Source: an uncultured Gammaproteobacteria bacterium (GTDB lineage: Bacteria; Patescibacteriota; Microgenomatia; CAZETR01; Amesbacteraceae). From it: DNA of 64,000 nt. The DNA lies in contig CAZIVL010000001.1 in the NCBI GenBank assembly GCA_964543035.1, forward strand, positions 122,000-185,999. The letters are read 5' to 3'. The notes beneath the pieces are model-generated. The model had not been told where the DNA came from. It ran no database searches and worked only from the letters and a program-made list of their open reading frames with translations. Shown here piece by piece: positions 1-64,000 of this stretch. How positions within the stretch are numbered: position 1 is the stretch's first letter; each line of letters begins with the position of its first letter. The position numbers were made by a program, and so were the translations under genes.

Positions 1-1266
1 GGCTGGGTAGACACGCGTCGTGATCACGGCAAGATTGTGTTTATCGATCTGCGTGATCGCACGGGCAAGATCCAGACAGTTCTCACGTCAGAACTAGCTG
101 CCGATCTTCACAGCGAAGATGTGGTGAGTTTTACGGGCCTTGTAAAGGCCAGACCGGAAAAGCTGATTAACCCCAAGATGGCCACGGGTACAGTAGAGCT
201 AGAAGTCAAAAATATCGAAGTGTTATCAAAATCAGACACTCTACCGTTTGATCTAAATCAAGAAACCCTGGAGCTGCAGCTACCCACATTGTTAGATTTT
301 AGAGCTCTTACTTTGAGACATCCAAAACTCCAGGCTATTTTCAAAGTCCAAGAAGTAATCATCGACAGTTTTCGAAAAAGTTTGCAAGAAAGAGATTTCC
401 GAGAATTTCAGGCTCCTAACATCATTTCTTCTATTCCCGAAGGGGGATCCGAAGTTTTCGAAGTAAAATATTTCGATCACAAGGCTTATCTGTCCCAGAG
501 TCCTCAGCTATACAAGTCCCTGTTGGTGGGAGATTTTGAAAGAGTATTTAGTGTAAACAAAGTTTTCCGCGCCGAGCCCAGTGTTACGACTCGTCATTTG
601 ACTGAAGTGGTCAGTCTCGATGCAGAGTTTGGATTCATCGAGTCTTGGCTCGATGTCTTGGAGATGCAAGAATACGTGGTCAGATATATATTTTCCGAAT
701 TGGAAAAAAAGTGTCAGGCCGAGCTGGATCTGTTTGGGGCCACCTTGCCCAAGTTGTCAGACAAGATCCCCTTGATCAAGCTCAGAGATGCCCAAGAAGT
801 GATCTTAAAAAGGACAGGCCGTGACAATCGTCACGAAAAAGATCTGTCTCCCGAAGACGAGCGGGAGATATGCAAATGGTCACTCGAGGAACACGGCTCG
901 GATCTAGTTTTCGTGTCTCATTTCTTGACCAAGAAAAAGCCATTTTATATCCAGCCAGACCCCGAAGATCCAGAGTTTGTTCTCAGTGTGGATCTGCTCG
1001 GCAGAGGAGTCGAGTGGTCCAGTGGTGGCCAAAGACTAAACGATTACGAACATATCAGAAAAAATGTAAAAGAATGGGGATTGAAAGAAGAAGATGTGGC
1101 CATGTATCTTCAGTCCTTTAGATACGGTGTCCCGCCTTTGGGTGGGTTTGCTCTAGGAGCCGAGAGAATGACTATGCACATTTTGGGATTACAAAACGTC
1201 CGCGAGGCCTCACTATTTCCCAGAGATATGGAGCGTGTAGATTTCCGCTTAGCGAGCTCCAGATGA
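1..1266 (+). CDS. aspS: Aspartyl-tRNA synthetase, archaeal/eukaryal-type (no GAD insertion), 5' partial (reading frame open from base 1)
   Basis: Frame 1 is open from position 1 (GWVDTRRDHGKIVFIDLRDR...), so the gene starts upstream of the window. Class II aaRS motifs (FRAE, GxGxER-like GAERM) are present; total length of about 440 aa fits the non-bacterial-type AspRS. Confidence 0.85.
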   Translation, partial: GWVDTRRDHGKIVFIDLRDRTGKIQTVLTSELAADLHSEDVVSFTGLVKARPEKLINPKMATGTVELEVKNIEVLSKSDTLPFDLNQETLELQLPTLLDFRALTLRHPKLQAIFKVQEVIIDSFRKSLQERDFREFQAPNIISSIPEGGSEVFEVKYFDHKAYLSQSPQLYKSLLVGDFERVFSVNKVFRAEPSVTTRHLTEVVSLDAEFGFIESWLDVLEMQEYVVRYIFSELEKKCQAELDLFGATLPKLSDKIPLIKLRDAQEVILKRTGRDNRHEKDLSPEDEREICKWSLEEHGSDLVFVSHFLTKKKPFYIQPDPEDPEFVLSVDLLGRGVEWSSGGQRLNDYEHIRKNVKEWGLKEEDVAMYLQSFRYGVPPLGGFALGAERMTMHILGLQNVREASLFPRDMERVDFRLASSR

Positions 1267-2153
1267 AAACTCTTCTTAGACTAGCAATCCTGCTCGTCTT
1301 AGTTTTACTTATTCTTTTTGCAGTTAGGTACATCGCCATCTCTCTCCTGGATTCTCCCATTACCAGATTTACACAAGTCGCACCAGTTACTCAGGGCCTT
1401 CCAGTTCCTGACGTTGTCGCAAAAAGTATTTTTATCATTGACCCAGATTCGCAGACCGTTTTGTACCAGCACAATGCCGACGAGAGATTGTATCCGGCAT
1501 CCACGACCAAGATGTTGACGGCTCTTGTGGCCAATGAATCATTTCCTCATGATCAAAAAATTACCGTTACAGTTTCGTATCCTGAGGGTCAGGATGCCGG
1601 CTTCATGCCAGGCGAAGTGGTAGATGTCGAAAATCTTCTCTACGCGCTACTCGTAAACAGTGCCAATGATGCAGCAGAGATCTTTGCCGAAAATTTCCCC
1701 GGAGGAAGACCCGCTTTCGTAGAAGCGATGAATCAAAAAGTAATAAGTTTAGGGTTGCAAAATACATATTTCAAAAATCCAACAGGTCTGGATGAAGACG
1801 GTCACTTCAGTTCAGCCGCCGATCTGGCCCGTATTGCCCAGGAGCTTATCCGCCATCCGTATTTGAGTAAGATTGTCTCCACCGAAGCCGCAGTTATCAA
1901 TACCGTAGATCGCACCATCTATCACCCAGTGACCAACATCAACGAGTTGTTAGGCCACGTCGAGGGAGTCGTAGGTATCAAAACCGGTTTTACCGATCTG
2001 GCCGGTCAGTCGCTAGTGACACTAGTGGATCGCAACCATCACCGGGTTCTGGTGGTACTTCTGGGTAGCACCGACCGCTTTGCAGATACAAAATCCCTCA
2101 TCGACTGGTCCTACTCAAACTTCGACTGGGAAACTGAGAAACTGGACAACTGA
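1263..2153 (+). CDS. D-alanyl-D-alanine carboxypeptidase (S11, PBP5-like)
   Basis: SxxK (ASTTKM), SxN (SAND) and KTG (KTGFT) motifs; N-terminal hydrophobic anchor; start overlaps the aspS stop (ATGA). Confidence 0.8.
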   Translation: MKTLLRLAILLVLVLLILFAVRYIAISLLDSPITRFTQVAPVTQGLPVPDVVAKSIFIIDPDSQTVLYQHNADERLYPASTTKMLTALVANESFPHDQKITVTVSYPEGQDAGFMPGEVVDVENLLYALLVNSANDAAEIFAENFPGGRPAFVEAMNQKVISLGLQNTYFKNPTGLDEDGHFSSAADLARIAQELIRHPYLSKIVSTEAAVINTVDRTIYHPVTNINELLGHVEGVVGIKTGFTDLAGQSLVTLVDRNHHRVLVVLLGSTDRFADTKSLIDWSYSNFDWETEKLDN

Positions 2154-2157
2154 TCAA

Positions 2158-3192
2158 CTACTCTACCAAATCAGATCTAATTGCCTGCACGTATCCCATA
2201 AATCCTCCATCGCCCTCAAACACATATACAGGTTGCAAAAAGTTTTGCGGCTCATTGGCCTCATAATATCCCAGAGTTACTTTTCGAACGACAGCAGTCT
2301 GCCCCACTGGTTTGGCGACAAATCCTCCAGCGCCAGTGGACAATTCAGTCCAAGCCTCTTGCACACCTTTCAGAGGATATGTAGCAAAGTCGTCATCGAG
2401 TACCCGTGAGTATTGGTATCCCATTTGCGTCAGCCTCTTGTTTCCTGGCAGTGGTGAAAGTATTGCATATACAGGTGACGCGTCACCTCCGGTTGTCACA
2501 ATTCTCATTTTATCTTTGTCAGCGCGAAACAGATCCACTTTTACAAAATTAGCATCTCGTATCGAGGTCGTCGGCACCATGGCCGATCCCGTGGCCACAA
2601 GGTATGTAAACTTGGCTTGACCTGTCGCCAGATCCGCTTCCAAGACTCCCAGATTTTGCATCAGAGATCTTACTTCTCCGATCGCTTGATTCCCCAGCGG
2701 CACATTGTGTTGGCCATATATAGAGGACTCATCAGTCCAATCAAAATTAAAAGCCATCCGGTCCGACACCACATTTACTTTTAGAGTAGCAGGGATAAGC
2801 GTGTGTTCAAACATATATTCCACTTCATTCAATTGAACTGGCTGATTAGTAAATCCCAGCACCTTTGCCTTTTCTCGGTATCTGTCCAATGACACGAGTC
2901 GCGATTTGTTGATACCTACCACATACGCTTTGGCCACATTTGTCAGATTTGGCAGTCCGCCCTCTATTGTTTCCAGTTTGTATTCCACGCCAGCAGCCGG
3001 GGGATCGACAAACAGCTTAGGGAGTTTTCCATATCTTACAGTCGGCGGAGGTGGCGGTGGAGGATTGAGACGTAAGTAAGTTTGTTTGGCAAAAGCCCAT
3101 ACAAACGGGATGATAGACAGGATCACTATTCCAATCAGCCCAAACTTGATCGTATTCCTCGCAATTCCGCTTACTTCAGTGAGGGTCGCCAT
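2158..3192 (-). CDS. Hypothetical membrane-anchored protein with a poly-proline (P8) linker
   Basis: N-terminal TM helix followed by PPPPPPPP and a roughly 280-aa extracytoplasmic domain; no recognisable catalytic motif. Confidence 0.5.
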   Translation of the reverse strand: MATLTEVSGIARNTIKFGLIGIVILSIIPFVWAFAKQTYLRLNPPPPPPPTVRYGKLPKLFVDPPAAGVEYKLETIEGGLPNLTNVAKAYVVGINKSRLVSLDRYREKAKVLGFTNQPVQLNEVEYMFEHTLIPATLKVNVVSDRMAFNFDWTDESSIYGQHNVPLGNQAIGEVRSLMQNLGVLEADLATGQAKFTYLVATGSAMVPTTSIRDANFVKVDLFRADKDKMRIVTTGGDASPVYAILSPLPGNKRLTQMGYQYSRVLDDDFATYPLKGVQEAWTELSTGAGGFVAKPVGQTAVVRKVTLGYYEANEPQNFLQPVYVFEGDGGFMGYVQAIRSDLVE

Positions 3193-3212
3193 AATGGTAA
3201 AATTATAGCATC

Positions 3213-4634
3213 ATGAGCTCCATTCGCACCCGTTTTGCCCCTTCACCTACAGGCACCCCCGACAGTGTTCATCTGGGCTTTGTCATCAGGGCGTTGTGGA
3301 ACTACGCATATGCCAAAAAAAATACTGGCCAATTTTTGCTACGTATCGAAGACACTGATCAAAAAAGATCCCGCCCCGACACCGAAGAAGCCATCTTCGA
3401 CACTTTACACAAATTTGGTATCACATGGGATGAGGGACCAGACGTCGGCGGTCCTTTTGGACCATATCGCCAGTCCGAGAGACTACCGTTATACAAAGAA
3501 GCCGCCATCAAATTAGTCGAAAAAGGTTATGCCTACTATGATTTTGATGCCGTCAAACGCGAAAAAGAAGAGATCAAGGCCGCCTACGAATCAGAAGAGC
3601 AGCTAGCCCAGCTCCAGGTCAGACCCGCCGCGCGTGACCTGGATCCCAAAGTGGCCCAAGAGAGAGTTGATGCTGGAGAGCCATATGTCATTCGTGTAAA
3701 GATTCCTGAAGACCGAGTTTTTGAATTTACCGATTGGATTCTAAAAAAGAAAATCAGTGTGTTAGGAAAGCATGTTTCTGATCTGATCATTCTCAAGTCA
3801 GATGGATTCCCGACGTATCATCTGGCCGTGGCAGTAGACGACATTGCTATGCAAATCAGCCATATTTTTAGAGGCCAAGAGTGGATCTCCACGACTCCTA
3901 TTCATCTATATATGTTCGAGGGTTTGGGTCACCCCGTTCCCCAGATCGGTCACTTCACCGTGATTTTGGACAAGGCTACAAACAAAAAATTTAGCAAAAG
4001 AGATCTCGAGGGCAAGTTCGGGGTCAAGCATTGGCTGGACCGAGGATATCTTCCCGAGGCAATCCTAAATTACCTGATGCTTTTGGGTTGGGCCCCCAAG
4101 GACAATCGCGAGATTTTTTCACTAGGTGAGTTTGTAGAAGCTTTTGACCAAGATGGTGTCCAAAAATCAAATCCCATTTTTGACGAAAGAAAGCTCGATT
4201 GGTTCAATGGACATTATATTAGAAGTACTGATGACACAAAGTTAGCTCAGCTGGTCAGACCATTTTTGTCTCGTGATATTTCAGACGGATTACTCCAAAA
4301 GATTATCCCCTTGGTCAAAGATAGAATGACTACTCTTGCTGATTTTCCATCTTTAACCGAGTTCTTTTTTGTCGCCCCCAGTGCTGTTTCAGATCCAGCC
4401 ATCAACCCTGACCATATCCGCTACGCGGTAGATCAGTTTGATAATTTGATAAAACCCGATTTTGTAGAAAGTGTAAAAGCCAAAGGGTACAAAGTCGGAG
4501 ACTTCTTTATGAGTCTACGTATTGCCATCACAGGCCAGCGCCAGACTCCCCCCATTACCGAAACCATGTTAGTCTTAGGTAAAGAAGAGAGCCTTTCTCG
4601 TCTTAACTTAGCGCTAAAAAATCTGTCATCCTGA
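3213..4634 (+). CDS. gltX: Glutamyl-tRNA synthetase
   Basis: Class I HIGH-like (SVHLGF) and KMSKS-like (KFSKR) motifs; N-terminal RFAPSPTG. Confidence 0.85.
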   Translation: MSSIRTRFAPSPTGTPDSVHLGFVIRALWNYAYAKKNTGQFLLRIEDTDQKRSRPDTEEAIFDTLHKFGITWDEGPDVGGPFGPYRQSERLPLYKEAAIKLVEKGYAYYDFDAVKREKEEIKAAYESEEQLAQLQVRPAARDLDPKVAQERVDAGEPYVIRVKIPEDRVFEFTDWILKKKISVLGKHVSDLIILKSDGFPTYHLAVAVDDIAMQISHIFRGQEWISTTPIHLYMFEGLGHPVPQIGHFTVILDKATNKKFSKRDLEGKFGVKHWLDRGYLPEAILNYLMLLGWAPKDNREIFSLGEFVEAFDQDGVQKSNPIFDERKLDWFNGHYIRSTDDTKLAQLVRPFLSRDISDGLLQKIIPLVKDRMTTLADFPSLTEFFFVAPSAVSDPAINPDHIRYAVDQFDNLIKPDFVESVKAKGYKVGDFFMSLRIAITGQRQTPPITETMLVLGKEESLSRLNLALKNLSS

Positions 4635-4653
4635 GCCGCGCGAAGGATCCAGG
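4626..4653 (+). promoter_or_regulatory. Conserved 28-nt intergenic motif GTCATCYTGARC-N9-10-AAGGATCCAG (copy 1 of 4); candidate promoter or short hairpin
   Basis: Near-identical motif at 5989, 20699 and 59918, each just 3' of a plus-strand stop codon and 5' of the next plus-strand gene; contains an ATCCT/AGGAT inverted repeat and a -35-like TGARC. Confidence 0.4.
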
Positions 4654-4691
4654 CTTTACTGGATTCTTCATTTCATTCAGAATGACTATAT

Positions 4692-5621
4692 ATGTTGAAA
4701 CCTGCCATAAATACGGATCTCTTGCGAAACAAGCTCAAGCTCAAATCTCTCCAGTCCGAAAATCTTCTCACCGCCCATCATGGCCCAGCCGTCAAGCTTC
4801 TCCAGTCTGTTGGTATTAGACCCGGAAAATTGCGCGATCATGCCAGAAAATTACTCACCGCCGGGGCTGCCACGGCCACCATCATGCTCACTCCAGGAAC
4901 TGCGCCTATGAGCCACCCCCTTCTTCCGGGATCCACTATTCAGGAATCAGCAACCACGTCGGTAGATCTTCACACCCAATTGGTCTCAGACATGCGAGAT
5001 ATTTTGCCAGAGCAAGTTAAGCCTTTGACCGAAGACCAAGAGATCAAGATTAGCGAAGTCTTGCAAAAGCGTTACGGTCTCCACGCTTATGCCAGGCTGG
5101 AGGGCAACCATCTCAACACAAGTTACGGCCTTATTGGCGCCGAGCAGCATCTGCCCCGTTTTCCAGGCGACACGGTCGAACAGCATGATGCGATTCAGAA
5201 AGCCGGCATCACTCCCGGTCGAGGAGCCTGGGGATATTTTGCATATTCCAAAGAGGATTTGACTCCAGATCTTATTGCCATTGAGCGCTACTACGCTGTC
5301 GTCCAGACTTTGTATTTACCCGACTGGACCACCCGACTTGCTTACTTGCGCGACTGGTACAAATACCGAAAAGTTGCCATCGTAAATCCTGTCAATGGAA
5401 AAGTCATGATCTCAGCTATCGCCGACGCTGGACCTGCGGCTTGGACGGGCAAGCACTTTGGTGGGTCTCCCGAAGTCATGGCCTATCTGGGTCTAAATGT
5501 TGGCAAGCAAAAAGGTCCAGTAGTATTATTCTTTGTAGACGATCCAGAAGACAAAGTGCCATTAGGACCACTTGAAGGAAATCTTGAAGCAAACAAAGTT
5601 TTATTAAGCACTAAATATTAG
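4692..5621 (+). CDS. Hypothetical protein; C-terminal region weakly RlpA-like (double-psi beta-barrel)
   Basis: C-terminal KVAIVNPVNGKVMISAIADAGP...GGSPEVMAYLGL loosely resembles the RlpA DPBB signature; this is a weak pattern-level call. Confidence 0.4.
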   Translation: MLKPAINTDLLRNKLKLKSLQSENLLTAHHGPAVKLLQSVGIRPGKLRDHARKLLTAGAATATIMLTPGTAPMSHPLLPGSTIQESATTSVDLHTQLVSDMRDILPEQVKPLTEDQEIKISEVLQKRYGLHAYARLEGNHLNTSYGLIGAEQHLPRFPGDTVEQHDAIQKAGITPGRGAWGYFAYSKEDLTPDLIAIERYYAVVQTLYLPDWTTRLAYLRDWYKYRKVAIVNPVNGKVMISAIADAGPAAWTGKHFGGSPEVMAYLGLNVGKQKGPVVLFFVDDPEDKVPLGPLEGNLEANKVLLSTKY

Positions 5622-5635
5622 GCATTAAACATTTT

Positions 5636-5968
5636 ATGTCAAAACTTTTTTACGATTCATTGACCGAGCACCAGGATCTTATCGATTCACTTGACCTCCC
5701 CATTGTTTCAGAAGATGAGCGAGTCGAGTTGAGTCAGCTAGTTGACGAGATCATGAGTCACAATATTCTCAACGTCATTCTCAATCATTTGCCAAAAGCC
5801 CATCACGAGGAATTTATCACCAAGTTGCATACCACTCCTCACGACCCAGAATTGTTGGTTTATCTACAAGAGCGTACTGAGGTGGATATCGTAGTCGAGA
5901 TAAAAAATCACGCTGACCGTATAAAAAAAGACATCGTCACAGATATTCACAAATCCCGCCAAAAGTAG
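5636..5968 (+). CDS. Hypothetical small acidic protein
   Basis: ORF in a gene-dense plus-strand run; no recognisable motif. Confidence 0.4.
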   Translation: MSKLFYDSLTEHQDLIDSLDLPIVSEDERVELSQLVDEIMSHNILNVILNHLPKAHHEEFITKLHTTPHDPELLVYLQERTEVDIVVEIKNHADRIKKDIVTDIHKSRQK

Positions 5969-5988
5969 TAGCGTCCAAGGTTAAGCCT

Positions 5989-6016
5989 GTCATCTTGAAC
6001 GAAGTGAAGGATCCAG
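5989..6016 (+). promoter_or_regulatory. Conserved 28-nt motif (copy 2); followed by TATAAT at 6020-6025, 6 nt before the ATG at 6032
   Basis: GTCATCTTGAACGAAGTGAAGGATCCAG, then TACTATAAT and an ATG six bases later, suggesting a leaderless transcript. Confidence 0.45.
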
Positions 6017-6031
6017 TACTATAATACGCAC

Positions 6032-6637
6032 ATGATTTATGAGGTAGTCTTCGACCTAGAAACCAAATCTTGGTTCACAGAGACCGGGACCAGTGACCCC
6101 AAAGATTTAGGAGCGTCCATAGTATCTCTCTACAAGCGCCAGCTTGATGACAATCACCAGGAGATAGCAGGAGAGATGCTGTCATTTTGGGAAAAAGATC
6201 TAGACCAAATGTGGAAGCATTTTTTTGAAGCCGATCGCATTATCGGTTTCAACTCTATCGATTTTGATGTCCGTGTATTGGAAGCCTACGCTCCTCGTGA
6301 TTTTGCCAAGTTGCCTCACTTTGACATCATCCAGCATGTAAAAAATTCGTTTGGTCACAGGGTATCCCTGAATGCGATAGCAAAAGACACTTTAGGAGAT
6401 ACCAAGATTGATTCCGGTGCCAACGCGGTCATGTATTGGCAATCCGGTGATCCAGATAAGCTCGCTCTCCTAAAAAAATATTGCGAAGCCGACGTCGATA
6501 TAACGAGGCGCATATATGACTACGGCCTCACGACAAAAAAACTAAAATTTACTGACAAGTGGAATACACCCCGCGTCATCGACATTGATTTTTCCTATCC
6601 CGAAACCACCTCCTCCGTCCAAACTAGTTTGTTTTAG
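6032..6637 (+). CDS. DEDDy-type 3'-5' exonuclease (RNase H-like fold)
   Basis: ExoI FDLET, ExoII GFNSIDFD and ExoIII YCEAD(V)D motifs. Confidence 0.6.
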   Translation: MIYEVVFDLETKSWFTETGTSDPKDLGASIVSLYKRQLDDNHQEIAGEMLSFWEKDLDQMWKHFFEADRIIGFNSIDFDVRVLEAYAPRDFAKLPHFDIIQHVKNSFGHRVSLNAIAKDTLGDTKIDSGANAVMYWQSGDPDKLALLKKYCEADVDITRRIYDYGLTTKKLKFTDKWNTPRVIDIDFSYPETTSSVQTSLF

Positions 6638-6660
6638 TCGTCTCATGCTAGAATAAAAAT

Positions 6661-7422
6661 ATGCCTCTCCTTTTTCTTATTATTCCCACAGTTATTCTTC
6701 TTCTAGTTTCAATAAAACAAATCAATCAGTACGAAAGAGGAGTTCTTTTCACTTTTGGAAAATTTACAGGACTCATGCAGCCAGGCTGGAATTTGGTCCT
6801 GCCAGTTATTCAAGGATATGAAAAAGTCGACATTCGTACCAAAGCCGTCGATGTCCCAAACCAAGAAGCCATTACCAAAGACAATGTCTCCACCCAGATC
6901 TCAGCCGTCATCTACTACAAAGTGGTTGATGCTTCCAAAGCCATTTTAGAAGTTGAAAATTTTTACATCGCCATCGATCAGCTCGCTCAGACTACCATGC
7001 GAAATATCGTGGGAGAAGTTGAGCTCAATGAATTACTGGCAAACCGTGATTCCATTGCCAATCGTATTCGCGACATAGTCGAAGGCACAACTGCTCAGTG
7101 GGGTCTTGAGGTTCTAGCAGTCGAGCTCAAAGATATATTGCTCCCCGCAGACATGAAGCGCACCATGGCCAAGCAAGCAGAAGCCATGCGCGAAAAGCAG
7201 GCCACAATTATCAACTCAGAGGGAGAAGTAGCAGCAGCCCAAAATCTAGCCAAAGCAGCGACTCTCATGGCCCAGACCCCCGGAGCACTCCATTTGAGAA
7301 CCCTAAATTCCATCAACGATATTTCCTCAGATCAGTCCAACACTGTAGTCTTCGTCACTCCCATTGAGGTATTAGAAGCCATCAAAGGCGTGTCAAACTT
7401 TTTGGCCAGCAAGACAAAGTAG
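6661..7422 (+). CDS. SPFH/band-7 (stomatin-like) membrane protein
   Basis: N-terminal TM helix and a canonical stomatin core (GKFTGLMQPGW...EAMREKQA). Confidence 0.8.
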   Translation: MPLLFLIIPTVILLLVSIKQINQYERGVLFTFGKFTGLMQPGWNLVLPVIQGYEKVDIRTKAVDVPNQEAITKDNVSTQISAVIYYKVVDASKAILEVENFYIAIDQLAQTTMRNIVGEVELNELLANRDSIANRIRDIVEGTTAQWGLEVLAVELKDILLPADMKRTMAKQAEAMREKQATIINSEGEVAAAQNLAKAATLMAQTPGALHLRTLNSINDISSDQSNTVVFVTPIEVLEAIKGVSNFLASKTK

Positions 7423-7431
7423 TACCAGCTC

Positions 7432-8004
7432 CTACTTGATGTGGCGCAATATATCCAAGAACTTTCCGTAATTGTTATAGATGATATAGCCGTTTAGGAT
7501 TAGTAGTCCGGGAAACACCAGCGCTTTTTCCATCATCTCTCCTGTCGTGATTCGTAGGGCCTTAAATGGGGGAAAACCAAATTTGATAGGAATGGGAAAC
7601 AGCCACGGCACCCCCTCTTTAGTAATAGTATCGGAGACTAGATGAGACACGTAACCGATCATAAAAGCCCACCACACGATATCCATATCGACAATCAAAA
7701 CTCCGCTAATTTTTGCCAAAAGCCATTTCAGTCCGATTCCGATTAGCCAGACTCCCAAGAGCGAATGTGATATCAGTCGGTGCCCACCCAGCAGCGGCGA
7801 CACAATTCTTGATATTATCGATCCCCCTCGCATCTTACGCCAGATATCCGCCGTCGCCTCATCCAGATCCGGTCCCAGTCCGCCCAGCATATTTGCCCCA
7901 AAAGAGACAACTGCTGTTGCCAGACTCATTTCAAATACAGGTTGATATGCGAGGACCGCCACCATCGCCGTAAATGCCGCCAGATCATGCGTCCTTCCTG
8001 TCAT
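7432..8004 (-). CDS. YdjM-like membrane-bound metal-dependent hydrolase (DUF457 family)
   Basis: Polytopic protein with conserved His clusters (GHRLISHS, SHLVSD) typical of the YdjM family. Confidence 0.55.
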   Translation of the reverse strand: MTGRTHDLAAFTAMVAVLAYQPVFEMSLATAVVSFGANMLGGLGPDLDEATADIWRKMRGGSIISRIVSPLLGGHRLISHSLLGVWLIGIGLKWLLAKISGVLIVDMDIVWWAFMIGYVSHLVSDTITKEGVPWLFPIPIKFGFPPFKALRITTGEMMEKALVFPGLLILNGYIIYNNYGKFLDILRHIK

Positions 8005-8036
8005 GTTTTCAATTTATCAAGTTAATTTTTATAAAT

Positions 8037-8297
8037 CTACCTTGGGGGCCATTTTTTGACAGGTTGCCCTGTCTCTCTATTTATCAGTGTGCATTTTTTG
8101 GGCTTTTCTCCAACAGCCAGACCCATTCTCTTTCCCACTCCCATGAGACACCACGCTTGTCCTCCCACCACTTTCATCGCGAGACAGTTCGGGCAATCCA
8201 GAGTTTCTGATTTCCACGTTCCAAACCATTCACTCCCAGGTTTTGCTTCGAGCACGTACCATTCATCAGGCGTCAGTCCAAACAAGACTTCGCTCAT
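8037..8297 (-). CDS. Small hypothetical protein (start taken at internal Met; ATGA overlap with the upstream NUDIX stop)
   Basis: The Met codon at 8295-8297 overlaps the NUDIX stop at 8294-8296, which suggests translational coupling. C-terminal DCPNC...C motif; weak support. Confidence 0.3.
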   Translation of the reverse strand: MSEVLFGLTPDEWYVLEAKPGSEWFGTWKSETLDCPNCLAMKVVGGQAWCLMGVGKRMGLAVGEKPKKCTLINRETGQPVKKWPPR

Positions 8298-8725
8298 AGA
8301 TTCACCATTTCTTCTATTTTTCCACCATCTATCTTCAACACTTTTCCAGCCAATACCAGTGGCAGCCATTCATCATTCCCTTTGTGCATTTGTGAGTAGG
8401 GGATTTCGTTTATTGAGAACCATCGCAATTCTTTGATGGTGTCTTCTCTTATTTTCATTTCACCAGACCACGTATCCGTTAGAAACACATTTAGTTTAAA
8501 TGACCCATTTAGTTCGGCCACTTTTGTAAGCCTTGTTTTATCAAATTCCAGATACGTTTCTTCCTGTACTTCTCGCACCACCGCTTCTTCCAGAGTTTCT
8601 CCTGCTTCTGCAAATCCACCCAATCCATTCCACTTCTCCTCACCGTTGTTGTAATGGATCAATGCCAAAAGTATTTTGTCCCCATTTCTTAGAAAACACA
8701 CCGTCCCCTGTCTATCTGAACTCAT
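8294..8725 (-). CDS. NUDIX hydrolase
   Basis: Nudix box GGFAEAGETLEEAVVREVQEETYL. Confidence 0.8.
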   Translation of the reverse strand: MSSDRQGTVCFLRNGDKILLALIHYNNGEEKWNGLGGFAEAGETLEEAVVREVQEETYLEFDKTRLTKVAELNGSFKLNVFLTDTWSGEMKIREDTIKELRWFSINEIPYSQMHKGNDEWLPLVLAGKVLKIDGGKIEEMVNL

Positions 8726-8729
8726 GGTT

Positions 8730-9071
8730 TTATTTTACTACCTCCACCTCAATCGCTACCATGCCAAATTCCGCTTCTTGTTCCGGTGTATAGAATCTTC
8801 TATACACCTCTATTCCCTGTTCTACAGTTTCCACATCGGGTAACAATTGTTTCAGAGATTCTCTTTCTAGCATACTTCTTATCGAGTCATATTTTGCGAC
8901 TCTTGTTACCACCACCTGCACACTTTCTGTCTCTTCGTTATTTCTGACTTCAATCTCATCGCCCGGTTTCACCTCTGCATACCAGCCCTTTCGCACTCTG
9001 CCCTCGATAGTTTTCTGACCATTTTTCAGAAAAGTAAAATACGGCTCAGCTCTGTGGTTATGATATTTCAT
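8730..9071 (-). CDS. ASCH (PUA-like) domain protein
   Basis: Size and a GRVRKGW...PGDEI pattern consistent with the ASCH fold; moderate support. Confidence 0.45.
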   Translation of the reverse strand: MKYHNHRAEPYFTFLKNGQKTIEGRVRKGWYAEVKPGDEIEVRNNEETESVQVVVTRVAKYDSIRSMLERESLKQLLPDVETVEQGIEVYRRFYTPEQEAEFGMVAIEVEVVK

Positions 9072-9087
9072 ATCTATTGCCTGCTTT

Positions 9088-9516
9088 TTAAAACCCAGTA
9101 GACCCTATTCCTCCTCTATCTTTATTTCCCAGTTTATCCACTTCTTCAATAATTACCTTCTCAAATTTTAAAACCATTATTTGTCCTACCCTCATACCCT
9201 TTTCTACTACCACCCGCTTTTTTGTAAAGTTTAAAGCCACAAACTTGTATTCATCGCTGTCACCTCTAAAGTCCCAATCACCAATCCCAATTCCAGCTGC
9301 ATTAATAAGACCCAGTTTATGAGTGGAGCTTCGAGCCGCCAGCATCACCCAACTCCCCTTTGGTACTTCAAGCGCAATGTTTAATGGGATATAGCCGATT
9401 GCGCCAGGAGCAATGGTCACCTTCTCACGAGCATAGACATCCATGCAAGCCGCCCCCTCAGTCTTATAACTGGGTAGTGGTATCGTTTTATCAAATCTTT
9501 TAACCTTTATTTTCAT
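9088..9516 (-). CDS. dut: dUTP diphosphatase
   Basis: Motifs GAACMD, RSS, GIGDWDFRGD and C-terminal RGGIGSTGF. Confidence 0.8.
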   Translation of the reverse strand: MKIKVKRFDKTIPLPSYKTEGAACMDVYAREKVTIAPGAIGYIPLNIALEVPKGSWVMLAARSSTHKLGLINAAGIGIGDWDFRGDSDEYKFVALNFTKKRVVVEKGMRVGQIMVLKFEKVIIEEVDKLGNKDRGGIGSTGF

Positions 9517-9519
9517 ACT

Positions 9520-10317
9520 TCACTTCAACTTTCCAAACTGAACTATTTCTAGCAACTTATCATGCAAAATTCCATTAGAAACAATACAACCAACACCATT
9601 TTGGTCATATCTTCTTTCGTTCCCATTCAAATCAGTAACTTTCCCACCAGCCTCTTCTGTAATAATTTTTAAAGCTGCAACATCATGACCATCTTTTTTA
9701 TAAAACACTCCAGCTGCAAACTTTCCATTTGCTACTTGAATAGCCCCGTAAATAAAAGAAGGAAACTTCATCACTCTAGATTTTTCATTGCCTAACAGTT
9801 CATGAACCGGTAAGTTTGAAAAACCTACGTCTTTTCCCGATGCGCCCGTAAGTGTATATGTATTTAAGAATGTTTTACTATCTGAGACAAATATCTGTTT
9901 TCCGTTTCTGTATGCTCCTCCATTTTTGACTGCCCAATACATGGTCTTCATAACTGGATCATTAACTAGACCCAAAATTGGTAACCCTTTTGATTGGTCA
10001 ACCAAGGCGATGGAAAAAACAAACAGGGGTAAACCACAGGAAAAAGCCATTGTTCCATCTATTGGATCACATACCCATATATATCTTGAATTTTTTTTCT
10101 TATAACTTTTTTCTTCTCCATAGACACTATGTTCAGGGTAGGTCTCCTTTATTCTTTTTATGACTAAGTCATTTATCTCTGTATCAGCTTTCGTAAGCGG
10201 TGTATCATCTTCTTTCCAGGTGCTGTCGATCTCAAAACTGAAATATTTTAAAGCAATCTCCTCTGCCTCATTAGCTAAACCTTTTGCAAATTCTAAATAA
10301 TTTTCCATCATTGTCAT
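9520..10317 (-). CDS. Inositol monophosphatase/SuhB family phosphatase
   Basis: WVCDPIDGT and related IMPase motifs. Confidence 0.75.
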   Translation of the reverse strand: MTMMENYLEFAKGLANEAEEIALKYFSFEIDSTWKEDDTPLTKADTEINDLVIKRIKETYPEHSVYGEEKSYKKKNSRYIWVCDPIDGTMAFSCGLPLFVFSIALVDQSKGLPILGLVNDPVMKTMYWAVKNGGAYRNGKQIFVSDSKTFLNTYTLTGASGKDVGFSNLPVHELLGNEKSRVMKFPSFIYGAIQVANGKFAAGVFYKKDGHDVAALKIITEEAGGKVTDLNGNERRYDQNGVGCIVSNGILHDKLLEIVQFGKLK

Positions 10318-10321
10318 TTCT

Positions 10322-10395
10322 TGGCTGCGGGGCAGGGACTCGAACCCCGATTAATAGATCCAGATTCTATTGGCCTGCCATTAGCCGACCCCGCA
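10322..10395 (-). tRNA. tRNA-Gln (anticodon CUG)
   Basis: Manual fold of the reverse complement: U1-A72 acceptor pair with G73 discriminator (a Gln identity feature), anticodon stem ATAGA/TCTAT, loop AUCUGGA, T-loop TTCGAGT, and an encoded 3' CCA. Confidence 0.7.
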
Positions 10396-10420
10396 GTATG
10401 GGCTAATTTTACCACTTCAG

Positions 10421-10930
10421 CTATATCAGCTCGTATATCTGTCTACTCACATCAGCCACTACTTCCAATGGCAAGTGCACACCATCTGCCATCCATGGGA
10501 GCCCCAGCTTGATCTTCGTCTCAGTCTTGTCCTTCATCACCTTGACTCTAAAGAACAAAGATTTATTTATTTGCATGAGAAACTCCCGGTATTTATCACT
10601 ATCTATTAGTTGCACGTCTATCTCATGGACGTTTACTCCTTCTACTTTGATTAGTTGTTTGTCGCGGGAGAGAGTCCGCCAGTCAAAATTAAAAGTCTTA
10701 GATGAATTGTCTCCAATTTTGTCGAGCTCTGACACAGTAAGAGCCGTCACACTGTCGTTCAGAAATATCTGATTCTCAAATATTATCTGGTTTTTTGTAG
10801 GCAGTCTTTTTTCTTTCTCCAGTCCAAAGCCCAGTTTTTCAAATATTTTTACAAAAGTTTGAAATATTTCTTGGACGATTTGCACCCTCCCCGCATCTTT
10901 ATGCACGTCCAGTGTATTTACATCGTCCAT
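10421..10930 (-). CDS. Hypothetical protein
   Basis: ORF only; no motif recognised. Confidence 0.35.
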   Translation of the reverse strand: MDDVNTLDVHKDAGRVQIVQEIFQTFVKIFEKLGFGLEKEKRLPTKNQIIFENQIFLNDSVTALTVSELDKIGDNSSKTFNFDWRTLSRDKQLIKVEGVNVHEIDVQLIDSDKYREFLMQINKSLFFRVKVMKDKTETKIKLGLPWMADGVHLPLEVVADVSRQIYELI

Positions 10931-10966
10931 ATTTGATCAATTTTACTCCCAATGTATACTTTATGA

Positions 10967-11254
10967 ATGGGTTCTATAGTAGATGCTCTTTTTTACACAA
11001 TTAACCGGGTCGAGGATGCGGTTCAGGTTGGAGCAATTACGACCGAGATTGAGATAGATCTAGGTGTCGCAGACAGATTGATTCGAAGATCTCAATCAGA
11101 CAAAAATCCTCAAACAAGAAGAGTCGCGGGTCTGGCAGCAGTAGATCTGATTGACATAATCACGGAAAATGCACAAAAGAAGCATGAACTACAAAGAGGT
11201 CTTTCGCTATCAGTCTTGGCGACAGGTTTTATCGAGGCTCTAAAAAGAGAGTAG
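10967..11254 (+). CDS. Hypothetical small protein
   Basis: ORF only. Confidence 0.3.
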   Translation: MGSIVDALFYTINRVEDAVQVGAITTEIEIDLGVADRLIRRSQSDKNPQTRRVAGLAAVDLIDIITENAQKKHELQRGLSLSVLATGFIEALKRE

Positions 11255-11257
11255 CAG

Positions 11258-11800
11258 CTACTCCTCTGGTGGCTCGCCGCCGACCATTTCTCCCGGTTTC
11301 AGCCATTGGATATAGTCACACCCAGTCGCCTTCTTGGCCGCACTATCCCAGCCCGAAGTACTACACTTGATCATTCGTTTTCCCGCCGCAGTCGTGTACA
11401 GGACCAGTTTGTTTTGACACTTGGGGCAGCTCTCAGACAGTTCTTCAGTGGTTCCATTTATCCACTCCACATAGTCACACCCAGTCGCCTTCTTGGCCGC
11501 ACTGTCCCATCCCCCCGTGCTACATTTTTTCATTTTTTTACCAAACCTGGTGACGGCCAACATCAGAGGATTTCCGCACTTGGGACATTTTTCATCCAGT
11601 TCTTGAGGTTCGACAGCCAGCCACTTTACATAGTCACAGCCAGTTGGTTTATTTTTTGGATCCCAGGGACCAGCTGTACTACAGCGCTGCAACTTGCGAC
11701 CAGAGTTTGTTTCAGTAACAGGAGCCAGTGGCGCCCCACACTTCGGACACATTTCATCTGCCATAGAAATAAATGATAACATAATATTATGCTTTCGCAT
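11258..11800 (-). CDS. YrdD-like protein made of three topoisomerase-IA-type C4 zinc-ribbon repeats
   Basis: Three repeats of CPKC(G/Q)..L...-N20-C(S/D). Confidence 0.6.
   Translation of the reverse strand: MRKHNIMLSFISMADEMCPKCGAPLAPVTETNSGRKLQRCSTAGPWDPKNKPTGCDYVKWLAVEPQELDEKCPKCGNPLMLAVTRFGKKMKKCSTGGWDSAAKKATGCDYVEWINGTTEELSESCPKCQNKLVLYTTAAGKRMIKCSTSGWDSAAKKATGCDYIQWLKPGEMVGGEPPEE
11312..11788. repeat. Three tandem 159-bp coding repeats (units start about 11312, 11471, 11630)
   Basis: The first roughly 40 nt of units 1 and 2 are nearly identical (atagtcacacccagtcgccttcttggccgcact); they encode the three zinc-ribbon modules of the YrdD-like gene. Confidence 0.6.
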
Positions 11801-12730
11801 CTTGCCCTATATGCAGCAGCTTTTGTGGGGATCTGGATTGGATCTGGTTTGACCATCAAAGCAGTAGAGCATCTGTCTCGCAAGCTAAAGCTATCCTCAT
11901 TTGCCGTTTCTTTCTTACTGTTGGGCTTCTTCACCTCAGCCAGCGAGATCTCAGTGGGTATCAATTCTGTTTTGACAAATAACCCCGAGATCTATGTAGG
12001 TAATCTCATCGGTGCTTCTCTGGTTCTCTTTGTTCTCGTGGTGCCTCTTTTGGCCATCGTGACTGGCAAGGTGGTAATAAACAAGCAGTTCCAGGGCTCT
12101 ACACTTTTTTACTCTCTAATAGTCATTGCAGCCCCGGTCGTTCTAGCAGCCGACGGCCGAATAGGAAAAATCGATAGCATTATTTGTATCGTTTTATACG
12201 TGATCCTGGCCGTCGCCATCGAGTCCAAGAGGGGACTACTGGCAGCAGCCAGTCAAAAAAATCCGATATCGACCATCCACATGGGCAAGATTGCGCTTGC
12301 CATGCTCGGAGGTCTCGCTTTGGTATTTTTCAGCAGCAAGATAGTTGTGAGCCAGACTCTGTATCTATCCGAGACCTTGGGTATATCCTCATTTCTTTTG
12401 AGTCTTTTACTTATCTCTATTGGTACAAATGTCCCCGAGCTTTCATTTGTCTTCAGATCCCTGTTTTCCAAGTCCAATCAAGTCGCCTTTGGTGACTATG
12501 TAGGCTCAGCCGCCTTCAATACTTTTTTGATAGGCATCCTTACTCTGTATTATGGCCAGACCGTGCAGCTGACAAACAGTTACCTTGTCAGTTTGTCTTT
12601 TTTGGTTGTCTCTCTCGTAGTCTTCTATATCTACGCCAGGACCAAAGGCTCACTTTCTAGGTTGGAAGGTTTTTGTCTCTTAGTCTTCTATCTTCTGTTT
12701 CTGGGCACCGAGATTCTTATTCATTCGTAG
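11789..12730 (+). CDS. CaCA-family (YrbG-like) sodium/calcium exchanger membrane protein
   Basis: Two alpha-repeat regions including GTNVPELS; about 10 TM helices. Confidence 0.65.
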   Translation: MLSHLALYAAAFVGIWIGSGLTIKAVEHLSRKLKLSSFAVSFLLLGFFTSASEISVGINSVLTNNPEIYVGNLIGASLVLFVLVVPLLAIVTGKVVINKQFQGSTLFYSLIVIAAPVVLAADGRIGKIDSIICIVLYVILAVAIESKRGLLAAASQKNPISTIHMGKIALAMLGGLALVFFSSKIVVSQTLYLSETLGISSFLLSLLLISIGTNVPELSFVFRSLFSKSNQVAFGDYVGSAAFNTFLIGILTLYYGQTVQLTNSYLVSLSFLVVSLVVFYIYARTKGSLSRLEGFCLLVFYLLFLGTEILIHS

Positions 12731-13801
12731 TCCAGAGCTTTTTCGATTTAGGTACCAGGCAGTCAATACGGCAGTCAGTGGCACTGCGGCAATGAGCCCC
12801 ACACTTCCTACTATCGTACGTATTATCTCTTCCATAATTATTTCGCTATTCAATATCGACCACAACGGATATCCGTTTGGATTCAAGACCAAAGTCAAAA
12901 ATATTGGCAACGAGGCTCCGGCGTATGCCAGAACTAGAGTATTTACCAGTGATGCGATATGTTCCCGGCCAATATTCATACCCATTTCAAATAATCTTGC
13001 AAACTTCAGTCTGGTATTAGCACTTGATATCTCAAACAATGAAGCCGAAAGACTTGTCGTCACGTCATCAAGTACGCCCAAGGTTCCGATCATCATACCT
13101 CCCAAAAGCAATCCTTTAAAATTGATAATCGATGCCGCACCAAATCGGAGCATATATGCCTCTTCACTTCCAAGACCTGTCAGTTGGGTAAAGTGTGTAA
13201 ACAAAACAGACAATAGGCCAGTACCCACTAGAGTCAAAAAAGTGGCCACCAACGCGATGGTCGTTTTTCGGGACAGTCCATGGGCCAGATAGATCGTCGT
13301 TATCATAATAAAAAAACATCCGGCTATGCTTATAATCAGTGGATCTCGCCCTGCCAATATTTGAGGAACTACAAATTTTACTATTACAATCAGGCTCAAT
13401 ATCATTCCCATGATTGATCCCACTCCTTTCCATCCAGCCAGTATCATGATTGCTCCAAAAAACCCAGCGATCACCCATCCGACTTTGTCCAATCTATATT
13501 TGTCTATAATTTGATATATTGGCGCATCATCCAGCCCTGAAGTTTTTACCACAACTACAATTTCACCCTCCGAGGCCATTTGACCAGCACTCAAGGTGTA
13601 CCCCTTTCCATGTTCAATCGAAAGACCTCTACCTTTCATATCACCCTCAAGAAACGTGACATCTATTATTTGATACCCATCTGCCTCATTTACTTTCTCC
13701 ACTCGTGCTCTATAAAAACTTTCTTGCGAACTTACCAGACTAGAAGCGTTCAAAAAAAACAAAAAAAAGACAAAAATACTTTTCGATAAAAACTTAATCA
13801 C
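12680..13801 (-). CDS. YibE/F-family membrane protein
   Basis: Signal/anchor, an extracytoplasmic domain, then a polytopic YibE/F-like core. Confidence 0.6.
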   Translation of the reverse strand: MIKFLSKSIFVFFLFFLNASSLVSSQESFYRARVEKVNEADGYQIIDVTFLEGDMKGRGLSIEHGKGYTLSAGQMASEGEIVVVVKTSGLDDAPIYQIIDKYRLDKVGWVIAGFFGAIMILAGWKGVGSIMGMILSLIVIVKFVVPQILAGRDPLIISIAGCFFIMITTIYLAHGLSRKTTIALVATFLTLVGTGLLSVLFTHFTQLTGLGSEEAYMLRFGAASIINFKGLLLGGMMIGTLGVLDDVTTSLSASLFEISSANTRLKFARLFEMGMNIGREHIASLVNTLVLAYAGASLPIFLTLVLNPNGYPLWSILNSEIIMEEIIRTIVGSVGLIAAVPLTAVLTAWYLNRKSSGLRMNKNLGAQKQKIED

Positions 13802-14598
13802 TTTACCCTGGTTGTCAAATAGGTGACAAAAAATATCGCCATTGTGTTCAATACGATCACTCCTCCCGGGGCCAGATTCAGATAAAATGACATAAATACT
13901 CCGCCAACCACCGAAACCACAGAGATAATCTGTGCAATTATGACTGTCGGGATAAATGTCTTTCTAAATTGCAAAGCAGATATGGCAGGTACAATAAGTA
14001 GTGCCGAAATCAGCATAATACCTACTATCGGAATTGACAGCGATATTGTGACTGCAGACAGTGCAATAAAAACTGTGTTTATAATTTTTGTTTTCAATCC
14101 AGCCACAAACGCCGAATCCTCGTCAAACGAAACATACAGGAGAGACTTATAAATTACGGCCATAATTACCATTACACAAAGTCCAAGTATGACGACAGTC
14201 CACACATCACCCGCAGTGACAGTCGCAATGCTTCCAAACAAGTAGGAAAAAAGGCTGGTGTTAAATCCGTTTGATAGGCTGATGAGGACAACTGCCAGAG
14301 CCAGGCTGCCAGACAAAAACAATGCCAGTGCAGACTCCCCATATACTTTTTTGGAATTTCTCAATTTTTCGATCACCACAGATGACCCCACAGTGGCAAG
14401 AGTTGCCGTGATCAGAGGATTTATCTTAAGCAGGAGCCCCAAGGCAATCCCAGCCAATGACACGTGTGCGAGTGTATCAGCAATCAGCGAGTACCTTCGC
14501 AAGACCAAAAAGATTCCGATGATTGGGGCAATGACGGCTATACAGACTCCAGCGATCAAGCCTCGGACTATAAAATCATATTGTAGTAGCTCGAGCAT
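13798..14598 (-). CDS. znuB: Metal ABC transporter permease (ABC-3 family)
   Basis: Typical ZnuB/MntB TM pattern; its start overlaps znuC. Confidence 0.8.
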   Translation of the reverse strand: MLELLQYDFIVRGLIAGVCIAVIAPIIGIFLVLRRYSLIADTLAHVSLAGIALGLLLKINPLITATLATVGSSVVIEKLRNSKKVYGESALALFLSGSLALAVVLISLSNGFNTSLFSYLFGSIATVTAGDVWTVVILGLCVMVIMAVIYKSLLYVSFDEDSAFVAGLKTKIINTVFIALSAVTISLSIPIVGIMLISALLIVPAISALQFRKTFIPTVIIAQIISVVSVVGGVFMSFYLNLAPGGVIVLNTMAIFFVTYLTTRVK

Positions 14599-14603
14599 GA
14601 GTA

Positions 14604-15269
14604 TTAGTGATGATGATGAATAACTTTACTGTCATTTAGAAATTCTTTGGGGGAACCGTGATATGTCATTGTCTGATTAATGCAGGCCAGTTCAGTGACT
14701 TCCTCAGTTATCACCTCAATATCGTGAGAGATGAGGATTAAGGTAATTCCCAAATCGTGGTTCAACTTAGAGAGCAAGTTGTAAAACTGTTCCTGCGATT
14801 CGAGATCCACCCCGCTCGTCGGTTCATCCAAAAATATGACTTCAGCTTCTTGGGCTAGGGCTCTGGCAATAAATACTCTTTGTTGCTGTCCCCCAGACAG
14901 ATCACCAATCAACCTGTCCGAAAGATCCAGAAGACCCACCTCATCCAGCGCTTTATTGGCTCTTTCTTCGTTATTCCCCATTGCCACCACCTCCCGAGCA
15001 GTCACCGGAAACAGTGAGTCAATATTTGTCGCCTTCTGAGCCACATATCCTACTGATTTAGTGTTCACCCGGATCTCCCCCGATTGAGATGGAATAAGTC
15101 CCAAAATAAGTTTGACCAAGGTTGTTTTTCCACCACCATTTGGTCCTACCAACCCAAGGTAATCTCCTCTATGGATATTCAGGTTAATGTCTTTCAAGAC
15201 CAATCGGTCGCCATATCCAAAGGACAGATTGTTTACCTCAACTATGTTCTCGTCGTGATTTACTTGCAT
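14604..15269 (-). CDS. znuC: Metal ABC transporter ATPase with C-terminal His tail
   Basis: Walker A GPNGGGKTT, signature LSGGQQQR, Walker B IFLDEP; C-terminal HHHH. Confidence 0.85.
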   Translation of the reverse strand: MQVNHDENIVEVNNLSFGYGDRLVLKDINLNIHRGDYLGLVGPNGGGKTTLVKLILGLIPSQSGEIRVNTKSVGYVAQKATNIDSLFPVTAREVVAMGNNEERANKALDEVGLLDLSDRLIGDLSGGQQQRVFIARALAQEAEVIFLDEPTSGVDLESQEQFYNLLSKLNHDLGITLILISHDIEVITEEVTELACINQTMTYHGSPKEFLNDSKVIHHHH

Positions 15270-16132
15270 GATAAAGCGAGTTCTAAGTTACTTAGATTAT
15301 CTCTCATTACTTCAAAATAATCCCGGCCCAGATAACCCTCTATCGGATCCAACACCAAAATCTTTGCTCCTACTTCATCTGCAAGAGTCTGTGCGAGTTT
15401 GGGACTGACTAGAGTTTCAAAAAAAATATAATTCACTTCATTTTCTTTTACAAAATTAGTGAGTTCTGCCAGTCCTTTTAGCGAGGGTTCCGCCTCAGGA
15501 GACAGGCCAGTGATTGGTACCTGTTTTAGACCATAGGCAGAAGCCAAATAGCCAAAAGCAGCGTGCGAGGTTACTATTTCCCGCCTGACACATTCAGCCA
15601 AACCCGACTCAAAGTCCCGGTCTAGCTCACTAAGTCTCGCAGATATATTGTCCATACGACTCACATAGTAGTCTTTATTGTCAGGATCAAGAGCTATTAG
15701 TTCGGCTCCTATTAGTCTGACCATTTCTTGGGCGAGTCCTGGGTCCAGCCAGATATGCGGATCCTTCATACTTTCTCCATCTTCGTCAATTTCAATCAAT
15801 TGTCCCAAGTCTCTATTCAGCTCCAAAACCTTTGTTTGGACATCACCAGCCCAAGGTTCCACCCCCCCGATTATGACCAGCAGTTTACTGCTTTGGATAT
15901 TGGCAATGTCTCTTGCGGTGGGTTCGTAATCATGTGGTTCTACGCCGGAAGGTGTGATATTTATCACCTTCATTTTGTCACCCGCAATTTGTGAGACAAA
16001 AAAATAAACCGGATAAAAAGACGTCGTCACCATTTCTGACTTGTTTGTCTTGTTTGACTTATAAGACATAAGTCCAGTTATTAGGATTACTGCGATTCCC
16101 AGTATCGTCAGAATTACAAACAGTTTTCGCAT
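15260..16132 (-). CDS. znuA: Metal ABC transporter substrate-binding protein (TroA/ZnuA family)
   Basis: HDYEPT and DPHIWLDP motifs; signal anchor. Confidence 0.8.
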   Translation of the reverse strand: MRKLFVILTILGIAVILITGLMSYKSNKTNKSEMVTTSFYPVYFFVSQIAGDKMKVINITPSGVEPHDYEPTARDIANIQSSKLLVIIGGVEPWAGDVQTKVLELNRDLGQLIEIDEDGESMKDPHIWLDPGLAQEMVRLIGAELIALDPDNKDYYVSRMDNISARLSELDRDFESGLAECVRREIVTSHAAFGYLASAYGLKQVPITGLSPEAEPSLKGLAELTNFVKENEVNYIFFETLVSPKLAQTLADEVGAKILVLDPIEGYLGRDYFEVMRDNLSNLELALSCK

Positions 16133-16473
16133 AAGCCAAAAAACTCCACACTGTGCCTTATTAGACTAAACCCTTTCACTTTTGGAAACAAATAACGCTC
16201 ATCCACTTTTACATCTTTTACCAAATTACATTTAGTGCAGATCGCGTGGTGATGATGATCTGATTTTGCCAGCTCATATCTTTTCTTACCATCCCCAAAA
16301 TCTACTTCCACGACACTTCCATCGGCAATCATCTTCGGCAGCTCTCTATATATAGTAGTCTTGTTTACGTGGATCTTCTCCACTAGGTCGGGTACAGCCA
16401 TTAGTCCTGATTCCAAAAGTTTTTGTATCTCGTTGCGGGTCTTTGAAATTCTCATGTGTCTATTATAATGCAA
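16114..16473 (-). CDS. zur: Fur-family regulator, probably Zur (start uncertain: TTG at 16473 or ATG at 16455)
   Basis: HHHHAICTKC and a C-terminal CENC motif; first gene of the znuACB operon. Confidence 0.7.
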   Translation of the reverse strand: MHYNRHMRISKTRNEIQKLLESGLMAVPDLVEKIHVNKTTIYRELPKMIADGSVVEVDFGDGKKRYELAKSDHHHHAICTKCNLVKDVKVDERYLFPKVKGFSLIRHSVEFFGLCENCL

Positions 16474-16484
16474 CTAAGTTGCAT
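16468..16484. promoter_or_regulatory. Perfect 7-3-7 palindrome ATGCAACTAAGTTGCAT at the zur start
   Basis: Read directly from the sequence; lies in the divergent zur/ORF16518 intergenic region. Confidence 0.4.
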
Positions 16485-16500
16485 GAGTCAATAGGTCTTG

Positions 16501-16518
16501 TGATTAATCAATTAATCA
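16501..16518. promoter_or_regulatory. Perfect 18-bp AT-rich palindrome TGATTAATCAATTAATCA (Fur/Zur-box-like)
   Basis: Read directly; about 30 bp upstream of the zur start, adjacent to the first palindrome. Confidence 0.45.
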
Positions 16519-16985
16519 TGTACATTAGTTCAGCCATGCAAGACGACTTAACAAAAGACCCCGAAGTGATCGAAGGCGAGGTAGTCGATGAAACTCCCAA
16601 CGTGGCAGTTTCCCAGACCCTAGATCTCACCAGTCTCATAAATGAGCATGTGGGCAGGATAGAAAAGCTCAAGATCGAGATGGGTAAATACAAAGAGATG
16701 TTGGATGACATTTTTCAAAATGATCCCACATATCAACAGCACGACAAGTTAGTCAAAGAAGCCCAAAAGGTGCGCAATGGGACGAAGAAACAGCTGATGA
16801 AGATGCCCCAGGCAGCAGATCTGGTGAGTAGGATCCAAGAATTCAAAAATATGATTAAGGAATCCAACGAGTCTCTGTCTGGATATTTGCAGGAGTATCA
16901 GAGATCCACCGGTTTGTTTCAGATCGAGACCTCAGACGGTTCAGTTCGAGAGATCATCTACACCGCCCGCCTCATAAAAGCGTAG
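16518..16985 (+). CDS. Hypothetical coiled-coil protein (start set at first non-overlapping ATG)
   Basis: The track ORF begins at 16443 inside zur; ATGs at 16518 and 16536 are more plausible starts. Confidence 0.4.
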   Translation: MYISSAMQDDLTKDPEVIEGEVVDETPNVAVSQTLDLTSLINEHVGRIEKLKIEMGKYKEMLDDIFQNDPTYQQHDKLVKEAQKVRNGTKKQLMKMPQAADLVSRIQEFKNMIKESNESLSGYLQEYQRSTGLFQIETSDGSVREIIYTARLIKA

Positions 16986-17049
16986 TAGATACACCACGTT
17001 TGTATATTGCTTTCGGTCAATTCGCATTGTACATTTAGATATCAATCAC

Positions 17050-17709
17050 ATGCAGCTTGCCAGACCCCTTTTTCTTGTAGTATTTGGCGGTACTCTTGCC
17101 CTCACTATTCTCCAGCTTACCCTGACGTCCGTGACCCAAGCGGCCATTCCTGCCGGTTGTGTGCCGGCGACAGCAGATGGCGTCTATGATTCTAGTCAGA
17201 CCGTGGCTTTCTGGAATAACAGGGAACTCAATGTCTCGCCCACGATTCTTGCAAACCTACCAGAGGATCAAGCAGTTCTAGGTGAAAACTCCGGGGACAA
17301 ATGGATTGAGATCGATTTGTCAGAACAAAAATTGACCGCCCACCAAGGCGACTCAATATTTCTGACTACCCTTATTTCCAGTGGTCTGACGAACAAGACT
17401 CCCGTAGGTGACTACCAGATCTGGTACAAGATTGCTTCGACCAAGATGGAAGGGGGCAACAAGCTCAATAGTAGTTACTACTATTTGCCAAATGTTCCCT
17501 TCACCATGTTCTTCAAGGGCGATTACGGTATTCACGGCACCTACTGGCACAACAATTTTGGCAATCCCATGTCCCATGGTTGTGTAAATACTCCGACCGA
17601 TATGGCCAGACGTCTTTTCTACTGGGCAGATCCAAAATTACCAGAGGGTAAGATGTTAGTTCGCGCTACTCCCGACAACCCCGGCACCCGCGTGGTTATC
17701 CACGAGTAA
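17050..17709 (+). CDS. L,D-transpeptidase (YkuD domain)
   Basis: Signal peptide; catalytic HG...SHGC(V)N motif. Confidence 0.8.
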   Translation: MQLARPLFLVVFGGTLALTILQLTLTSVTQAAIPAGCVPATADGVYDSSQTVAFWNNRELNVSPTILANLPEDQAVLGENSGDKWIEIDLSEQKLTAHQGDSIFLTTLISSGLTNKTPVGDYQIWYKIASTKMEGGNKLNSSYYYLPNVPFTMFFKGDYGIHGTYWHNNFGNPMSHGCVNTPTDMARRLFYWADPKLPEGKMLVRATPDNPGTRVVIHE

Positions 17710-17726
17710 TCCTGTAGTATAATCTG

Positions 17727-18167
17727 TTGATGACGGATAAAAGGGTAAAATATGCATATGTGCACGAGGGTTGCGTCTATAACCAGTTAGATCGAACAGA
17801 CCTGGAAACACACGCTCTGGCAAAAGCTCAATCCGCAGCTCAATTTTTAGACCGAATAAGACAAACAGATGGAATACGAATTGCAACAATTGACGAATCA
17901 AACAAATCCTGTTTTGACCCTGTCGAAATAGCCGAAGCTGACGTACTCATCGATAACGTTTCGGGTGCTGACTTAGAACAATGCGGGGCTGCGTGGGCAT
18001 TTGGCAGAAACGCCTCAATCGTATTAGCTTGTGGAGGTTTTGAAGAAGTATGTACAGAAGGAGCCAGGGATGTATTTAGAAGAGTTGGTGTGGATAGCGA
18101 TATAGAGCTTAGAGGTACGGTAAGATTATTCGATAAAGAAAATAAAAAATTATACCCTCCTCGATGA
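17727..18167 (+). CDS. Hypothetical protein (weak nucleoside 2-deoxyribosyltransferase-like pattern)
   Basis: EADVLIDNVSGADLEQCGAAWAFG loosely resembles the NDT-family core; low confidence. Confidence 0.3.
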   Translation: MMTDKRVKYAYVHEGCVYNQLDRTDLETHALAKAQSAAQFLDRIRQTDGIRIATIDESNKSCFDPVEIAEADVLIDNVSGADLEQCGAAWAFGRNASIVLACGGFEEVCTEGARDVFRRVGVDSDIELRGTVRLFDKENKKLYPPR

Positions 18168-18278
18168 TTAAACAACTGACACTCTTTGATACATTGACAG
18201 TTATCACTCGATGTTATAGACTGCCAATCGTAGATGATCATTTTATTAGTCGATCATCGGAGATATAGTTATTGAGTT

Positions 18279-20693
18279 ATGGCATTTTCGCTGACCAAAA
18301 CAGAAAACTTAGAAACCCGCGCTTATCCAGTCGTCGCCCTTCGTGAAGGAGTCGTCTTTCCCCATACCGAGGCCCACCTGACCTTTGGTAGGCCCAAGAG
18401 CAATTCTGCGATAGAAGCCGCCCTCAAAGTCGACAAACAGATTGTCTTTGTCGCCCAAAAGACTTCCACTTCCACTCCCGCCCCAGACGATCTGTATGAG
18501 ATCGGTACCTTGTGCACCGTCGAGCAAGTCGCTCCCTACGGCAATGAGTTACTGGCCCTCGTCAAAGGAATCTCAAGGGTCAGAATAGAAAAGTACGAAT
18601 CAGTCGATCCCTATTTCACAGCCACAGTCGAGACACTTCCCGAGACAGTGCACGAGAGTGACAAGTTGATTGCGATTGCCAGACAAGTCGTGTCTGAGTT
18701 CAAAAATGCTTTCAATCTGGGCAAATCGGTCGAGTTCCCTGTTTTCATGCGTCTCATGAGCGGAGTGGCAGCCACTGAGCTGGCTGACCAAGTGGCTAAC
18801 TCCATGGAGATCAATACCGAAGCCAAACAGGTTTTGTTGGAAGAATTGTCGGTCGAAAAAAGATTAGAGGCCGTGCTGCAGCACTTAGTCCATGAGATCA
18901 AAGTCTTGGAGCTCGAAAAATCGATTTCCAAAAAGACCCACGCCAAATTCGAAAAAAACATGCGCGAGCAGGTCTTGCGAGAGCGCAAGCGCACCATCCA
19001 AGAGGAGTTGGAAAAAATGGGCGCCGATGGTTTTGACGGTGAAGAAGGGGATGACGATATCGGTATTTTGAAAAAAAAGATCAAAGCCGCGGGTATGCCA
19101 CCGGATGTCAAGAAAAAAGCCGAAAAAGAGCTGAGTAGGCTTGCTCAAATGAGTTTCCAAAATCCCGAGTCCACATATGTGCGAAATTATCTGGATTGGT
19201 TAACCGATGTCCCTTGGTCAAAAGTCTCCAAAGGTAACGTTTCTCTAGGCAATGCCCAAAAGCATCTCGATCTCGACCATTATGGTCTAAAAAAAGCCAA
19301 GGAACGAATTCTCGAGTATCTAGCTGTTATGAAACTTAAGTCCAAGCAAGAAAACGGTGGCGACCCCTCATCGACTACCATTCTTTGTTTTGCCGGTCCT
19401 CCGGGCGTGGGCAAGACATCCATTGGCAAGTCTATTGCCAAGGCCTTGGGCCGCAAGTTTGTCCGTGTGTCACTAGGCGGCATCCGTGACGAAGCCGAAG
19501 TCCGCGGTCACCGAAGGACTTATGTGGGAGCCCTTCCCGGACGCATCATCCAAGGTATAAAAAATGCTGGGACCAAAAATCCAGTCTTCATGCTCGATGA
19601 AATCGACAAACTAGCCTCTGATTACCGCGGTGATCCTTCATCTGCACTTTTGGAAGCCCTAGATCCCGAGCAAAACAAAGAGTTTTCAGATCACTACCTG
19701 GAAGTTCCGTTTGATCTGTCCCAAGTCATGTTTATAACGACCGCCAATATGCTAGAAAACATTCCTCCAGCTCTCAGAGACCGCCTCGAGATCATCAATT
19801 TTGCTGGCTACACCGTAGACGAAAAAGTAAAAATTGGCAGTGAGTATCTCTGGCCCAAGCAATTGTCAGCCACCGGGTTGCCCAAAGATCTCAAGATTGA
19901 GGATGAGGCCCTAAAAGAGATCGCTACCCGCTACACGCGTGAGGCGGGAGTTCGCGACCTCGAGCGCCAGATTGCCAAGGTTTGTCGAAAAATCGCCAGG
20001 TCTCTGGCCGAGAAAAAACTAGCCCCCAAGTCTGTGACAGCCGAAGATGTCAAAAAGTTTTTGGGTGCCCACAGATACCCCGAGACTCTAGCCGAGAAAA
20101 AAGATCAGATTGGAGTCAGTACCGGTATGGCCTGGACCGAGGCCGGGGGTGACATCATGTTTATCGAAGTGGCGCTCATGCCAGGCAAAGGCGAGCTCAA
20201 GCTTACAGGCCAGTTGGGTGACGTTATGAAAGAGTCGGGCCAGGCGGCCATGTCCTTTATTAGGTCTCGCTGGAAGCAGCTGGGACTCAAAGAAGAGTTT
20301 TACAAAAAGATGGACATCCACGTCCACGTCCCCGAAGGCGCCACTCCCAAAGATGGTCCATCCGCAGGTCTGGCAATTGCTACTGCCATCGTGTCTGCCC
20401 TTACCAACACTCCCGTCCGGACCGACATTTCCATGACCGGAGAGATCACTCTTCGCGGTCGGGCTCTAGAGATTGGTGGGGTAAAAGAAAAAGTCATCGC
20501 CGCTCACAGATCAGGCATCAAAGAGATCATCTTGCCAAAAGAAAACAAAAAAGATGTTTTGGAGGATGTTCCAGCTGCAGTGAGGGATGATCTCAAGTTC
20601 CACTTTGCCGAAAATCTGGATGACGTTCTCCAAGTCGTCCTTCGCCCAAAGCCATCCGCCACTCCCCGCAAATTCCTCACCGCAACCGCATAG
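18279..20693 (+). CDS. lon: ATP-dependent Lon protease
   Basis: N-terminal LON domain, Walker A GPPGVGKTS and the Ser-Lys dyad region PKDGPSAG. Confidence 0.9.
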   Translation: MAFSLTKTENLETRAYPVVALREGVVFPHTEAHLTFGRPKSNSAIEAALKVDKQIVFVAQKTSTSTPAPDDLYEIGTLCTVEQVAPYGNELLALVKGISRVRIEKYESVDPYFTATVETLPETVHESDKLIAIARQVVSEFKNAFNLGKSVEFPVFMRLMSGVAATELADQVANSMEINTEAKQVLLEELSVEKRLEAVLQHLVHEIKVLELEKSISKKTHAKFEKNMREQVLRERKRTIQEELEKMGADGFDGEEGDDDIGILKKKIKAAGMPPDVKKKAEKELSRLAQMSFQNPESTYVRNYLDWLTDVPWSKVSKGNVSLGNAQKHLDLDHYGLKKAKERILEYLAVMKLKSKQENGGDPSSTTILCFAGPPGVGKTSIGKSIAKALGRKFVRVSLGGIRDEAEVRGHRRTYVGALPGRIIQGIKNAGTKNPVFMLDEIDKLASDYRGDPSSALLEALDPEQNKEFSDHYLEVPFDLSQVMFITTANMLENIPPALRDRLEIINFAGYTVDEKVKIGSEYLWPKQLSATGLPKDLKIEDEALKEIATRYTREAGVRDLERQIAKVCRKIARSLAEKKLAPKSVTAEDVKKFLGAHRYPETLAEKKDQIGVSTGMAWTEAGGDIMFIEVALMPGKGELKLTGQLGDVMKESGQAAMSFIRSRWKQLGLKEEFYKKMDIHVHVPEGATPKDGPSAGLAIATAIVSALTNTPVRTDISMTGEITLRGRALEIGGVKEKVIAAHRSGIKEIILPKENKKDVLEDVPAAVRDDLKFHFAENLDDVLQVVLRPKPSATPRKFLTATA

Positions 20694-20698
20694 CTTCT

Positions 20699-20726
20699 GT
20701 CATCCTGAGCCTGCGCAGGATCCAGT
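20699..20726 (+). promoter_or_regulatory. Conserved 28-nt motif (copy 3); TATACT at 20726-20731, ATG at 20738
   Basis: GTCATCCTGAGCCTGCGCAGGATCCAG with a 6-bp perfect stem ATCCTG/CAGGAT. Confidence 0.45.
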
Positions 20727-20737
20727 ATACTAACCTT

Positions 20738-22201
20738 ATGAAAAACTTGGTGGCATTGGCACTGTTTACTCTCCTCATGCTCGCTCCCTACTACCATTTT
20801 GGTGATGAAAATCATATCGAGCAATTGCCCTTCTTGTATTCCCAGACAGATCCTACGTATTTAAAAAACGATTTCTTCGTTTCATATACCAAAGAGTTGG
20901 GACCCAGGTATTACTACGCCAAGCTGATTTCAACATTCACCAGATTTATTCCACCAAAGCAAACATATTTTATATTGACCTATCTATCTCACTTTTTTAT
21001 ATATCTAGTTTCTCTCTCCTTGATCAAATTATTTGTAAAAGACAAATACTTTCCCTACTTTATTATTTATGTCCTCGCCCGGTTTCAACACGACACCATA
21101 GGTGATGCCGCAGTTTTAAATGACAATTATTTGACCCCCCAGCTTCTTGCCATGCCCATAATATTGGGTGGTTTGTACGCCTCGATTCGCGGGAGTTATG
21201 TATATTCGTTTTTAGCTACTCTTATCGCATTACCCATTCAGCCATCACTGACTCTTTTGGCTTCAGTTCCTATTGCTGGCAATTTGATACTGAATCACAA
21301 GTTTCCCAAGAAATTTTTAGTCACGGGCCTGTTTTTTGTAATCCTTATATTCTCCACATACTTTCTGTTTATCAGAGGCAGAGAGGCGTCGGTTCTAAGT
21401 AGTGAATCTTACATTCATATTTTGGCCTACTTCCGCCACCCGCATCATTACGTTCCATCAAGCTTTGCTATCAGTAAATATTTGTTCTTTTTTGCGGAAA
21501 CGGGCATTTTGATCGGATCATTCGTCTACTTACTAAAGAAAAAAAATAATCCCAAAGGTCTTTTGTCCATATTGACCATTTATATCCTTACAATACTCAT
21601 GTTGCCAGCAGCCTACCTCTTTGTCGAGGTGCTCCCCATAAAACAGATAGTCGAACTTCAGATATTTCGAGTTATTTTTATCCACCGCTGGCTTTTTATC
21701 ACGATGTCGCTCATCGCATTATTCCTGATTGTCTCAAAGAAAATCAATTCTAAGCTGATTACAGCTATTTGTTTTGTGTTCAGTCTGGGAGTACTGGTTC
21801 TCTGGCCTTCCCCGATTCGGCCCACCTGGCCATCACTTGCAATCAAATACGAACAAGATAGAGCTGGGCTTTACAGATTTTTAGAAAACCACACAAACAA
21901 GGATGCATTATTTTTGACGCCACCCGACTTTGGTAGTATGCGCATTATTCCCAAGAGAGCCATTGTTGTTGATTGGAAATCATTTCCTTTCAATCAGAGG
22001 CCTATGGCAATCTGGTACGAAAGGATCCAAAGCGTCTATGGACAGGGAGACTTGGACTCAAATTATCGCCAGATTACAGACGAGAAACTACTGTCTCTCA
22101 AAGACAAGTATGCATTTGATTATGCAGTTCTATATGTAAGCACCGATACCAATTTCGAAATCATATATACGGATGATATGTACAAAATAATAAGGATGTA
22201 G
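20738..22201 (+). CDS. Hypothetical polytopic membrane protein (glycosyltransferase-C-like topology, soluble C-terminal domain)
   Basis: About 12 predicted TM helices and a roughly 120-aa C-terminal tail; no catalytic motif recognised. Confidence 0.45.
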   Translation: MKNLVALALFTLLMLAPYYHFGDENHIEQLPFLYSQTDPTYLKNDFFVSYTKELGPRYYYAKLISTFTRFIPPKQTYFILTYLSHFFIYLVSLSLIKLFVKDKYFPYFIIYVLARFQHDTIGDAAVLNDNYLTPQLLAMPIILGGLYASIRGSYVYSFLATLIALPIQPSLTLLASVPIAGNLILNHKFPKKFLVTGLFFVILIFSTYFLFIRGREASVLSSESYIHILAYFRHPHHYVPSSFAISKYLFFFAETGILIGSFVYLLKKKNNPKGLLSILTIYILTILMLPAAYLFVEVLPIKQIVELQIFRVIFIHRWLFITMSLIALFLIVSKKINSKLITAICFVFSLGVLVLWPSPIRPTWPSLAIKYEQDRAGLYRFLENHTNKDALFLTPPDFGSMRIIPKRAIVVDWKSFPFNQRPMAIWYERIQSVYGQGDLDSNYRQITDEKLLSLKDKYAFDYAVLYVSTDTNFEIIYTDDMYKIIRM

Positions 22202-22767
22202 CACTGGAATCGGCTAATAAATTAGGTCATACTGACTACTAGCGGCCAAGATTAAGGAAAAATCTCGTGTTTCGTTAGCAGTTTTGACGACTGGGACAGT
22301 GCTGGCGGGTGGCTGGATTGTCACTCGGACGATTTAGTCACAGATGTAATGGACAGTAACTTTTTCAAAATTGCCAACAAGCAGGCCATCCGGCTGGCGA
22401 GCCTCGATGCACTTGAAGATAGTCTTTGTTACAGCCGTGAGTCCAACAATCACGGCTAACATTTATGCCAGGGAGCACAATTTAAGGATATATAGCAAAA
22501 GAAACCTCTCCAAATTCGAAATGTGTTATCAAAGCCAATTACGGCGCCCTCTCCAATGACTACAATTATTTCACTCCCGGTTGTAGGCATTATTAAAAAG
22601 CAATTGCCCCGCCTTTTTAAGACGACAGCAATTGACATGTACCTGGGCTTTATCCGCGACTTGAACCTGAATTAACTCCATTTTCTATCTCCTTTTTTAT
22701 ATTTTGTCCAAGTTGTTTTTGAGATCCCATATGGATATATTGTACAACTTTTATGGATAGCTCAAAG

Positions 22768-25700
22768 CTAATTCATCGCCTGAACTTTGAAGTCTTCCCA
22801 AACAAAGTGCAGGTTATCTATGGTTGTTTTAGTCTCGGGCAAGATTCTTGAAACGATAACATCGTTGCCAAATAGGTCGTTAATGACATCCCCTTCTTTG
22901 GTGAATATTTTTTCGGCAATCATTTCTTTGGCTTCAGCTGCGCCAATATAAACTGGTACATATTTTTTGCCACCGATATAGACTGGGTTAAAGCCATCAA
23001 CTGGGATCATTTCTTTGACTTCGGTAGGATAGCGTTTATCCATTAGGTAAAATTGTTTGACTACGCCTTCGGGTGTAGTGATTTTAACTATCTCACCTGC
23101 TTTTGGTGCAGCTTGTACTTGTTGGGTTTTATCCATAGGGTTTTCACTGGCCATAGTCGAGCTAAATCGAGCAAATTCAATAAATATGAAGGTAAATACA
23201 ACCATCATAACAGCGGGCGCAAACATGGAAACATAGTTCTTCTTGCCCGGAACAAATTGGCGCAATAGAAGTGAATTTCCAACAACGGAAATTGAACTCA
23301 GAGCCATAGCCAGCCCTGCGAGTTCCGGTTTGAGAACGAGTCCAGCAAATGCAAAGACACGGGCAGCCACGGGAATACCGATCACGTTATAAAACAGGGC
23401 AAAGAACATGTTTTGCTTTACTTTTTGCATGGTGGATTTGGAAAGGTCGATAGCGTGTACCACATCACGTAAGTCGTTCTTAATAATGACGATGCCTCCC
23501 GCTTCCATGGCCACATCAGTCCCTGAACCCATGGCAATGCCTAAATCAGCTTGAGCTAAAGCTGGCGCGTCATTAATACCATCTCCGACCATGGCTACCT
23601 TTTTTCCGGCATCCTGAAGCTTTTTCACTTCATTGGCTTTATCTTGTGGTAGGACTTCCGACAAGACATTGGTAATTCCAACTTGAGATGCAATGGCTTT
23701 AGCAGTTCGAGCGTTATCTCCCGTGATCATCCACACTTCAATACCAAGTTTTTGTAGCTTTTCTACTGCCTCTCGTGACGTTTCTTTGACTGTGTCGGCA
23801 ACTCCAATGATGCCCAAGATTCCGTCTTTAGTAGCCAGAGTCATCACCGTTTTACCTTGTTCTTCGAGTCGATTAATCTTTCGATCATACTTACCTACTT
23901 CTAGGCCAAGGGTGTCGGTCATGAGCTTTCTGTTACCAAAGTAGTAAACGGTGTCACCAATTTGACCTTTAACGCCGTGACCCGGAATGGCACTAAAGTT
24001 TTCGACACTACTTAAGGACACATTTTCTTCCTGAGCATAACTATAAATGGCTTCAGCCAATGGATGCTCGGATTGCTTCTCTAAGCTAGCTGAGATTTGC
24101 AGCACTTCATCTTCAGTAAAGCTGCCAAAGTCTTCAATATCTGTTACCTCGGGTTTGCCTTTTGTAATGGTTCCGGTTTTATCAAAAATAATGGCATTTA
24201 CTTTACAAGCCGATTCTAATGGTTCTCCACCTTTGACCAGTATTCCATGTTCAGCACCCTTGCCAGTTCCCACCATAATGGCCGTGGGTGTAGCCAAACC
24301 TAGAGCACAAGGACAGGCAATGACAATAACTGCTGTAAATGCCATTAAAGCAAAAGACAAAGTGGACCCAAGCAGGAAGTACCAGACACCAAAGGTAAGT
24401 AGAGCCACGATAATAACCGCTGGAACAAACCAAGATGAAATGCGGTCAGCAAAGGCTTGAATTGGCGCTTTTGAGCCTTGAGCGTCTTCGACTAATCGAA
24501 TAATTTGTGACAAAGTGGTTTCTGAGCCTATACGAGTGGCTTTGAATTCAAAACTTCCGGTTTTATTAATAGTACCTCCAATGACATTGTCGCCGGAATT
24601 CTTCTCAACGGGTAGACTTTCACCAGTAATCATTGACTCATCTATGGCTGACATACCTTTGAGAATGACACCATCAACCGGAACTTTTTCTCCCGGACGA
24701 ACGACAACAATGTCATCTTTCACGACCTGATCAACTGGAATATCAAGGGTACTGCCATTACGAACCACGCGCGCGGTCTTGGCCTGAAGCCCCATGAGTT
24801 TTTTAATTGCTTCAGACGTTCGACCTTTAGCTTTGGCTTCTAAAAACTTCCCTAATAGCACAAAGGTAATCAAGAATGCAGCAGTTTCAAAATACAGCTC
24901 AGGAATTTTGGCACCACCAAGTCCGATTAAAGAATCGTTTATGGCAAAGTATTTAATGAAATTGACGACACTGTAAAAGTAGGCTACAGAGGTGCCAATG
25001 GCGATTAAACTATCCATGTTAAAGGTACGCATACGAAGAGCCGACATCATGCCTTTATAGAATCCCGATCCGATGAAAAATTGCACCGGTGTTGCTAAAA
25101 CAAAAGAGATAACTCCCACCCATGGAAGTAGCAGCTTTGCGCCGGGAATAAAGTTGAAGAAATCAAACAACATAAAGTAAATCATGGGTAGTGACAAGAT
25201 AAAGCTAACTAGAAACCGTTTGTATTGGGACCTAATTTCGTTTTGTTGGCGAAGGGATTGTTCCTTTGTATCGGCTGTATCGGCAACCTCTGCTTTGTAT
25301 CCGGCTTTTACAACGGCTTGCAATAAATCCTGGTTTGATGCCTGAGACGGATCAAATACGACTGCAGCTTTTTCTGCCGCAAAATTAACCCGGGCTTCGG
25401 TAACTCCTGAAACCTTTTTTAATTGACGTTCAATTATTTGAGCGCAAGAAGAGCAGTGCATACCGAATATTGCTAAATTAGCCCGACCTGTTTTTTCGCT
25501 TTTAACAGCGGCGGATACAACTTCAGAAGCTGTACTTATGGGTTGTTGTTCTGTATCAGTCGTTGTATTTCCAAAGCGCAATTTGCCTTTAATGCTAAAT
25601 TGCCCATCGGCATCACGGCCAATTTTTCCATCAATTTCAACTTCCTGTGGAAATGATATTTGCGAAACATAAAGGGGGGTATTAGGAGCGAGTACTCCGT

Positions 25701-25956
25701 TAACTTGCCCATTTGCATGTCCGTTTGAGTGGACAGTGTCGCCCATAACTCTACCTTTATAGCCTGCAGTTTGAATTGCAGACAGAATTTTATCGCTAGT
25801 TACCTGTTGATTTCCGGCAACTAGAGTCCCAAGGCCTGATTTAAATTCCAAGTTCACATCCTTTACACCCGGAATTGAACTTAATTCGTCTTTGATTAAC
25901 AGCTCGCAGGAAGCACAGTGCATACCATCTACTTGAAATTGAATTTTTTGGTTCAT
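22768..25956 (-). CDS. copA: Cu(I)-translocating P1B-type ATPase with two N-terminal HMA domains and a roughly 200-aa C-terminal extension
   Basis: Two MHCxSC HMA motifs, TGES, CPC ([12 protein letters not shown]), DKTGTIT and [10 protein letters not shown]. An extra TM helix plus soluble tail follows the last canonical helix. Confidence 0.85.
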
Positions 25957-26186
25957 AGTGTCTCCTTTTGAGTCGCCTCATACGGCGTGCCGGTCAAACT
26001 TGCTTGAATTTGATCCAGGCTCAAATTTGAATTCGATTCGACCGTAGCCTTACTGGTTTTTAAATCAACGCTGACTGTTTGGACCCCATTTATGGCGCCA
26101 ATTCGTTTTTCTGAAACTTTTTTGCAAGCAGTGCAAGTAAGACCTGATAATGTAAATAGTTGTGTATACATGAGTATTCCTTTCAT
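25953..26186 (-). CDS. HMA-domain copper-chaperone-like protein
   Basis: A single CTAC metal-binding motif in an HMA-sized ORF; start overlaps the upstream gene. Confidence 0.6.
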
Positions 26187-27928
26187 TAAATAACCTTTAT
26201 TTGACCCCTAGGTGCTCCCATAGCACACGTAATGCTGTAAGTACCTTTCTTGGTTGGGGTAAAGTCAAAAGCTGTAACTTTACCCTTAGTGAAGACTTCA
26301 ATTTTGGACGTCAATCCAGGAAGAGCCACACTGCCCATGCAACCCTGGCCGTCTTCTTTGGCATCGATTTCAAAACGAACCGGCTCATTGACTTTAACGG
26401 TAAATTGAGTCGGCGAAATATCCCCCCGAACGGTGTAACTTGCTGTTATAACTTGAGCATTTGCAGAACTAACCTGAGATGTTTGTGACTGATTTATAGT
26501 GTTGGTCAAAGCTGGTTGAGTATTGAAGTTGGCGGGTATTGTCGTACTTTGGTTGCTAGTTCCTTCAACAACCGTAAATGAACCGGTATACATGCCCATG
26601 ATGCAAGAGAAATTGATAGTTCCAGTCTGGGTTGGCGTAAATTCAATGATGTTTTCACCCTTTTGTAATCCTTGACGGATACCGAGTTTTTGGGAAATGA
26701 TACTGGCTGCACAGGTGTATGAATCTTCGGAGGTGATGACCCAGCGAGTTGGCAGACCCTTTCGAATCGTAAACTTATTTGGTACATAGCCTCCAGAAAC
26801 TTGTCTCATCCGCACAACTTGGACACCCTCTATGATTGATACATTAGTGTCTTTAGTACCTTCAGCACTGGCCTTACTAGTAAATGCTCCTAACACAGAC
26901 ACTGCTGGGTTTAACCCCAGTAAATTCAAACCGTTCGAAATGTTAAATATAGCCAAAAGTATGACCACTACACCTACTGTTTTGAAAAAGAGACGAGCGA
27001 CAGAGCCCTTAATTGCCGAGGTTAAACCACCAACACCCAAAAGCCCTGGCGCTGTGCCGAGAGCAAAGACGCCCATGGTTAAGGCCCCGGCCAAGGCACT
27101 GCCCGAACTAATAGCGTAAAGTTGCATGGCTTGAGTAAAGCCACAGGGTAAAAAGAAAGTTAAGGCTCCCATGATGACGGCATTCTTATTGCTGTATTCA
27201 ACTTCTGCTCGATTTTTAACACCAAAGAATCGGCTGATTCCGGTAGGAAGCGTAAAGGATATCTTTTTTAAGAATGGGAATATTTCTATGAGCTGGCTGC
27301 CCAAAAGCAACATCACGATGCCAACCGCGACAGTCATAATACCCAAGGCAGAAGAAGATAACTGGAATAATGTACCGGCATAGCCAATTACTCCACCTAA
27401 AATAAAATAGGAAACAACTCTCCCCAAATTAAAGTACAAATGTGGTGTAAATTTCTCCATACCTGTAGCGTTTGGATGTTTCTCGGCAAAGCGTGCTGCC
27501 GCTCCTAAAACCAAGCCACCGACTAATGCCATACAGGTAGAAATTCCAGCGGTAAGCCCTACAAGAAATACGGTGGGTAAACTGGAATAATTATTGGAGA
27601 CATTGCTGACTAGGTTAAACAAACCCAAGCTTCGGGCAACCAAATACAAAACAATGGCTACAAAAAAAGCAATACCAAGTTCCTTGTAATCATATGGTTT
27701 TTTGGAGAAAAGTTCACGTTTTTCAACTCCAAGCATGTATCCTGCACGCTCCACTGCTCTTTGAACTGCTTGGTCATCAAGTACATTCTCGTAATGAATA
27801 AAGGCGTGGCCTTTGTGGTGATTAACTACCGCCTTGGTTACACCAGGAACTTTTTTGAGTTCGTCTTCAATTAAGATTTCGCAAGATCGGCAGTGCATGC
27901 CTTTGATAAGAATTTTGCAGTTTTGCAT
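26186..27928 (-). CDS. Fusion protein: HMA domain, DsbD_2/CcdA-like Cys-bearing TM domain and two cupredoxin-like beta-sandwich repeats ending C-x-MGM / C-AMG
   Basis: MHCRSCE HMA; TM core with paired Cys (ISTCMA, LPCGFTQAM); C-terminal repeats FSCIMGMYTGSF and ITCAMGAPRGQ. Paralog of 54512-55779. Confidence 0.55.
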   Translation of the reverse strand: MQNCKILIKGMHCRSCEILIEDELKKVPGVTKAVVNHHKGHAFIHYENVLDDQAVQRAVERAGYMLGVEKRELFSKKPYDYKELGIAFFVAIVLYLVARSLGLFNLVSNVSNNYSSLPTVFLVGLTAGISTCMALVGGLVLGAAARFAEKHPNATGMEKFTPHLYFNLGRVVSYFILGGVIGYAGTLFQLSSSALGIMTVAVGIVMLLLGSQLIEIFPFLKKISFTLPTGISRFFGVKNRAEVEYSNKNAVIMGALTFFLPCGFTQAMQLYAISSGSALAGALTMGVFALGTAPGLLGVGGLTSAIKGSVARLFFKTVGVVVILLAIFNISNGLNLLGLNPAVSVLGAFTSKASAEGTKDTNVSIIEGVQVVRMRQVSGGYVPNKFTIRKGLPTRWVITSEDSYTCAASIISQKLGIRQGLQKGENIIEFTPTQTGTINFSCIMGMYTGSFTVVEGTSNQSTTIPANFNTQPALTNTINQSQTSQVSSANAQVITASYTVRGDISPTQFTVKVNEPVRFEIDAKEDGQGCMGSVALPGLTSKIEVFTKGKVTAFDFTPTKKGTYSITCAMGAPRGQIKVI

Positions 27929-27948
27929 ATAAAATAAAGATAACCACC

Positions 27949-28131
27949 CTAATGCTTGTGGTTACCACCTTTCATCATAAGAATATGGAGAAGCGGACAG
28001 GCAAGGATGAATCCATAGGTGAGGACCGATCCTACTGGCAGCTTAAAAACAAATAATGCCAAGCCTCCAGCAACTAGTCCCAAGAGGCAGATAATCAAAA
28101 CAGGGTGAGCCTTGAGTATATTCATACTCAT
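27949..28131 (-). CDS. Small two-TM protein with C-terminal LACPLLHILM...HKH motif (DUF2933-like)
   Basis: Paralog of 37469-37675; both lie immediately downstream of a histidine kinase. Confidence 0.5.
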   Translation of the reverse strand: MSMNILKAHPVLIICLLGLVAGGLALFVFKLPVGSVLTYGFILACPLLHILMMKGGNHKH

Positions 28132-28149
28132 TACTGTAACGTCTGAGGA

Positions 28150-28166
28150 ATTAAGATTTTATGAAG
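28150..28166 (-). promoter_or_regulatory. Conserved island motif (minus-strand sense CTTCATAAAATCTTAAT), copy A
   Basis: The identical 16-nt core occurs at 32850 and 36179, each 23-33 nt upstream of a minus-strand start codon. Confidence 0.4.
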
Positions 28167-28170
28167 ATGT

Positions 28171-29559
28171 TTAACGGGGAAAGTTCACCATAATGGTAGT
28201 AACCTTTTTAGGAGTACTTTCAATAGTAATTGTGCCCCTATGGGCTTCAATAATAGATTTACAAATAGCCAGTCCTAATCCTGATCCAAAAGTTGTCACT
28301 TTTTTGCCACCCCGGTAGAAGCGGTCAAAGACATGGGGTAAGTCGGCTTTTGAAATACCTGGTCCAGTGTTGGTAATTTCAATTAAGTCTGACGATTTGG
28401 TTCTTGATAAGGTCACAGAGATTCTGCCCTTTTCAGGTGTATATTTGACAGCATTCTCTAAAAGATTAAAAAATGCCCGAAATAGCTTTTGGCGTTTTCC
28501 GGCAATCTCAATATGCTGTTTGATTTCCTCAATTACATAGATCTGTTTCGCCTCTGCCATTTTCTTGGTGATATCGACAAGTTCTCCTAGCATTTCCGAC
28601 AGGTCAACCCTTTCAGTGTTTAAAAGTGGCTTGTCTGATTCCGACCAGGCCAAATCCAAAACATCATTAACAGTTCCGGATAAATGATCTACATCAACCA
28701 ACGTTTCGTTTAGTGTGTGCTGGTACTCTTTGGCGGTTCTGTCTTTTGAAAGTGTTACTTCAATTGAGTTTTTTAACGTTGATAAGGGTGTGCGTAGTTC
28801 ATGAGCTACATCGCCAATAAATTGCCGTTCTCGAGTAAACGAATCTGAAAGTCTAGTGAGCAGTGAGTTAAACGACGTAGATAATTCTTCTAGTTCATCG
28901 CCTGTTTTGAATATATGAATCGGTTGAGATAAATTTGACAGCGAAATCTCTTTGAGCTTTAAAGACAGTTGGGTTACGGGTTGCAACGCTTTTTTTGAAA
29001 TAATAAGGCCTCCGATAAGAGACAGTACGCTGGCTATACCAAAGATTAAGACAAGTTCTGAGGACAGCTTATTTAGCGAGTCAGTAATGACATCTGTCGG
29101 GTGACCGACTAAAACGAGGTTGTCTGTATTTTCATTTGTTGAAACCGGAAAGATTCCCACACGCATGTGAGTAGTTCCGATCGTTAGTTCAATAAATGAA
29201 GAATTGATTAGATTAGCCGATTTTTCAAAAACGTCTTTAAGTGTTTTTGTACTCGACTCAACTATTTGAGAAGAGCTTAGAATTTCCCCGTTTCTGTTGG
29301 CAATGACAATAAGCATTCCCGGCATTTCCGAAAACTCCCTACTTAGTTGTTCTTGGGGGAAAGAAGTATGCATGCCTACACTTTGTTGTGCAATTAGATC
29401 GACTATTTGCTCACCATGTTGAGTAATTTCTTGATCGGTTTGGGCTAGTAACGTTTGCTTAGTCACGACATAAAATATGCTAAATACTACTGCCGCGCTA
29501 ACAAAGAAGGTTACAAAATACCACAGTGATAATCTGAATCGAACGCTTTTCAGGTTCAT
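28171..29559 (-). CDS. Sensor histidine kinase (CusS/CopS-like)
   Basis: Two TM helices, HAMP, HisKA (AHELRTP) and HATPase (GSGLGLAI). Confidence 0.8.
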   Translation of the reverse strand: MNLKSVRFRLSLWYFVTFFVSAAVVFSIFYVVTKQTLLAQTDQEITQHGEQIVDLIAQQSVGMHTSFPQEQLSREFSEMPGMLIVIANRNGEILSSSQIVESSTKTLKDVFEKSANLINSSFIELTIGTTHMRVGIFPVSTNENTDNLVLVGHPTDVITDSLNKLSSELVLIFGIASVLSLIGGLIISKKALQPVTQLSLKLKEISLSNLSQPIHIFKTGDELEELSTSFNSLLTRLSDSFTRERQFIGDVAHELRTPLSTLKNSIEVTLSKDRTAKEYQHTLNETLVDVDHLSGTVNDVLDLAWSESDKPLLNTERVDLSEMLGELVDITKKMAEAKQIYVIEEIKQHIEIAGKRQKLFRAFFNLLENAVKYTPEKGRISVTLSRTKSSDLIEITNTGPGISKADLPHVFDRFYRGGKKVTTFGSGLGLAICKSIIEAHRGTITIESTPKKVTTIMVNFPR

Positions 29560-30233
29560 GATTTTTGCTCCGAAACTTTAAACCCTACACCATGGACTGT
29601 TTGAATTAATTTCACTTTGTCACCTCCGTCAATTTTTTTGCGCAAAGTGGTGACAAACACATCAACGACATTGCTCATACTGTCAAAGTTATAGTCCCAA
29701 ACATGTTCGGTAATCATGGTTCGGGTCACGACTTCATTTGGGTGACTCATTAATAGTTCCAGAATGGCAAATTCTTTGGGAGTGAGAGAAAGGTCTTTTC
29801 CACTTCTGACTACGGTGTGTTTAATGGGGTCAAGTTCCAAGTCAGCAACTTTTAGTGTAGGAGATGCGCTGTTGTGCGTTCTCCTAATCAAGGCCTGCAA
29901 ACGTGACTTTAATTCGATAAAAGAAAAAGGTTTGGACAAATAATCATCTGCGCCACTATCAAGTCCTTGAGATATGTTTTCAACAGTCCCCTTTGCAGTC
30001 AGCATCAATATGGGAGATTTATTCTTTTTGTTGCGCAAAGTTTTACATACCTGAATGCCGTCGACTTTTGGCAGCATGATATCTAAAATTATGCAGTCGT
30101 AGGTTTCCGATTCGGCCAAATACAGCCCTTCTTCACCATCAAAAGCTTGATCGACAGCAAATCCAGACTCCATCAGACCTTTTTTAAGAGAATCGGAAAG
30201 GCGCTTCTCGTCCTCAATAACTAGTATTCTCAT
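29556..30233 (-). CDS. OmpR-family response regulator (CusR/CopR-like)
   Basis: Receiver domain (DCIILDIMLP, LMLTAKG) plus a winged-helix domain. Confidence 0.85.
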   Translation of the reverse strand: MRILVIEDEKRLSDSLKKGLMESGFAVDQAFDGEEGLYLAESETYDCIILDIMLPKVDGIQVCKTLRNKKNKSPILMLTAKGTVENISQGLDSGADDYLSKPFSFIELKSRLQALIRRTHNSASPTLKVADLELDPIKHTVVRSGKDLSLTPKEFAILELLMSHPNEVVTRTMITEHVWDYNFDSMSNVVDVFVTTLRKKIDGGDKVKLIQTVHGVGFKVSEQKS

Positions 30234-30284
30234 AGGTATATTGTATAACTTTTGCGGTTTTTCGGCTTAAATCAGCAAATTTTC

Positions 30285-31247
30285 TTATACTCCACATCCA
30301 CCATTTCGTTTTGGCGGCTCAGCCACTATTCCTTGGTCTATTAACCAACGCTTTGCTTGTTGAGAACCAGATGCCGATGAGAAGTCTTTAGACAACAGGG
30401 TTCTGGCATCAATCTGATCAAAGCTTTTACCTTCTTTGTTTTTGAAGTAAACGGCCAGATCATAGTAATTGCCGGGGAACCAGTAAGCATTAATATATTT
30501 GGAAGTATTGTACATATCCTCTTCTGAAGCACCATTTGCAGCCATTATCTCCAATATTCCCAACAGAGCCATTCCGTGATTACAATCAGGAAAAGCTGTC
30601 GAATTGTTACAGCAAGGCCTAAAAATGCTGGCAGCAACCTTTTCGACTAATTCTTCTTGAGCGGCAGTCAAAGGTATCAAGTTTCCTTTGGAGTAGTATT
30701 TCATAGCATCGCTTTTTCCAAGCGTCCAGCCACCGGTTGAAGCAAAGTTTTTTACTCCCTCAATGCCACCGTACTGAGTCATTTCCCCTTCAGTTAATAG
30801 CTTAGTTTTATTGGAAAGCCCCACTGCCCAAAAAAAGTTCAAAAGAAAATACGAATTTTCCTGATTGATAACAATGGTTTCATCCGAACCGTCAGTGAGG
30901 ATTCGCTCAAGATCTTCATAGAACGGCTTTCCAGACTTAAGGTACGCATCTTTAAACTTTTGTAAATCAATCACACCTTGATCAACCATTTTAGGACCCA
31001 ACTGGCCGTAAGAAACATTAAGGGAAATGCCCCTAGAAGGATTAATCTCCTCAAATATCGCTTGTGATTCTTGAGAAGAAGCTTGTGAACCTGTTACAAC
31101 TGTGGCTTGTGTCAATTTATCTTTCCTAAACACCGCCTTTATATCGGTAGCCTTTTTAGTTAGGGCCGGGAGGATCTGAAATAAATTAAGACCCACACTT
31201 ACAAACAAAAGCAACACAATTTTGTTTTTTAGAATTTTATTCTTCAT
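30285..31247 (-). CDS. Hypothetical secreted protein with Cys cluster PCCNNS-x7-DCNHG
   Basis: Signal anchor; a single conserved-looking Cys/His cluster that could bind metal. Confidence 0.4.
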   Translation of the reverse strand: MKNKILKNKIVLLLFVSVGLNLFQILPALTKKATDIKAVFRKDKLTQATVVTGSQASSQESQAIFEEINPSRGISLNVSYGQLGPKMVDQGVIDLQKFKDAYLKSGKPFYEDLERILTDGSDETIVINQENSYFLLNFFWAVGLSNKTKLLTEGEMTQYGGIEGVKNFASTGGWTLGKSDAMKYYSKGNLIPLTAAQEELVEKVAASIFRPCCNNSTAFPDCNHGMALLGILEIMAANGASEEDMYNTSKYINAYWFPGNYYDLAVYFKNKEGKSFDQIDARTLLSKDFSSASGSQQAKRWLIDQGIVAEPPKRNGGCGV

Positions 31248-32061
31248 GAGATTTTCCTTTGTATTTAAGTAACTTGTAGAAAATAAAAATAACTATGGCG
31301 AAAACTACTAAATCCACAATTGGGTTTTTAAAGTACTTGGCAATTTCAAAGACAACCAAACGAATTGTTTGACTGTATCCTTCCATCTGATCCATTTGAA
31401 TTTTTCCTTGATAGTTAAAATAGGCAATCAAAATTCCAGTCAAGAAGAAGATTCCTGCTGCCAACCACTTGAAAACGTCGTAAATCTTTTTGCGGTTTTT
31501 GCCGAACTTGTGTGATGCCTTGTCGTAAAAAAGAGACAGGACAAAGAGCGGCATCACGATACCTAAAACATAGGCGAATGAAACAATGGCTGCTTGTAAT
31601 AGTGTGGGTGATAGTGACGTTAAAGTCACAGCGGCAAACAATACAGGAGCACAACATGCTGAAGTCAGTCCGGACATTAGCCCTAACCCAAAGACACTTG
31701 CGGTATTAACCCTGGGATTTGCTTCCCCACCCACATGGAAGATTTGGGGAAGGTGAAATATAGGCTTGATGGTCGAAATACCCATGAGTACCATTACTAA
31801 GGCGCCCAGGTAATAAATCTGAGTATGGTACGCATCAAGTAAATAAATGGCTGAGCGAATGCCTAAAGAAATGGGTACTAAAATAAAAGCCAAACCTAAG
31901 GCAAAAATCAGAGTGTAGTACATAACTCGTTTATGGTTTTTAAAGATTGATCCCAGGTAAGATGGAAATAGAAACGTGATGCAACAGGGTGCAAATAGTG
32001 CCATAACCCCTGCTAAAAATGAGGCTGTGAGAGAGATGCCGAATAAAAAGCCTGTGTCCAT
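31237..32061 (-). CDS. CcdA/DsbD-like polytopic membrane protein with two intramembrane Cys-Cys pairs
   Basis: APCC in TM1 and SACCAP in a later helix (MerT/CcdA-like); six or more TM helices. Confidence 0.5.
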   Translation of the reverse strand: MDTGFLFGISLTASFLAGVMALFAPCCITFLFPSYLGSIFKNHKRVMYYTLIFALGLAFILVPISLGIRSAIYLLDAYHTQIYYLGALVMVLMGISTIKPIFHLPQIFHVGGEANPRVNTASVFGLGLMSGLTSACCAPVLFAAVTLTSLSPTLLQAAIVSFAYVLGIVMPLFVLSLFYDKASHKFGKNRKKIYDVFKWLAAGIFFLTGILIAYFNYQGKIQMDQMEGYSQTIRLVVFEIAKYFKNPIVDLVVFAIVIFIFYKLLKYKGKSHEE

Positions 32062-32558
32062 TAGTTTACCCTCGCTTGAATTGAAAACGATAATTTAGAA
32101 TTTTGCGGATCATTGGTAGTTACATAGACTTCACGGGTGACAAGTCCGTTAACTGGCATTGTGGCTGGTCGGTAAGTCAGGCGTACGGTGGCTGAATCGC
32201 CCGGGGCAATTTCGGTCACAAAACCGCTTTGCTTGTGCATGCCGAATTCTTTACTGGTTTCGCCTTTATAAATTATTTGTCCGGCGGTGCAACCACAGCT
32301 GGTATTGACGTTTAATATTTGTAGAGGCTTAGTGCCACCATTGGTGAGAGTAAAGTCTTGCACCTTAACATCTGAAAGCTTAAGGTCACCGACATCAAAA
32401 AATCGCTCAGAGACTTGGGCTATCGGACGGTCAGAGTCTGTTGCTGAGTAAGCTGCATTTGTAGGAGTGGGTTTTTGATTACCGCTAAACAGAAAAGCCG
32501 CTCCTACCACCATGATTATCAGAATAAATATATAAATAAGAACAGTTTTGGTTGACAT
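32061..32558 (-). CDS. DUF1573-like secreted protein (SCGCT motif)
   Basis: N-terminal anchor and a TSCGCTAG motif as in DUF1573. Confidence 0.5.
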   Translation of the reverse strand: MSTKTVLIYIFILIIMVVGAAFLFSGNQKPTPTNAAYSATDSDRPIAQVSERFFDVGDLKLSDVKVQDFTLTNGGTKPLQILNVNTSCGCTAGQIIYKGETSKEFGMHKQSGFVTEIAPGDSATVRLTYRPATMPVNGLVTREVYVTTNDPQNSKLSFSIQARVN

Positions 32559-32559
32559 A

Positions 32560-32826
32560 TTAATTCAAATACCTAAAGCTTTTGACTATTTCTTGAACGT
32601 AATAGGCACTATTGTCTCCTTTTAAGCCTAAGCTGCACTCAACAACATAATTGCGAATTAACAAATCGGATCCGTCTTTAATTTCTTGGCGAACTAGTCT
32701 AGTTAATCGAAGAGCCTCGTTACAGTTATTATCTTTCTCAATAAGTGACATGACTATGTTTAAGCCACTTTGTGCGTGTTCTAGTTTCTCTATAACCTTT
32801 TTGGTACTCGCATTTTTCAATCTCAT
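32560..32826 (-). CDS. CsoR/RcnR/CstR-family (DUF156) metal- or persulfide-sensing repressor
   Basis: Helical roughly 88-aa protein with Cys at the positions of the CsoR family's Cys ligands and Tyr/Asn in place of the usual His ligand (CstR-like). Confidence 0.55.
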   Translation of the reverse strand: MRLKNASTKKVIEKLEHAQSGLNIVMSLIEKDNNCNEALRLTRLVRQEIKDGSDLLIRNYVVECSLGLKGDNSAYYVQEIVKSFRYLN

Positions 32827-32849
32827 GAGCTAATGCTACAAAGGCAGGT

Positions 32850-32866
32850 ATTAAGATTTTATGAAG
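32850..32866 (-). promoter_or_regulatory. Conserved island motif, copy B (upstream of the CsoR-like gene)
   Basis: The 16-nt core ATTAAGATTTTATGAA shared with copies A and C; 23 nt upstream of the start at 32826. Confidence 0.4.
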
Positions 32867-32946
32867 GGGACCTTGCTTTAAACTAGGAGGAAGAGAACAA
32901 AAACAGCAACCTATTAAGTCGGGTGCGTGTACATATCTTTCAGAAA

Positions 32947-33213
32947 TCAAGTCTTAATTTTGCTAAAGTAGTTGTAAACTACCGCAAAAATGTATCCTAT
33001 AAGCCATGCGCTAGCAACAGATGTTACTAGACCAAGAACAAAAGAACCTGGGGAAAGGCTCCATTGTGAACTTAATTGCAACCCATGGAACCATGATTGT
33101 GCAATGGACATGGACAAATCTGGAAAAAAGGTAAGGGCAAGCCTACATACTACATAAAATATGCCAACTGTTACTGCAGCGGCATTAGCTGTAGCGTTTG
33201 GTAAATGTTTCAC
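32947..33213 (-). CDS. Small two-TM hypothetical membrane protein
   Basis: ORF with two hydrophobic helices. Confidence 0.35.
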   Translation of the reverse strand: MKHLPNATANAAAVTVGIFYVVCRLALTFFPDLSMSIAQSWFHGLQLSSQWSLSPGSFVLGLVTSVASAWLIGYIFAVVYNYFSKIKT

Positions 33214-33572
33214 TAATACTCACCTCCCTTGCTAAAATACTGATATGAGCCTTGGATCATCTGCTTCACACACCAACGAGCATACATATTTCCAAATAGT
33301 TTTCCAAGCCAAGTGTGTTTCTGAGGCATTTTGTAATCGATAAAGACCCGCAAACGGGATTCATTCCCTTGCGGTGTAATTTCAATGCCCATCTGATACC
33401 GACCAATAACTATCAGCTTTGGATTGCCAACTGTTTGCCAGGTCTTGGCAAGAGACGGTTCATAGCGAGTGACTACTTCATCAAGAGATAACCTTATCCC
33501 AAAGGCAGTTCCCGACATACGAATATGCGATCCCACCTTTTGGCCGTTATCCTGGTCTACCCAGGTCTCCAT
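33213..33572 (-). CDS. SRPBCC (Bet v1-like) fold protein, possibly N-terminally truncated
   Basis: Short for this fold; a C8 homopolymer sits immediately upstream of the start. Confidence 0.3.
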   Translation of the reverse strand: METWVDQDNGQKVGSHIRMSGTAFGIRLSLDEVVTRYEPSLAKTWQTVGNPKLIVIGRYQMGIEITPQGNESRLRVFIDYKMPQKHTWLGKLFGNMYARWCVKQMIQGSYQYFSKGGEY

Positions 33573-33701
33573 TTTTCCCCCCCCATCATCAATGAAGTCT
33601 TAGCCATATGCGAGGAAAAAAGTTTATGATTATCTACAAAAGCAAATAATTGTTGTGGAGAAGTTGGTATTAGTCGGTTGTCTTCGTAAAACATACTTAA
33701 G

Positions 33702-35957
33702 TTAAACCGTTACAAGATCCTGCTCTGCCCGGTTTAATAACACTGCATTCGTAGCTACTATGATTGATGAAATACTCATCAGAAGAGCTGCGAATTCAGG
33801 TCGAAGCTCAATTCCATATTTGGGGTATAGCACTCCAGCAGCAACTGGAATAGCTAATAAGTTATAAATTGACGCCCAAAAAAGATTTTGCTTCATTTTT
33901 ACAACTGTTGCTTTTGATAATCTGATGGCACGTAAAATGTCGGCCGGGTCTGAACGCATTAGTACGACTTTGGCCGTTTCTATAGCCACATCAGTTCCAG
34001 CTCCAATTGCTATGCCTATATCAGCTTGGGCTAACGCCGGGGCATCATTTACACCATCGCCAACCATGGCTACAAACTTGCCCTCCTGTTGAAGCTTTTT
34101 AACATATGAAGCTTTATCTTCTGGTAAAACTTCAGAAAATATTCTATCGATATCTAACTGCTTCCCGATCGCCTCAGCAGTCTTTTTGTTATCACCAGTA
34201 ATCATAGCTACTTCGAGTCCTAGTTCCTTCATACGAGAGATTGCTACCTTGGCATTTTCTTTTATTGGGTCGGTGGCCGCAGCAACTCCTGCAACTTTTT
34301 TGTCCACAGCGAGTATCATGATTGTCTTTCCCTCAGAAAGAAGTTTATCAATATCCTGTTGTAGCGGAGAAATATCAACGCCTGAATCATTCATTAGTTT
34401 TAATGTGCCAACGAGGATATGTTTACCGTCTACAAGTGCCTCCACGCCGTGGCCAGCTAAATTGTTAAATTTTTCAACTTTAGTGGAGATTGTTAACTCT
34501 CTAGTCTTTGCCTCTTCTAAAATGGCCAGGCTCAATGGGTGAGATGACTTTACTTCAGCTGCAGCATCAAGCTCAATTATTTGGTTCTCGTTAAATCCTT
34601 TAGCGGCTATAATGTCGGTTATCTTTGGTTTGCCTTCCGTAAGAGTCCCGGTTTTATCAAGGACAATAGCCTGTATTTTTGAAACCTGTTCAAGTGTCGG
34701 CGCATCCTTAATCAAAATATTATGCTTGGCCCCAAGACCAGTCCCCACGGCAACCGCAGTAGGCGTAGCCAACCCAAGAGCATCAGGACAGGCGATAACC
34801 ACGGTAGAAATGGCAAAGGTCAGTGCCACCATAAGCGGCTGACCCAATACAAAAAACCATATTACAAACGTCAATAGACCCCCACCCACCGCAACAATAA
34901 CTAAATACTTGGCAAATCTATCGGCAATCTTTTGTCCAGGAGCTTTAGAATTTTGGGCCGTTTCTACCATTTTGACAATTTGTGCGAGCGCCGTATCCTC
35001 ACCAACCTTTGTAGCCTTAAACTTTACCGATCCGGAGGTATTGATTGACCCACCAATTACCCTATCTCCAACGCTTTTAGAAACAGGCAGTGATTCTCCG
35101 GTCACCAACGATTCATCAATGGCTGTTTCACCCTCAATAATCTCTCCGTCAACAGGAACCTTGTCTCCAGGCTTTAAAATGAGAATATAGTCAAGTTTTA
35201 CGTCTGAGGTCGAAATTAAAGTCTCTTTATGATCTTTCCAAAGCCTGGCTTGAGGTGGGACAAGATCAAAAAGGGCTTGAAGTGCATCTGTCGTTCCACG
35301 TCTAGATTTCATTTCCATCCAGTGTCCAAAAAGTACAAAAGTGGTAAGCATGGCTGCTGCTTCATAAAACGACTCCTCACTCCCAAGGAGTGTTAAAACA
35401 ACACTAAATACGTAGGCTGCAGTAATGCCAACGGCGATTAACACCGCCATATTGAGCGTTTTCGCTTGCAGAGCTTTGTATGTGGAGAAGAGAAATATCC
35501 ATCCCGAGTAAAAATACACAGGGGTAGTTAAAAGAAACATGATCCAATTAGCCGGAATGGGAGTAGGGAGGCTTAGTCCTAGGATGTTAGTCCCCAGCGG
35601 GGAATAGGCAATAATTGGCAGTGTCAGTATAAGTGCCACAAAAAACTTATTACGGATGTCTTCCTCCATCAGTTTTGCCATTTCTCGCCCCGCCAAGCCT
35701 CCATGCTCCATGCCCATTGCCATGGTCATACTCATTTTGAATTTTTCCCAAAATGACATTTGAGCTACAGGCTTCATCACATGGTCTTTATGATCCATGG
35801 CAGCATGATCCGTCGGATTTCCTGTAGCACCTTTTACTGGGACTAATGTCATTCCACACTTAGGGCAGGTTCCAGGAGCGTCTTTTACCACGTCCGGATG
35901 CATTGGACAGGTGTATCTTGAAGCCAATTTCAAATGGGTGTGTTGTGCATGATTCAT
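33702..35957 (-). CDS. P1B-type heavy-metal ATPase with atypical CPD TM motif, His-rich N-terminus and a CPMHP...CPKCGM metal-binding domain
   Basis: TGES, IACPDALGLATP (the gat codon was checked in the DNA), DKTGTLT, GDGVNDAPAL, YN in TM7 and MSISS in TM8. N-terminal HTH...DHAAMDHKDH and YTCPMHPDV...GTCPKCGM. Confidence 0.85.
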   Translation of the reverse strand: MNHAQHTHLKLASRYTCPMHPDVVKDAPGTCPKCGMTLVPVKGATGNPTDHAAMDHKDHVMKPVAQMSFWEKFKMSMTMAMGMEHGGLAGREMAKLMEEDIRNKFFVALILTLPIIAYSPLGTNILGLSLPTPIPANWIMFLLTTPVYFYSGWIFLFSTYKALQAKTLNMAVLIAVGITAAYVFSVVLTLLGSEESFYEAAAMLTTFVLFGHWMEMKSRRGTTDALQALFDLVPPQARLWKDHKETLISTSDVKLDYILILKPGDKVPVDGEIIEGETAIDESLVTGESLPVSKSVGDRVIGGSINTSGSVKFKATKVGEDTALAQIVKMVETAQNSKAPGQKIADRFAKYLVIVAVGGGLLTFVIWFFVLGQPLMVALTFAISTVVIACPDALGLATPTAVAVGTGLGAKHNILIKDAPTLEQVSKIQAIVLDKTGTLTEGKPKITDIIAAKGFNENQIIELDAAAEVKSSHPLSLAILEEAKTRELTISTKVEKFNNLAGHGVEALVDGKHILVGTLKLMNDSGVDISPLQQDIDKLLSEGKTIMILAVDKKVAGVAAATDPIKENAKVAISRMKELGLEVAMITGDNKKTAEAIGKQLDIDRIFSEVLPEDKASYVKKLQQEGKFVAMVGDGVNDAPALAQADIGIAIGAGTDVAIETAKVVLMRSDPADILRAIRLSKATVVKMKQNLFWASIYNLLAIPVAAGVLYPKYGIELRPEFAALLMSISSIIVATNAVLLNRAEQDLVTV

Positions 35958-35969
35958 ATAAATTTAGTT

Positions 35970-36145
35970 TACTCCTCTTTTCTTTCATCTCTGGGAATCC
36001 AGTGTTCAGGATGAGCGTCAAATATTTCTTTGTCTTGGGTAGTGCAAAAATAATAATTTTTCCCCAAATAGGTTGAAACCGCTTTCATTTCATTCTTGGG
36101 TTTTTTCATCCCACAGACGATATCTTGGACAATTTCATCTTGCAT
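35970..36145 (-). CDS. YHS-domain small metal-binding protein (58 aa; below the ORF-track cutoff)
   Basis: Translated by hand: MQDEIVQDIVCGMKKPKNEMKAVSTYLGKNYYFCTTQDKEIFDAHPEHWIPRDERKEE. The CGM...YYFC YHS signature is present; a GGAGGG RBS precedes it; it lies 12 nt upstream of the ATPase start. Confidence 0.6.
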
Positions 36146-36178
36146 ATTAATCCCTCCGCTTAATGATACTAATTCTTC

Positions 36179-36194
36179 ATTAAGATTTTATGAA
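36179..36194 (-). promoter_or_regulatory. Conserved island motif, copy C (upstream of the YHS-ATPase operon)
   Basis: The same 16-nt core, 33 nt upstream of the YHS start codon. Confidence 0.4.
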
Positions 36195-36260
36195 AAACGT
36201 AACCAATGCTGAACCTACTACAATCAATAGTAGCAATATCATGTTGGAAAGGAAAGATTG

Positions 36261-36929
36261 TCACTGACTTCGAAGAGCTTTTCCGTGTTTTAGCGGCTCT
36301 GGAGTACTCACTAAGCGACTTAACGAAGGAACAAATCCAGGGACTACTTTCTTATACATACCGTATTCGTTTCCGAATCTCTCTTGTAACTCTTTCTCTT
36401 CAGCTCTGGCGAGTCCTACATATCGAAAAACGAGGATTGGAGCCATGGCTAAAGTAATCAAAGTTGGCCACTGAAGGAGAAAACCAAAAATAATCAGCAC
36501 AAAGGCTAGGTACTGAGGGTGTCTTATATATCTGTAGACACCTTTAACCGCGAGTTTCTGTTTCTTTTGCGACTCGTAGAGGACTTCCCATGCCTTACCT
36601 AGAAGCATAAGCCCGCCGATAATTAAAGTATAGCTTATAATATGAAGGAGGCTGAAATGTGGGTCACTTTTTATACCTAAAAGCGTATTGAGCAAGTGAC
36701 CATTGTTATGAGTAAAATCTAGCCCTAAACGATTACCAAAGAAAGAAGTCAGCAGGTAAATAGTTAACGGAAATCCATACATCTCTGCAAAGAGTGCGAC
36801 AATAAACGCTCCAAAGATTTTATAAGTTTTCCAATCAGTTTTCGTTCTTGGTTTAAATGCGCTTTTTATGAAATAGAGGAAAAGCACAATATTAAACAGT
36901 ACTAGAAACCAGTTACCGTAATCATTCAT
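36261..36929 (-). CDS. Isoprenylcysteine carboxyl methyltransferase / phospholipid methyltransferase family membrane protein
   Basis: GVYRYIRHPQY...EE..L...FG.EY motif pattern. Confidence 0.65.
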   Translation of the reverse strand: MNDYGNWFLVLFNIVLFLYFIKSAFKPRTKTDWKTYKIFGAFIVALFAEMYGFPLTIYLLTSFFGNRLGLDFTHNNGHLLNTLLGIKSDPHFSLLHIISYTLIIGGLMLLGKAWEVLYESQKKQKLAVKGVYRYIRHPQYLAFVLIIFGFLLQWPTLITLAMAPILVFRYVGLARAEEKELQERFGNEYGMYKKVVPGFVPSLSRLVSTPEPLKHGKALRSQ

Positions 36930-36994
36930 ATACGTGTAGTGTAACAGGGGATAGGTTAAGAAATTATGAGTTTCATCCTAGGTAAATATTAAAA

Positions 36995-37020
36995 ATCACC
37001 CTCGTGGTTTTGAGGGTGAT
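36995..37020 (-). terminator. Rho-independent terminator hairpin (9-bp stem ATCACCCTC/GAGGGTGAT, 8-nt loop) with flanking T-runs
   Basis: Read directly; lies downstream of the minus-strand gene 37106-37381 and is followed on the minus strand by TTTTTAATA. Confidence 0.45.
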
Positions 37021-37105
37021 TTTCATTGAAGTGCTACTCGTGAGTATTATGTTGTAGGACTTCTGCAGCGACTTTGACAGCAGGTCATATGGTTTCCTCC
37101 TTTCA

Positions 37106-37381
37106 TTAAGTTTCCTTACTCACCGTGTCATTTAAATGGCTACATTCCTGTATATCATTTCCATGATGTTGTTTCATCATCGTATTTATTTGTTGTTTCG
37201 TATCCAATGAAAGACTGTTCATATGATCAGCAGGACTTTTCGAGTCGTGCATCTGCGTCATATGTACCGAAGCTTCTTGTGCACTCACGGACTGCGTTTT
37301 AAGACTTACAGTTAATATTGCCACTGCAAAGAGGACTATTGCCATAATGCTGCCACTTTTTATTATTTGTTTGAGATTCAT
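37106..37381 (-). CDS. Small secreted Met/His-rich protein (candidate periplasmic Cu-binding)
   Basis: Signal peptide; HMTQMHD, ADHM and MMKQHHG clusters. Confidence 0.4.
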   Translation of the reverse strand: MNLKQIIKSGSIMAIVLFAVAILTVSLKTQSVSAQEASVHMTQMHDSKSPADHMNSLSLDTKQQINTMMKQHHGNDIQECSHLNDTVSKET

Positions 37382-37468
37382 TTTTATTCTTTCTTCTTCA
37401 GTTTTAACAACTAACTTAAGTATACTTTTAGACCTATTAAGTCTTTGTGAGTAAAAGATGAACTTTTA

Positions 37469-37675
37469 TTAATGTTTATGTTTTTCATCCTTTATCATCC
37501 AAATATGTAGCAGTGGGCAAGCAAGAACTAAACCAAGTAACACAATACTTTCCAGGGACACTTTAAAGATAACACCTGCAATTAATGCTATTGCCAGTAA
37601 TGCAACCCACATTAATAGATTATTTCTGCTGCTTAAATGAACTTTTAACTGCTCCATATAATTTGCCTGGTTCAT
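37469..37675 (-). CDS. Small two-TM protein with LACPLLHIWM...HKH motif (paralog of 27949-28131)
   Basis: Same architecture and C-terminal motif as the other copy; immediately follows the second histidine kinase. Confidence 0.5.
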   Translation of the reverse strand: MNQANYMEQLKVHLSSRNNLLMWVALLAIALIAGVIFKVSLESIVLLGLVLACPLLHIWMIKDEKHKH

Positions 37676-37736
37676 AAGATTTTTCTTTATAAAACTACTT
37701 TACTAATCATGGGCTTTAGAAATGATGAAGGAGACG

Positions 37737-38744
37737 TTAAGATATATTAATCTTTGGCAAAGATACCGCTACGAAAGTGCCTTTACCCACTTTACTCGTA
37801 ATATCAATAGTACCCTGATGGGCTTTTACGACTGCTTGAACTATAGCCAGTCCTAAACCAGAACCAAAAATTTTATCAGTTCTGGAGCCTCGGTAGAAAC
37901 GCTCAAATACGTATGGAAGATCTTCCTTGTGTATTCCCAAGCCATTATCCTTAACCTGAAATACTGCTAGGTTATTTTTAGTACGAAGGTCAATAGTAAT
38001 ACTGGCGTTATTTGGAGAAAACTTCACTGCATTATCGACAATATTCAAAAACGCTCGAAACAATTTATCTTTACGACCGGAAATTATCACATCCTTATCG
38101 ATTGAACCATTAATAATCAGATTTTTATCGAATGCTAATTTAGTGGCAACTTCTTTTACTTCTGTCACCACCTCAGATATATTAATCGTGGTCGCTCCTT
38201 TTTGGGCATCCTCAGTGTTGGACCAAGCTAAATCCAGAATGTTTTTTATAGTAGTTGAGATCCTGTTGGAGTCAGACAGGGCTTCCTCAATTGCAATTTT
38301 ATAGTCTTCTTTTGATCGATCCTTTGAGAGTGTTAACTCAAGCGATGCCCGCTGAACGGATAACGGAGTTTTAAGTTCATGAGCCACATCTCCAATGAAT
38401 TGACCTTCTCGCCTAAATGCTTCATCAAGGCGACTCAGTAGTTGATTAAATGCATGTGCCATCTCACCAATTTCGTCGTCTCGATTTATCTCGGTAATCT
38501 TCTCATTAAGGTTTTTGCTGGTTATTGTTTGTATTTTTGACGACAAATAGGTTAACCCGTCAGTCAATTTTCGAATAATAAAAAGACCCTGCAATGCCAG
38601 AACAAATACCAACAAAAAGTAGACAATATCCCCATTGGGTAGTCGTAATATATGAATACCTATATAAAAAAATGCAGTAATCGTTAATAATGAAGTTGCA
38701 TACCAAAGAATAAGTCTATTTCGAAAAGTGTTAAATCGTTTCAT
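37737..38744 (-). CDS. Sensor histidine kinase (second CusS-like paralog, short sensor loop)
   Basis: HisKA AHELKTP; HATPase GSGLGLAIV. Confidence 0.8.
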   Translation of the reverse strand: MKRFNTFRNRLILWYATSLLTITAFFYIGIHILRLPNGDIVYFLLVFVLALQGLFIIRKLTDGLTYLSSKIQTITSKNLNEKITEINRDDEIGEMAHAFNQLLSRLDEAFRREGQFIGDVAHELKTPLSVQRASLELTLSKDRSKEDYKIAIEEALSDSNRISTTIKNILDLAWSNTEDAQKGATTINISEVVTEVKEVATKLAFDKNLIINGSIDKDVIISGRKDKLFRAFLNIVDNAVKFSPNNASITIDLRTKNNLAVFQVKDNGLGIHKEDLPYVFERFYRGSRTDKIFGSGLGLAIVQAVVKAHQGTIDITSKVGKGTFVAVSLPKINIS

Positions 38745-38750
38745 GTGTAG

Positions 38751-39431
38751 TTAGGCAGACTCGCTAATCTTGTAACCTACTCCATGAACAGTATGGATGA
38801 GAGAACTACTTTTTTTCTTATCAATCTTTCGCCTAAGAGCTGAAACAAATACATCTACCACATTGCTCATACTGTCGAAGTTGTAGTCCCAGACCTGTTC
38901 GGTAATCATGGTTCTGGTAATCACCTCGTCTTTATGCCGAAGAAGTAACTCCAAAACTGAAAATTCCTTTTGGGTTAAATTGATTGGTTTTCCACCCTTA
39001 GAGACCTTATGTTTCAAAGGGTCTACTTCAAGATCGGCAACCTTTAGTACGATTGAAGTGTCTGACTTGCTGCGCCTGATTAATGCGTGCACTCGAGAAT
39101 GTAACTCAATATAAGCAAACGGTTTTGCAAGGTAGTCATCAGCTCCGCTATCCAGACCAGCCACTCTATCTTCTACCGTAGTTTTTGCTGTAAGCATTAG
39201 AACTGGAGTTTTTATGCGTTTTGCTCGAAGCTCTTTACAAATAGTTAATCCATCAATTTTGGGAAGCATGATATCAAGGATAATAAGATCGTAGTTCTCC
39301 GACTCTGCAAGGTATTGTCCCTCCTCCCCGTCATAAGCAGCATCTACTGCAAACCCATCCTCAGCAAACCCCTTTTTAATTACATTGGAAATTCGTCGAT
39401 CATCCTCAATGGCCAGTATTCTCATGACCAC
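38751..39431 (-). CDS. OmpR-family response regulator (second paralog)
   Basis: Collinear with 29556-30233 (same LDIMLPK.DG and LMLTAK motifs). Confidence 0.85.
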   Translation of the reverse strand: MVMRILAIEDDRRISNVIKKGFAEDGFAVDAAYDGEEGQYLAESENYDLIILDIMLPKIDGLTICKELRAKRIKTPVLMLTAKTTVEDRVAGLDSGADDYLAKPFAYIELHSRVHALIRRSKSDTSIVLKVADLEVDPLKHKVSKGGKPINLTQKEFSVLELLLRHKDEVITRTMITEQVWDYNFDSMSNVVDVFVSALRRKIDKKKSSSLIHTVHGVGYKISESA

Positions 39432-39566
39432 ATGGTATACCTTGAGAGATGAAGATATTATTAAGAAATCGTTTGGGGTTGATTAAGAGGATACCATCGA
39501 AACACAAAACCAATTAAGATAATTCCAAGAATTCAGACGAGAAAAACTCTTAATTTTCTTTATAAA

Positions 39567-41783
39567 TTATCTTTCTGAACCTTTAAAATCAGATAGCGTG
39601 GTAACCCTCTTGAGAGTTCTGGTATAAATCACAACTTTGGCGTCCTTCATGAGTTTTGTAGATAATTGTTCTGAAAGCTGGGTGTGTTTTTCTTGCGTTA
39701 GACGTTCTCGAATAAACTCTTTAGCATCTTCAAACGCAAGTTGTTTTGGCTCAGAACGGCCAAGCACTTCGACGATATAAATATACCCATTGGCTTCAAA
39801 TGGTGGCCCAATTTGTCCTTTGGGAATAACCTGCACTTGTTCGTGATATTGATGTTTTACGATTTCACCGACCACATTCATTTCTTCTTCAACCCACTCA
39901 GATACTTCACCACCTTTATCCTTTGTTTGCTCATCTTCAGAATACTGCTTAGCTACACTGGCAAAATCTTCACCTTTCTTAAGAGGTCCCGGCACAAGTT
40001 TTTTATACGCCTCATTTGCCTTTTCGAATGCTTTTTTGTGCTCGTCGTCTGTTTGGCTGTCAGAACTCCCAGCCCGAATAACAATTTGGCGAACTTTAGA
40101 TTTGGCCGGCATAACCAGCTCGGCTTTATTCCGATTGTAATAATCTTGCAAGTCCTTATCTTCGATTTTAATCTTTTCATCAACTTCTTCCTGTTCCAGC
40201 ATTTGGGCCAAGACTTTCAGTCGCATTTCATCTTTCCGCTCTTTCGTCTCGGTTTGCGACACCTGACTTAAACTGTCTTCATAGAGAAGCAGGCGCTCAA
40301 TGATTTTTTCAACCAGCGCCTGCTTACCCTCGGTGCCAGAATACGAAGTCAAGAAAGAAAGTGGCAGTTCCTGATATTCCTCCCAGAATTCACCTAGGGT
40401 AAACCTTTTACCGTTGACGGTAAAAAGCGTCCTGTCGGCATTGTCGGTATAGTATTTTTTTTCTGTTTCCGCCAACACTGCCGTTTGGACACTGGATTTG
40501 ACTTCTTCAAAACTCTGCTGCCTATCCGGTTGCTTGGAGATTAGCTTAACAATAGAGAAAGCATCTTTGTCAGTTATGACATCGCTTATCTGTTCTGGAT
40601 CTAACCGAAAAATGGCTTCTTCATAAGCAACATCCTGCTCTCCCTTGGTTTTGGTTTCCCCGGTCTGGGGAAGCGTTGAACTGCTTATTTCCTCATAGAC
40701 CTGACCAAAATCACTTCCCGAGCGGATTTTAGAAAGAGCTTGCTCGGCTTTTTCTTTAGCCTTTTTTTCGTCTGTGCCTTTTGGAATCCGGATCTCATGA
40801 ACCACTACCTGAGCTTTGACGAAATATTTATCCTTGTTGGCGTCATAGTAATTTCGTAGTTCCCAATCGGCTGGCACAGGAACAGCAAGTGTAGCTACGT
40901 CTTTGGTAATTGAAGCTCTGTTTTTGAGTCCAGTAATATAATTTTGAACAAACTGGTCTTCCTTCTCACTCTGAAGTTTAGTTTTTATTTCTTCACGGAC
41001 ATCAGTCAGGGTTTTATCGCCAAAATCTTTCTTGTTAGCCTCATAGTATGCACCTATATCGCCTTCGGTCACCCCAAGTTGGCCTTTGTGCATTTGGGCA
41101 TGTAATTCATCAAGATTTATTTCCTCTGTAATATGCTTCATCACGTGGGAAAATTCCTTGTCCTGGTCGGGTTTCCGGTTGGCTTGCCAGCGTTTGACGA
41201 TCTCATCGGTAATCATCTCCTGAACAATGAGTCCGTATCCTTGTGGACTCTTTAATTGTTTTCGATATTCCTCATCCTCAACAAGAGAAGCTAAGTGTTT
41301 CTCAACATCTTCGATGGTTATTCTGCCGCCGTCATAGGCAGCCACGACATTCGGTGCTGGTGGCCAGGGGGCAAAAATGTCCTCTCGGAATCTGAACACA
41401 AGAAATGCTGCGACTACTATTACACCCAAAATAATCTTCTTTTTTCGTGACAAATGAATGGTTGGTAGAGGAAAGCGGGACGGTTTGCTCTTCTCTGGCT
41501 GGTCTTCGCCCTCCATGGCATCAGGTGGCTGTACAGGATGAATTTCTTCTCGGAGAGTAACTGCTTCCGGCGGTTCAGTGACTTCTTTTTCTACAACCTT
41601 TTTCCTCGTTGGTGAAGGCTCCGGCTTTTTGGGAGCGGGTTTTTGTTTTTGGCTACCACCAGAAAAACCCAAAGATTGGCGTATATCGGTAAATATCTGG
41701 CCCCAGCCTTCGCTGGATTTGCCTTTATCGACCGTTTTCTGTTTGTGGTGGGAAGACATTGACTTTTGTTTCATTTCCTTCAA
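39567..41783 (-). CDS. PpiD/SurA-like membrane-anchored periplasmic chaperone with two parvulin-type PPIase domains and a K/P-rich disordered N-terminus
   Basis: One TM helix after a roughly 110-aa low-complexity region; two parvulin-like segments (KAQVVVHEIRI...; VRQIVIRAG...GGEVSEWV...NGYIYIVEV). Confidence 0.6.
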   Translation of the reverse strand: MKEMKQKSMSSHHKQKTVDKGKSSEGWGQIFTDIRQSLGFSGGSQKQKPAPKKPEPSPTRKKVVEKEVTEPPEAVTLREEIHPVQPPDAMEGEDQPEKSKPSRFPLPTIHLSRKKKIILGVIVVAAFLVFRFREDIFAPWPPAPNVVAAYDGGRITIEDVEKHLASLVEDEEYRKQLKSPQGYGLIVQEMITDEIVKRWQANRKPDQDKEFSHVMKHITEEINLDELHAQMHKGQLGVTEGDIGAYYEANKKDFGDKTLTDVREEIKTKLQSEKEDQFVQNYITGLKNRASITKDVATLAVPVPADWELRNYYDANKDKYFVKAQVVVHEIRIPKGTDEKKAKEKAEQALSKIRSGSDFGQVYEEISSSTLPQTGETKTKGEQDVAYEEAIFRLDPEQISDVITDKDAFSIVKLISKQPDRQQSFEEVKSSVQTAVLAETEKKYYTDNADRTLFTVNGKRFTLGEFWEEYQELPLSFLTSYSGTEGKQALVEKIIERLLLYEDSLSQVSQTETKERKDEMRLKVLAQMLEQEEVDEKIKIEDKDLQDYYNRNKAELVMPAKSKVRQIVIRAGSSDSQTDDEHKKAFEKANEAYKKLVPGPLKKGEDFASVAKQYSEDEQTKDKGGEVSEWVEEEMNVVGEIVKHQYHEQVQVIPKGQIGPPFEANGYIYIVEVLGRSEPKQLAFEDAKEFIRERLTQEKHTQLSEQLSTKLMKDAKVVIYTRTLKRVTTLSDFKGSER

Positions 41784-42858
41784 GTAACTTTAGATTAACC
41801 CGTTCTCCTGGTTTGACGATATAAGCAATGACTCTGGGAAATATCTTTTCCATGCGCTCCAAATACAATCGGAAGCGAGTTACTTGTTCTCCATAAATAC
41901 TACTGTTTGTTTTATATTCCGCTAAAATGCCAGTAAAAGCTACCGCCGACCCGCTGGCTTCGTTAATCTGCGCCTGAGCCGAGCTGCTAGCCTCAGTAAT
42001 CAGTTTTTGTGCTTGTCCACGCGCTTCGGGAATGATGCTATTTTTGTACCCTTCTGCTTCATTCATTGTTTTACTCTTGTCTTCTCTGGCACTTGAGACA
42101 TCACGAAAGGCATCAGCCACTTCATCTGGTGGATAGGCTTTTTGAAAGTTGACACTAACAACGGCCAGCCCGCTGTTATATGAGTCCAACAATGTTTGTG
42201 TTTCTTTCTGTAGGCGATTTAGGACGCTCTGGCGCTCTGAAGTAAGAATATTATCAACTGCTGTTTCGGCACTGATTTTGGTTACCGCAGCCCGTACCGC
42301 GTCGCGGACTGTCTGATAGGCAGCATAATCGATGTTGAATAAGTAATCAGCGGGGTCTCGTACTTGGTATTGGACGATGACTTCGTAGTCAATAATATTG
42401 GTATCTCCACTTAGAACTTGGAGTTTCCCTGGTTGTTCCACATGTTTCGGGTGTTCTGGTTCGGGACTCGAAAGACCGACACTCTCCCGCCTCACTTCAG
42501 AAACATTAACAATTGTTTCGCGATCAACGGGCCAAGGTAGGCGATAATGAAGTCCTTCTGATACTTTTGGGCTCACGACTTTCCCAAAACGAGTAACTAC
42601 TGCCGCTTCTCCTGATTTGACGATGTAAATACCCGATAGAAAATAAATGACTATTACGATTTTGACAATATTTCCTGAAACATAACGGGCATTGACGTGT
42701 TTAAAAGCAAGGCGAATATCCGTCATAGAAGATGATCCGTCAGCCGAACGGATTTTTTTCGTAGCAATTTGAACTAATCGTATAAATAAGCCAACGACTA
42801 CAAGTACACGTTTAGTAACCTGCGCCAATAATTTTTTTATGTTGTTTGTTTGTTCCAT
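41725..42858 (-). CDS. HflK-like SPFH/band-7 protein
   Basis: N-terminal TM helix, GEAAVVTRFGKV and a long C-terminal coiled coil. Confidence 0.75.
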   Translation of the reverse strand: MEQTNNIKKLLAQVTKRVLVVVGLFIRLVQIATKKIRSADGSSSMTDIRLAFKHVNARYVSGNIVKIVIVIYFLSGIYIVKSGEAAVVTRFGKVVSPKVSEGLHYRLPWPVDRETIVNVSEVRRESVGLSSPEPEHPKHVEQPGKLQVLSGDTNIIDYEVIVQYQVRDPADYLFNIDYAAYQTVRDAVRAAVTKISAETAVDNILTSERQSVLNRLQKETQTLLDSYNSGLAVVSVNFQKAYPPDEVADAFRDVSSAREDKSKTMNEAEGYKNSIIPEARGQAQKLITEASSSAQAQINEASGSAVAFTGILAEYKTNSSIYGEQVTRFRLYLERMEKIFPRVIAYIVKPGERVNLKLLEGNETKVNVFPPQTENGR

Positions 42859-42926
42859 ATAAAGATACCGACACTTATTTTGCTTATCTTTACTCCTATG
42901 TTCAGTGCTTTAACTAAATCCGCTGT

Positions 42927-43856
42927 TTATGGATTGAGATACTTCAGCAATTCTGAATCAGAGGGAAGAATAAGCGTTGTGCCATTATTTATGACCTTGT
43001 CGTACGACTCAAGCGTACGCAAAAACTGGTAGAATGCTGGGTCACGACCAAAGGACTGAGCATAAATGCGGATTGCCTGTGCTTCTCCCTCTCCTTTAAT
43101 TCGGTTTGATTCTTCCTGAGCTTTAGATAAAAGGGTGGTTTTTTCAGCATCCGCCTCAGCTCGAATCTTGGTCGCTTCCTCAGTTCCTTCGGACCTGAGT
43201 TGTCTGGCGATTTGCTGGCGTTCGGCTCGCATCCGCTGGAATACACTTTGCCTGTTTGCTTCAGGAAAGTTAAGCTGCTTGAGTCTGACATCGGCCACCT
43301 TAAAACCGTAAGCTCTGGTGCGTTCATCAGTCTGTTTGGTAAGTCCGGAGAGCATCTCGTCAAGTTTCATCTGACTTTGATCAGTGGTGACTAAGTTGGT
43401 CAGTTCATACTGTGATAGTGCCACACCAAGCTCAGAAGTAAGAATATCTGAGAGTCGAGACGATGCTCCTTGGGCGTCTCTGACACTTTTGAAAAATTGC
43501 ACCGGATCGTCTATCTGCCAAGTAGCATACGCTTCAACTAAGACATTTTTCTTGTCTTTGGTCAGAAATTCTGTTTGAGCGACATTCTGAACTTGTACTC
43601 GTTTATCCAGACGAATCAGATTTTGTAATGGATCGGGAAGTTTGGCATACAACCCAGGTTCTTTGATCGCTCGAATTGGACTGCCAAACTGAGAAACAAT
43701 AGCGTATTGGGTGCTGTCGACTTGAAATGCAACCAGTGTGGATATGATAAGCAAAAGTCCAACTATAATGCCTACCATAAATTTAGGCTGGCGCAGTGTG
43801 GACCAGTTAACTCTGCTTTTTGCTTGATCTATAAATTGAGATTGCCGTGTTTTCAT
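42927..43856 (-). CDS. HflC-like SPFH/band-7 protein
   Basis: N-terminal TM helix, QYAIVSQFGSP and a C-terminal coiled coil. Confidence 0.75.
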   Translation of the reverse strand: MKTRQSQFIDQAKSRVNWSTLRQPKFMVGIIVGLLLIISTLVAFQVDSTQYAIVSQFGSPIRAIKEPGLYAKLPDPLQNLIRLDKRVQVQNVAQTEFLTKDKKNVLVEAYATWQIDDPVQFFKSVRDAQGASSRLSDILTSELGVALSQYELTNLVTTDQSQMKLDEMLSGLTKQTDERTRAYGFKVADVRLKQLNFPEANRQSVFQRMRAERQQIARQLRSEGTEEATKIRAEADAEKTTLLSKAQEESNRIKGEGEAQAIRIYAQSFGRDPAFYQFLRTLESYDKVINNGTTLILPSDSELLKYLNP

Positions 43857-43870
43857 AAATTCGCCTCCTT

Positions 43871-45397
43871 TTAGGGTTGAGCAGTTTTTCCATTAGTAAT
43901 CCACAAATCAGTGGAGTTTGTTTCCACTCGTGGGTCGAGAATGTATTTTCTAATGTTTGGTAATACTTTCTCCAATGATTCTAGATACAGTCGTGTCCGG
44001 GTAACTTGCGGGGCAGTTTGGTAAGCTGCAAGTTTTTTACTGAACCGCTCGGCTTCGCCGGTTGCCAAAGCAATCTTACTTGTTTTCTCTGCAGTTGCTG
44101 TGGTTACTTGTTTGCTCGCTTCCCCTCGAGCCACTGCTACAGTTTCATTTTTATATGCCAAAGCTTCATTCATATACGTATTTTTGTCTTCTCGAGCGCT
44201 TGATACATCCAAAAATGCGTCAGCTACTTCGCTGGGTGGAGTGACGGAAAGCAGCTGGATATTGGCGACTTTTATGCCAGTGTTATGTTCCTCAAGTAAG
44301 CTTTGCGTTTTCATTGAAGTCTCAGCAAGAATTGCACTTCTACTTGCGGTCAGAAGATCGTCAACTCCTTTTTGCGCCACAACTGCTCTAAAAGCAGTTT
44401 CTGTTTCTTTGGCAAGCAAGTTTTCTGGACTTTGAGTACTGAAAAGATAATCCGCAGGATTGGTGATCGTATATTGGACGGTCAATTTTGTATTAATGAG
44501 ATTGGTATCTCCGGTGAGCACTAATGTGGCTTCGGTTTCTACTTGACGAACTTGGTCTGTATTCACTCTTGATATGGAGTCAATAAGGGGTACACGTATA
44601 TGAAGTCCAGAACCAAAGGTGCCAGCTACTTTTCCAAATCGCTGTATCACCGCTTGCTCACCGGCTTGTACGGTATAAACGCCTGATAGCAAAATGAATA
44701 CTGCTGCGATCCCACCTAGATAACCCAGTATTCGTTTATTGTGAAAAAGGGCCAGATGATGATGTCCTTCAAGGTGCAAGGGCAGCGATTGATTTGTTTT
44801 GAGGGCATGAATCGCCGATTCAGCAATTTCCCAACCAGAGGTGACGATGAGCATGATCACGAAAATCGCTGCTAGCTTATCAATGGCTGGAAATCCCACG
44901 GCCGCCGCAATTAATCCGACGACGACAAGGACTGAAGCGTAGAGATCCATACGTGAGTGGTAGCCACTGGCAATAAGACTGAGAGAATTAGTAGCACGAC
45001 CGACAAATTCTTTATACCGGGCGGTAAAGTAGGTTATAACAATAGTCAGAAATGCACCAATGGTAACTGGCCAGATATTTCGAAGATCTGGTGCTTCGGC
45101 AGCACCTGTCACTTCTCTAAAAATCTCAAGAGCTGAGAAAAACATCAGCCCTGAAACGATTAATGCCACGACATTTTCAATCGTTCCGGCTTGTAGTCGC
45201 CGTTTGGCTTCCCAAGCTGCTGATAAAAGCCCTATAAGTACAAAGACCGAAACAAACACATCACCGACTGAGTGCCAGGCACTGGCTTTGAGGGACAAAC
45301 TGCCCGATGAGGAAGAAAGAAAAAATTTAAGAAGAACAAGTACGATATTAGCGACAATGGTAACAACAATAGTTTTTTCTTTTCTATTCATAGCCAA
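43871..45397 (-). CDS. Fusion of a cation-diffusion-facilitator (CDF) transmembrane domain with an HflK-like SPFH domain
   Basis: CDF TM2 and TM5 HxxxD motifs (AWHSVGDV, GYHSRMDL), His-rich linker HLEGHHH, an extra TM helix, then GEQAVIQRFGKV and an SPFH core with coiled coil. Confidence 0.7.
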   Translation of the reverse strand: MAMNRKEKTIVVTIVANIVLVLLKFFLSSSSGSLSLKASAWHSVGDVFVSVFVLIGLLSAAWEAKRRLQAGTIENVVALIVSGLMFFSALEIFREVTGAAEAPDLRNIWPVTIGAFLTIVITYFTARYKEFVGRATNSLSLIASGYHSRMDLYASVLVVVGLIAAAVGFPAIDKLAAIFVIMLIVTSGWEIAESAIHALKTNQSLPLHLEGHHHLALFHNKRILGYLGGIAAVFILLSGVYTVQAGEQAVIQRFGKVAGTFGSGLHIRVPLIDSISRVNTDQVRQVETEATLVLTGDTNLINTKLTVQYTITNPADYLFSTQSPENLLAKETETAFRAVVAQKGVDDLLTASRSAILAETSMKTQSLLEEHNTGIKVANIQLLSVTPPSEVADAFLDVSSAREDKNTYMNEALAYKNETVAVARGEASKQVTTATAEKTSKIALATGEAERFSKKLAAYQTAPQVTRTRLYLESLEKVLPNIRKYILDPRVETNSTDLWITNGKTAQP

Positions 45398-45477
45398 TTA
45401 GTTTAGTTCTTTGGGCAATATTAACAATAATGATATTACTACAAATTGTAGTAAATTGTTGAGATAAATGCAACAGT

Positions 45478-46263
45478 TTATCTTATTAACTTATCTTCAA
45501 AGTCATGAAGTAAAAAAAGGCTGACATCATCTCGAGAAAATTCGCCCTCCTGAAATGGTTGTTCGATTTTTGTTATCAATCTAACAATGTATAAAAACAT
45601 GTATGAGATAAATCCGAACAGTACGAATGATTCCGGAGATCCTTCAGATTTAATAAACAACAAAAGGAATATTATTAAACATACAATTGACTGCCCAAGA
45701 ATAAATGCTGATGGTATAAATTGTGTTCGTTGAATGTGTAAAACACGTAGCACCGATCGTCTGATATTTCCCTGCTCAGTCTTTAATCTGACAAGATAGT
45801 TTGGAGGCATACCAAGCTGTTCCATTTCATAAAAATGTTGAGATAATTCGTCAATGGATTGTAAACACGGCTTCAAATTTATATGGTTTTGCTCATGGCT
45901 AATACCAAGGAAAAAGTTACTGATCACTTTTTTGAGAGTTTCTTTTAACCGCAAAATCTTAAACGTAGTTTTACCTTTTTTAAACAACTGCCCTTCTTCA
46001 AAAATATTTTCCAAAGATGCTCGAAGCTCTGAAGGTATCTTTTCTGCTTCTTTGTAATCAGTGATTAATCCTGACAAAAGAAAACCACATATAAACGTAG
46101 CTCCAGCTATAGCGCTTCCTGTAAGGGTATTAATTTCCAAAAACTCCCATTTAAAAAAATGTACTAAATACTTTATCAGTATCAACAGGATTACCCAGCC
46201 GATAGTTGTAATAGCAATATTAAAATGCTTGATACGATGGTGATTTAAAATAGTTTTAATCAT
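45478..46263 (-). CDS. Hypothetical membrane protein, possibly bestrophin/UPF0187 family
   Basis: N-terminal TM pairs and a C-terminal E.PF..G..S.DD(V/L) pattern reminiscent of bestrophin homologs; weak. Confidence 0.35.
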   Translation of the reverse strand: MIKTILNHHRIKHFNIAITTIGWVILLILIKYLVHFFKWEFLEINTLTGSAIAGATFICGFLLSGLITDYKEAEKIPSELRASLENIFEEGQLFKKGKTTFKILRLKETLKKVISNFFLGISHEQNHINLKPCLQSIDELSQHFYEMEQLGMPPNYLVRLKTEQGNIRRSVLRVLHIQRTQFIPSAFILGQSIVCLIIFLLLFIKSEGSPESFVLFGFISYMFLYIVRLITKIEQPFQEGEFSRDDVSLFLLHDFEDKLIR

Positions 46264-46267
46264 AGTC

Positions 46268-47200
46268 TTACCAAAATTTAAAGCCTTTAAGGATTCTCTC
46301 GTAGACCCGATATGGTTTAGGGCCGACTAGACCCTTACCGTTGATAAAAACCAGAGGGGTGCCATAAATATTTGTTTTTTCAAGTTGTATCCGTCTTTCA
46401 ATAACCGCGCTTTGCGTCTCAGAAGATTGACTGCAGGTATTTATAGCTGCAACATCATACCCAACGTCTTCGAGAATCTCATCGACAAATTCCTTCTTAG
46501 CTATGTCTTCCTTGCTATTTTCGAACAATTTATCATTGAATTGCCAGTATCTTTCCTTATCCTGCTGATAGGCACAATAACCGATTGGCAAGAGATACAA
46601 TGTTTCTTCCTTTACTGGGTAGTGGGCAAAAGTGTAGTTAACTTGGTTTTCGGAAATAAACTGCTTTATCAATGGATACGCTTTTCTAGTGTAATCGCAA
46701 CTGTAGCAACCAATGAGTACTACAGAGTCTTTTGAACCTTTATCAATATTTGGAAAAAGACTCAAATCAACACCTTTAAGGGTAACTTTGCTTTCATCTC
46801 CTACTCCATCCGAACAACTACCGCCAGTTTGAGAAACTTTATTATTTTCACCTTTAGGGTCAAGGGCGCAAAATCCTGATTTATTTAGGCCATTACAACT
46901 TCCATACATGTAGTAGTTGTATAAACCTTTCCCTGTCCAGAAAATGCTGGCCACTGTGGTTAGGAATAATATCCAAGACAGAAGTTCAAAGTGTCTGTTG
47001 ACGACTCTGGCTGCCACCTGAGAACGGGAAAGGAGCGTTCCCACCATCCGAGCTTTCATCTTTTCTTTAAACCCCGTAGTACACGGACGTAGTGTTATTC
47101 GGCGAAAAACACAATCAAATGCCTCCTTGGCCAACTGCCTGTGTGAGGCACTAAATATGCTGATAATTGATAAGGCGATAAACGCTAAAATGCAAAACAT
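46268..47200 (-). CDS. Membrane-anchored DsbA-like thioredoxin-fold protein (CxxC = CYSC)
   Basis: Two N-terminal TM helices, Cys-rich juxtamembrane segment, thioredoxin domain with CYSC. Confidence 0.6.
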   Translation of the reverse strand: MFCILAFIALSIISIFSASHRQLAKEAFDCVFRRITLRPCTTGFKEKMKARMVGTLLSRSQVAARVVNRHFELLSWILFLTTVASIFWTGKGLYNYYMYGSCNGLNKSGFCALDPKGENNKVSQTGGSCSDGVGDESKVTLKGVDLSLFPNIDKGSKDSVVLIGCYSCDYTRKAYPLIKQFISENQVNYTFAHYPVKEETLYLLPIGYCAYQQDKERYWQFNDKLFENSKEDIAKKEFVDEILEDVGYDVAAINTCSQSSETQSAVIERRIQLEKTNIYGTPLVFINGKGLVGPKPYRVYERILKGFKFW

Positions 47201-47202
47201 AA

Positions 47203-48399
47203 TTAGAGAACGCTTAATACTTTATGTAATTCTTTAACAAAAACTTCTGCTTCATCAAGAGTGTTATAAAAATAGACCGATGCCCGCACCGATCCGGGGA
47301 TTTCCCTGTCCGCAAACCAGGAATGTACGCAGTGTTGACCGGAGCGAACCATAATCTGTGAGGAGGCGTCAAGCATGAGAGCGATCTGATGATGGTCTTT
47401 GTCCGGAATATAAAAAGACACAATTCCGCCTCTTTCTTTGAAATCAGCCGGACCGATAATAAACAGATTGGGAATTCTCCGAAGTTCCCCAGTTATATAT
47501 TCATTTAACACTTGCTCCTTCTTTTGTATTTCGGCAAATCCAATCTTTTCCAGATATGAAGCCGCCTCACCTAATCCGATAATTCCTGCATAATCCTGCA
47601 GTCCTGCCTCAAACTTTTCAGGCGAAGGGAGAAACTCGCACGATTCATAAGTGGATGAGGAAACGGTATCACCACCGACTAAAAATGGCGACAATTTCTC
47701 CAAGAGCCCATATTTTCCGTAAAGGACTCCTGTACCAGACGGACCAAGCATCTTGTGGCCCGAGAATGCCATAAAATCAACATCCAGCTTTTGGACGTCT
47801 ATTGCTTGATGCGGAACAGCCTGAGCACCATCAAGAAGCACTAAAGCACCATGTTGGTGTGCCAAATGGATAACTTCGGCAGCTGGAATGCTTACACCGT
47901 CCAGATTTGAGGTCATGCCAAGAGCAACCAGTTTTACTCCCTTCTCAAGAGCTTTCTTATACGCTTCCATATCAAACGTGTTATCTTCGAGTGAACGGAC
48001 AATCCGGTGAGCAGTCCCGATTTTGTTGCGCAGAATCTGCCAGGGAATAAGATTGGAGTTGTGTTCCTTATCAGAAGTTAAAACAATATCGCCTTCTTTG
48101 AAGGCTAAGCTATTAGCTACCAGATTAATACTCTCAGTAGTATTACGAGTAAATACTATTTCCTCTTTTCGTTTTGCGTGTAGGAATTTAGCTATCTGTG
48201 TGCGTGCTTCATCACATTTTTGAGTGACCTTTGCTGCCAGATGATGGTTACTCCTGCCCCCGCACGCAGAATAATCTCGGTAATATTCAGTTATCGCATC
48301 AATGACCGATTGGGGACGCAAACTCTGACAGGCATTGTCAAAATAAATTTCTTCTTTTGAAATTACCGGAAAATCCTGTCTGATTTTTGTAATATTCAT
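47203..48399 (-). CDS. Cysteine desulfurase (class V aminotransferase, SufS/CsdA-like)
   Basis: PLP lysine in FSGHKMLGPSG; catalytic Cys in RSGQHCVH. Confidence 0.8.
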   Translation of the reverse strand: MNITKIRQDFPVISKEEIYFDNACQSLRPQSVIDAITEYYRDYSACGGRSNHHLAAKVTQKCDEARTQIAKFLHAKRKEEIVFTRNTTESINLVANSLAFKEGDIVLTSDKEHNSNLIPWQILRNKIGTAHRIVRSLEDNTFDMEAYKKALEKGVKLVALGMTSNLDGVSIPAAEVIHLAHQHGALVLLDGAQAVPHQAIDVQKLDVDFMAFSGHKMLGPSGTGVLYGKYGLLEKLSPFLVGGDTVSSSTYESCEFLPSPEKFEAGLQDYAGIIGLGEAASYLEKIGFAEIQKKEQVLNEYITGELRRIPNLFIIGPADFKERGGIVSFYIPDKDHHQIALMLDASSQIMVRSGQHCVHSWFADREIPGSVRASVYFYNTLDEAEVFVKELHKVLSVL

Positions 48400-48401
48400 A
48401 A

Positions 48402-50306
48402 TTAGTTTTTCTGGTAACCAAAATTAAATAATCTCAGACTGTTGACGACTACTAGGACGGTAACTCCTACATCGGCAAAAATGGCTAAAGCAAGACTGCT
48501 CTTTCCCGCTAGGGCCAAAAATAGAAAGATGGCTTTAACCGCGATAGCCGCACCGGTATTTATCCTAATCGTACTGCCTGAAACTTTGCCTAATCTGACT
48601 AGAAAGGGTATTAGCCCCAAGTTGTTATTCATAAGAGCTATATCGGCATTCTCAACCGCCACCTCTGAACCGATCGCCCCCATGGCAATGCCGACAGAAG
48701 CCGTTGAAAGTGAAGGCGCATCATTGACCCCGTCACCCACCATCGCTACATCTTTGTATTTGGTGACCAGATTTTTAAGCTGGATTACTTTCTCATCCGG
48801 TAGGAGTCTGGCGTGGACTTCATCAATACCGACTTCCTTAGCAACATATGAGGCTGCTGAAGCATTATCTCCGGTAAGAATTGCTGTTTTGACTTTTAAT
48901 TGGTGCAACTCCTTAATGGTAGAGGAGCTCTCGGGCCGGATTTCATCAACAATCCCGAGAACTCCTTTAATTTTTTTGTCGTCAGTGATAATAATAGCGG
49001 TTTTGCCTTCTTTTTCGAACCGCTCAACAATATCAACTGTTCGTTTATCTACCTTATGTTCTTCCATCACAAACTGAAGGGTCCCGATACAATGATGCTT
49101 ATCCACACACACCAGACATTCGCCTGAAATACCTTTTCCCATAATCGCTTTAAAGTTGGCATACTCGTGGTCTTTGATATCAGGGAAATTTTTCGAGCTT
49201 TCAACAATGCTCCTAGCAATCGGGTGTTCGGAAAAAGCCTCGGCTCCAGCTACACAAGCCAGAAGTTCAGCCTTCGTGTAACCGTTTAGAGGAATGACAT
49301 CGGAAACTACGGGTTCACCCTTGGTGAGGGTTCTGGTCTTGTCGAAGGCAATTGCCTTGACTCTGCCCATCTCTTCTAAAAACTGACCGCCTTTGATAAG
49401 AATTCCACGCTTTGTGGCATTGCCGATGGCTGAAAAGATAGTTATAGGAGTGGATATAACCAGGGCACACGGACAAGCAATCAAGAGGATTGTTAAGCTC
49501 TGGGCAAACCAAGGAGTAAACGGTTGGCCAAAAAAAAGAACAGGTATAGCTGTCAGGAAGAGCGCAAGCACTAATACTCCAGGGGTATAGTAAGAAGCAA
49601 ATTTTTCAATGAATCTAGCAGCCTGTGACTTACGCTCAGCCGCCTGAAAAGTCAAATCAACAATTTTGGCCAGTGTCGTATCTTTGGATACTTTAGTAAC
49701 TTTGATTTCCAAGTAGCCTTGGCTATTGAGTGTTCCAGCAAATACCGGCTCTCCTTCATATTTATTTTTCGGCAATGGCTCCCCGGTAATCGAGCTTTCG
49801 TCTACCAATGATTCACCTTTAATGACAACTCCGTCCAAAGGGATGTAGTCACCCGGTTTGATCACAACAATATCGTTAATGGCAATTTTCTCAATAGGAG
49901 TTTTGTTTTCTTGTCCTTTCAAAAGTGCGGCTTTAGGAGCTTTTTCCACTAGCTCTTCTAAAGCACTCTGGCTTCTGGTAATGCCGAACTCCTCCAGAGC
50001 CTCACTGACCGCAAACAGGACAATAATAATGACTGCTTCTTCGAGTTCTCCCAGATAGACTGCACCAAAGGTGGCCACAGTCATGAGTAAATTGATATTT
50101 GAGAATTTGAGTCTTGCAAGACTTTGTAGCCCACCAATAATTACTTCCCGGCCGAAGAAAAAGATGATGGCGGCAAATAAGGGATATTCGATAAATGCGG
50201 GTAAGTGAATGGAAAAAAGGGACAGAATCTCAAGAGGTATGATCAGAAGCAAAGTGGCAGCTAGCCGCTTGAACTTGGTTTCTTTAAGAATTTCTGAAAT
50301 AAGCAT
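48402..50306 (-). CDS. P1B-2-type (Zn/Cd/Pb) P-type ATPase lacking an N-terminal metal-binding domain; DKTRT in place of DKTGT
   Basis: CPC, TGEP, GDGVNDAPSL, TM7 N-x7-K and TM8 ADVG features; DKTRT checked in the DNA (gacaagaccagaacc). Confidence 0.8.
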   Translation of the reverse strand: MLISEILKETKFKRLAATLLLIIPLEILSLFSIHLPAFIEYPLFAAIIFFFGREVIIGGLQSLARLKFSNINLLMTVATFGAVYLGELEEAVIIIVLFAVSEALEEFGITRSQSALEELVEKAPKAALLKGQENKTPIEKIAINDIVVIKPGDYIPLDGVVIKGESLVDESSITGEPLPKNKYEGEPVFAGTLNSQGYLEIKVTKVSKDTTLAKIVDLTFQAAERKSQAARFIEKFASYYTPGVLVLALFLTAIPVLFFGQPFTPWFAQSLTILLIACPCALVISTPITIFSAIGNATKRGILIKGGQFLEEMGRVKAIAFDKTRTLTKGEPVVSDVIPLNGYTKAELLACVAGAEAFSEHPIARSIVESSKNFPDIKDHEYANFKAIMGKGISGECLVCVDKHHCIGTLQFVMEEHKVDKRTVDIVERFEKEGKTAIIITDDKKIKGVLGIVDEIRPESSSTIKELHQLKVKTAILTGDNASAASYVAKEVGIDEVHARLLPDEKVIQLKNLVTKYKDVAMVGDGVNDAPSLSTASVGIAMGAIGSEVAVENADIALMNNNLGLIPFLVRLGKVSGSTIRINTGAAIAVKAIFLFLALAGKSSLALAIFADVGVTVLVVVNSLRLFNFGYQKN

Positions 50307-50347
50307 AGTTTAATTGTACCGCGTAATGGTTTCATAGATCGATACAT

Positions 50348-50812
50348 TTACTCTTGTCTGAGATCCCCAATAAAGAGCTTTTCCAGCTGTGTTATAGCTT
50401 GTGCAGGATGCGGCCCTTTATTATTTGTCGGTCTATCATTAAATAAGGTTGTGGCATCTTTTCCGCAACCAGCAAGAACAGCCTTCCCTCCCGGGTGATT
50501 GGGAATAAACTCAGTAACGTCGTAGACTTTTCCTTCAATTGCCAGCCAGCAATCTGTCTCTAAATTATGTGTGGCAATTTCTTCAAGCGTATATGTTTTT
50601 GTGGCTGGTGTGGGGCTGCTAGAAATTTGAGATTCAACTCGATTCTTAGTGGTATCTGTATTTTGTGAAGGAGATGATAGTACAGGTTTTCTATTTGAAA
50701 ATAATAAAAATCCTCCACCCACCAGCAGAATGCCAATTATTACGACACCCATAACTACGGAATTTTTTGATTGCTTAGATTGATTATTTTGTTCGGTCTT
50801 ATCTGGATCCAT
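50348..50812 (-). CDS. Membrane-anchored cytochrome b5-like heme-binding domain protein
   Basis: HPGG motif within a YTLEEIATHN...VYDVTEF...HPGGK b5 core; N-terminal TM helix. Confidence 0.6.
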   Translation of the reverse strand: MDPDKTEQNNQSKQSKNSVVMGVVIIGILLVGGGFLLFSNRKPVLSSPSQNTDTTKNRVESQISSSPTPATKTYTLEEIATHNLETDCWLAIEGKVYDVTEFIPNHPGGKAVLAGCGKDATTLFNDRPTNNKGPHPAQAITQLEKLFIGDLRQE

Positions 50813-50827
50813 TTATTTCGCCTCCAT

Positions 50828-51952
50828 TTAGCAATCAGTTCCTAAGCCACCCACACAATTTTCAGTAGGTGGTTTACCCCGTTCTGGGCATTTTTCTGAA
50901 TAAACACAGGCTCTGTCGGTTATTTCTGATAACTGCTTGTCAGTTATCTCGCTAGCTGTTGCGCCAAAACTCATAACAATCCTGTCCAGATCTTTAAATT
51001 CGAACGCTCTCCAATTTCCTGCTTGTTTTTTTCCGTTTACATACCAACTAACTTCAGACGGGAAGTTTGCTTTCCAGGAGTCAATGAGCTGACCTAATGT
51101 AACACCGGTCTTATGTTTATGAATTACTTCTTCGGTATCTTTGTGTGAATGAATGTCTGGGTCTTTCTCAAAATAATCCGGATTGTCCTGGAGTAACACT
51201 CTCTTTCCATTCACATACAAAGCGAAATCGGCATGCTCGTGCACTTTCTCACCTGTCGATTGACCAGAGGGCTTAGGAGCTTTAAGAATGGCTGCATTGA
51301 TAAAGGTCTTAAAGTCCTCCGGAGTTTTGGGATTAGGGATTTTATCACCATTGAGAAAAAACGTTGGCGTGCCGGACACTCCCAATTTGGTGCCGGAGTT
51401 TTTATCCCGCTCAACCCTGTCTTTCACCTCTTTTGAGGCAACGTCTTTTTTGAACTGGTCCATATTCAAGCCGATTTGCTGAGCATAACCTTCAAATATT
51501 TTTGGGTCTGCAGCCGGTTTTTCTCCCCAGTTCTTCTGCTCTGCAAAGAGCTTATCATGCATTTCCCAGTATTTGCCCTGTCTGGCAGATGCTTCAACCG
51601 CAAGAGCAGCAGGTAAACCGTTTTTATGTCCAGGAAGCGGGAAATAGCGGTTGACAAAGCGAACGTCAGTTTTGAACTCTTCTGCCAGTTGTTTTACGAG
51701 CGGGTAATATGCACCACAAGCTTCACACTCAAAATCAAGATACTCGATAAGTGTTACGGATGCCTCTTTGTTGCCTTTAATGTAGTCATCAGGAACAACC
51801 TCTAATAATTTTTTCTGATCATCGGAGACTGGAGCAGAAGCTGAAGTAGGAGAATTTGAGGAACCCATCTTACTAGCAAAAAATACTCCCCCAATGAGAA
51901 GAACTACTGTAGCAATGATAATGCCGATAATAAATTTTTTGTCGCCACTCAT
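50828..51952 (-). CDS. DsbA-like thioredoxin (CEAC) with His-rich and Cys4 C-terminal extension
   Basis: TM anchor, LDFECEAC thioredoxin motif, C-terminal HEH..HSHKD..HKHK and C-x5-C-x11-C-x7-C. Confidence 0.6.
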   Translation of the reverse strand: MSGDKKFIIGIIIATVVLLIGGVFFASKMGSSNSPTSASAPVSDDQKKLLEVVPDDYIKGNKEASVTLIEYLDFECEACGAYYPLVKQLAEEFKTDVRFVNRYFPLPGHKNGLPAALAVEASARQGKYWEMHDKLFAEQKNWGEKPAADPKIFEGYAQQIGLNMDQFKKDVASKEVKDRVERDKNSGTKLGVSGTPTFFLNGDKIPNPKTPEDFKTFINAAILKAPKPSGQSTGEKVHEHADFALYVNGKRVLLQDNPDYFEKDPDIHSHKDTEEVIHKHKTGVTLGQLIDSWKANFPSEVSWYVNGKKQAGNWRAFEFKDLDRIVMSFGATASEITDKQLSEITDRACVYSEKCPERGKPPTENCVGGLGTDC

Positions 51953-52005
51953 AAAATGTTATTTTACTATGTTTTGTAGTAATTAGGAAGCCATTGTATG
52001 AGCTT

Positions 52006-52209
52006 CTATTTATCCCCCTTTTTCTCACCGCGCATAAAAAACGCCATAGCACCGCACATAACAGTACACCCCAAAAGAGGTGCTGCTGCTATTAAACCGG
52101 CAATGCCAATAGCAGGAACGAAAATAAGTAATGAGACAATAATAACTCCCAAAATAAGAAGAACTTTTGGATTTAGACATCTCCTACATGAATGTAATAA
52201 TTTATTCAT
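52006..52209 (-). CDS. Small Cys-containing membrane protein (CRRC, GCTVMCG), start overlapping the copA stop (ATGA)
   Basis: Start ATG at 52207-52209 overlaps the ATPase stop at 52206-52208. Confidence 0.35.
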   Translation of the reverse strand: MNKLLHSCRRCLNPKVLLILGVIIVSLLIFVPAIGIAGLIAAAPLLGCTVMCGAMAFFMRGEKKGDK

Positions 52210-54497
52210 ATTCTCTGCGTCCTTAATCGTAACGAGTTTGTGACCACCGAAACACTACTAAATCCCATTGCAGCTCCAGCAATTGCGGGGTTTAAAAGAA
52301 TACCGAAAAATGGATACAATGCTCCAGCTGCAATTGGAATACCAATGACATTATAGAAGAATGCCCAAAAGAGGTTCTGCTTGATAATACTCATCGTTGC
52401 TCTAGCTAACTTTACCGCTTTTGGTAGTTTAGAAATATGTCCCCCTAAAAGCGTTATCCCTGCTGACTCAATTGCTACATCGGTTCCTGTCCCCATCGCA
52501 ATCCCCACATCAGCTGTAGCCAAAGCTGGCGCATCATTAATGCCGTCACCCACCATTGCCACTTTATAACCTTCTTTTTGGAGTTTCTGAATTTCACTGG
52601 CTTTGTCTCCTGGTAAGACTTCGGCGATGACTCGATCTATACCTACTTGTTTAGCGATGTGCTGAGCAGTTCTTTTGTTGTCTCCTGTAAGCATTGCGAC
52701 TTTAATACCTTGCTTGTGAAGCTCCGCCACTGCTTCTTTTGCATCGTCTTTGATGGTGTCAGCAATACCAATGTAAGCAATAACGTGCTTCCTGTTCATG
52801 AAGACTACTGGTGTTTTCCCTTGTGAAGCAAACTTTTTAATCATTTCTTCATCAATTTTTACTTTGAGATCATCAACCAACTTAAGATTACCAGCATAAT
52901 ACTCAGTATCATCAATACTTCCCTTTAGCCCTTTACCTTCAATTGCCTCAAAATCTTTTACTTTATGGAGGCTAATTTTTTCATCCTTAGCTTTTTCAAC
53001 GACTGCTTGGGCTAGTGGATGTTCAGAATGGCTTTCTAGTGAAGCGAGGAGTTGCAAAATATCTTTCTCTGAATGAGAGCCAATTGCCTGAATATCAGTC
53101 ACTTCCGGTGCCCCTTTAGTAATCGTTCCCGTTTTATCCATGACAACAAAGTTGACCCCATTAAACTTTTCTAGACTTTCAGCATTCTTAATCAAGATGC
53201 CATTCTGAGCAGCTTTGCCAACACCGACAATAATAGCGGTAGGCGTAGCGAGACCCATTGCACATGGACAGGCAATGACCAGAATTCCCACAAAACTCAA
53301 AATACCGAGCGTTAGTGCCTGGGAAAATGGCATGAATTGAACACCAATCACCAACCAAAGTATTAATGTAATAACTGCCAGGACCAACACCGCTGGGACA
53401 AAAATGGCTGACACTTGATCGGCCATCCGTTCAATCGGTGCTTTGGATCCCTGAGCCTCCTCAACCATTTTAATGATTTGCGAAAGCATGGTATCACTGC
53501 CAACTTTAGTAACTCTAATCTGCAATGAGCCTTGTTTGTTAATGGTCGCTCCGATAACAGTATCCTCTGGTCCTTTATCTACCGGAATAGGCTCACCGGT
53601 GATCATCGACTCATCAATAGAGGATTTGCCTTCGATAATGACTCCATCCAAGGGAATCTTGGTTCCAGGTTTCACGAGCATAATATCGCCAACTATAACT
53701 TGATCGATGGGTAATTCCACTTCCTTGCCATCTCGAAGAATGAGAGCATTTTTGGCCTGGAGTCCTAAGAGTTTTTCTATGGCTTCACCAGTCTTTAACT
53801 TCGAGCGAGCTTCGAGGAATTTCCCGAGGGTAATAAAACCAATAACAACAATAACGACGTCATAATAATTTTGCTGGGTATTAACATAAGGAGCCAGCAC
53901 TTTATCAAATGCAGTTACACTAAAGCTGTAAAGGAAAGCCACCAACGTTCCAATCCCTACAAGCGTGTCCATATTCGCCACACGATATTTTATAAAACGG
54001 ACGATTCCTTGAAGATATGGAACCCCAATGACAAACATTGTATAGGTGGCAAAAATCGGCAAAAGATGATGGAAAAACTCCATGATGGCTTCCGGCATCT
54101 CTGGCCATAACCGTAGAGGGTCAGCTCCTATTTCCCAGGTCATGACAAAAATGCTAAAGGCAACAAAAGGCATGGCAATCTGAACGTGCTTTTTTAGCTT
54201 TGAGAGTTCCTGGAGTTTTTGCTCTTTTGCAGTTTGGTCAGAGGAAACCGGCGACATATCATGGCCGGCATGAGGATTGGGTGGATTTTCTAAACTATAC
54301 CCAAGTTTTTGAACCTGGTCATTCATTTGGGAGAGGTTGACCTTGTCAGCGTCGAATGAAACTTCGGCTTTTTCTGTACCGTAATTAACGTTGCAAGAAA
54401 CTATACCATCCAGTTTTTCAAGTTTGCGCTTGATAATGCTGGCGCAAGATGCGCAGTGCATCCCTTTAACTGGAAATGTTTGTTTTATCTCTCCCAT
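52206..54497 (-). CDS. copA: Cu(I)-translocating P1B-type ATPase with a single N-terminal HMA domain
   Basis: [40 protein letters not shown]. Confidence 0.85.
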   Translation of the reverse strand: MGEIKQTFPVKGMHCASCASIIKRKLEKLDGIVSCNVNYGTEKAEVSFDADKVNLSQMNDQVQKLGYSLENPPNPHAGHDMSPVSSDQTAKEQKLQELSKLKKHVQIAMPFVAFSIFVMTWEIGADPLRLWPEMPEAIMEFFHHLLPIFATYTMFVIGVPYLQGIVRFIKYRVANMDTLVGIGTLVAFLYSFSVTAFDKVLAPYVNTQQNYYDVVIVVIGFITLGKFLEARSKLKTGEAIEKLLGLQAKNALILRDGKEVELPIDQVIVGDIMLVKPGTKIPLDGVIIEGKSSIDESMITGEPIPVDKGPEDTVIGATINKQGSLQIRVTKVGSDTMLSQIIKMVEEAQGSKAPIERMADQVSAIFVPAVLVLAVITLILWLVIGVQFMPFSQALTLGILSFVGILVIACPCAMGLATPTAIIVGVGKAAQNGILIKNAESLEKFNGVNFVVMDKTGTITKGAPEVTDIQAIGSHSEKDILQLLASLESHSEHPLAQAVVEKAKDEKISLHKVKDFEAIEGKGLKGSIDDTEYYAGNLKLVDDLKVKIDEEMIKKFASQGKTPVVFMNRKHVIAYIGIADTIKDDAKEAVAELHKQGIKVAMLTGDNKRTAQHIAKQVGIDRVIAEVLPGDKASEIQKLQKEGYKVAMVGDGINDAPALATADVGIAMGTGTDVAIESAGITLLGGHISKLPKAVKLARATMSIIKQNLFWAFFYNVIGIPIAAGALYPFFGILLNPAIAGAAMGFSSVSVVTNSLRLRTQRI

Positions 54498-54511
54498 ACA
54501 TATTTTTTACT

Positions 54512-54727
54512 TCAGGCCGCTATAACTACCTCGTATTCAAGTTTTTGTATAACAGCAATGATTTGGTCATGGTGGACTTTATCAGGATCGTATGTAACGA
54601 CCGAAATCTGTTTTGCATAGTGAGTTTTTGCCTCTTTTACACCATCCAAATCCCCCAACTCAAAGTCAATGTTGATGGCACAACTCGTACAGTGCATGCC
54701 CACGATTTCTAAAGTTATTGTTTTCAT
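54512..54727 (-). CDS. copZ: HMA-domain copper chaperone (CopZ-like)
   Basis: MHCTSCA motif in a 71-aa ORF. Confidence 0.7.
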   Translation of the reverse strand: MKTITLEIVGMHCTSCAINIDFELGDLDGVKEAKTHYAKQISVVTYDPDKVHHDQIIAVIQKLEYEVVIAA

Positions 54728-55779
54728 ACGCCTTTATCTTGAACGACATTTATCTCTCCACGAAACATACCCATGCTGCACATAAAGGCAAGTGGACCAG
54801 GAGTTGTGGGAGCAGTAAATTCAAGTGTGTCCGATTGACCAATCGCAACAACCCGCTGCAAACCAAGCTTGGGAACTGTTAGTGATTGCGTACATCCGCC
54901 TCCACCTTGATTGACAATGTTGAATTTGACCTTTGATCCAGCTCTAACATTAACAACAGCCGGTTCTGTCCGATAACCGTTTTGGGTGATAAAAATAGTC
55001 GCCTCCTTCACCGTAGCTGAATTAGTTGTAGCTCCAGCTACCCGACCTTCATCACAAAAACTAATCGTGCAAGTAATACTGGTTAAGACATTTTCAAAAG
55101 TGAAGTTACTGCCACTAAGTGCCAAAGCTCCATTAAAGTTATAGAGGGCTACCAAAATAATTGCTGCAGCTGCCACCTTGTTAAAGGTTCCACTGAGTGA
55201 ACTGCCTAGTTTCCGTGCCGCATACCCAAGAAGGAAAAATAACGGAGAAGTTCCTAGCATAAAAACAAACATGGTAGTTGCTCCGGCAAGAGGAGAGCCG
55301 GTTGAAATAGCATAAGCCATCATTGCTTGTGTTGCTCCACAGGGAATGAGAACCGTCATAGCTCCAAGGAGTGCCGGACCAAAGACAGCTTTACTCTTTG
55401 ATTGATTGCGTACTAATCGTGTTAAAAATTTGGGTGGCTGAATTACAAAGTAGCGAAAAATCGGGTGAACCTGAAGAAGATTAAGCGCAGTACCGACCAT
55501 AAACACTACTGCTGCAAATTGGAGGAGGACGCGGGCAGAAAGTGAAAGCTGAAATACTGAACCAAGAGATCCTAAGAGTAAACCAAGAATGGTATAAGCC
55601 ACCAATCGAGTAATTAAAAACGAAAGAATGGGGAGAAGATGTCCAAATCGTTTTGCGTCTTCTTCAAGCTTATTCTCTTCCTGCTGAGCAATTGAGCTGG
55701 CGAGAAGTCCACCCTGAACAGCTAGACACGTTAGTCCACCTGCAAATAATCCTGTGATGAAAATTGAGAGTATGTCCAT
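54724..55779 (-). CDS. DsbD_2/CcdA-like Cys-bearing TM domain fused to one cupredoxin-like C-terminal domain (C-SMGM)
   Basis: GGLTCLA and LIPCGATQAM TM cysteines; C-terminal FMCSMGMFRGEI. Paralog of 26186-27928 without the fused HMA. Confidence 0.55.
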   Translation of the reverse strand: MDILSIFITGLFAGGLTCLAVQGGLLASSIAQQEENKLEEDAKRFGHLLPILSFLITRLVAYTILGLLLGSLGSVFQLSLSARVLLQFAAVVFMVGTALNLLQVHPIFRYFVIQPPKFLTRLVRNQSKSKAVFGPALLGAMTVLIPCGATQAMMAYAISTGSPLAGATTMFVFMLGTSPLFFLLGYAARKLGSSLSGTFNKVAAAAIILVALYNFNGALALSGSNFTFENVLTSITCTISFCDEGRVAGATTNSATVKEATIFITQNGYRTEPAVVNVRAGSKVKFNIVNQGGGGCTQSLTVPKLGLQRVVAIGQSDTLEFTAPTTPGPLAFMCSMGMFRGEINVVQDKGV

Positions 55780-55801
55780 AGTTCATATTCCAAGTTAACC
55801 T

Positions 55802-56581
55802 TTATGATTGCAATGCCTTATCAATCATCGGCTTGACTTGTTCAAAAGGTAAGGCGCCTGGAACAAGCTGGGTATCACCTTTTGCGTTGATAATAATAGT
55901 TCCTGGTGTACCGGTTACACCCTCAGCTGTTCCCTTGGCCATCTGATCCTTGACTTTTTGAGCCATTTCTCCAGAGTCTAAACACTGTTTGAACGATGAT
56001 TCATTAAGTCCCAACTCTTTGGCCAACGGAGTTAATTTGTCCAAGGCAAATCCAGTCCCATTAGAGGTGGTGCGTTCAAAGATAGCATCTGTATATTTCC
56101 AGAATGCTTCATTTCCACCAATTTTTCCAGCACACTCTGATGCTTCAGCTTCTTTTTGTGCATTGGCATGGAAAGAAAGCGGATAATGGCGGTATACCCA
56201 TTTCACCTTATCCCCGTATTCTTTCATAACCTGTTGCATCGTCGGGTGAAAACTTTTGCAGAATGGACATTCTAAATCTGAATACTCTACCATTACAACT
56301 TTGGCATTTTTGTTACCTTTGTACCAATCCTTATCGGTTACTTCCGGTTTTTTGGTTGCCACCTGGGGTTGAGGTGCGCCTGCAGCAGCCGGAGCACCCG
56401 CAGCTTGATTAGTACCTGTCGTGGTTGTTCCAGCCACCGCAGCGCCCTTTTCGAGATACTTGACTTTGGTGTAGAGAGATCCAATAGCAAACGATGCACC
56501 AATAAGAACTAAAACGAGAATAATGCTGAAATTACCTGAAAGCATATTTTTAAGAGGAGATAAATTTTTTTCTTCAGTCAT
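55802..56581 (-). CDS. Membrane-anchored DsbA/BdbD-like thiol-disulfide oxidoreductase (CPFC)
   Basis: TM anchor, Gly/Ala/Pro-rich linker, LECPFCKSFHP. Confidence 0.75.
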   Translation of the reverse strand: MTEEKNLSPLKNMLSGNFSIILVLVLIGASFAIGSLYTKVKYLEKGAAVAGTTTTGTNQAAGAPAAAGAPQPQVATKKPEVTDKDWYKGNKNAKVVMVEYSDLECPFCKSFHPTMQQVMKEYGDKVKWVYRHYPLSFHANAQKEAEASECAGKIGGNEAFWKYTDAIFERTTSNGTGFALDKLTPLAKELGLNESSFKQCLDSGEMAQKVKDQMAKGTAEGVTGTPGTIIINAKGDTQLVPGALPFEQVKPMIDKALQS

Positions 56582-56636
56582 AATGATTATTATAAACTAA
56601 TATTACTACAAAGTGTAGTAACTCTATAAACCAATG

Positions 56637-57710
56637 TCAATAGGAAACTGACGTAAATTGTACTGGTGAATAAAGCCTTGAAGACTGAGGCGCCGAAATT
56701 GGAGGGGTCTGCATACAAGCATTAGTACATGCTCCACTTGGGTCAACACAAGCCATAACAGCATCTTCTCCCATGTCATGAAACTCGATAGCCTGTACTG
56801 GAGCTATTGTCAAACCACCCAAAATTGCCACGGACAGTATACTTATAACTACATTTCTTATTGAGAGGCACGGTGAAAATATTGTCTTTTTAGTAATGGT
56901 CCGGATACGAGTTTCTAATGTCTGAGCATCCATAAAACTTGGTACTATGGCTAAAGCCGGATAGAGATCATAATGCAGAAGTTTTGAAAGAACTGATCGG
57001 ACATGCTCCTTTCCATCATCCATAGCTGTAATTGCCGCATTATCAGCTTTAATTTCTCTTTGTGTTCTATACATTGCTATCAAATCCGTAAGAAGTGGGA
57101 AAAAAGGAAATAATGATTGAGTGAATACTGCAAATAGCATGATTAACGTATCATGATGCTCTAAATGATATTTTTCGTGTCGCAATACTGCTTCTATTTC
57201 ATCCGAAGTTGTAATTGCGAGCATTTGAGTAGAGATGTAGATTTTTGGCCTGGTAAATCCGAAACAAAAAGCGCCCACCTGTTCATCTTGTATAACCCGA
57301 ATTTTATTAACAAGGTGTAATTTTTTCGCAAGCGGCAGAATACTATCTTTCTCTACGATCTTTTCTTCAAGCGACTTATGTTGCTGAAAAACTCTCAGTA
57401 CTGTTAAAAAAACTTTTACTATTATATAGAGAGTCAAAGCAGCAAAACCCCACATCATAAAAAACTTAATATTCAAGCGTATTGGTTGCATCAAGACAGA
57501 CTGAAGCATTTCTCGGCAGTAATAGACAGTATTATGCAGAAGAAATGGAATGTATTTAGCACAAGCATTATATAGGAGTGTTCCTAACACAACAAAAATC
57601 CCTAAAAAAAACCACGCGTAGCTATTTATCTTTGTCATATATTTGTTCTTGTAAAAGTTTAAGAAAATACTCTTTTTTCTCTTTTGGCAAACGTTCGATG
57701 GATTGAGCAA
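56637..57710 (-). CDS. BlaR1/MecR1-type M56 zinc metallopeptidase with a Cys-rich C-terminal tail instead of a beta-lactam sensor (start probably the internal Met near 57638)
   Basis: Four TM helices, HEKYH(LEHHD) zincin motif, and a C-terminal TM helix plus ACVDPSGACTNACMQ. Confidence 0.65.
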   Translation of the reverse strand: MLNPSNVCQKRKKSIFLNFYKNKYMTKINSYAWFFLGIFVVLGTLLYNACAKYIPFLLHNTVYYCREMLQSVLMQPIRLNIKFFMMWGFAALTLYIIVKVFLTVLRVFQQHKSLEEKIVEKDSILPLAKKLHLVNKIRVIQDEQVGAFCFGFTRPKIYISTQMLAITTSDEIEAVLRHEKYHLEHHDTLIMLFAVFTQSLFPFFPLLTDLIAMYRTQREIKADNAAITAMDDGKEHVRSVLSKLLHYDLYPALAIVPSFMDAQTLETRIRTITKKTIFSPCLSIRNVVISILSVAILGGLTIAPVQAIEFHDMGEDAVMACVDPSGACTNACMQTPPISAPQSSRLYSPVQFTSVSY

Positions 57711-58044
57711 AAGAAGCTAGGGCAGCATCGCCAAATGTTCCGAAGAATTTATCTAAAAGATTCCTCGCCATTTTTTGGCTAAATTCCTCTTTAGTTTGTT
57801 TTGGGGCAAAGACGACGGTAAAAGCCGAGGCATCTTTTTCAACTAACCCTTTTTCATGCAACCTTTCTAAAATCGTGGCAATCGTCGTATACGCAAGAGT
57901 CTTTGTTTTATTCGTCTCATCGGCCACTTCCCTAATGGTGCATTCACCCAATGCCCAGACAACATTCATCGTTTCCTGCTCTAGGTCGCTCAAGTTTTTC
58001 TGTGCCATACTACGTATTGTAGAAGGTTGAATGAAAAAAGACAA
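57622..58044 (-). CDS. BlaI/MecI/CopY-family winged-helix repressor
   Basis: TIATILERLHEKGLV penicillinase-repressor signature; precedes the M56 peptidase. Confidence 0.7.
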   Translation of the reverse strand: MSFFIQPSTIRSMAQKNLSDLEQETMNVVWALGECTIREVADETNKTKTLAYTTIATILERLHEKGLVEKDASAFTVVFAPKQTKEEFSQKMARNLLDKFFGTFGDAALASFAQSIERLPKEKKEYFLKLLQEQIYDKDK

Positions 58045-58060
58045 CCCAACGCATTATTCT

Positions 58061-58970
58061 CCGTAGAAATCCGGCATTGGGCATACAATTATGGAAATGC
58101 TCAATGCTACAAAGATTGTTCTTGCCTGGGAGTTGTATGAGTCTGGTATTTGTAAGGTGGATGTAGCCAAAAGGTTGGAGGTAAATCGAGATACGGTTCG
58201 AGTTTGGATTCAGGGAGTCCAAAAACATAGCCTCAACACATTTCTTGATTTGTATGCCTCTGCAAAAAAGGGTTCAAGACCCAAACGCCAGATTGATCCA
58301 ATTCTCAAACGGTGGGTTTGGGATATTCGTGAACGGGAGTTGGACTGCTGTGGTCAAAAGATAAACTACTTTCTGGAAAAAGAACGTGGGGTAAGTGTGT
58401 CCATTCCCAAGATTTACGAGATACTCGCTGAAAAGTATCAAATAAAAAGTAAATGGAAAAAGAATCAGGCTCTAGGACCGGTACCAGAGGCCCAAAAGGC
58501 ACGTGAGGTCATCCAGATGGACTCCATAGACTTTGGCGGGATATTTGCATTTACTGCGGTGGATATATTTTCTCGCGAAGCTGATGTCTTGTTACGACCA
58601 TCGTTAACTAGTCATGACGGACTAGTTTTCTTGGAAACGTGTATGCCTCGGAGATTTGATGGCCACAGCAAGTTAATCCAATCTGATGGCGGACCCGAAT
58701 TCAAAGATGAATTCAAAGAAAACGTTGGACAATATACCGATAGATACCGAATTTCTGCTGCATACAAAAAGAACGAGCAGGCATATATTGAGTCGTTTAA
58801 TAGAACAGTTAGAAAAGAATGTTTAGGTTGGAGTAAATACCACCCTGATCAAATCACCCAGCTTAACTACCTGGTAAACACTTTCCTTGAGCGGTATCAT
58901 TACCACAGGCCACATTTAGGTCTAGGATTAAGACCACCGCTTACCAAGTCCTAGTGCCGGATATTTACGG
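58061..58970 (+). mobile_element. IS481-like insertion sequence (single transposase, imperfect roughly 17-bp terminal inverted repeats)
   Basis: Left end CCGTAGAAATCCGGCAT versus reverse complement of right end CCGTAAATATCCGGCAC (14/17 match), bracketing the transposase ORF. Confidence 0.55.
58091..58954 (+). CDS. DDE transposase (rve integrase core, IS481-like) with N-terminal HTH
   Basis: DDE residues in QMDSID, QSDGGPEF and IESFNRT contexts. Confidence 0.8.
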   Translation: MEMLNATKIVLAWELYESGICKVDVAKRLEVNRDTVRVWIQGVQKHSLNTFLDLYASAKKGSRPKRQIDPILKRWVWDIRERELDCCGQKINYFLEKERGVSVSIPKIYEILAEKYQIKSKWKKNQALGPVPEAQKAREVIQMDSIDFGGIFAFTAVDIFSREADVLLRPSLTSHDGLVFLETCMPRRFDGHSKLIQSDGGPEFKDEFKENVGQYTDRYRISAAYKKNEQAYIESFNRTVRKECLGWSKYHPDQITQLNYLVNTFLERYHYHRPHLGLGLRPPLTKS

Positions 58971-58985
58971 AAACATATCGTTTAA

Positions 58986-59222
58986 CTAAAATTCTACAGC
59001 GTATCTCGGACTAAAACTGAAATTGGTAAGGCTAGCTGATTCGATTTTGTCACAAATAAATTGTTTTATAGACTGTCTTCCAGATTTACCGCCACTGGTA
59101 TCATATCCCCAGAAGTACTCCATACCTACACCATTTTTTCTCACATAATATTTCATGGAGTAAGGTTCAACCAATCGATCATAACCATCGTATGACAATT
59201 CCAGCACCTTTTGTGACTCCAT
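58986..59222 (-). CDS. Doubtful small ORF (possible gene fragment); 5' end overlaps the tRNA-Glu
   Basis: ORF only; overlaps the tRNA 3' end by 9 nt. Confidence 0.2.
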   Translation of the reverse strand: MESQKVLELSYDGYDRLVEPYSMKYYVRKNGVGMEYFWGYDTSGGKSGRQSIKQFICDKIESASLTNFSFSPRYAVEF

Positions 59223-59286
59223 CCGGATTCGAACCGGAGTTCTCAGAATGAGAATCTGATGTCCTGGGCCTCTAGACGATGGAGCC
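59214..59286 (-). tRNA. tRNA-Glu (anticodon CUC)
   Basis: Manual fold: acceptor GGCTCCA/TGGAGTC, D-loop TCTAGAGGCCCAGGAC (a hallmark of tRNA-Glu), anticodon stem TCAGA/TCTGA with loop TTCTCAT, T-arm TCCGG-TTCGAAT-CCGGA. CCA is not encoded. The 3' end faces the island. Confidence 0.75.
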
Positions 59287-59451
59287 AGACCTAAATTCTG
59301 AGGCTAATTATACACTTTACTCACCCTCCCCACATTGACAAAATGGCCTCCAGAGAGTACAATCTACAGAGTTCAGTCACTCCGCAAGTGCGGAGTTTAT
59401 TTTTTCTTCAAGGGTGCTAAAACACCAGAAAACTAAAAAAATCACCAAAAT

Positions 59452-59913
59452 ATGATGAATAGTCCAGTTTTATTGACCCAGTCAGGCCTTGATCACCTCA
59501 AGGCCGAATTGACGGATCTCCAAGAGACAAAAAGACCCGCACTTGTCGCCCGTCTTTCTCTGGCTCGCTCCATGGGCGATCTGTCCGAAAACAGTGACTA
59601 TACTAGTGCAAAAGAAGAGCTGGCTTTTATGGACGGCAGGATCGAAGAGCTCGAGGATCTCACCCGTCATGCCCAGATCATGACCCCCAAAGGTGGCGAC
59701 TCCATAGATCTCGGTCACAAAGTCACAGTAAAAGTGGGAGAAAACCAAGCCACCTTTCATATAGTAGGCGAATGGGAAGCCAATCCAGCCGAAAAAAAGA
59801 TTTCCAACGAGTCTCCTTTGGGAGTAGCCCTCTTGGGCAAAAAAGTCGGGGAAAAAGTCGAAGTCGAGGCCCCAGCTGGAAAACTAGTTTACACAGTTGT
59901 TGGTATAGCTTAA
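59452..59913 (+). CDS. greA: Transcription elongation factor GreA
   Basis: N-terminal coiled-coil region with the conserved acidic tip (SENSDY) and a C-terminal FKBP-like domain. Confidence 0.85.
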   Translation: MMNSPVLLTQSGLDHLKAELTDLQETKRPALVARLSLARSMGDLSENSDYTSAKEELAFMDGRIEELEDLTRHAQIMTPKGGDSIDLGHKVTVKVGENQATFHIVGEWEANPAEKKISNESPLGVALLGKKVGEKVEVEAPAGKLVYTVVGIA

Positions 59914-59917
59914 TCCT

Positions 59918-59945
59918 GTCATCCTGAACGAAGTGAAGGATCCAG
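59918..59945 (+). promoter_or_regulatory. Conserved 28-nt motif (copy 4) followed by extended -10 TGATATAAT (59946-59954)
   Basis: GTCATCCTGAACGAAGTGAAGGATCCAG, nearly identical to copy 2. Confidence 0.45.
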
Positions 59946-60051
59946 TGATATAATATATTCATCATGCACAACTCAGTTAATTCCAAGAAGCACATCACTC
60001 TCTAACGCGGGAGCGATTTGTTTTGCTAACAACTCCCGCAAGGGAGTTTTT

Positions 60052-60882
60052 TTGTTGCATATGTCGCCAGAAAGGCATCTAGACCAAGAAAAAGTCGAAC
60101 GAGTCAAAAGAGCTCGGCGTTTATTATTGCCCAGGGATCTTGGACGTCTGGATTTGGATTACATGGCGGTTCAGATATCCAGACAAATCGCAGCCTACAA
60201 TTCCGATCATCCGTACGAAATGTTACCCAAAACCCCAGATATCATCACTCGTCAATTCCTTGATGGTAATTCAATTATTATTGCCGAACCCGATTCTACT
60301 GTTCTGTATCACGGAACTTATTACCCAAATTTTGAGAACGATGAGGATCAAATTTTGCGATTCCAAGTAGTCGAGCTCGGAACTGCCATCGCCCACCCCG
60401 AGTTCAGAAATGGCTACGGTCTAGGAGTGGAAGGTAGTGTTTTAAGGCTCAAAAAAGCTCGTCAGACCTGGCGCCACGTGATCGCTCTTTCTACCAACAA
60501 ACAAGTACTCACCACCCATGTACTGCATAGAGCCGGTATGCAAGCAGCTAGTTTCTGGGACTATCCCTATTTGTCATATCTGACCTGTACTTGTGAAAAT
60601 TCATCTGAAGCTTGTGGCTTCGAAAGCTGTATTTTTAGAAGATCTCCCCAAGAAAGCTCTCGCAGATCTCTGGATCTTATATACCGATCCCCACTCGGGA
60701 AAATGCCATGCACCTTGGTATTGTCAGATTTAAGAGCTGCCCGAGAATTTGAAAACATCTGTCGAGAAGTCGATAGTAAACTTGGTAACAAGCCGCTAGA
60801 AACAGGAAAAATCTCAAGAGAAAGTATGCAACATTCGGCCCAGTTCTTCTCTCGAGTTAAAATTTTATCTTCATTAAGATGA
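60052..60882 (+). CDS. Hypothetical protein, possibly GNAT-like acetyltransferase
   Basis: FRNGYGLG resembles the GNAT motif A; the rest is unrecognised. Confidence 0.35.
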   Translation: MLHMSPERHLDQEKVERVKRARRLLLPRDLGRLDLDYMAVQISRQIAAYNSDHPYEMLPKTPDIITRQFLDGNSIIIAEPDSTVLYHGTYYPNFENDEDQILRFQVVELGTAIAHPEFRNGYGLGVEGSVLRLKKARQTWRHVIALSTNKQVLTTHVLHRAGMQAASFWDYPYLSYLTCTCENSSEACGFESCIFRRSPQESSRRSLDLIYRSPLGKMPCTLVLSDLRAAREFENICREVDSKLGNKPLETGKISRESMQHSAQFFSRVKILSSLR

Positions 60883-61898
60883 GTACAACTCGCCTTATTA
60901 GTACATTTTGTGATTTAGTCCGGATCGACAGTCCATCGGGGCAAGAATCTGAAGTTGTCAAATTCATTTCAGAGGAGTTAAAAGAGTTAGGGATAAATTC
61001 AGAATCGGATGCGACTGGCAATTTGTTTGCTAGAGTTCCAGGAGTTGGTGACACAGTATTGTTATGTGCTCACATGGACACAGTAGAACCAGGAAAAAAC
61101 ATTCAGCCCAAAATCCATGACGACCATATAACCAGTTCAGGAGATACTATTCTTGGGGCAGACAACAAAGCCTGGATAGCAGCTATTATAGAAGCATTAA
61201 AGTCGACTCCGAAAAAAAAGACAAGGTCTTTGGAACTATTATTTACCACCCGCGAGGAGACCGATGGAGGAGTCAAAGAGTTTGACTGCCAGAAATTATC
61301 TGCAAAGACAGGCCTCATTGCCGACAGGGCAGCCCCAATTGGAACAATTGTCCTGTCATCGCCTTGGGTCACCGACCTTGTCTTTGAGTTTAGGGGAACG
61401 GCGACCCACGCGGCAGTTCCTGAAAAAGGGGTCAATGCTCTCACCAAATCGCTTTCAATATTATCGACCATTCCAGTAGGTCGCGTTGATTCAGATACGA
61501 CTATCAACATTGGGACAATCTCTGGTGGCACTGGAACAAATACTGTTCCAGATTTAGTAGTTGCCAGGGGTGAGATCCGTAGTTTTTCTAGAGAGTCTCA
61601 GGATACCTGGCTCAAAAAAATAAATCCCACTTCATCTCATCTCTATTGTCCAGGTTATACACATTTCACTTCCGATGCTTTTGTCAAAGATATTGTCAGA
61701 TTACATACACATCTCGGTATCAAGACCGATTTAGTCACTGCCCTCGGTGCCAGTGATGCCAATTTTCTAAATTCACAGGGGATTAAGGTCATAAACATAG
61801 GTTACGGTGCCGAAAACACTCATACAATCAGTGAGCGGATTGCAGTCAGTAGTTTAGAGAAACTATGCTCGCTTTTAGTTAAATATATTGTCTGTTAA
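60879..61898 (+). CDS. M20-family metallopeptidase (PepT/M42-like)
   Basis: LCAHMDTV and GADNKAW metal-ligand motifs. Confidence 0.65.
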   Translation: MSTTRLISTFCDLVRIDSPSGQESEVVKFISEELKELGINSESDATGNLFARVPGVGDTVLLCAHMDTVEPGKNIQPKIHDDHITSSGDTILGADNKAWIAAIIEALKSTPKKKTRSLELLFTTREETDGGVKEFDCQKLSAKTGLIADRAAPIGTIVLSSPWVTDLVFEFRGTATHAAVPEKGVNALTKSLSILSTIPVGRVDSDTTINIGTISGGTGTNTVPDLVVARGEIRSFSRESQDTWLKKINPTSSHLYCPGYTHFTSDAFVKDIVRLHTHLGIKTDLVTALGASDANFLNSQGIKVINIGYGAENTHTISERIAVSSLEKLCSLLVKYIVC

Positions 61899-63789
61899 AC
61901 TTATGGCCAATACTATGTCACAATCCCGGCTTTCAGAGATTAGGAATATCAGGTTGGATAGACTAAAAAAGCTTCGTGATCTGGGCATCGATCCATACCC
62001 TTCCAAACCATCTCAAGATTTCATCTCCACAGGAGGGGCCAGAAGACTCGAAGGTGAAAGTGTTTTTGTCGTCGGCCGGCTTAGATCATTTCGCGAGCAC
62101 GGCAATGTCATCTTTGCCGATCTAAGAGACGCCTCAGGTCAGATCCAACTCTTGTTCCAAAAGAAAACTCTCGAAGACAAATTTAAGGTTTTGAAACTCA
62201 TCGACTCAGGCGATTTCCTAGGTGCTGGAGGGACAGTCACGACGACTCAGTCGGGTGAGATCACCGTCGACGTCTCCCACTTTGAGCTGCTGGGCAAATC
62301 TCTTCGCCCTTTACCAGACGAGCTGTCAGACACCGAGGAGCGCTACCGTAAACGGTATCTAGATCTTCTTCTCGATCCCAGCGTTCGGACTCGTTTTGAT
62401 GCGAAGACAAAAATTTACAAAGAGACCAGAAATTATCTCGATTCTCTAGGTTTTTTTGAAGTCGAGACTCCCGTATTTCATCCATTATACGGCGGGGCCA
62501 ATGCCAAGCCATTTATTTCCCACATGAATGCCCTAGATCGTGACTACTATCTGCGCATTGCTTTTGAGCTGTATCTAAAAAGATTAGTAGTCGGCGGTTA
62601 CGACAAAGTGTATGAGATTGGAAGAGACTTTAGAAACGAAGGTATAGATCAAACTCACAATCCCGAGTTCACCATGCTTGAGTGGTACGAAGCCTATGCC
62701 GATTATCACCGGATCATGGATGTCACCGAAGGTTTGTTCAAGCATTTGGCTGGCGCCTTGTATGGTACGACCAAAATAAATGTTGGAGATCACGCCATCG
62801 ATATCGGCGTCAGCTGGCCCCGGATCCCCATGCAGACTCTGATCAAAGAAAAACTAGACTTGGATACAGATTCAAAAACCACAGAAGAGCTAGCTGCATA
62901 CTGCAAAAAAAATAATATTGCCTTAATTGGTGGGGAGACCAAGGGTCAGATTATTTTCCAGATTTTCGATGACCAGATCGCCGGGACTTTGATCCAGCCT
63001 ACTTTTGTCATCGATTATCCGGCGGATATCAGTCCCTTGTCCAAGCCACATTCAGATCGTCCTGACTGGGTCCAGAGGTTTGAAGGTTACATCGGAGGCA
63101 AAGAGATTGTCGATGGTTGGTCCGAGCTGACCGATCCCGAGATTCAAAGACAGCGCTTCGAGTTTGATGTCCAGGCGGTTCGAAAGGACAAAGAGGAGAT
63201 TCAGCAGACCGACGAAGACTTTTTGGAAGCTATGGAATATGGCATGCCTCCCATGGGCGGCATCGGCATTGGTATGGACAGGATTACCATGTTTTTTACC
63301 AATACCTGGACCTTCAAAGAGATATTACTATTCCCCACACTGAGGCCTGACAATGATGTGACTCCAAAGCAAGACTTCGATCGCAAATTAGTTGTGGTCA
63401 TTGATCCATCACTCCCCGCCTGGCAGATTATGAATACGTCCGCCCATATTTCCGCGTTTTTGGGCAACAAGATGACCACCAAATTTGATACTGGAAAGTA
63501 CTTTACGACCAAAGATGGTAAGAACCTGCCTCGCAATACTCAGTACCCGATAGTTACATTATCTGCGACTCAGTCTCAGCTGGCAGAATTGATATCGGAA
63601 GTCCGAAAGACAAATCTTTTGCACATAGGCTACGTCCCAGAGATGATGGAGACCACGGATGACAAAAAATTGGTCCAAATGTTGGGAGCCAAATCGAGTG
63701 ATGAAGTGACTTATGCCGGAGTTGGCATCTTTGGGCTGAAAAAAGAGGTGGATCTTCTGACCAAAAAATTCACTTTGTGGGGAAAATAA
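61888..63789 (+). CDS. lysS: Class II lysyl-tRNA synthetase with a roughly 135-aa C-terminal extension
   Basis: OB anticodon-binding domain, motif 2 (FRNEG) and motif 3 (GIGIGMDRITMFFT). The chain continues about 135 aa past the usual end (...FPTLRP). Confidence 0.85.
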   Translation: MSVKLMANTMSQSRLSEIRNIRLDRLKKLRDLGIDPYPSKPSQDFISTGGARRLEGESVFVVGRLRSFREHGNVIFADLRDASGQIQLLFQKKTLEDKFKVLKLIDSGDFLGAGGTVTTTQSGEITVDVSHFELLGKSLRPLPDELSDTEERYRKRYLDLLLDPSVRTRFDAKTKIYKETRNYLDSLGFFEVETPVFHPLYGGANAKPFISHMNALDRDYYLRIAFELYLKRLVVGGYDKVYEIGRDFRNEGIDQTHNPEFTMLEWYEAYADYHRIMDVTEGLFKHLAGALYGTTKINVGDHAIDIGVSWPRIPMQTLIKEKLDLDTDSKTTEELAAYCKKNNIALIGGETKGQIIFQIFDDQIAGTLIQPTFVIDYPADISPLSKPHSDRPDWVQRFEGYIGGKEIVDGWSELTDPEIQRQRFEFDVQAVRKDKEEIQQTDEDFLEAMEYGMPPMGGIGIGMDRITMFFTNTWTFKEILLFPTLRPDNDVTPKQDFDRKLVVVIDPSLPAWQIMNTSAHISAFLGNKMTTKFDTGKYFTTKDGKNLPRNTQYPIVTLSATQSQLAELISEVRKTNLLHIGYVPEMMETTDDKKLVQMLGAKSSDEVTYAGVGIFGLKKEVDLLTKKFTLWGK

Positions 63790-64000
63790 TCTCCTTGACT
63801 TCGGGTAATGCTGAGCAATGAACTTGTGACAAAATGTCACGCCATGGGTTGATTGACTAAATAATCAGTTGTCCGAAAAAATCGTACAACTGACCTATCT
63901 GTCCTAAAAGTCCTATCTGACTTATAATTCCCCCATGCTAACTCGCGATGCCGCTCTCGATCTTCTCAACACTCATATCCATAACCAAAATTTGCGCAGG

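Follow-up and report, generated by a model that had tools for sequence, protein, structure and literature searches.

P-type ATPases are recognized by a strict signature pattern in PROSITE, D-K-T-G-T-[LIVM]-[TI]. The best solved relative of the transporter described here is ZntA (Shigella sonnei/E. coli; PDB 4UMV and 4UMW), which aligns with it across the whole core at 359 bits and about 34% identity. ZntA residues C392, C394, K693 and D714 perform the metal-ligand and counter-ion roles of P1B-2 pumps, with K693 acting as a built-in counter-ion and D714 as a metal ligand (PMC10246665). The Sulfitobacter P1B-4 pump sCoaT (PDB 7QBZ) has a similar fold and matches at 355 bits; like the transporter described here, it is short and without a classical HMA domain. 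Both ZntA and sCoaT carry DKTGT. In human ATP7B, the motif Gly is residue 1030 (DKTG(1030)T), and Gly1030Asp is listed among Wilson-disease missense alleles (PMC8411542), which indicates that this position is sensitive in other P1B pumps. The equivalent residue of the pump characterized below is Arg325, at a position where a basic residue is the selected norm.

The gene resides on the minus strand of the window, which is the whole 64,000-nucleotide stretch of DNA that was analysed. Its open reading frame (48402..50306) encodes a complete P1B-2-type P-type ATPase of 634 amino acids, as supported by Pfam and NCBIfam, and its extent is exactly that given in an earlier note on this DNA. The protein matches the Pfam families E1-E2_ATPase (PF00122, 166 bits; cut-off 28.1) and HAD Hydrolase (PF00702, 113 bits; cut-off 26.4). 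NCBIfam scores rise well above the cut-offs for the P-type ATPase model TIGR01494 (273.6 versus 62.3 bits), the heavy-metal model TIGR01525 (555.5 versus 346.25) and the cadmium-family model TIGR01512 (498.5 versus 313.5). The scores for the two ZntA equivalog models lie far below their cut-offs (431 versus 1240 for NF033775 and 495 versus 1005 for NF008262), and the pump is therefore not a ZntA orthologue. Pfam reveals no HMA or other N-terminal metal-binding domain, residues 1–70 include no Cys, and there is no in-frame start upstream of the open reading frame, all of which agrees with the earlier proposal that such a domain is lacking.

Eight transmembrane helices, a CPx motif in M4 and the SxHP motif of the N-domain are P1B features present in the pump, and the P1B-2 signature residues C278, C280, N583, K591, D612, G614 and N622 align without gaps to ZntA. 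This transmembrane signature and the model scores assign the protein to the P1B class and to its P1B-2 group, and the signature residues by themselves suggest Zn, Cd or Pb as the substrate. The M4 motif C278-P-C280 (49467..49475; this and all following feature coordinates are on the minus strand) aligns with ZntA C392/C394. The M5 element N583-x7-K591 (48534..48560) places K591 over the ZntA counter-ion K693, and the M6 element D612-x-G614-x7-N622 (48441..48473) places D612 over the ZntA metal ligand D714. The catalytic set of the superfamily is also present, comprising the A-domain dephosphorylation loop T174-G-E-P177 (49776..49787), HAD motif II T478-G-D480 (48867..48875), K506 and HAD motif IV G524-D-G-V-N-D-A-P531 (48714..48737), which encompasses G524-D-G-V-N-D529 and is the predicted Mg2+ site. 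The N-domain nucleotide-binding motif of P1B pumps reads S359-E-H-P362 (49221..49232). Thus, the TGEP, CPC, GDGVNDAP and Zn-class residues (amino acids 174–177, 278–280, 524–531, N583/K591 and D612-x-G614) are intact, as first read. ZntA shares with the pump the M4 CPC, the M5 Lys, the M6 Asp, TGE, SxHP, TGD, GDGxNDAP and the same A-domain DES segment, but it differs in having DKTGT and an N-terminal HMA domain and in lacking an N-domain Cys/His hairpin found here. The short pump sCoaT also differs, with DKTGT, no aligned M5 Lys/M6 Asp pair and no hairpin.

The phosphorylation loop is one place where the pump departs from these relatives. The translation contains AIAFDKTRTLTKG, within which D322-K323-T324-R325-T326 (49329..49343) includes the predicted phospho-acceptor D322 and confirms that the motif reads DKTRT. 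The seven residues D-K-T-R-T-L-T agree with the strict signature at six of seven positions, and the mismatch is the Arg at position 4. In an ungapped HMMER alignment, DKTRT lies exactly over the DKTGT of ZntA. The Arg325 codon, which takes the place of the Gly codon of DKTGT, is AGA as the earlier note had read it; however, its location is 49332..49334, six bases from the 49338–49340 given there, where the triplet is AAG and encodes Lys323.

A confident AF2 model of the pump (pLDDT 79.5, pTM 0.72) has eight long transmembrane helices, and in it residues 323–327 form a short helical turn that contains Arg325 and directly follows the phospho-acceptor. When this model was used in a Foldseek search, the top matches were P1B pumps alone; ZntA ranked first, and structures of sCoaT and CopA were also recovered.

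The gene belongs to a closely packed set of genes that run in the same direction and are separated by just 2–41 nucleotides. The set encodes a DsbA-like protein, a cytochrome b5-like protein anchored in the membrane, the pump, a class-V aminotransferase resembling cysteine desulfurases, a second DsbA-like protein whose N-terminus is a membrane region, and a membrane protein. The membrane region of the second DsbA-like protein is putatively VKOR-like, an assignment that Pfam did not confirm. The neighbourhood of pump, cysteine desulfurase and DsbA fusion recurs in nine related loci. Three additional copper-type P1B pumps are encoded in about 35 kb of surrounding DNA, as are a CDF-Band7 fusion, two two-component systems and fusions of DsbD with cupredoxin. 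One of the copper pumps (52206–54497, CopA-type) has the same fold and likewise has TGEP in its A-domain loop, but its phosphorylation motif is the canonical DKTGT, and it carries an HMA domain together with the Cu(I) signature CPC/YN/MxxSS. The DKTRT protein is the sole pump of the window with a Zn/Cd/Pb signature, which argues that it is the working pump of that class in this cell. The complete genome RAAC2_WWE3_1 (CP006914) encodes a protein with 90% identity to the pump and shares gene order with the window, and the genome that carries the pump resembles those of WWE3-like Patescibacteria.

Homologue searches reveal that the Arg is widely shared. The best 120 homologue clusters, spanning 61–100% identity, all have DKTRT, so the proposed check of whether Arg is conserved in a clade gives a clear yes, and among GTDB species-representative genomes DKTRT is kept down to 46% identity. 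When 1.84 billion cluster representatives (50% identity) were scanned with HMMER, DKTRT proteins ranked at the top with DKTGT pumps beyond, and position 325 among the best 150 cluster representatives is Gly in 138, Arg in nine, Lys in one and Ala in one. Searches from a Gly-bearing relative (L022) added 68 Arg, one Lys and two Gly proteins, and those from a Chlamydiae-labelled relative (L026) added 74 Arg, 41 Lys and five Gly proteins. All searches were pooled into a family sample of 329 distinct proteins that share an insertion in the N-domain, and among these position 325 is Arg in 279, Lys in 43 and Gly in seven, with nothing else observed, corresponding to a basic residue in 98%. Lys alternates with Arg in a sister sub-clade, an aspect that the earlier note overlooked along with the N-domain Cys/His hairpin.

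On a neighbour-joining tree, the most recent common ancestor of the hairpin-bearing sequences encompasses 224 family members plus one non-hairpin sequence. The tree and alignment show a distinct, monophyletic family of short pumps without a metal-binding domain. Median length is 633 amino acids compared with 770 for the nearest outgroup, and about a quarter of the members have a short Cys-rich N-terminal tail, which is absent from the query; there is no HMA domain. Source labels are mainly from uncultured Patescibacteria (WWE3, Beckwith-, Shapiro- and Woesebacteria, Microgenomates, Paceibacterota and Moraniibacteriota), and the remaining members come from Chlamydiae-labelled and other metagenome-assembled genomes. 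NCBIfam has no model specific to this DKT[R/K]T family. A full-text search for DKTRT or DKTKT returned unrelated papers alone and no P-type ATPase paper, and literature searches covering the P-type ATPases of Patescibacteria or mutagenesis studies of the Gly in this motif yielded nothing specific. As judged from these comparisons, the Arg of DKTRT is a conserved hallmark of a large, hitherto undescribed family of short metal pumps.

The remainder of the catalytic machinery is preserved throughout this family. Among the 224 aligned members, D322, K323, T324 and T326 are conserved without exception, and so are the residues of the membrane metal site (CPC, N583, K591 and D612); the M6 residues G614 and N622 are likewise invariant. 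The TGE loop retains T in 223, G in 223 and E in 224, and the catalytic residues overall (TGE, TGD, K506, GDGxND and the phosphorylation loop) are kept in at least 222 of the 224, most of them being invariant. The nucleotide-site residues S359, H361, P362, G390 and G392 are invariant or nearly so. Other positions are more specific to the family or vary within it, including position 177 (Pro in 121, Ser in 95), position 180 (basic in 191 of 224) and positions 560 and 562, where Asn is a family-specific feature.

The history of position 325 indicates what is being preserved. Parsimony on the neighbour-joining tree makes Arg ancestral in the family, followed by about 23 exchanges between Arg and Lys and five or six changes to Gly. 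Arg codons in the related loci include all six (13 AGA, six CGA, five CGC, four CGT, two CGG and one AGG), a usage that only selection on the amino acid can produce. Residues S, T, Q, H, P, L, C, W, I and M are each a single nucleotide change away from Arg codons, and none is found at position 325. That Lys and the ancestral Gly are the sole alternatives among a dozen reachable residues implies that positive charge is selected. Together, these patterns show that a basic residue at position 325 is kept by selection in this family.

We consider the DKTRT protein likely to be a functional P1B-2 pump that exports heavy metals (Zn/Cd/Pb type) and in which the basic residue plays a role. Residues of the Post-Albers transport cycle (D322, K323, T324, TGE, TGD, K506, GDGxND, SxHP and GxG) are intact. 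Metal would bind at CPC/D612, ATP would phosphorylate D322 and the TGE loop would dephosphorylate it in a ZntA-like manner. A specific role for Arg325 we infer from its conservation. The restriction of position 325 to Arg or Lys, or rarely the ancestral Gly, most likely reflects an electrostatic interaction of this residue at the catalytic interface. The best-supported candidate for the ion-pair partner is Asp169 (49800..49802), which lies in the VDES segment of the A-domain five residues ahead of TGE. An ion pair between Arg or Lys325 and Asp169 could form in E2P-type states, once the TGE loop has docked onto the phospho-Asp, and might tune the turnover of the phosphoenzyme. We offer this pairing as a tentative proposal, with the chances leaning somewhat against it.

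Asp169 emerged from a scan for positions that are conserved among members with a basic residue at 325 and that change when Gly returns, and it is the sole conserved position that changed in at least three independent Gly lineages. The residue is Asp in 319 of the 322 members with Arg or Lys. Asn occupies the position in four of the seven Gly members, namely the L022/P0276 lineage, P0436 and P0465, which represent three of five independent lineages; in the DKTGT outgroup, the position is Asn in 78 of 141 sequences and Asp in 57 of 141. Parsimony gives six Asp-to-Asn events within the family, three of them on branches in the Gly state, which accounts for about 5% of the family tree length. A crude binomial P value for the association is about 1e-4 with one outgroup branch included and about 2e-3 without it. 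Given the few Gly lineages and the approximate neighbour-joining tree, the covariation between positions 169 and 325 is suggestive rather than conclusive. Counter-cases exist: Asp169 is retained in two of the five Gly lineages, and Asn169 occurs in three Arg members. Furthermore, an independent Arg-bearing pump outside the family (P0251) also has Asn169, and so Arg does not strictly need Asp169. Many ordinary DKTGT pumps have Asp at the equivalent position as well, ZntA with its DES segment among them, which indicates that this residue has roles independent of Arg325.

Other candidate co-adaptations were considered and rejected. Asp402, at the tip of the N-domain hairpin, was a possible salt-bridge partner of Arg325, as the L022 Gly lineage has Ser or Asn there; it was discarded because Asp402 is retained by all five Gly members in the second sub-clade. 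TGEP, K180 and an NNN tract in place of ‘DD’ are correlated with the clade, but TGEP also occurs in the DKTGT CopA, the sister sub-clade has mostly TGES, and ZntA has HNH rather than DD. Moreover, the Gly revertants and the independent Arg lineages do not track these positions. The presence of TGEP in a canonical DKTGT CopA of the same window makes this sequence unremarkable in the pump.

The basic residue could instead contact the nucleotide or the acyl-phosphate, with Arg or Lys325 binding the β/γ phosphates of ATP or stabilizing the transition state rather than engaging the A-domain. It would thereby provide a positive charge that is missing from the N-domains of P1B pumps. Such a role would also fit with the acceptance of only Arg, Lys or the ancestral Gly at this site, and with the location of residue 325 three positions past the phospho-acceptor in the helical turn of residues 323–327. 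A review notes that the conserved N-domain Lys of other P-type ATPases is absent in P1B pumps (PMC10654040), and the N-domain of this family is remodelled right beside the GxG nucleotide motif; both observations speak for a nucleotide contact. However, such a contact leaves the covariation with Asp169 unexplained, and ordinary P1B pumps work without a residue of this kind. On balance, we regard a nucleotide-directed role as rather unlikely, although it is the most credible of the alternatives.

A less probable explanation is that Arg325 is a tolerated, historically fixed and solvent-facing residue that experiences weak or epistatic constraint alone. The five or six returns of Gly within the family are compatible with this idea, as are two independent origins of Arg in ordinary pumps outside the family (P0146 and P0251) and the single occurrence of Ala, also outside the family (P0242), which suggest that both states are viable. 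Mere tolerance, in contrast, is difficult to reconcile with basic residues in 98% of the 329 proteins, with approximately 23 swaps between Arg and Lys that never arrive at any of the ten neighbouring residues listed above, and with the use of every Arg codon. We therefore judge passive retention of Arg325 to be improbable.

More doubtful still is the suggestion, raised in the earlier note, that the pump is on its way to becoming a pseudo-enzyme, which could be extended to a family that as a whole lacks ATP-driven transport. The pathogenicity of ATP7B G1030D lends this some plausibility. Yet the comparison between the pump and its relative L001 gives pN of 0.052 and pS of 0.770 (saturated), for a pN/pS of about 0.07, and the closest genomes yield pN values of 0.05–0.19 and pS values of 0.75–0.88 (saturated). 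With synonymous sites saturated (pS of 0.75 or more), pN/pS is given in place of dN/dS. The open reading frame is full length and free of stops in about 30 related loci, the operon context is conserved, and the catalytic, nucleotide-binding and metal-site residues are invariant across hundreds of proteins. Degeneration is thus very improbable, and the clade-wide Arg encoded by six codons, strong purifying selection and invariant catalytic residues strongly support the other possibility raised at the outset, that of a divergent but functional pump.

The notion that a sequencing or assembly error converted a true GGA codon to AGA, which is just one substitution away, has a negligible chance of being correct, because the identical 1905-nucleotide gene (0 mismatches, AGA included) was assembled separately from runs SRR16481186 and SRR16481187 and agrees with the genome, and because 279 distinct relatives have Arg at this position by way of six different codons.

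In addition to the basic residue, the family is distinguished by an N-domain Cys/His hairpin, C397-L-V-C400-V-D-K-H-H405-C406 (49089..49118), which is an insertion relative to ZntA and is gapped against it in the HMMER alignment. The family alignment retains C397 and C400 in all 224 members, H405 in 214 and C406 in 182. A further putative metal ligand specific to the family is His380 (49167..49169), which is His in 223 of 224 members and variable in the outgroup. In the AF2 model, strands 392–397 and 404–408 are joined by a loop that bears the Cys/His cluster, and the resulting β-hairpin (392–408) immediately follows the GxG nucleotide motif. We propose that His380, Cys397, Cys400 and His405 probably bind metal as a putative Cys2His2 site, which could be structural or could serve as a built-in sensor that replaces the missing N-terminal domain.

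A more speculative extension, which we think unlikely to be correct as a whole, is that the basic residue of DKT[R/K]T acts together with the His380/Cys397/Cys400/His405 hairpin, the two constituting a novel regulatory module built into P1B pumps without a metal-binding domain. According to this model, the hairpin would sense cytosolic metal beside the nucleotide pocket, and the basic residue would latch either the A-domain, via Asp169, or the nucleotide, thereby gating phosphoenzyme turnover. If this is true, function would account for the replacement of a textbook-invariant Gly throughout an entire bacterial radiation.

The mechanism of the pump is otherwise expected to be ordinary; what sets it apart is an unusual alteration of the catalytic loop, kept by selection, and probably an additional metal site. 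Strict DKTGT motif patterns would miss the whole DKT[R/K]T family. The hundreds of natural Arg and Lys proteins, together with the Gly revertants and the covarying Asp, provide a ready-made set of mutations for this loop position that bears on the role of the loop in phosphoryl transfer and dephosphorylation. The hairpin may represent a metal-binding site within the N-domain of pumps from which the customary N-terminal sensor is absent. Among the metal homeostasis genes of Patescibacteria, DKTRT would best be read as the mark of an active pump rather than of a pseudogene, and the DKTRT family constitutes a well-populated exception to a textbook-invariant motif, one in which Gly revertants occur naturally and a partner residue can be proposed.

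The DKTRT pump carries a cluster of cysteine and histidine residues in its nucleotide-binding (N) domain, made up of His380 (window positions 49167-49169) and the segment C397-x2-C400, H405 and C406 (amino acids 397-406, 49089-49118). This family-specific cluster lies on a β-hairpin that is inserted directly after the GxG nucleotide motif, and is absent from ZntA, the best solved relative, and likewise from the nearest DKTGT outgroup. The cluster looks like a Cys2His2 metal site within the ATP-binding domain, in pumps whose N terminus has no metal-binding domain.

In roughly one-quarter of the family, a short Cys-rich N-terminal tail of 10-30 amino acids, such as MSTCSCDCSEKEK, takes the place of the folded HMA domain. 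Tails of this type are present in the pump of related locus L022, in the homologous proteins P0276, P0280, P0106, P0127 and P0140 and in about 50 other members, and none is found in the query pump.

The pump resides in a tight gene array (45478-51952) encoding a DsbA-like protein, a transmembrane-anchored cytochrome b5-like protein, the pump, a class-V aminotransferase resembling cysteine desulfurases and set off by a spacer of 2 nt, and another DsbA-like protein, which has a membrane region at its N terminus. Here a Zn/Cd-type pump is accompanied by cysteine desulfurase and thiol-oxidation genes. The pairing of pump, desulfurase and DsbA fusion recurs in nine related loci (L001, L002, L004, L005, L011, L018, L019, L025 and L030).

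The window's other P1B ATPases include two on the minus strand. One (751 amino acids, 33702-35957) has an N-terminal HMBD ('TCPMHP...CPKCGM') and a canonical DKTGT phosphorylation motif, and its M4 motif is CPD (VIACPDALGLATP) rather than CPC, CPH or SPC. The other, a copper-type enzyme of 1,062 amino acids (22768-25956), matches HMA twice and is extended at its C terminus by about 200 amino acids that have no Pfam match.

Several fusion proteins are also encoded. A CDF (Cation_efflux) transporter is joined to a Band7/SPFH domain (43871-45397, minus strand), and two further Band7 genes follow (41725-43856). DsbD-like transmembrane and cupredoxin-like domains are fused twice (26186-27928 and 54724-55779, both minus strand), one fusion having an extra N-terminal HMA domain, and a class-II tRNA synthetase (Lys/Asp/Asn-type; 61888-63789, plus strand) bears a C-terminal DUF2000 domain.

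Several TPA-assembled MAGs with related pumps are titled 'uncultured Gammaproteobacteria' or 'Pseudomonadales' (loci L001, L003, L005, L008, L009, L014, L015, L017 and L020; L001 is a contig of 950 kb). Their pumps share 58-92% identity with the query, and a WWE3-like gene order is likewise present in some of these MAGs. These labels look wrong, and the genomes that carry them are probably Patescibacteria.

Follow-up and report, generated by a model that had tools for sequence, protein, structure and literature searches.

A BlaI-family repressor and a short M56 protease with a conserved cysteine tail: a candidate switch for envelope metal stress in Patescibacteria

What signal would a BlaI/BlaR1-type pair sense when its membrane protease ends in a short cysteine-bearing tail and its neighbors encode thiol-redox and copper proteins? 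The question arises from a locus in a 64,000-nucleotide stretch of DNA (hereinafter, the window). An earlier note on this DNA had described a BlaI-family repressor and an M56 peptidase adjoining DsbA-like and copper genes. Pfam matches place the pair, on the minus strand, where it had been reported, and the neighbors encode a DsbA-like protein, a DsbD_2 protein with a cupredoxin domain, a CopZ-like HMA protein and a CopA-type P1B ATPase. Judging from the sequence, we think it fairly probable that a BlaI/BlaR1-type two-protein switch has been re-used here for envelope metal stress, most likely that caused by copper. The pair has the following features.

57622..58008, minus strand: BlaI-family winged-helix repressor (Pfam Penicillinase_R, PF03965)
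56637..57638, minus strand: M56 (BlaR1-type) membrane zinc protease (Pfam Peptidase_M56, PF05569)
57165..57179, minus strand: HEKYH zinc-binding catalytic motif, residues 154-158 (read from the sequence; invariant in 113 relatives)
57465..57557, minus strand: first outer loop, residues 28-58, at the position of BlaR1 EL1 (conservation, alignment)
56640..56789, minus strand: C-terminal extracytoplasmic tail, residues 284-333, IEFHDMGEDAVMACVDPSGACTNACMQ... (conservation, model)

The repressor gene (blaI; 128 amino acids, ATG at 58008) and the protease gene (333 amino acids, ATG at 57638) are both called genes in a public protein collection, with an exact protein match in the case of the repressor, and the 3' end of blaI overlaps the start of the M56 gene by 17 nt. 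The longest open reading frames start at TTG codons (58044 for blaI and 57710 for the protease), which were rejected because the family profiles and the called genes begin at the ATGs; moreover, TTG 58044 is the -35 box of blaI's own promoter. In a genome scan, from which only Patescibacteria-like loci came back, the nearest genomes belong to WWE3 (61% identity). The two genes are adjacent in 58 of the 62 related loci with room. Among the 35 loci that extend 5 kb or more to either side, blaI is adjacent in 33 and dsbA in 31, CopA is found in 27, and some copper-related gene in 31. Of all partners it is DsbA, and not CopA, that recurs most constantly, a pattern that fits a thiol-redox signal as well as copper.

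The repressor reading frame (57622-58044) matches Penicillinase_R with an E-value of 6e-24 (85 bits, cutoff 22.6), and residues 4-113 of the protein align with S. aureus BlaI (1sd4). The alignment partner of the N101|F102 cleavage site of BlaI is S99|F100, and F100 is conserved in 100% and S99 in 90% of 64 repressor relatives. The CxCx4CxC motif characteristic of CopY is absent from the repressor and from all 64 relatives, most of which have a single cysteine, and the score against TIGR02698 (CopY_TcrY), 44.3 bits, is below the equivalog cutoff of 121.95. Direct copper sensing of the CopY type by the repressor was rejected for lack of this motif. Thus, the repressor is unlikely itself to sense metal, and because it has no CopY metal site, the signal most likely enters via the protease.

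The protease reading frame (56637-57710) matches Peptidase_M56 with an E-value of 2.7e-17 (63.3 bits, cutoff 31), and the match stops about 85 residues short of the C-terminus. The protein comprises three membrane-spanning helices and a re-entrant hairpin, its family profile aligns to BlaR1 residues 104-324, and the best PDB matches of its AlphaFold2 model (pLDDT 85.5, pTM 0.80) in Foldseek are BlaR1 structures (8exp/8exq, E ~1e-6). The HExxH zincin core that the earlier note had pointed out is present as HEKYH, and H154, E155, H158, E195, D199 and R244 are 100% conserved among the 113 relatives. By profile alignment, D199 matches BlaR1 D246 and R244 aligns with BlaR1 R293, which adjoins R294, the salt-bridge partner of D246 (PMC9834060). 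Furthermore, S234|F235 aligns with the S283|F284 autocleavage bond of BlaR1. No sequence feature required for proteolytic derepression of the BlaI/BlaR1 type is missing from the pair, and the M56 protease probably cuts the repressor.

The family names alone ('BlaR1 peptidase', 'penicillinase repressor') would suggest a degenerate BlaR1 system for beta-lactam or cell-wall stress, or a truncated or misassembled BlaR1 gene, which we consider extremely improbable. Pfam detects no transpeptidase or penicillin-binding domain in the M56 protein, and in a comparison with the BlaR1/MecR1 beta-lactam sensor-transducers (NF000326, NF033109), its score against NCBIfam blaR1_generic is 53.6 bits compared to a cutoff of 400. 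Over 200 Patescibacteria relatives, from WWE3 and Microgenomates lineages, are equally short (~300-340 amino acids), and the stop codon is located inside a conserved promoter, where it overlaps the -35 box of the next (dsbA-cop) transcription unit. A truncated BlaR1 was rejected on account of this conserved length and the promoter over the stop codon, and no full-length BlaR1 emerges from a revised stop, a possibility that the earlier note had raised against its own reading. In addition, no beta-lactamase or PBP gene adjoins any of the operators described below in 66 related loci.

The tail that follows the last membrane helix, where BlaR1 has its penicillin-binding domain, consists of only ~50 residues. 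The claim that a cysteine-rich tail stands in place of the beta-lactam sensor holds as a description, but the arrangement is not unusual given that a transpeptidase domain is present in only ~6% of M56 proteins (PMC13492132). The three tail cysteines (56715-56750) belong to the segment ACVDPSGACTNACMQ, residues 296-310 of the 333-amino-acid protein, and are strongly conserved (C297, 99%; C304, 88%; C308, 87%), as are E285 (92%), H287 (92%) and D292 (91%). The motif PVxA-xExH-x4-D-x4-C is 91-99% conserved, and its P280, V281 and A283, directly after the last helix, 92-97%. The ExH...D residues would suit Zn(II) or Cu(II) better than Cu(I). We compared 113 full-length relatives (90% clusters) and 107 further full-length representatives at 50% identity. 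The cysteine spacing proved to be conserved, with C-x4-6-C-x3-C in 94 of the 113 relatives and the slightly relaxed C-x4-7-C-x3-C in 99 of these and in 79 of the 107 further representatives, and all proteins of both sets (113/113 and 107/107) have at least one cysteine in the last 65 residues. Among the 113, C304 and C308 are always both present or both absent, and 11 have a single tail cysteine, with copper genes still adjacent. The idea that the CxxxC pair is the essential sensor is weakened by these single-cysteine tails; because such relatives still adjoin copper genes, the pair appears not to be essential.

The first loop, which would lie outside the cell judging from the BlaR1 alignment and the charge distribution, carries H35, Y39, Y40 and C41 (codon 57516-57518), and its conservation is 97% for K28, 75% for H35, 94% for Y39, 92% for Y40 and 99% for C41. 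The four extracytoplasmic cysteines might do no more than pair into two structural disulfides. In the AlphaFold2 model, the loop contains a short strand (38-40), and the tail forms a beta-hairpin (281-298) and a helix (303-310) with pLDDT ~75. The domain search showed no Pfam family for the tail alone or the first loop alone even at E = 10. Conservation of both regions clearly exceeds the 43% mean of the whole protein, and the outer tail, short, conserved and bearing cysteines, is a plausible candidate for a metal sensor.

Conservation of P280, V281 and A283 also fits another role of the tail, namely, that of a structural cap or turnover element with a PVxA site resembling those of type I signal peptidase, in which case the signal would enter elsewhere, for example, via membrane damage or via metal in the cytoplasm that acts on the protease domain or the repressor. 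The place equivalent to PVxA is a signal-peptidase cleavage site in BlaR1 (PMC9834060), the proposed ligands of the cyanobacterial protease PetP, discussed below, are in a loop and not in a tail (10.1101/2020.07.31.226407), and C125 of the cytoplasmic protease domain is 99% conserved. We nevertheless regard this role as decidedly unlikely because conservation runs 25 residues past PVxA in a specific Cys/His/acidic pattern, the tail is modeled as a folded hairpin and helix, and the repressor has no metal-binding motif. An elaboration of the sensing role, which we offer as quite unlikely in its full form, is that the loop and the tail together make up a ~60-residue extracytoplasmic metal/redox module, not described before, in which copper binding, or a copper-catalyzed disulfide between Cys41 and the tail cysteines, would decide whether the tail is retained or shed at PVxA, and hence whether the repressor is destroyed by the M56 protease. 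In that event, the pair would be the first of the BlaIR type to regulate copper export, and could be the main metal-stress regulator in those WWE3 and Microgenomates lineages that have it, with genomes of ~1 Mb.

The genes that the pair might control are marked by a 17-bp palindrome, TACTACAnnnTGTAGTA, noticed in the spacer between the M56 gene and dsbA.

58008..58024: operator O1, TTCTACAATACGTAGTA on the minus strand, two mismatches; blaI promoter
56604..56620: operator O2, TACTACACTTTGTAGTA on the minus strand, perfect; dsbA-cop promoter
51965..51981: operator O3, two mismatches; 12 nt upstream of the second DsbA-like gene
45437..45453: operator O4, TACTACAATTTGTAGTA on the minus strand, perfect; upstream of the CDF/SPFH fusion gene
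36216..36232: possible fifth operator, weaker, two mismatches and a poor right half; low confidence

These five sites in the window compare with 0.14 expected, and none of 100 dinucleotide-preserving shuffles of the window reaches five. The 66 related loci (822 kb) contain 149 sites against ~6 expected and 3-13 in mononucleotide shuffles; 48 of these sites precede blaI and 45 precede dsbA, and further ones are found ahead of genes for CopA, DsbD_2/cupredoxin, two-domain multicopper oxidase, plastocyanin-like and YtkA-like proteins. The operator, which covers the -10 box, is preceded at 14-15 nt by TTGAC in 57 of 59 distinct related sequences. The center of the palindrome is 3 nt (TACAnnnTGTA), one base longer than that of the classical cop/bla box TACAnnTGTA, for which there is no match in the window.

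In the window, O1 overlaps the blaI -10 box TACAAT (58016-58021; -35 box TTGTCT, 58039-58044), and the A of the blaI start codon ATG is its final base, implying a leaderless blaI mRNA. O2 covers the -10 box TACACT (56612-56617; -35 box TTGACA, 56635-56640), and O4 covers a TACAAT -10 box that is preceded by the -35 box TTGCAT. A site equivalent to O3 precedes the homologue of the second DsbA-like gene in the related loci L001, L002, L006 and L013. The fifth site is located between the genes for an ICMT-like membrane methyltransferase and a third P1B ATPase (33702-35957), with no clear promoter around it. A TACA/TGTA-type inverted repeat, which the earlier note had suggested looking for upstream of 58044, does exist, but the site at blaI is a weaker one, and the best operators are elsewhere, at the dsbA promoter beyond the end of the protease gene and before two further gene clusters. 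We conclude from its distribution that the palindrome is the predicted operator of the repressor, positioned over the regulated promoters including blaI's own. The genes downstream of O2, O3 and O4 are as follows.

52006..56581, minus strand: operon downstream of O2, five genes (Pfam, NCBIfam; gene gaps -4 to 22 nt)
55802-56581, minus strand: DsbA-like thioredoxin-fold protein with CPFC
54724-55779, minus strand: DsbD_2 membrane protein fused to a cupredoxin-like domain
54512-54727, minus strand: CopZ-like HMA protein
52206-54497, minus strand: CopA-type P1B ATPase
52006-52209, minus strand: 67-amino-acid membrane protein
45478..51952, minus strand: cluster downstream of O3, six genes (Pfam and ORF list)
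50828-51952, minus strand: second DsbA-like protein
50348-50812, minus strand: membrane-anchored cytochrome b5-like protein
48402-50306, minus strand: second P1B ATPase, without HMA domain
47203-48399, minus strand: class-V aminotransferase/cysteine desulfurase-like protein
46268-47200, minus strand: membrane DsbA-like protein
45478-46263, minus strand: 261-amino-acid membrane protein, no assigned family
43871-45397: cation-diffusion-facilitator (CDF)/SPFH fusion gene, downstream of O4

The gene order of the O2 operon recurs in many related loci, and the spacing of the genes downstream of O3 suggests that they, too, form one operon. By these assignments, the palindrome marks a predicted regulon of thiol-redox and copper/metal genes. 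One of the regulon ATPases has motifs that we take to be of the Zn/Cd type, and because the regulon includes this ATPase and the CDF exporter, the signal may be broader than copper.

The composition of the regulon bears on the possibility that the pair is an envelope thiol-disulfide sensor, in which the outer cysteines of the M56 protein would be oxidized or reduced depending on oxidative folding beyond the membrane, their redox state and not metal binding would switch the protease, DsbA would be the main output, and the copper genes would be co-regulated on account of the disulfide stress that copper causes. In 52 of the 58 loci with room, dsbA directly follows the protease gene and has the best operator; the operator-marked clusters of the window include three DsbA-like genes, one of them directly after an operator, as well as DsbD_2 in the O2 operon; and the near-invariance of both C41 and C297, along with the co-occurrence of C304 and C308, is what would be expected of disulfide partners. 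However, operators also directly precede the CopA, multicopper oxidase, plastocyanin-like and YtkA-like genes, the presence of CopZ and CopA in the dsbA operon is hard to explain by redox stress alone, and E285, H287 and D292 are conserved like the cysteines, suggestive of a metal site and not of disulfides only. A pure thiol-disulfide sensor accordingly seems to us unlikely.

Under the metal-stress reading that we favor, dimers of the 128-amino-acid repressor would occupy the palindrome in the absence of a signal, covering the -10 box and the transcription start at no fewer than four promoters of the window, and would repress the blaI-M56 operon, the dsbA–DsbD_2/cupredoxin–copZ–copA operon, the second DsbA/cytochrome b5/P1B-ATPase cluster and the CDF exporter. 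The M56 protein would act as a zinc protease in the membrane, its active site facing the cytoplasm and its outer face composed of the HxxxYYC loop and the ~30-residue structured tail AxExH-x4-D-x4-C-x5-C-x3-C. Copper or another thiophilic metal would bind the outer Cys, His, Asp and Glu residues, or copper would catalyze their oxidation; either event could rearrange the membrane helices and release the autoinhibited protease, which would then cut the repressor at the conserved Ser-Phe bond and derepress all the operons. The proteolytic anti-repressor switch for thiol or metal stress that had been proposed for this locus agrees with the sequence features, the conserved tail and the thiol/copper regulon, whereas the role of the cysteine tail as the sensor, like repressor cleavage and the identity of the signal, is something that we infer from these features.

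Among known copper regulators, CueR, CsoR and CopY detect intracellular copper, and CusS/CopS belong to the two-component kinases; to our knowledge, copper-responsive proteolysis of a BlaI-type repressor is known only from PetR/PetP, the cyanobacterial plastocyanin/cytochrome c6 switch. In Synechocystis sp. PCC 6803, this is a copper-dependent BlaI/BlaR-like pair without a sensor domain (slr0240/slr0241), in which PetP degrades PetR only when copper is present (10.1101/2020.07.31.226407). As in the locus described here, a BlaI/CopY-family repressor without the CopY copper site is followed by an overlapping gene for an M48/M56 membrane protease without a penicillin-binding domain, and the operators share an AC-N5-GT core (GACN5GTC for PetR and TACTAC-N5-GTAGTA here; 10.1101/2020.07.31.226407), although the full sites, GACN5GTC and our 17-bp palindrome, differ. 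PetP, by its description, has four predicted helices and almost no C-terminal tail, in contrast to three spanning helices here, and its proposed ligands are two conserved methionines in the TM2-TM3 loop, as opposed to a loop cysteine and a Cys/His/Asp tail. The PetR regulon consists of petE, petJ and two small genes and does not include copper homeostasis (PMC10141476), whereas the regulon predicted here includes copper export, multicopper oxidase and Dsb-type genes. PetR/PetP does not control copper detoxification; the present family would tie the same type of switch to copper export and to genes of copper oxidation and disulfide repair.

The pair shares with BlaI/BlaR1 and MecI/MecR1 of S. 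aureus and Bacillus licheniformis the M56 gluzincin core with its re-entrant helix pair, the position of the autocleavage loop with a hydrophobic P1' residue and a Phe P1' in the repressor (PMC9834060), and a palindromic TACA/TGTA-type operator over the promoter, with autoregulation. It differs in having no penicillin-binding sensor domain and one fewer N-terminal helix, in half-sites that are one base further apart, and in a regulon without beta-lactamase or PBP. CopY/CopR/TcrY of Firmicutes are similar in their winged-helix family, TACA/TGTA-type operator and control of copZ/copA-type operons (PMC7253601). CopY, however, senses cytoplasmic Cu(I) itself via C-terminal CxC motifs and needs no protease, whereas the repressor described here has no CxC motif, does not reach the CopY_TcrY cutoff and always has a protease as its partner.

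The M56 architecture itself is the commonest one, also found in CenI/CenR of Clostridioides difficile and in the mycobacterial BlaI/BlaR (Rv1846c/Rv1845c) (PMC13492132); in contrast to these, the present family has a conserved tail and a regulon suggestive of one particular kind of signal. Given that ~94% of M56 proteases have no beta-lactam sensor (PMC13492132), a family with a regulon that suggests what is sensed is of wider relevance. The tail provides a candidate sensing motif that is short, conserved and open to mutation, and the clear operator and promoter architecture extends across an uncultured phylum-level group of organisms that cannot be grown alone, in which transcripts are apparently leaderless. 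The operator of mycobacterial BlaI may have the form TAC[GT]AC-N5-GT[AC]GTA, a likeness that plays no part in our argument.

The predicted outputs also resemble Scs/Dsb systems, with a DsbA-like thioredoxin-fold protein and a DsbD/CcdA-like membrane protein encoded beside copper genes. The DsbA-like protein ScsC binds Cu(I) tightly and protects against copper (PMC8900818). This likeness concerns the regulated genes only and not the switch. We know of no Scs genes under the control of a BlaIR-type pair.

Pfam searches confirm the BlaI-family repressor and the M56 peptidase that the earlier note had paired; both genes are on the minus strand, and their starts are revised:

57622-58008, minus strand: blaI, the repressor gene (start ATG 58008, product of 128 aa; Penicillinase_R, E 6e-24)
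56637-57638, minus strand: M56 protease gene (start ATG 57638, product of 333 aa, overlapping the end of blaI by 17 nt; Peptidase_M56, E 2.7e-17, and a weaker M48 match)

Both revised proteins are present as called genes in a public protein collection. The start of the longest blaI open reading frame, TTG 58044, was ruled out because it is the -35 hexamer of a promoter-like element (TTGTCT-17 nt-TACAAT). In NCBIfam, the repressor scores far under the CopY_TcrY, BlaI and MecI cutoffs, and the protease reaches 54 bits against a BlaR1 cutoff of 400. The Pfam search found no transpeptidase domain in the protease, and the M56 match stops well short of the C-terminus. An M56 protein without a penicillin-binding domain is ordinary: according to a 2026 survey, only ~6% of roughly 15,000 M56 proteins have this domain, and the commonest architecture is M56 with a short undefined C-terminus (PMC13492132).

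Residues 104-324 of S. aureus BlaR1, from the third helix through the last one, align with a profile built from 54 relatives; compared with BlaR1, the protein here has one N-terminal helix fewer. In the PDB, its AlphaFold2 model (pLDDT 85.5, pTM 0.80) matches the cryo-EM structures of BlaR1 best (probability 1.00, E about 1e-6).

Elements of the AlphaFold2 model of the protease (residues)
N-terminal part: helix 6-34; short strand 38-40; helix 55-92
Protease domain: includes the helix pair 163-176/182-205, the re-entrant pair by the BlaR1 alignment
C-terminal part: last helix 260-278; beta-hairpin 281-298; helix 303-310

All 113 relatives keep the HExxH motif, E195, D199 and R244 unchanged. The S234/F235 bond aligns with the BlaR1 autocleavage bond S283/F284, and the residue aligned with F284 is I, L, F or M across the family. 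The place of the BlaR1 sensor domain outside the membrane is taken here by a tail (residues 284-333), and a loop (residues 28-58) lies where BlaR1 has its sensor-domain-binding loop EL1 (PMC9834060). Both the tail and the loop are predicted to be extracytoplasmic, given the BlaR1 alignment and the distribution of charge (basic before the last helix, acidic in the tail).

The presence of this tail instead of a beta-lactam sensor, which the earlier note had proposed, is a family-wide feature. A homology search returned 137 proteins, almost all of 300-340 aa, which speaks against a wrongly placed stop concealing a full-length BlaR1; an exhaustive profile search identified 354 cluster representatives at E <= 1e-30 among 45,834 M56-like proteins overall. 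Among 113 relatives of full length (identity 33-100%, column identity averaging 43%), conserved positions in the tail are P280 (97%), V281 (92%), A283 (97%), E285 (92%), H287 (92%), D292 (91%), C297 (99%), C304 (88%) and C308 (87%), and in the loop K28 (97%), H35 (75%), Y39 (94%), Y40 (92%) and C41 (99%). The C-x4-6-C-x3-C pattern is found in 94 of the 113 and a single tail cysteine in 11, with C304 and C308 either both there or both missing in every relative. A cysteine within the last 65 residues is also present in each of another 107 full-length representatives at 50% identity, and 79 of these show the three-cysteine pattern. A Pfam search with the tail and the loop matched no family.

The conserved P-V-Q/N-A stretch (56790-56801, residues 280-283; 92-97%) immediately follows the last membrane helix and conforms to the -3/-1 rule for type I signal peptidase, so that the tail might be shed like the BlaR1 sensor domain. 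The second rival to a sensing role, namely that the tail is a structural or turnover element, draws on this resemblance and on BlaR1, which signal peptidase cuts at the corresponding site (PMC9834060).

The repressor lacks the CopY-type CxC...CxC motif, which was found in none of its 64 relatives, most of which have a single cysteine. Its A-S-F-A-(E/Q)-S segment aligns with the cleavage site L-N/F-A-K-N of S. aureus BlaI, F100 and S99 being 100% and 90% conserved, respectively; in BlaI, which is cut directly by BlaR1, the P1' Phe is nearly invariant (PMC9834060).

With regard to the TACA/TGTA-type repeat that the earlier note anticipated near blaI, a predicted operator covers the -10 box of the blaI promoter; the classical TACAnnTGTA box is absent from the window. 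A perfect palindrome, TTACTACACTTTGTAGTAA, is located in the spacer between the protease gene and dsbA and covers the -10 box of a promoter (TTGACA-17 nt-TACACT) whose -35 box overlaps the protease stop codon. The 17-mer TACTACAnnnTGTAGTA, with <=2 mismatches, occurs five times in the window vs 0.14 expected, a count reached by 0 of 100 dinucleotide-preserving shuffles.

Predicted operator sites in the window
58008-58024: O1, over the -10 box of the blaI promoter, its last base being the A of the ATG
56604-56620: O2, dsbA promoter
51965-51981: O3, 12 nt ahead of the second DsbA-like gene
45437-45453: O4, over the -10 box ahead of the CDF/SPFH exporter gene
36216-36232: fifth, weak site, close to the third P1B ATPase

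O2 precedes a tightly packed five-gene operon that encodes a DsbA-like protein with CPFC, a DsbD_2 membrane protein/cupredoxin-like fusion, a CopZ-like protein, a CopA-type ATPase and a 67-aa membrane protein. CopA has the CPC / YN / MxxSS signature that marks Cu(I) pumps in the P1B classification. The six-gene O3 cluster encodes a DsbA-like protein, a cytochrome b5-like protein, a P1B ATPase, a cysteine-desulfurase-like protein, another DsbA-like protein and an unknown product; this second P1B ATPase has a CPC / K / DxG pattern, typical of Zn/Cd pumps under the same classification. The cytochrome b5-like haem-binding protein (50348-50812) is membrane-anchored and encoded between the DsbA-like gene and the metal ATPase; the lineage is generally considered to lack respiratory chains. 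Directly behind a perfect operator is the gene for a 508-aa protein (43871-45397), an unusual fusion of a cation-diffusion-facilitator transporter with an SPFH/Band-7 domain.

With each species represented by a single genome, the scan found 66 related loci, in WWE3, Gottesman-, Woese-, Roizman-, Levybacteria and other Patescibacteria, the nearest relative being in a WWE3 genome (61% identity). The blaI gene adjoins the protease gene in 58 of the 62 loci with room for it, and dsbA comes next after the protease gene in 52 of 58. Among the 35 loci with >=5 kb on either side, 27 encode CopA, 25 the DsbD_2/cupredoxin protein and 31 at least one copper-related protein. The operator occurs 149 times in 822 kb of these loci vs 3-13 in mononucleotide shuffles; 48 sites are ahead of blaI and 45 ahead of dsbA, and others precede genes for DsbA2, DsbD_2/cupredoxin, CopA, four two-domain multicopper oxidases, one plastocyanin-like and one YtkA-like protein, along with a few unrelated genes (M23 peptidase, HlyD-like protein, hydrolase). 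In 57 of 59 distinct dsbA-promoter sequences, TTGAC is found 14-15 nt upstream of the operator, so that the -10 position coincides with the operator's TACACT/TACAAT part. In the window and the related loci, the start codons of blaI and many dsbA homologues are 0-5 nt past the operator/-10 element and have no Shine-Dalgarno sequence; since there are often just 1-5 nt between the operator and the first ATG, leaderless or near-leaderless mRNAs appear to be a conserved feature of the operator-marked regulon. Many of the related records (L002, L009, L010, L045 and others) are labelled 'uncultured Gammaproteobacteria' or 'Pseudomonadales', yet are ~1-Mb genomes with the Patescibacteria-type module; these labels are probably wrong.

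The blaI-M56 module is real, conserved and well-defined, and its sequence features fit an autoregulated BlaI/BlaR1-type proteolytic derepression switch over copper-handling and disulfide-handling genes. The most likely signal is copper, for four reasons. Genes for CopA, multicopper oxidases and cupredoxins stand immediately behind operators; CopZ and CopA share an operon with dsbA here; defence against copper is known to involve DsbA/DsbD-type proteins, the Scs proteins among them (PMC8900818); and PetR/PetP, which responds to copper, is the one BlaIR-like pair whose signal is known and is not an antibiotic (10.1101/2020.07.31.226407). The main rival would be a sensor of thiol redox state whose core output is DsbA. 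The signal, most likely copper, could also be thiophilic metals in general, since the Zn/Cd-type ATPase and the CDF exporter are behind operators as well. The loop and tail of the protease are its most likely point of entry, from outside: the repressor has no metal site, and the protease shows its highest conservation, catalytic parts aside, on the outer face, which is rich in Cys, His, Asp and Glu. The tail offers a testable sensing hypothesis, any ligand being putative. Copper-dependent proteolysis of a BlaI-type repressor is already known from PetR/PetP (10.1101/2020.07.31.226407); that pair, however, uses the operator GACN5GTC and does not control copper homeostasis genes (PMC10141476), and two loop methionines are the proposed PetP ligands. 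In the literature searched, we found no account of a BlaIR-type system controlling copper export or of the present Patescibacteria M56/BlaI family.

Several other features were observed around the module. A small insertion sequence (58060-58971), with 22-nt inverted repeats that are 82% complementary and a 287-aa transposase (58091-58954, plus strand; HTH and rve/rve_3 integrase core), lies upstream of the blaI promoter, with only 15 nt between it and the -35 box. The core of that promoter seems intact, but read-out from the element could alter blaI-M56 expression. A tRNA-Glu(CTC) is located 1.2 kb upstream of blaI (58986-59286 region), followed by a 78-aa ORF that overlaps the tRNA 3' end and matches no family; a related WWE3 MAG also has a tRNA-Glu(CTC) upstream of blaI (L008, 1707-1781), at a distance of about 6 kb. 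This arrangement may reflect an island of metal genes at the tRNA, or else conserved synteny. Further metal-related genes are those for the third P1B ATPase (33702-35957; Met/His-rich N-terminus, unusual CPD motif), an ICMT-like membrane methyltransferase (36261-36929), a small secreted Met/His-rich protein (37106-37381) and a histidine kinase (37737-38744); counting these, the metal-related region spans about 33.7-58 kb. An ICMT-like gene is also divergent from blaI in at least one related locus (L020, Pfam), and several others have ORFs of ICMT-like size at that position. The 8001-10000 block, adjoining a tRNA-Gln (10322-10395), has a GC skew of -0.35, an AT skew of -0.17 and a GC content under that of its neighbours. 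Finally, a lysyl-tRNA synthetase-like ORF (61888-63789) encodes 633 aa, the typical bacterial class II LysRS being ~130 residues shorter at the C-terminus.
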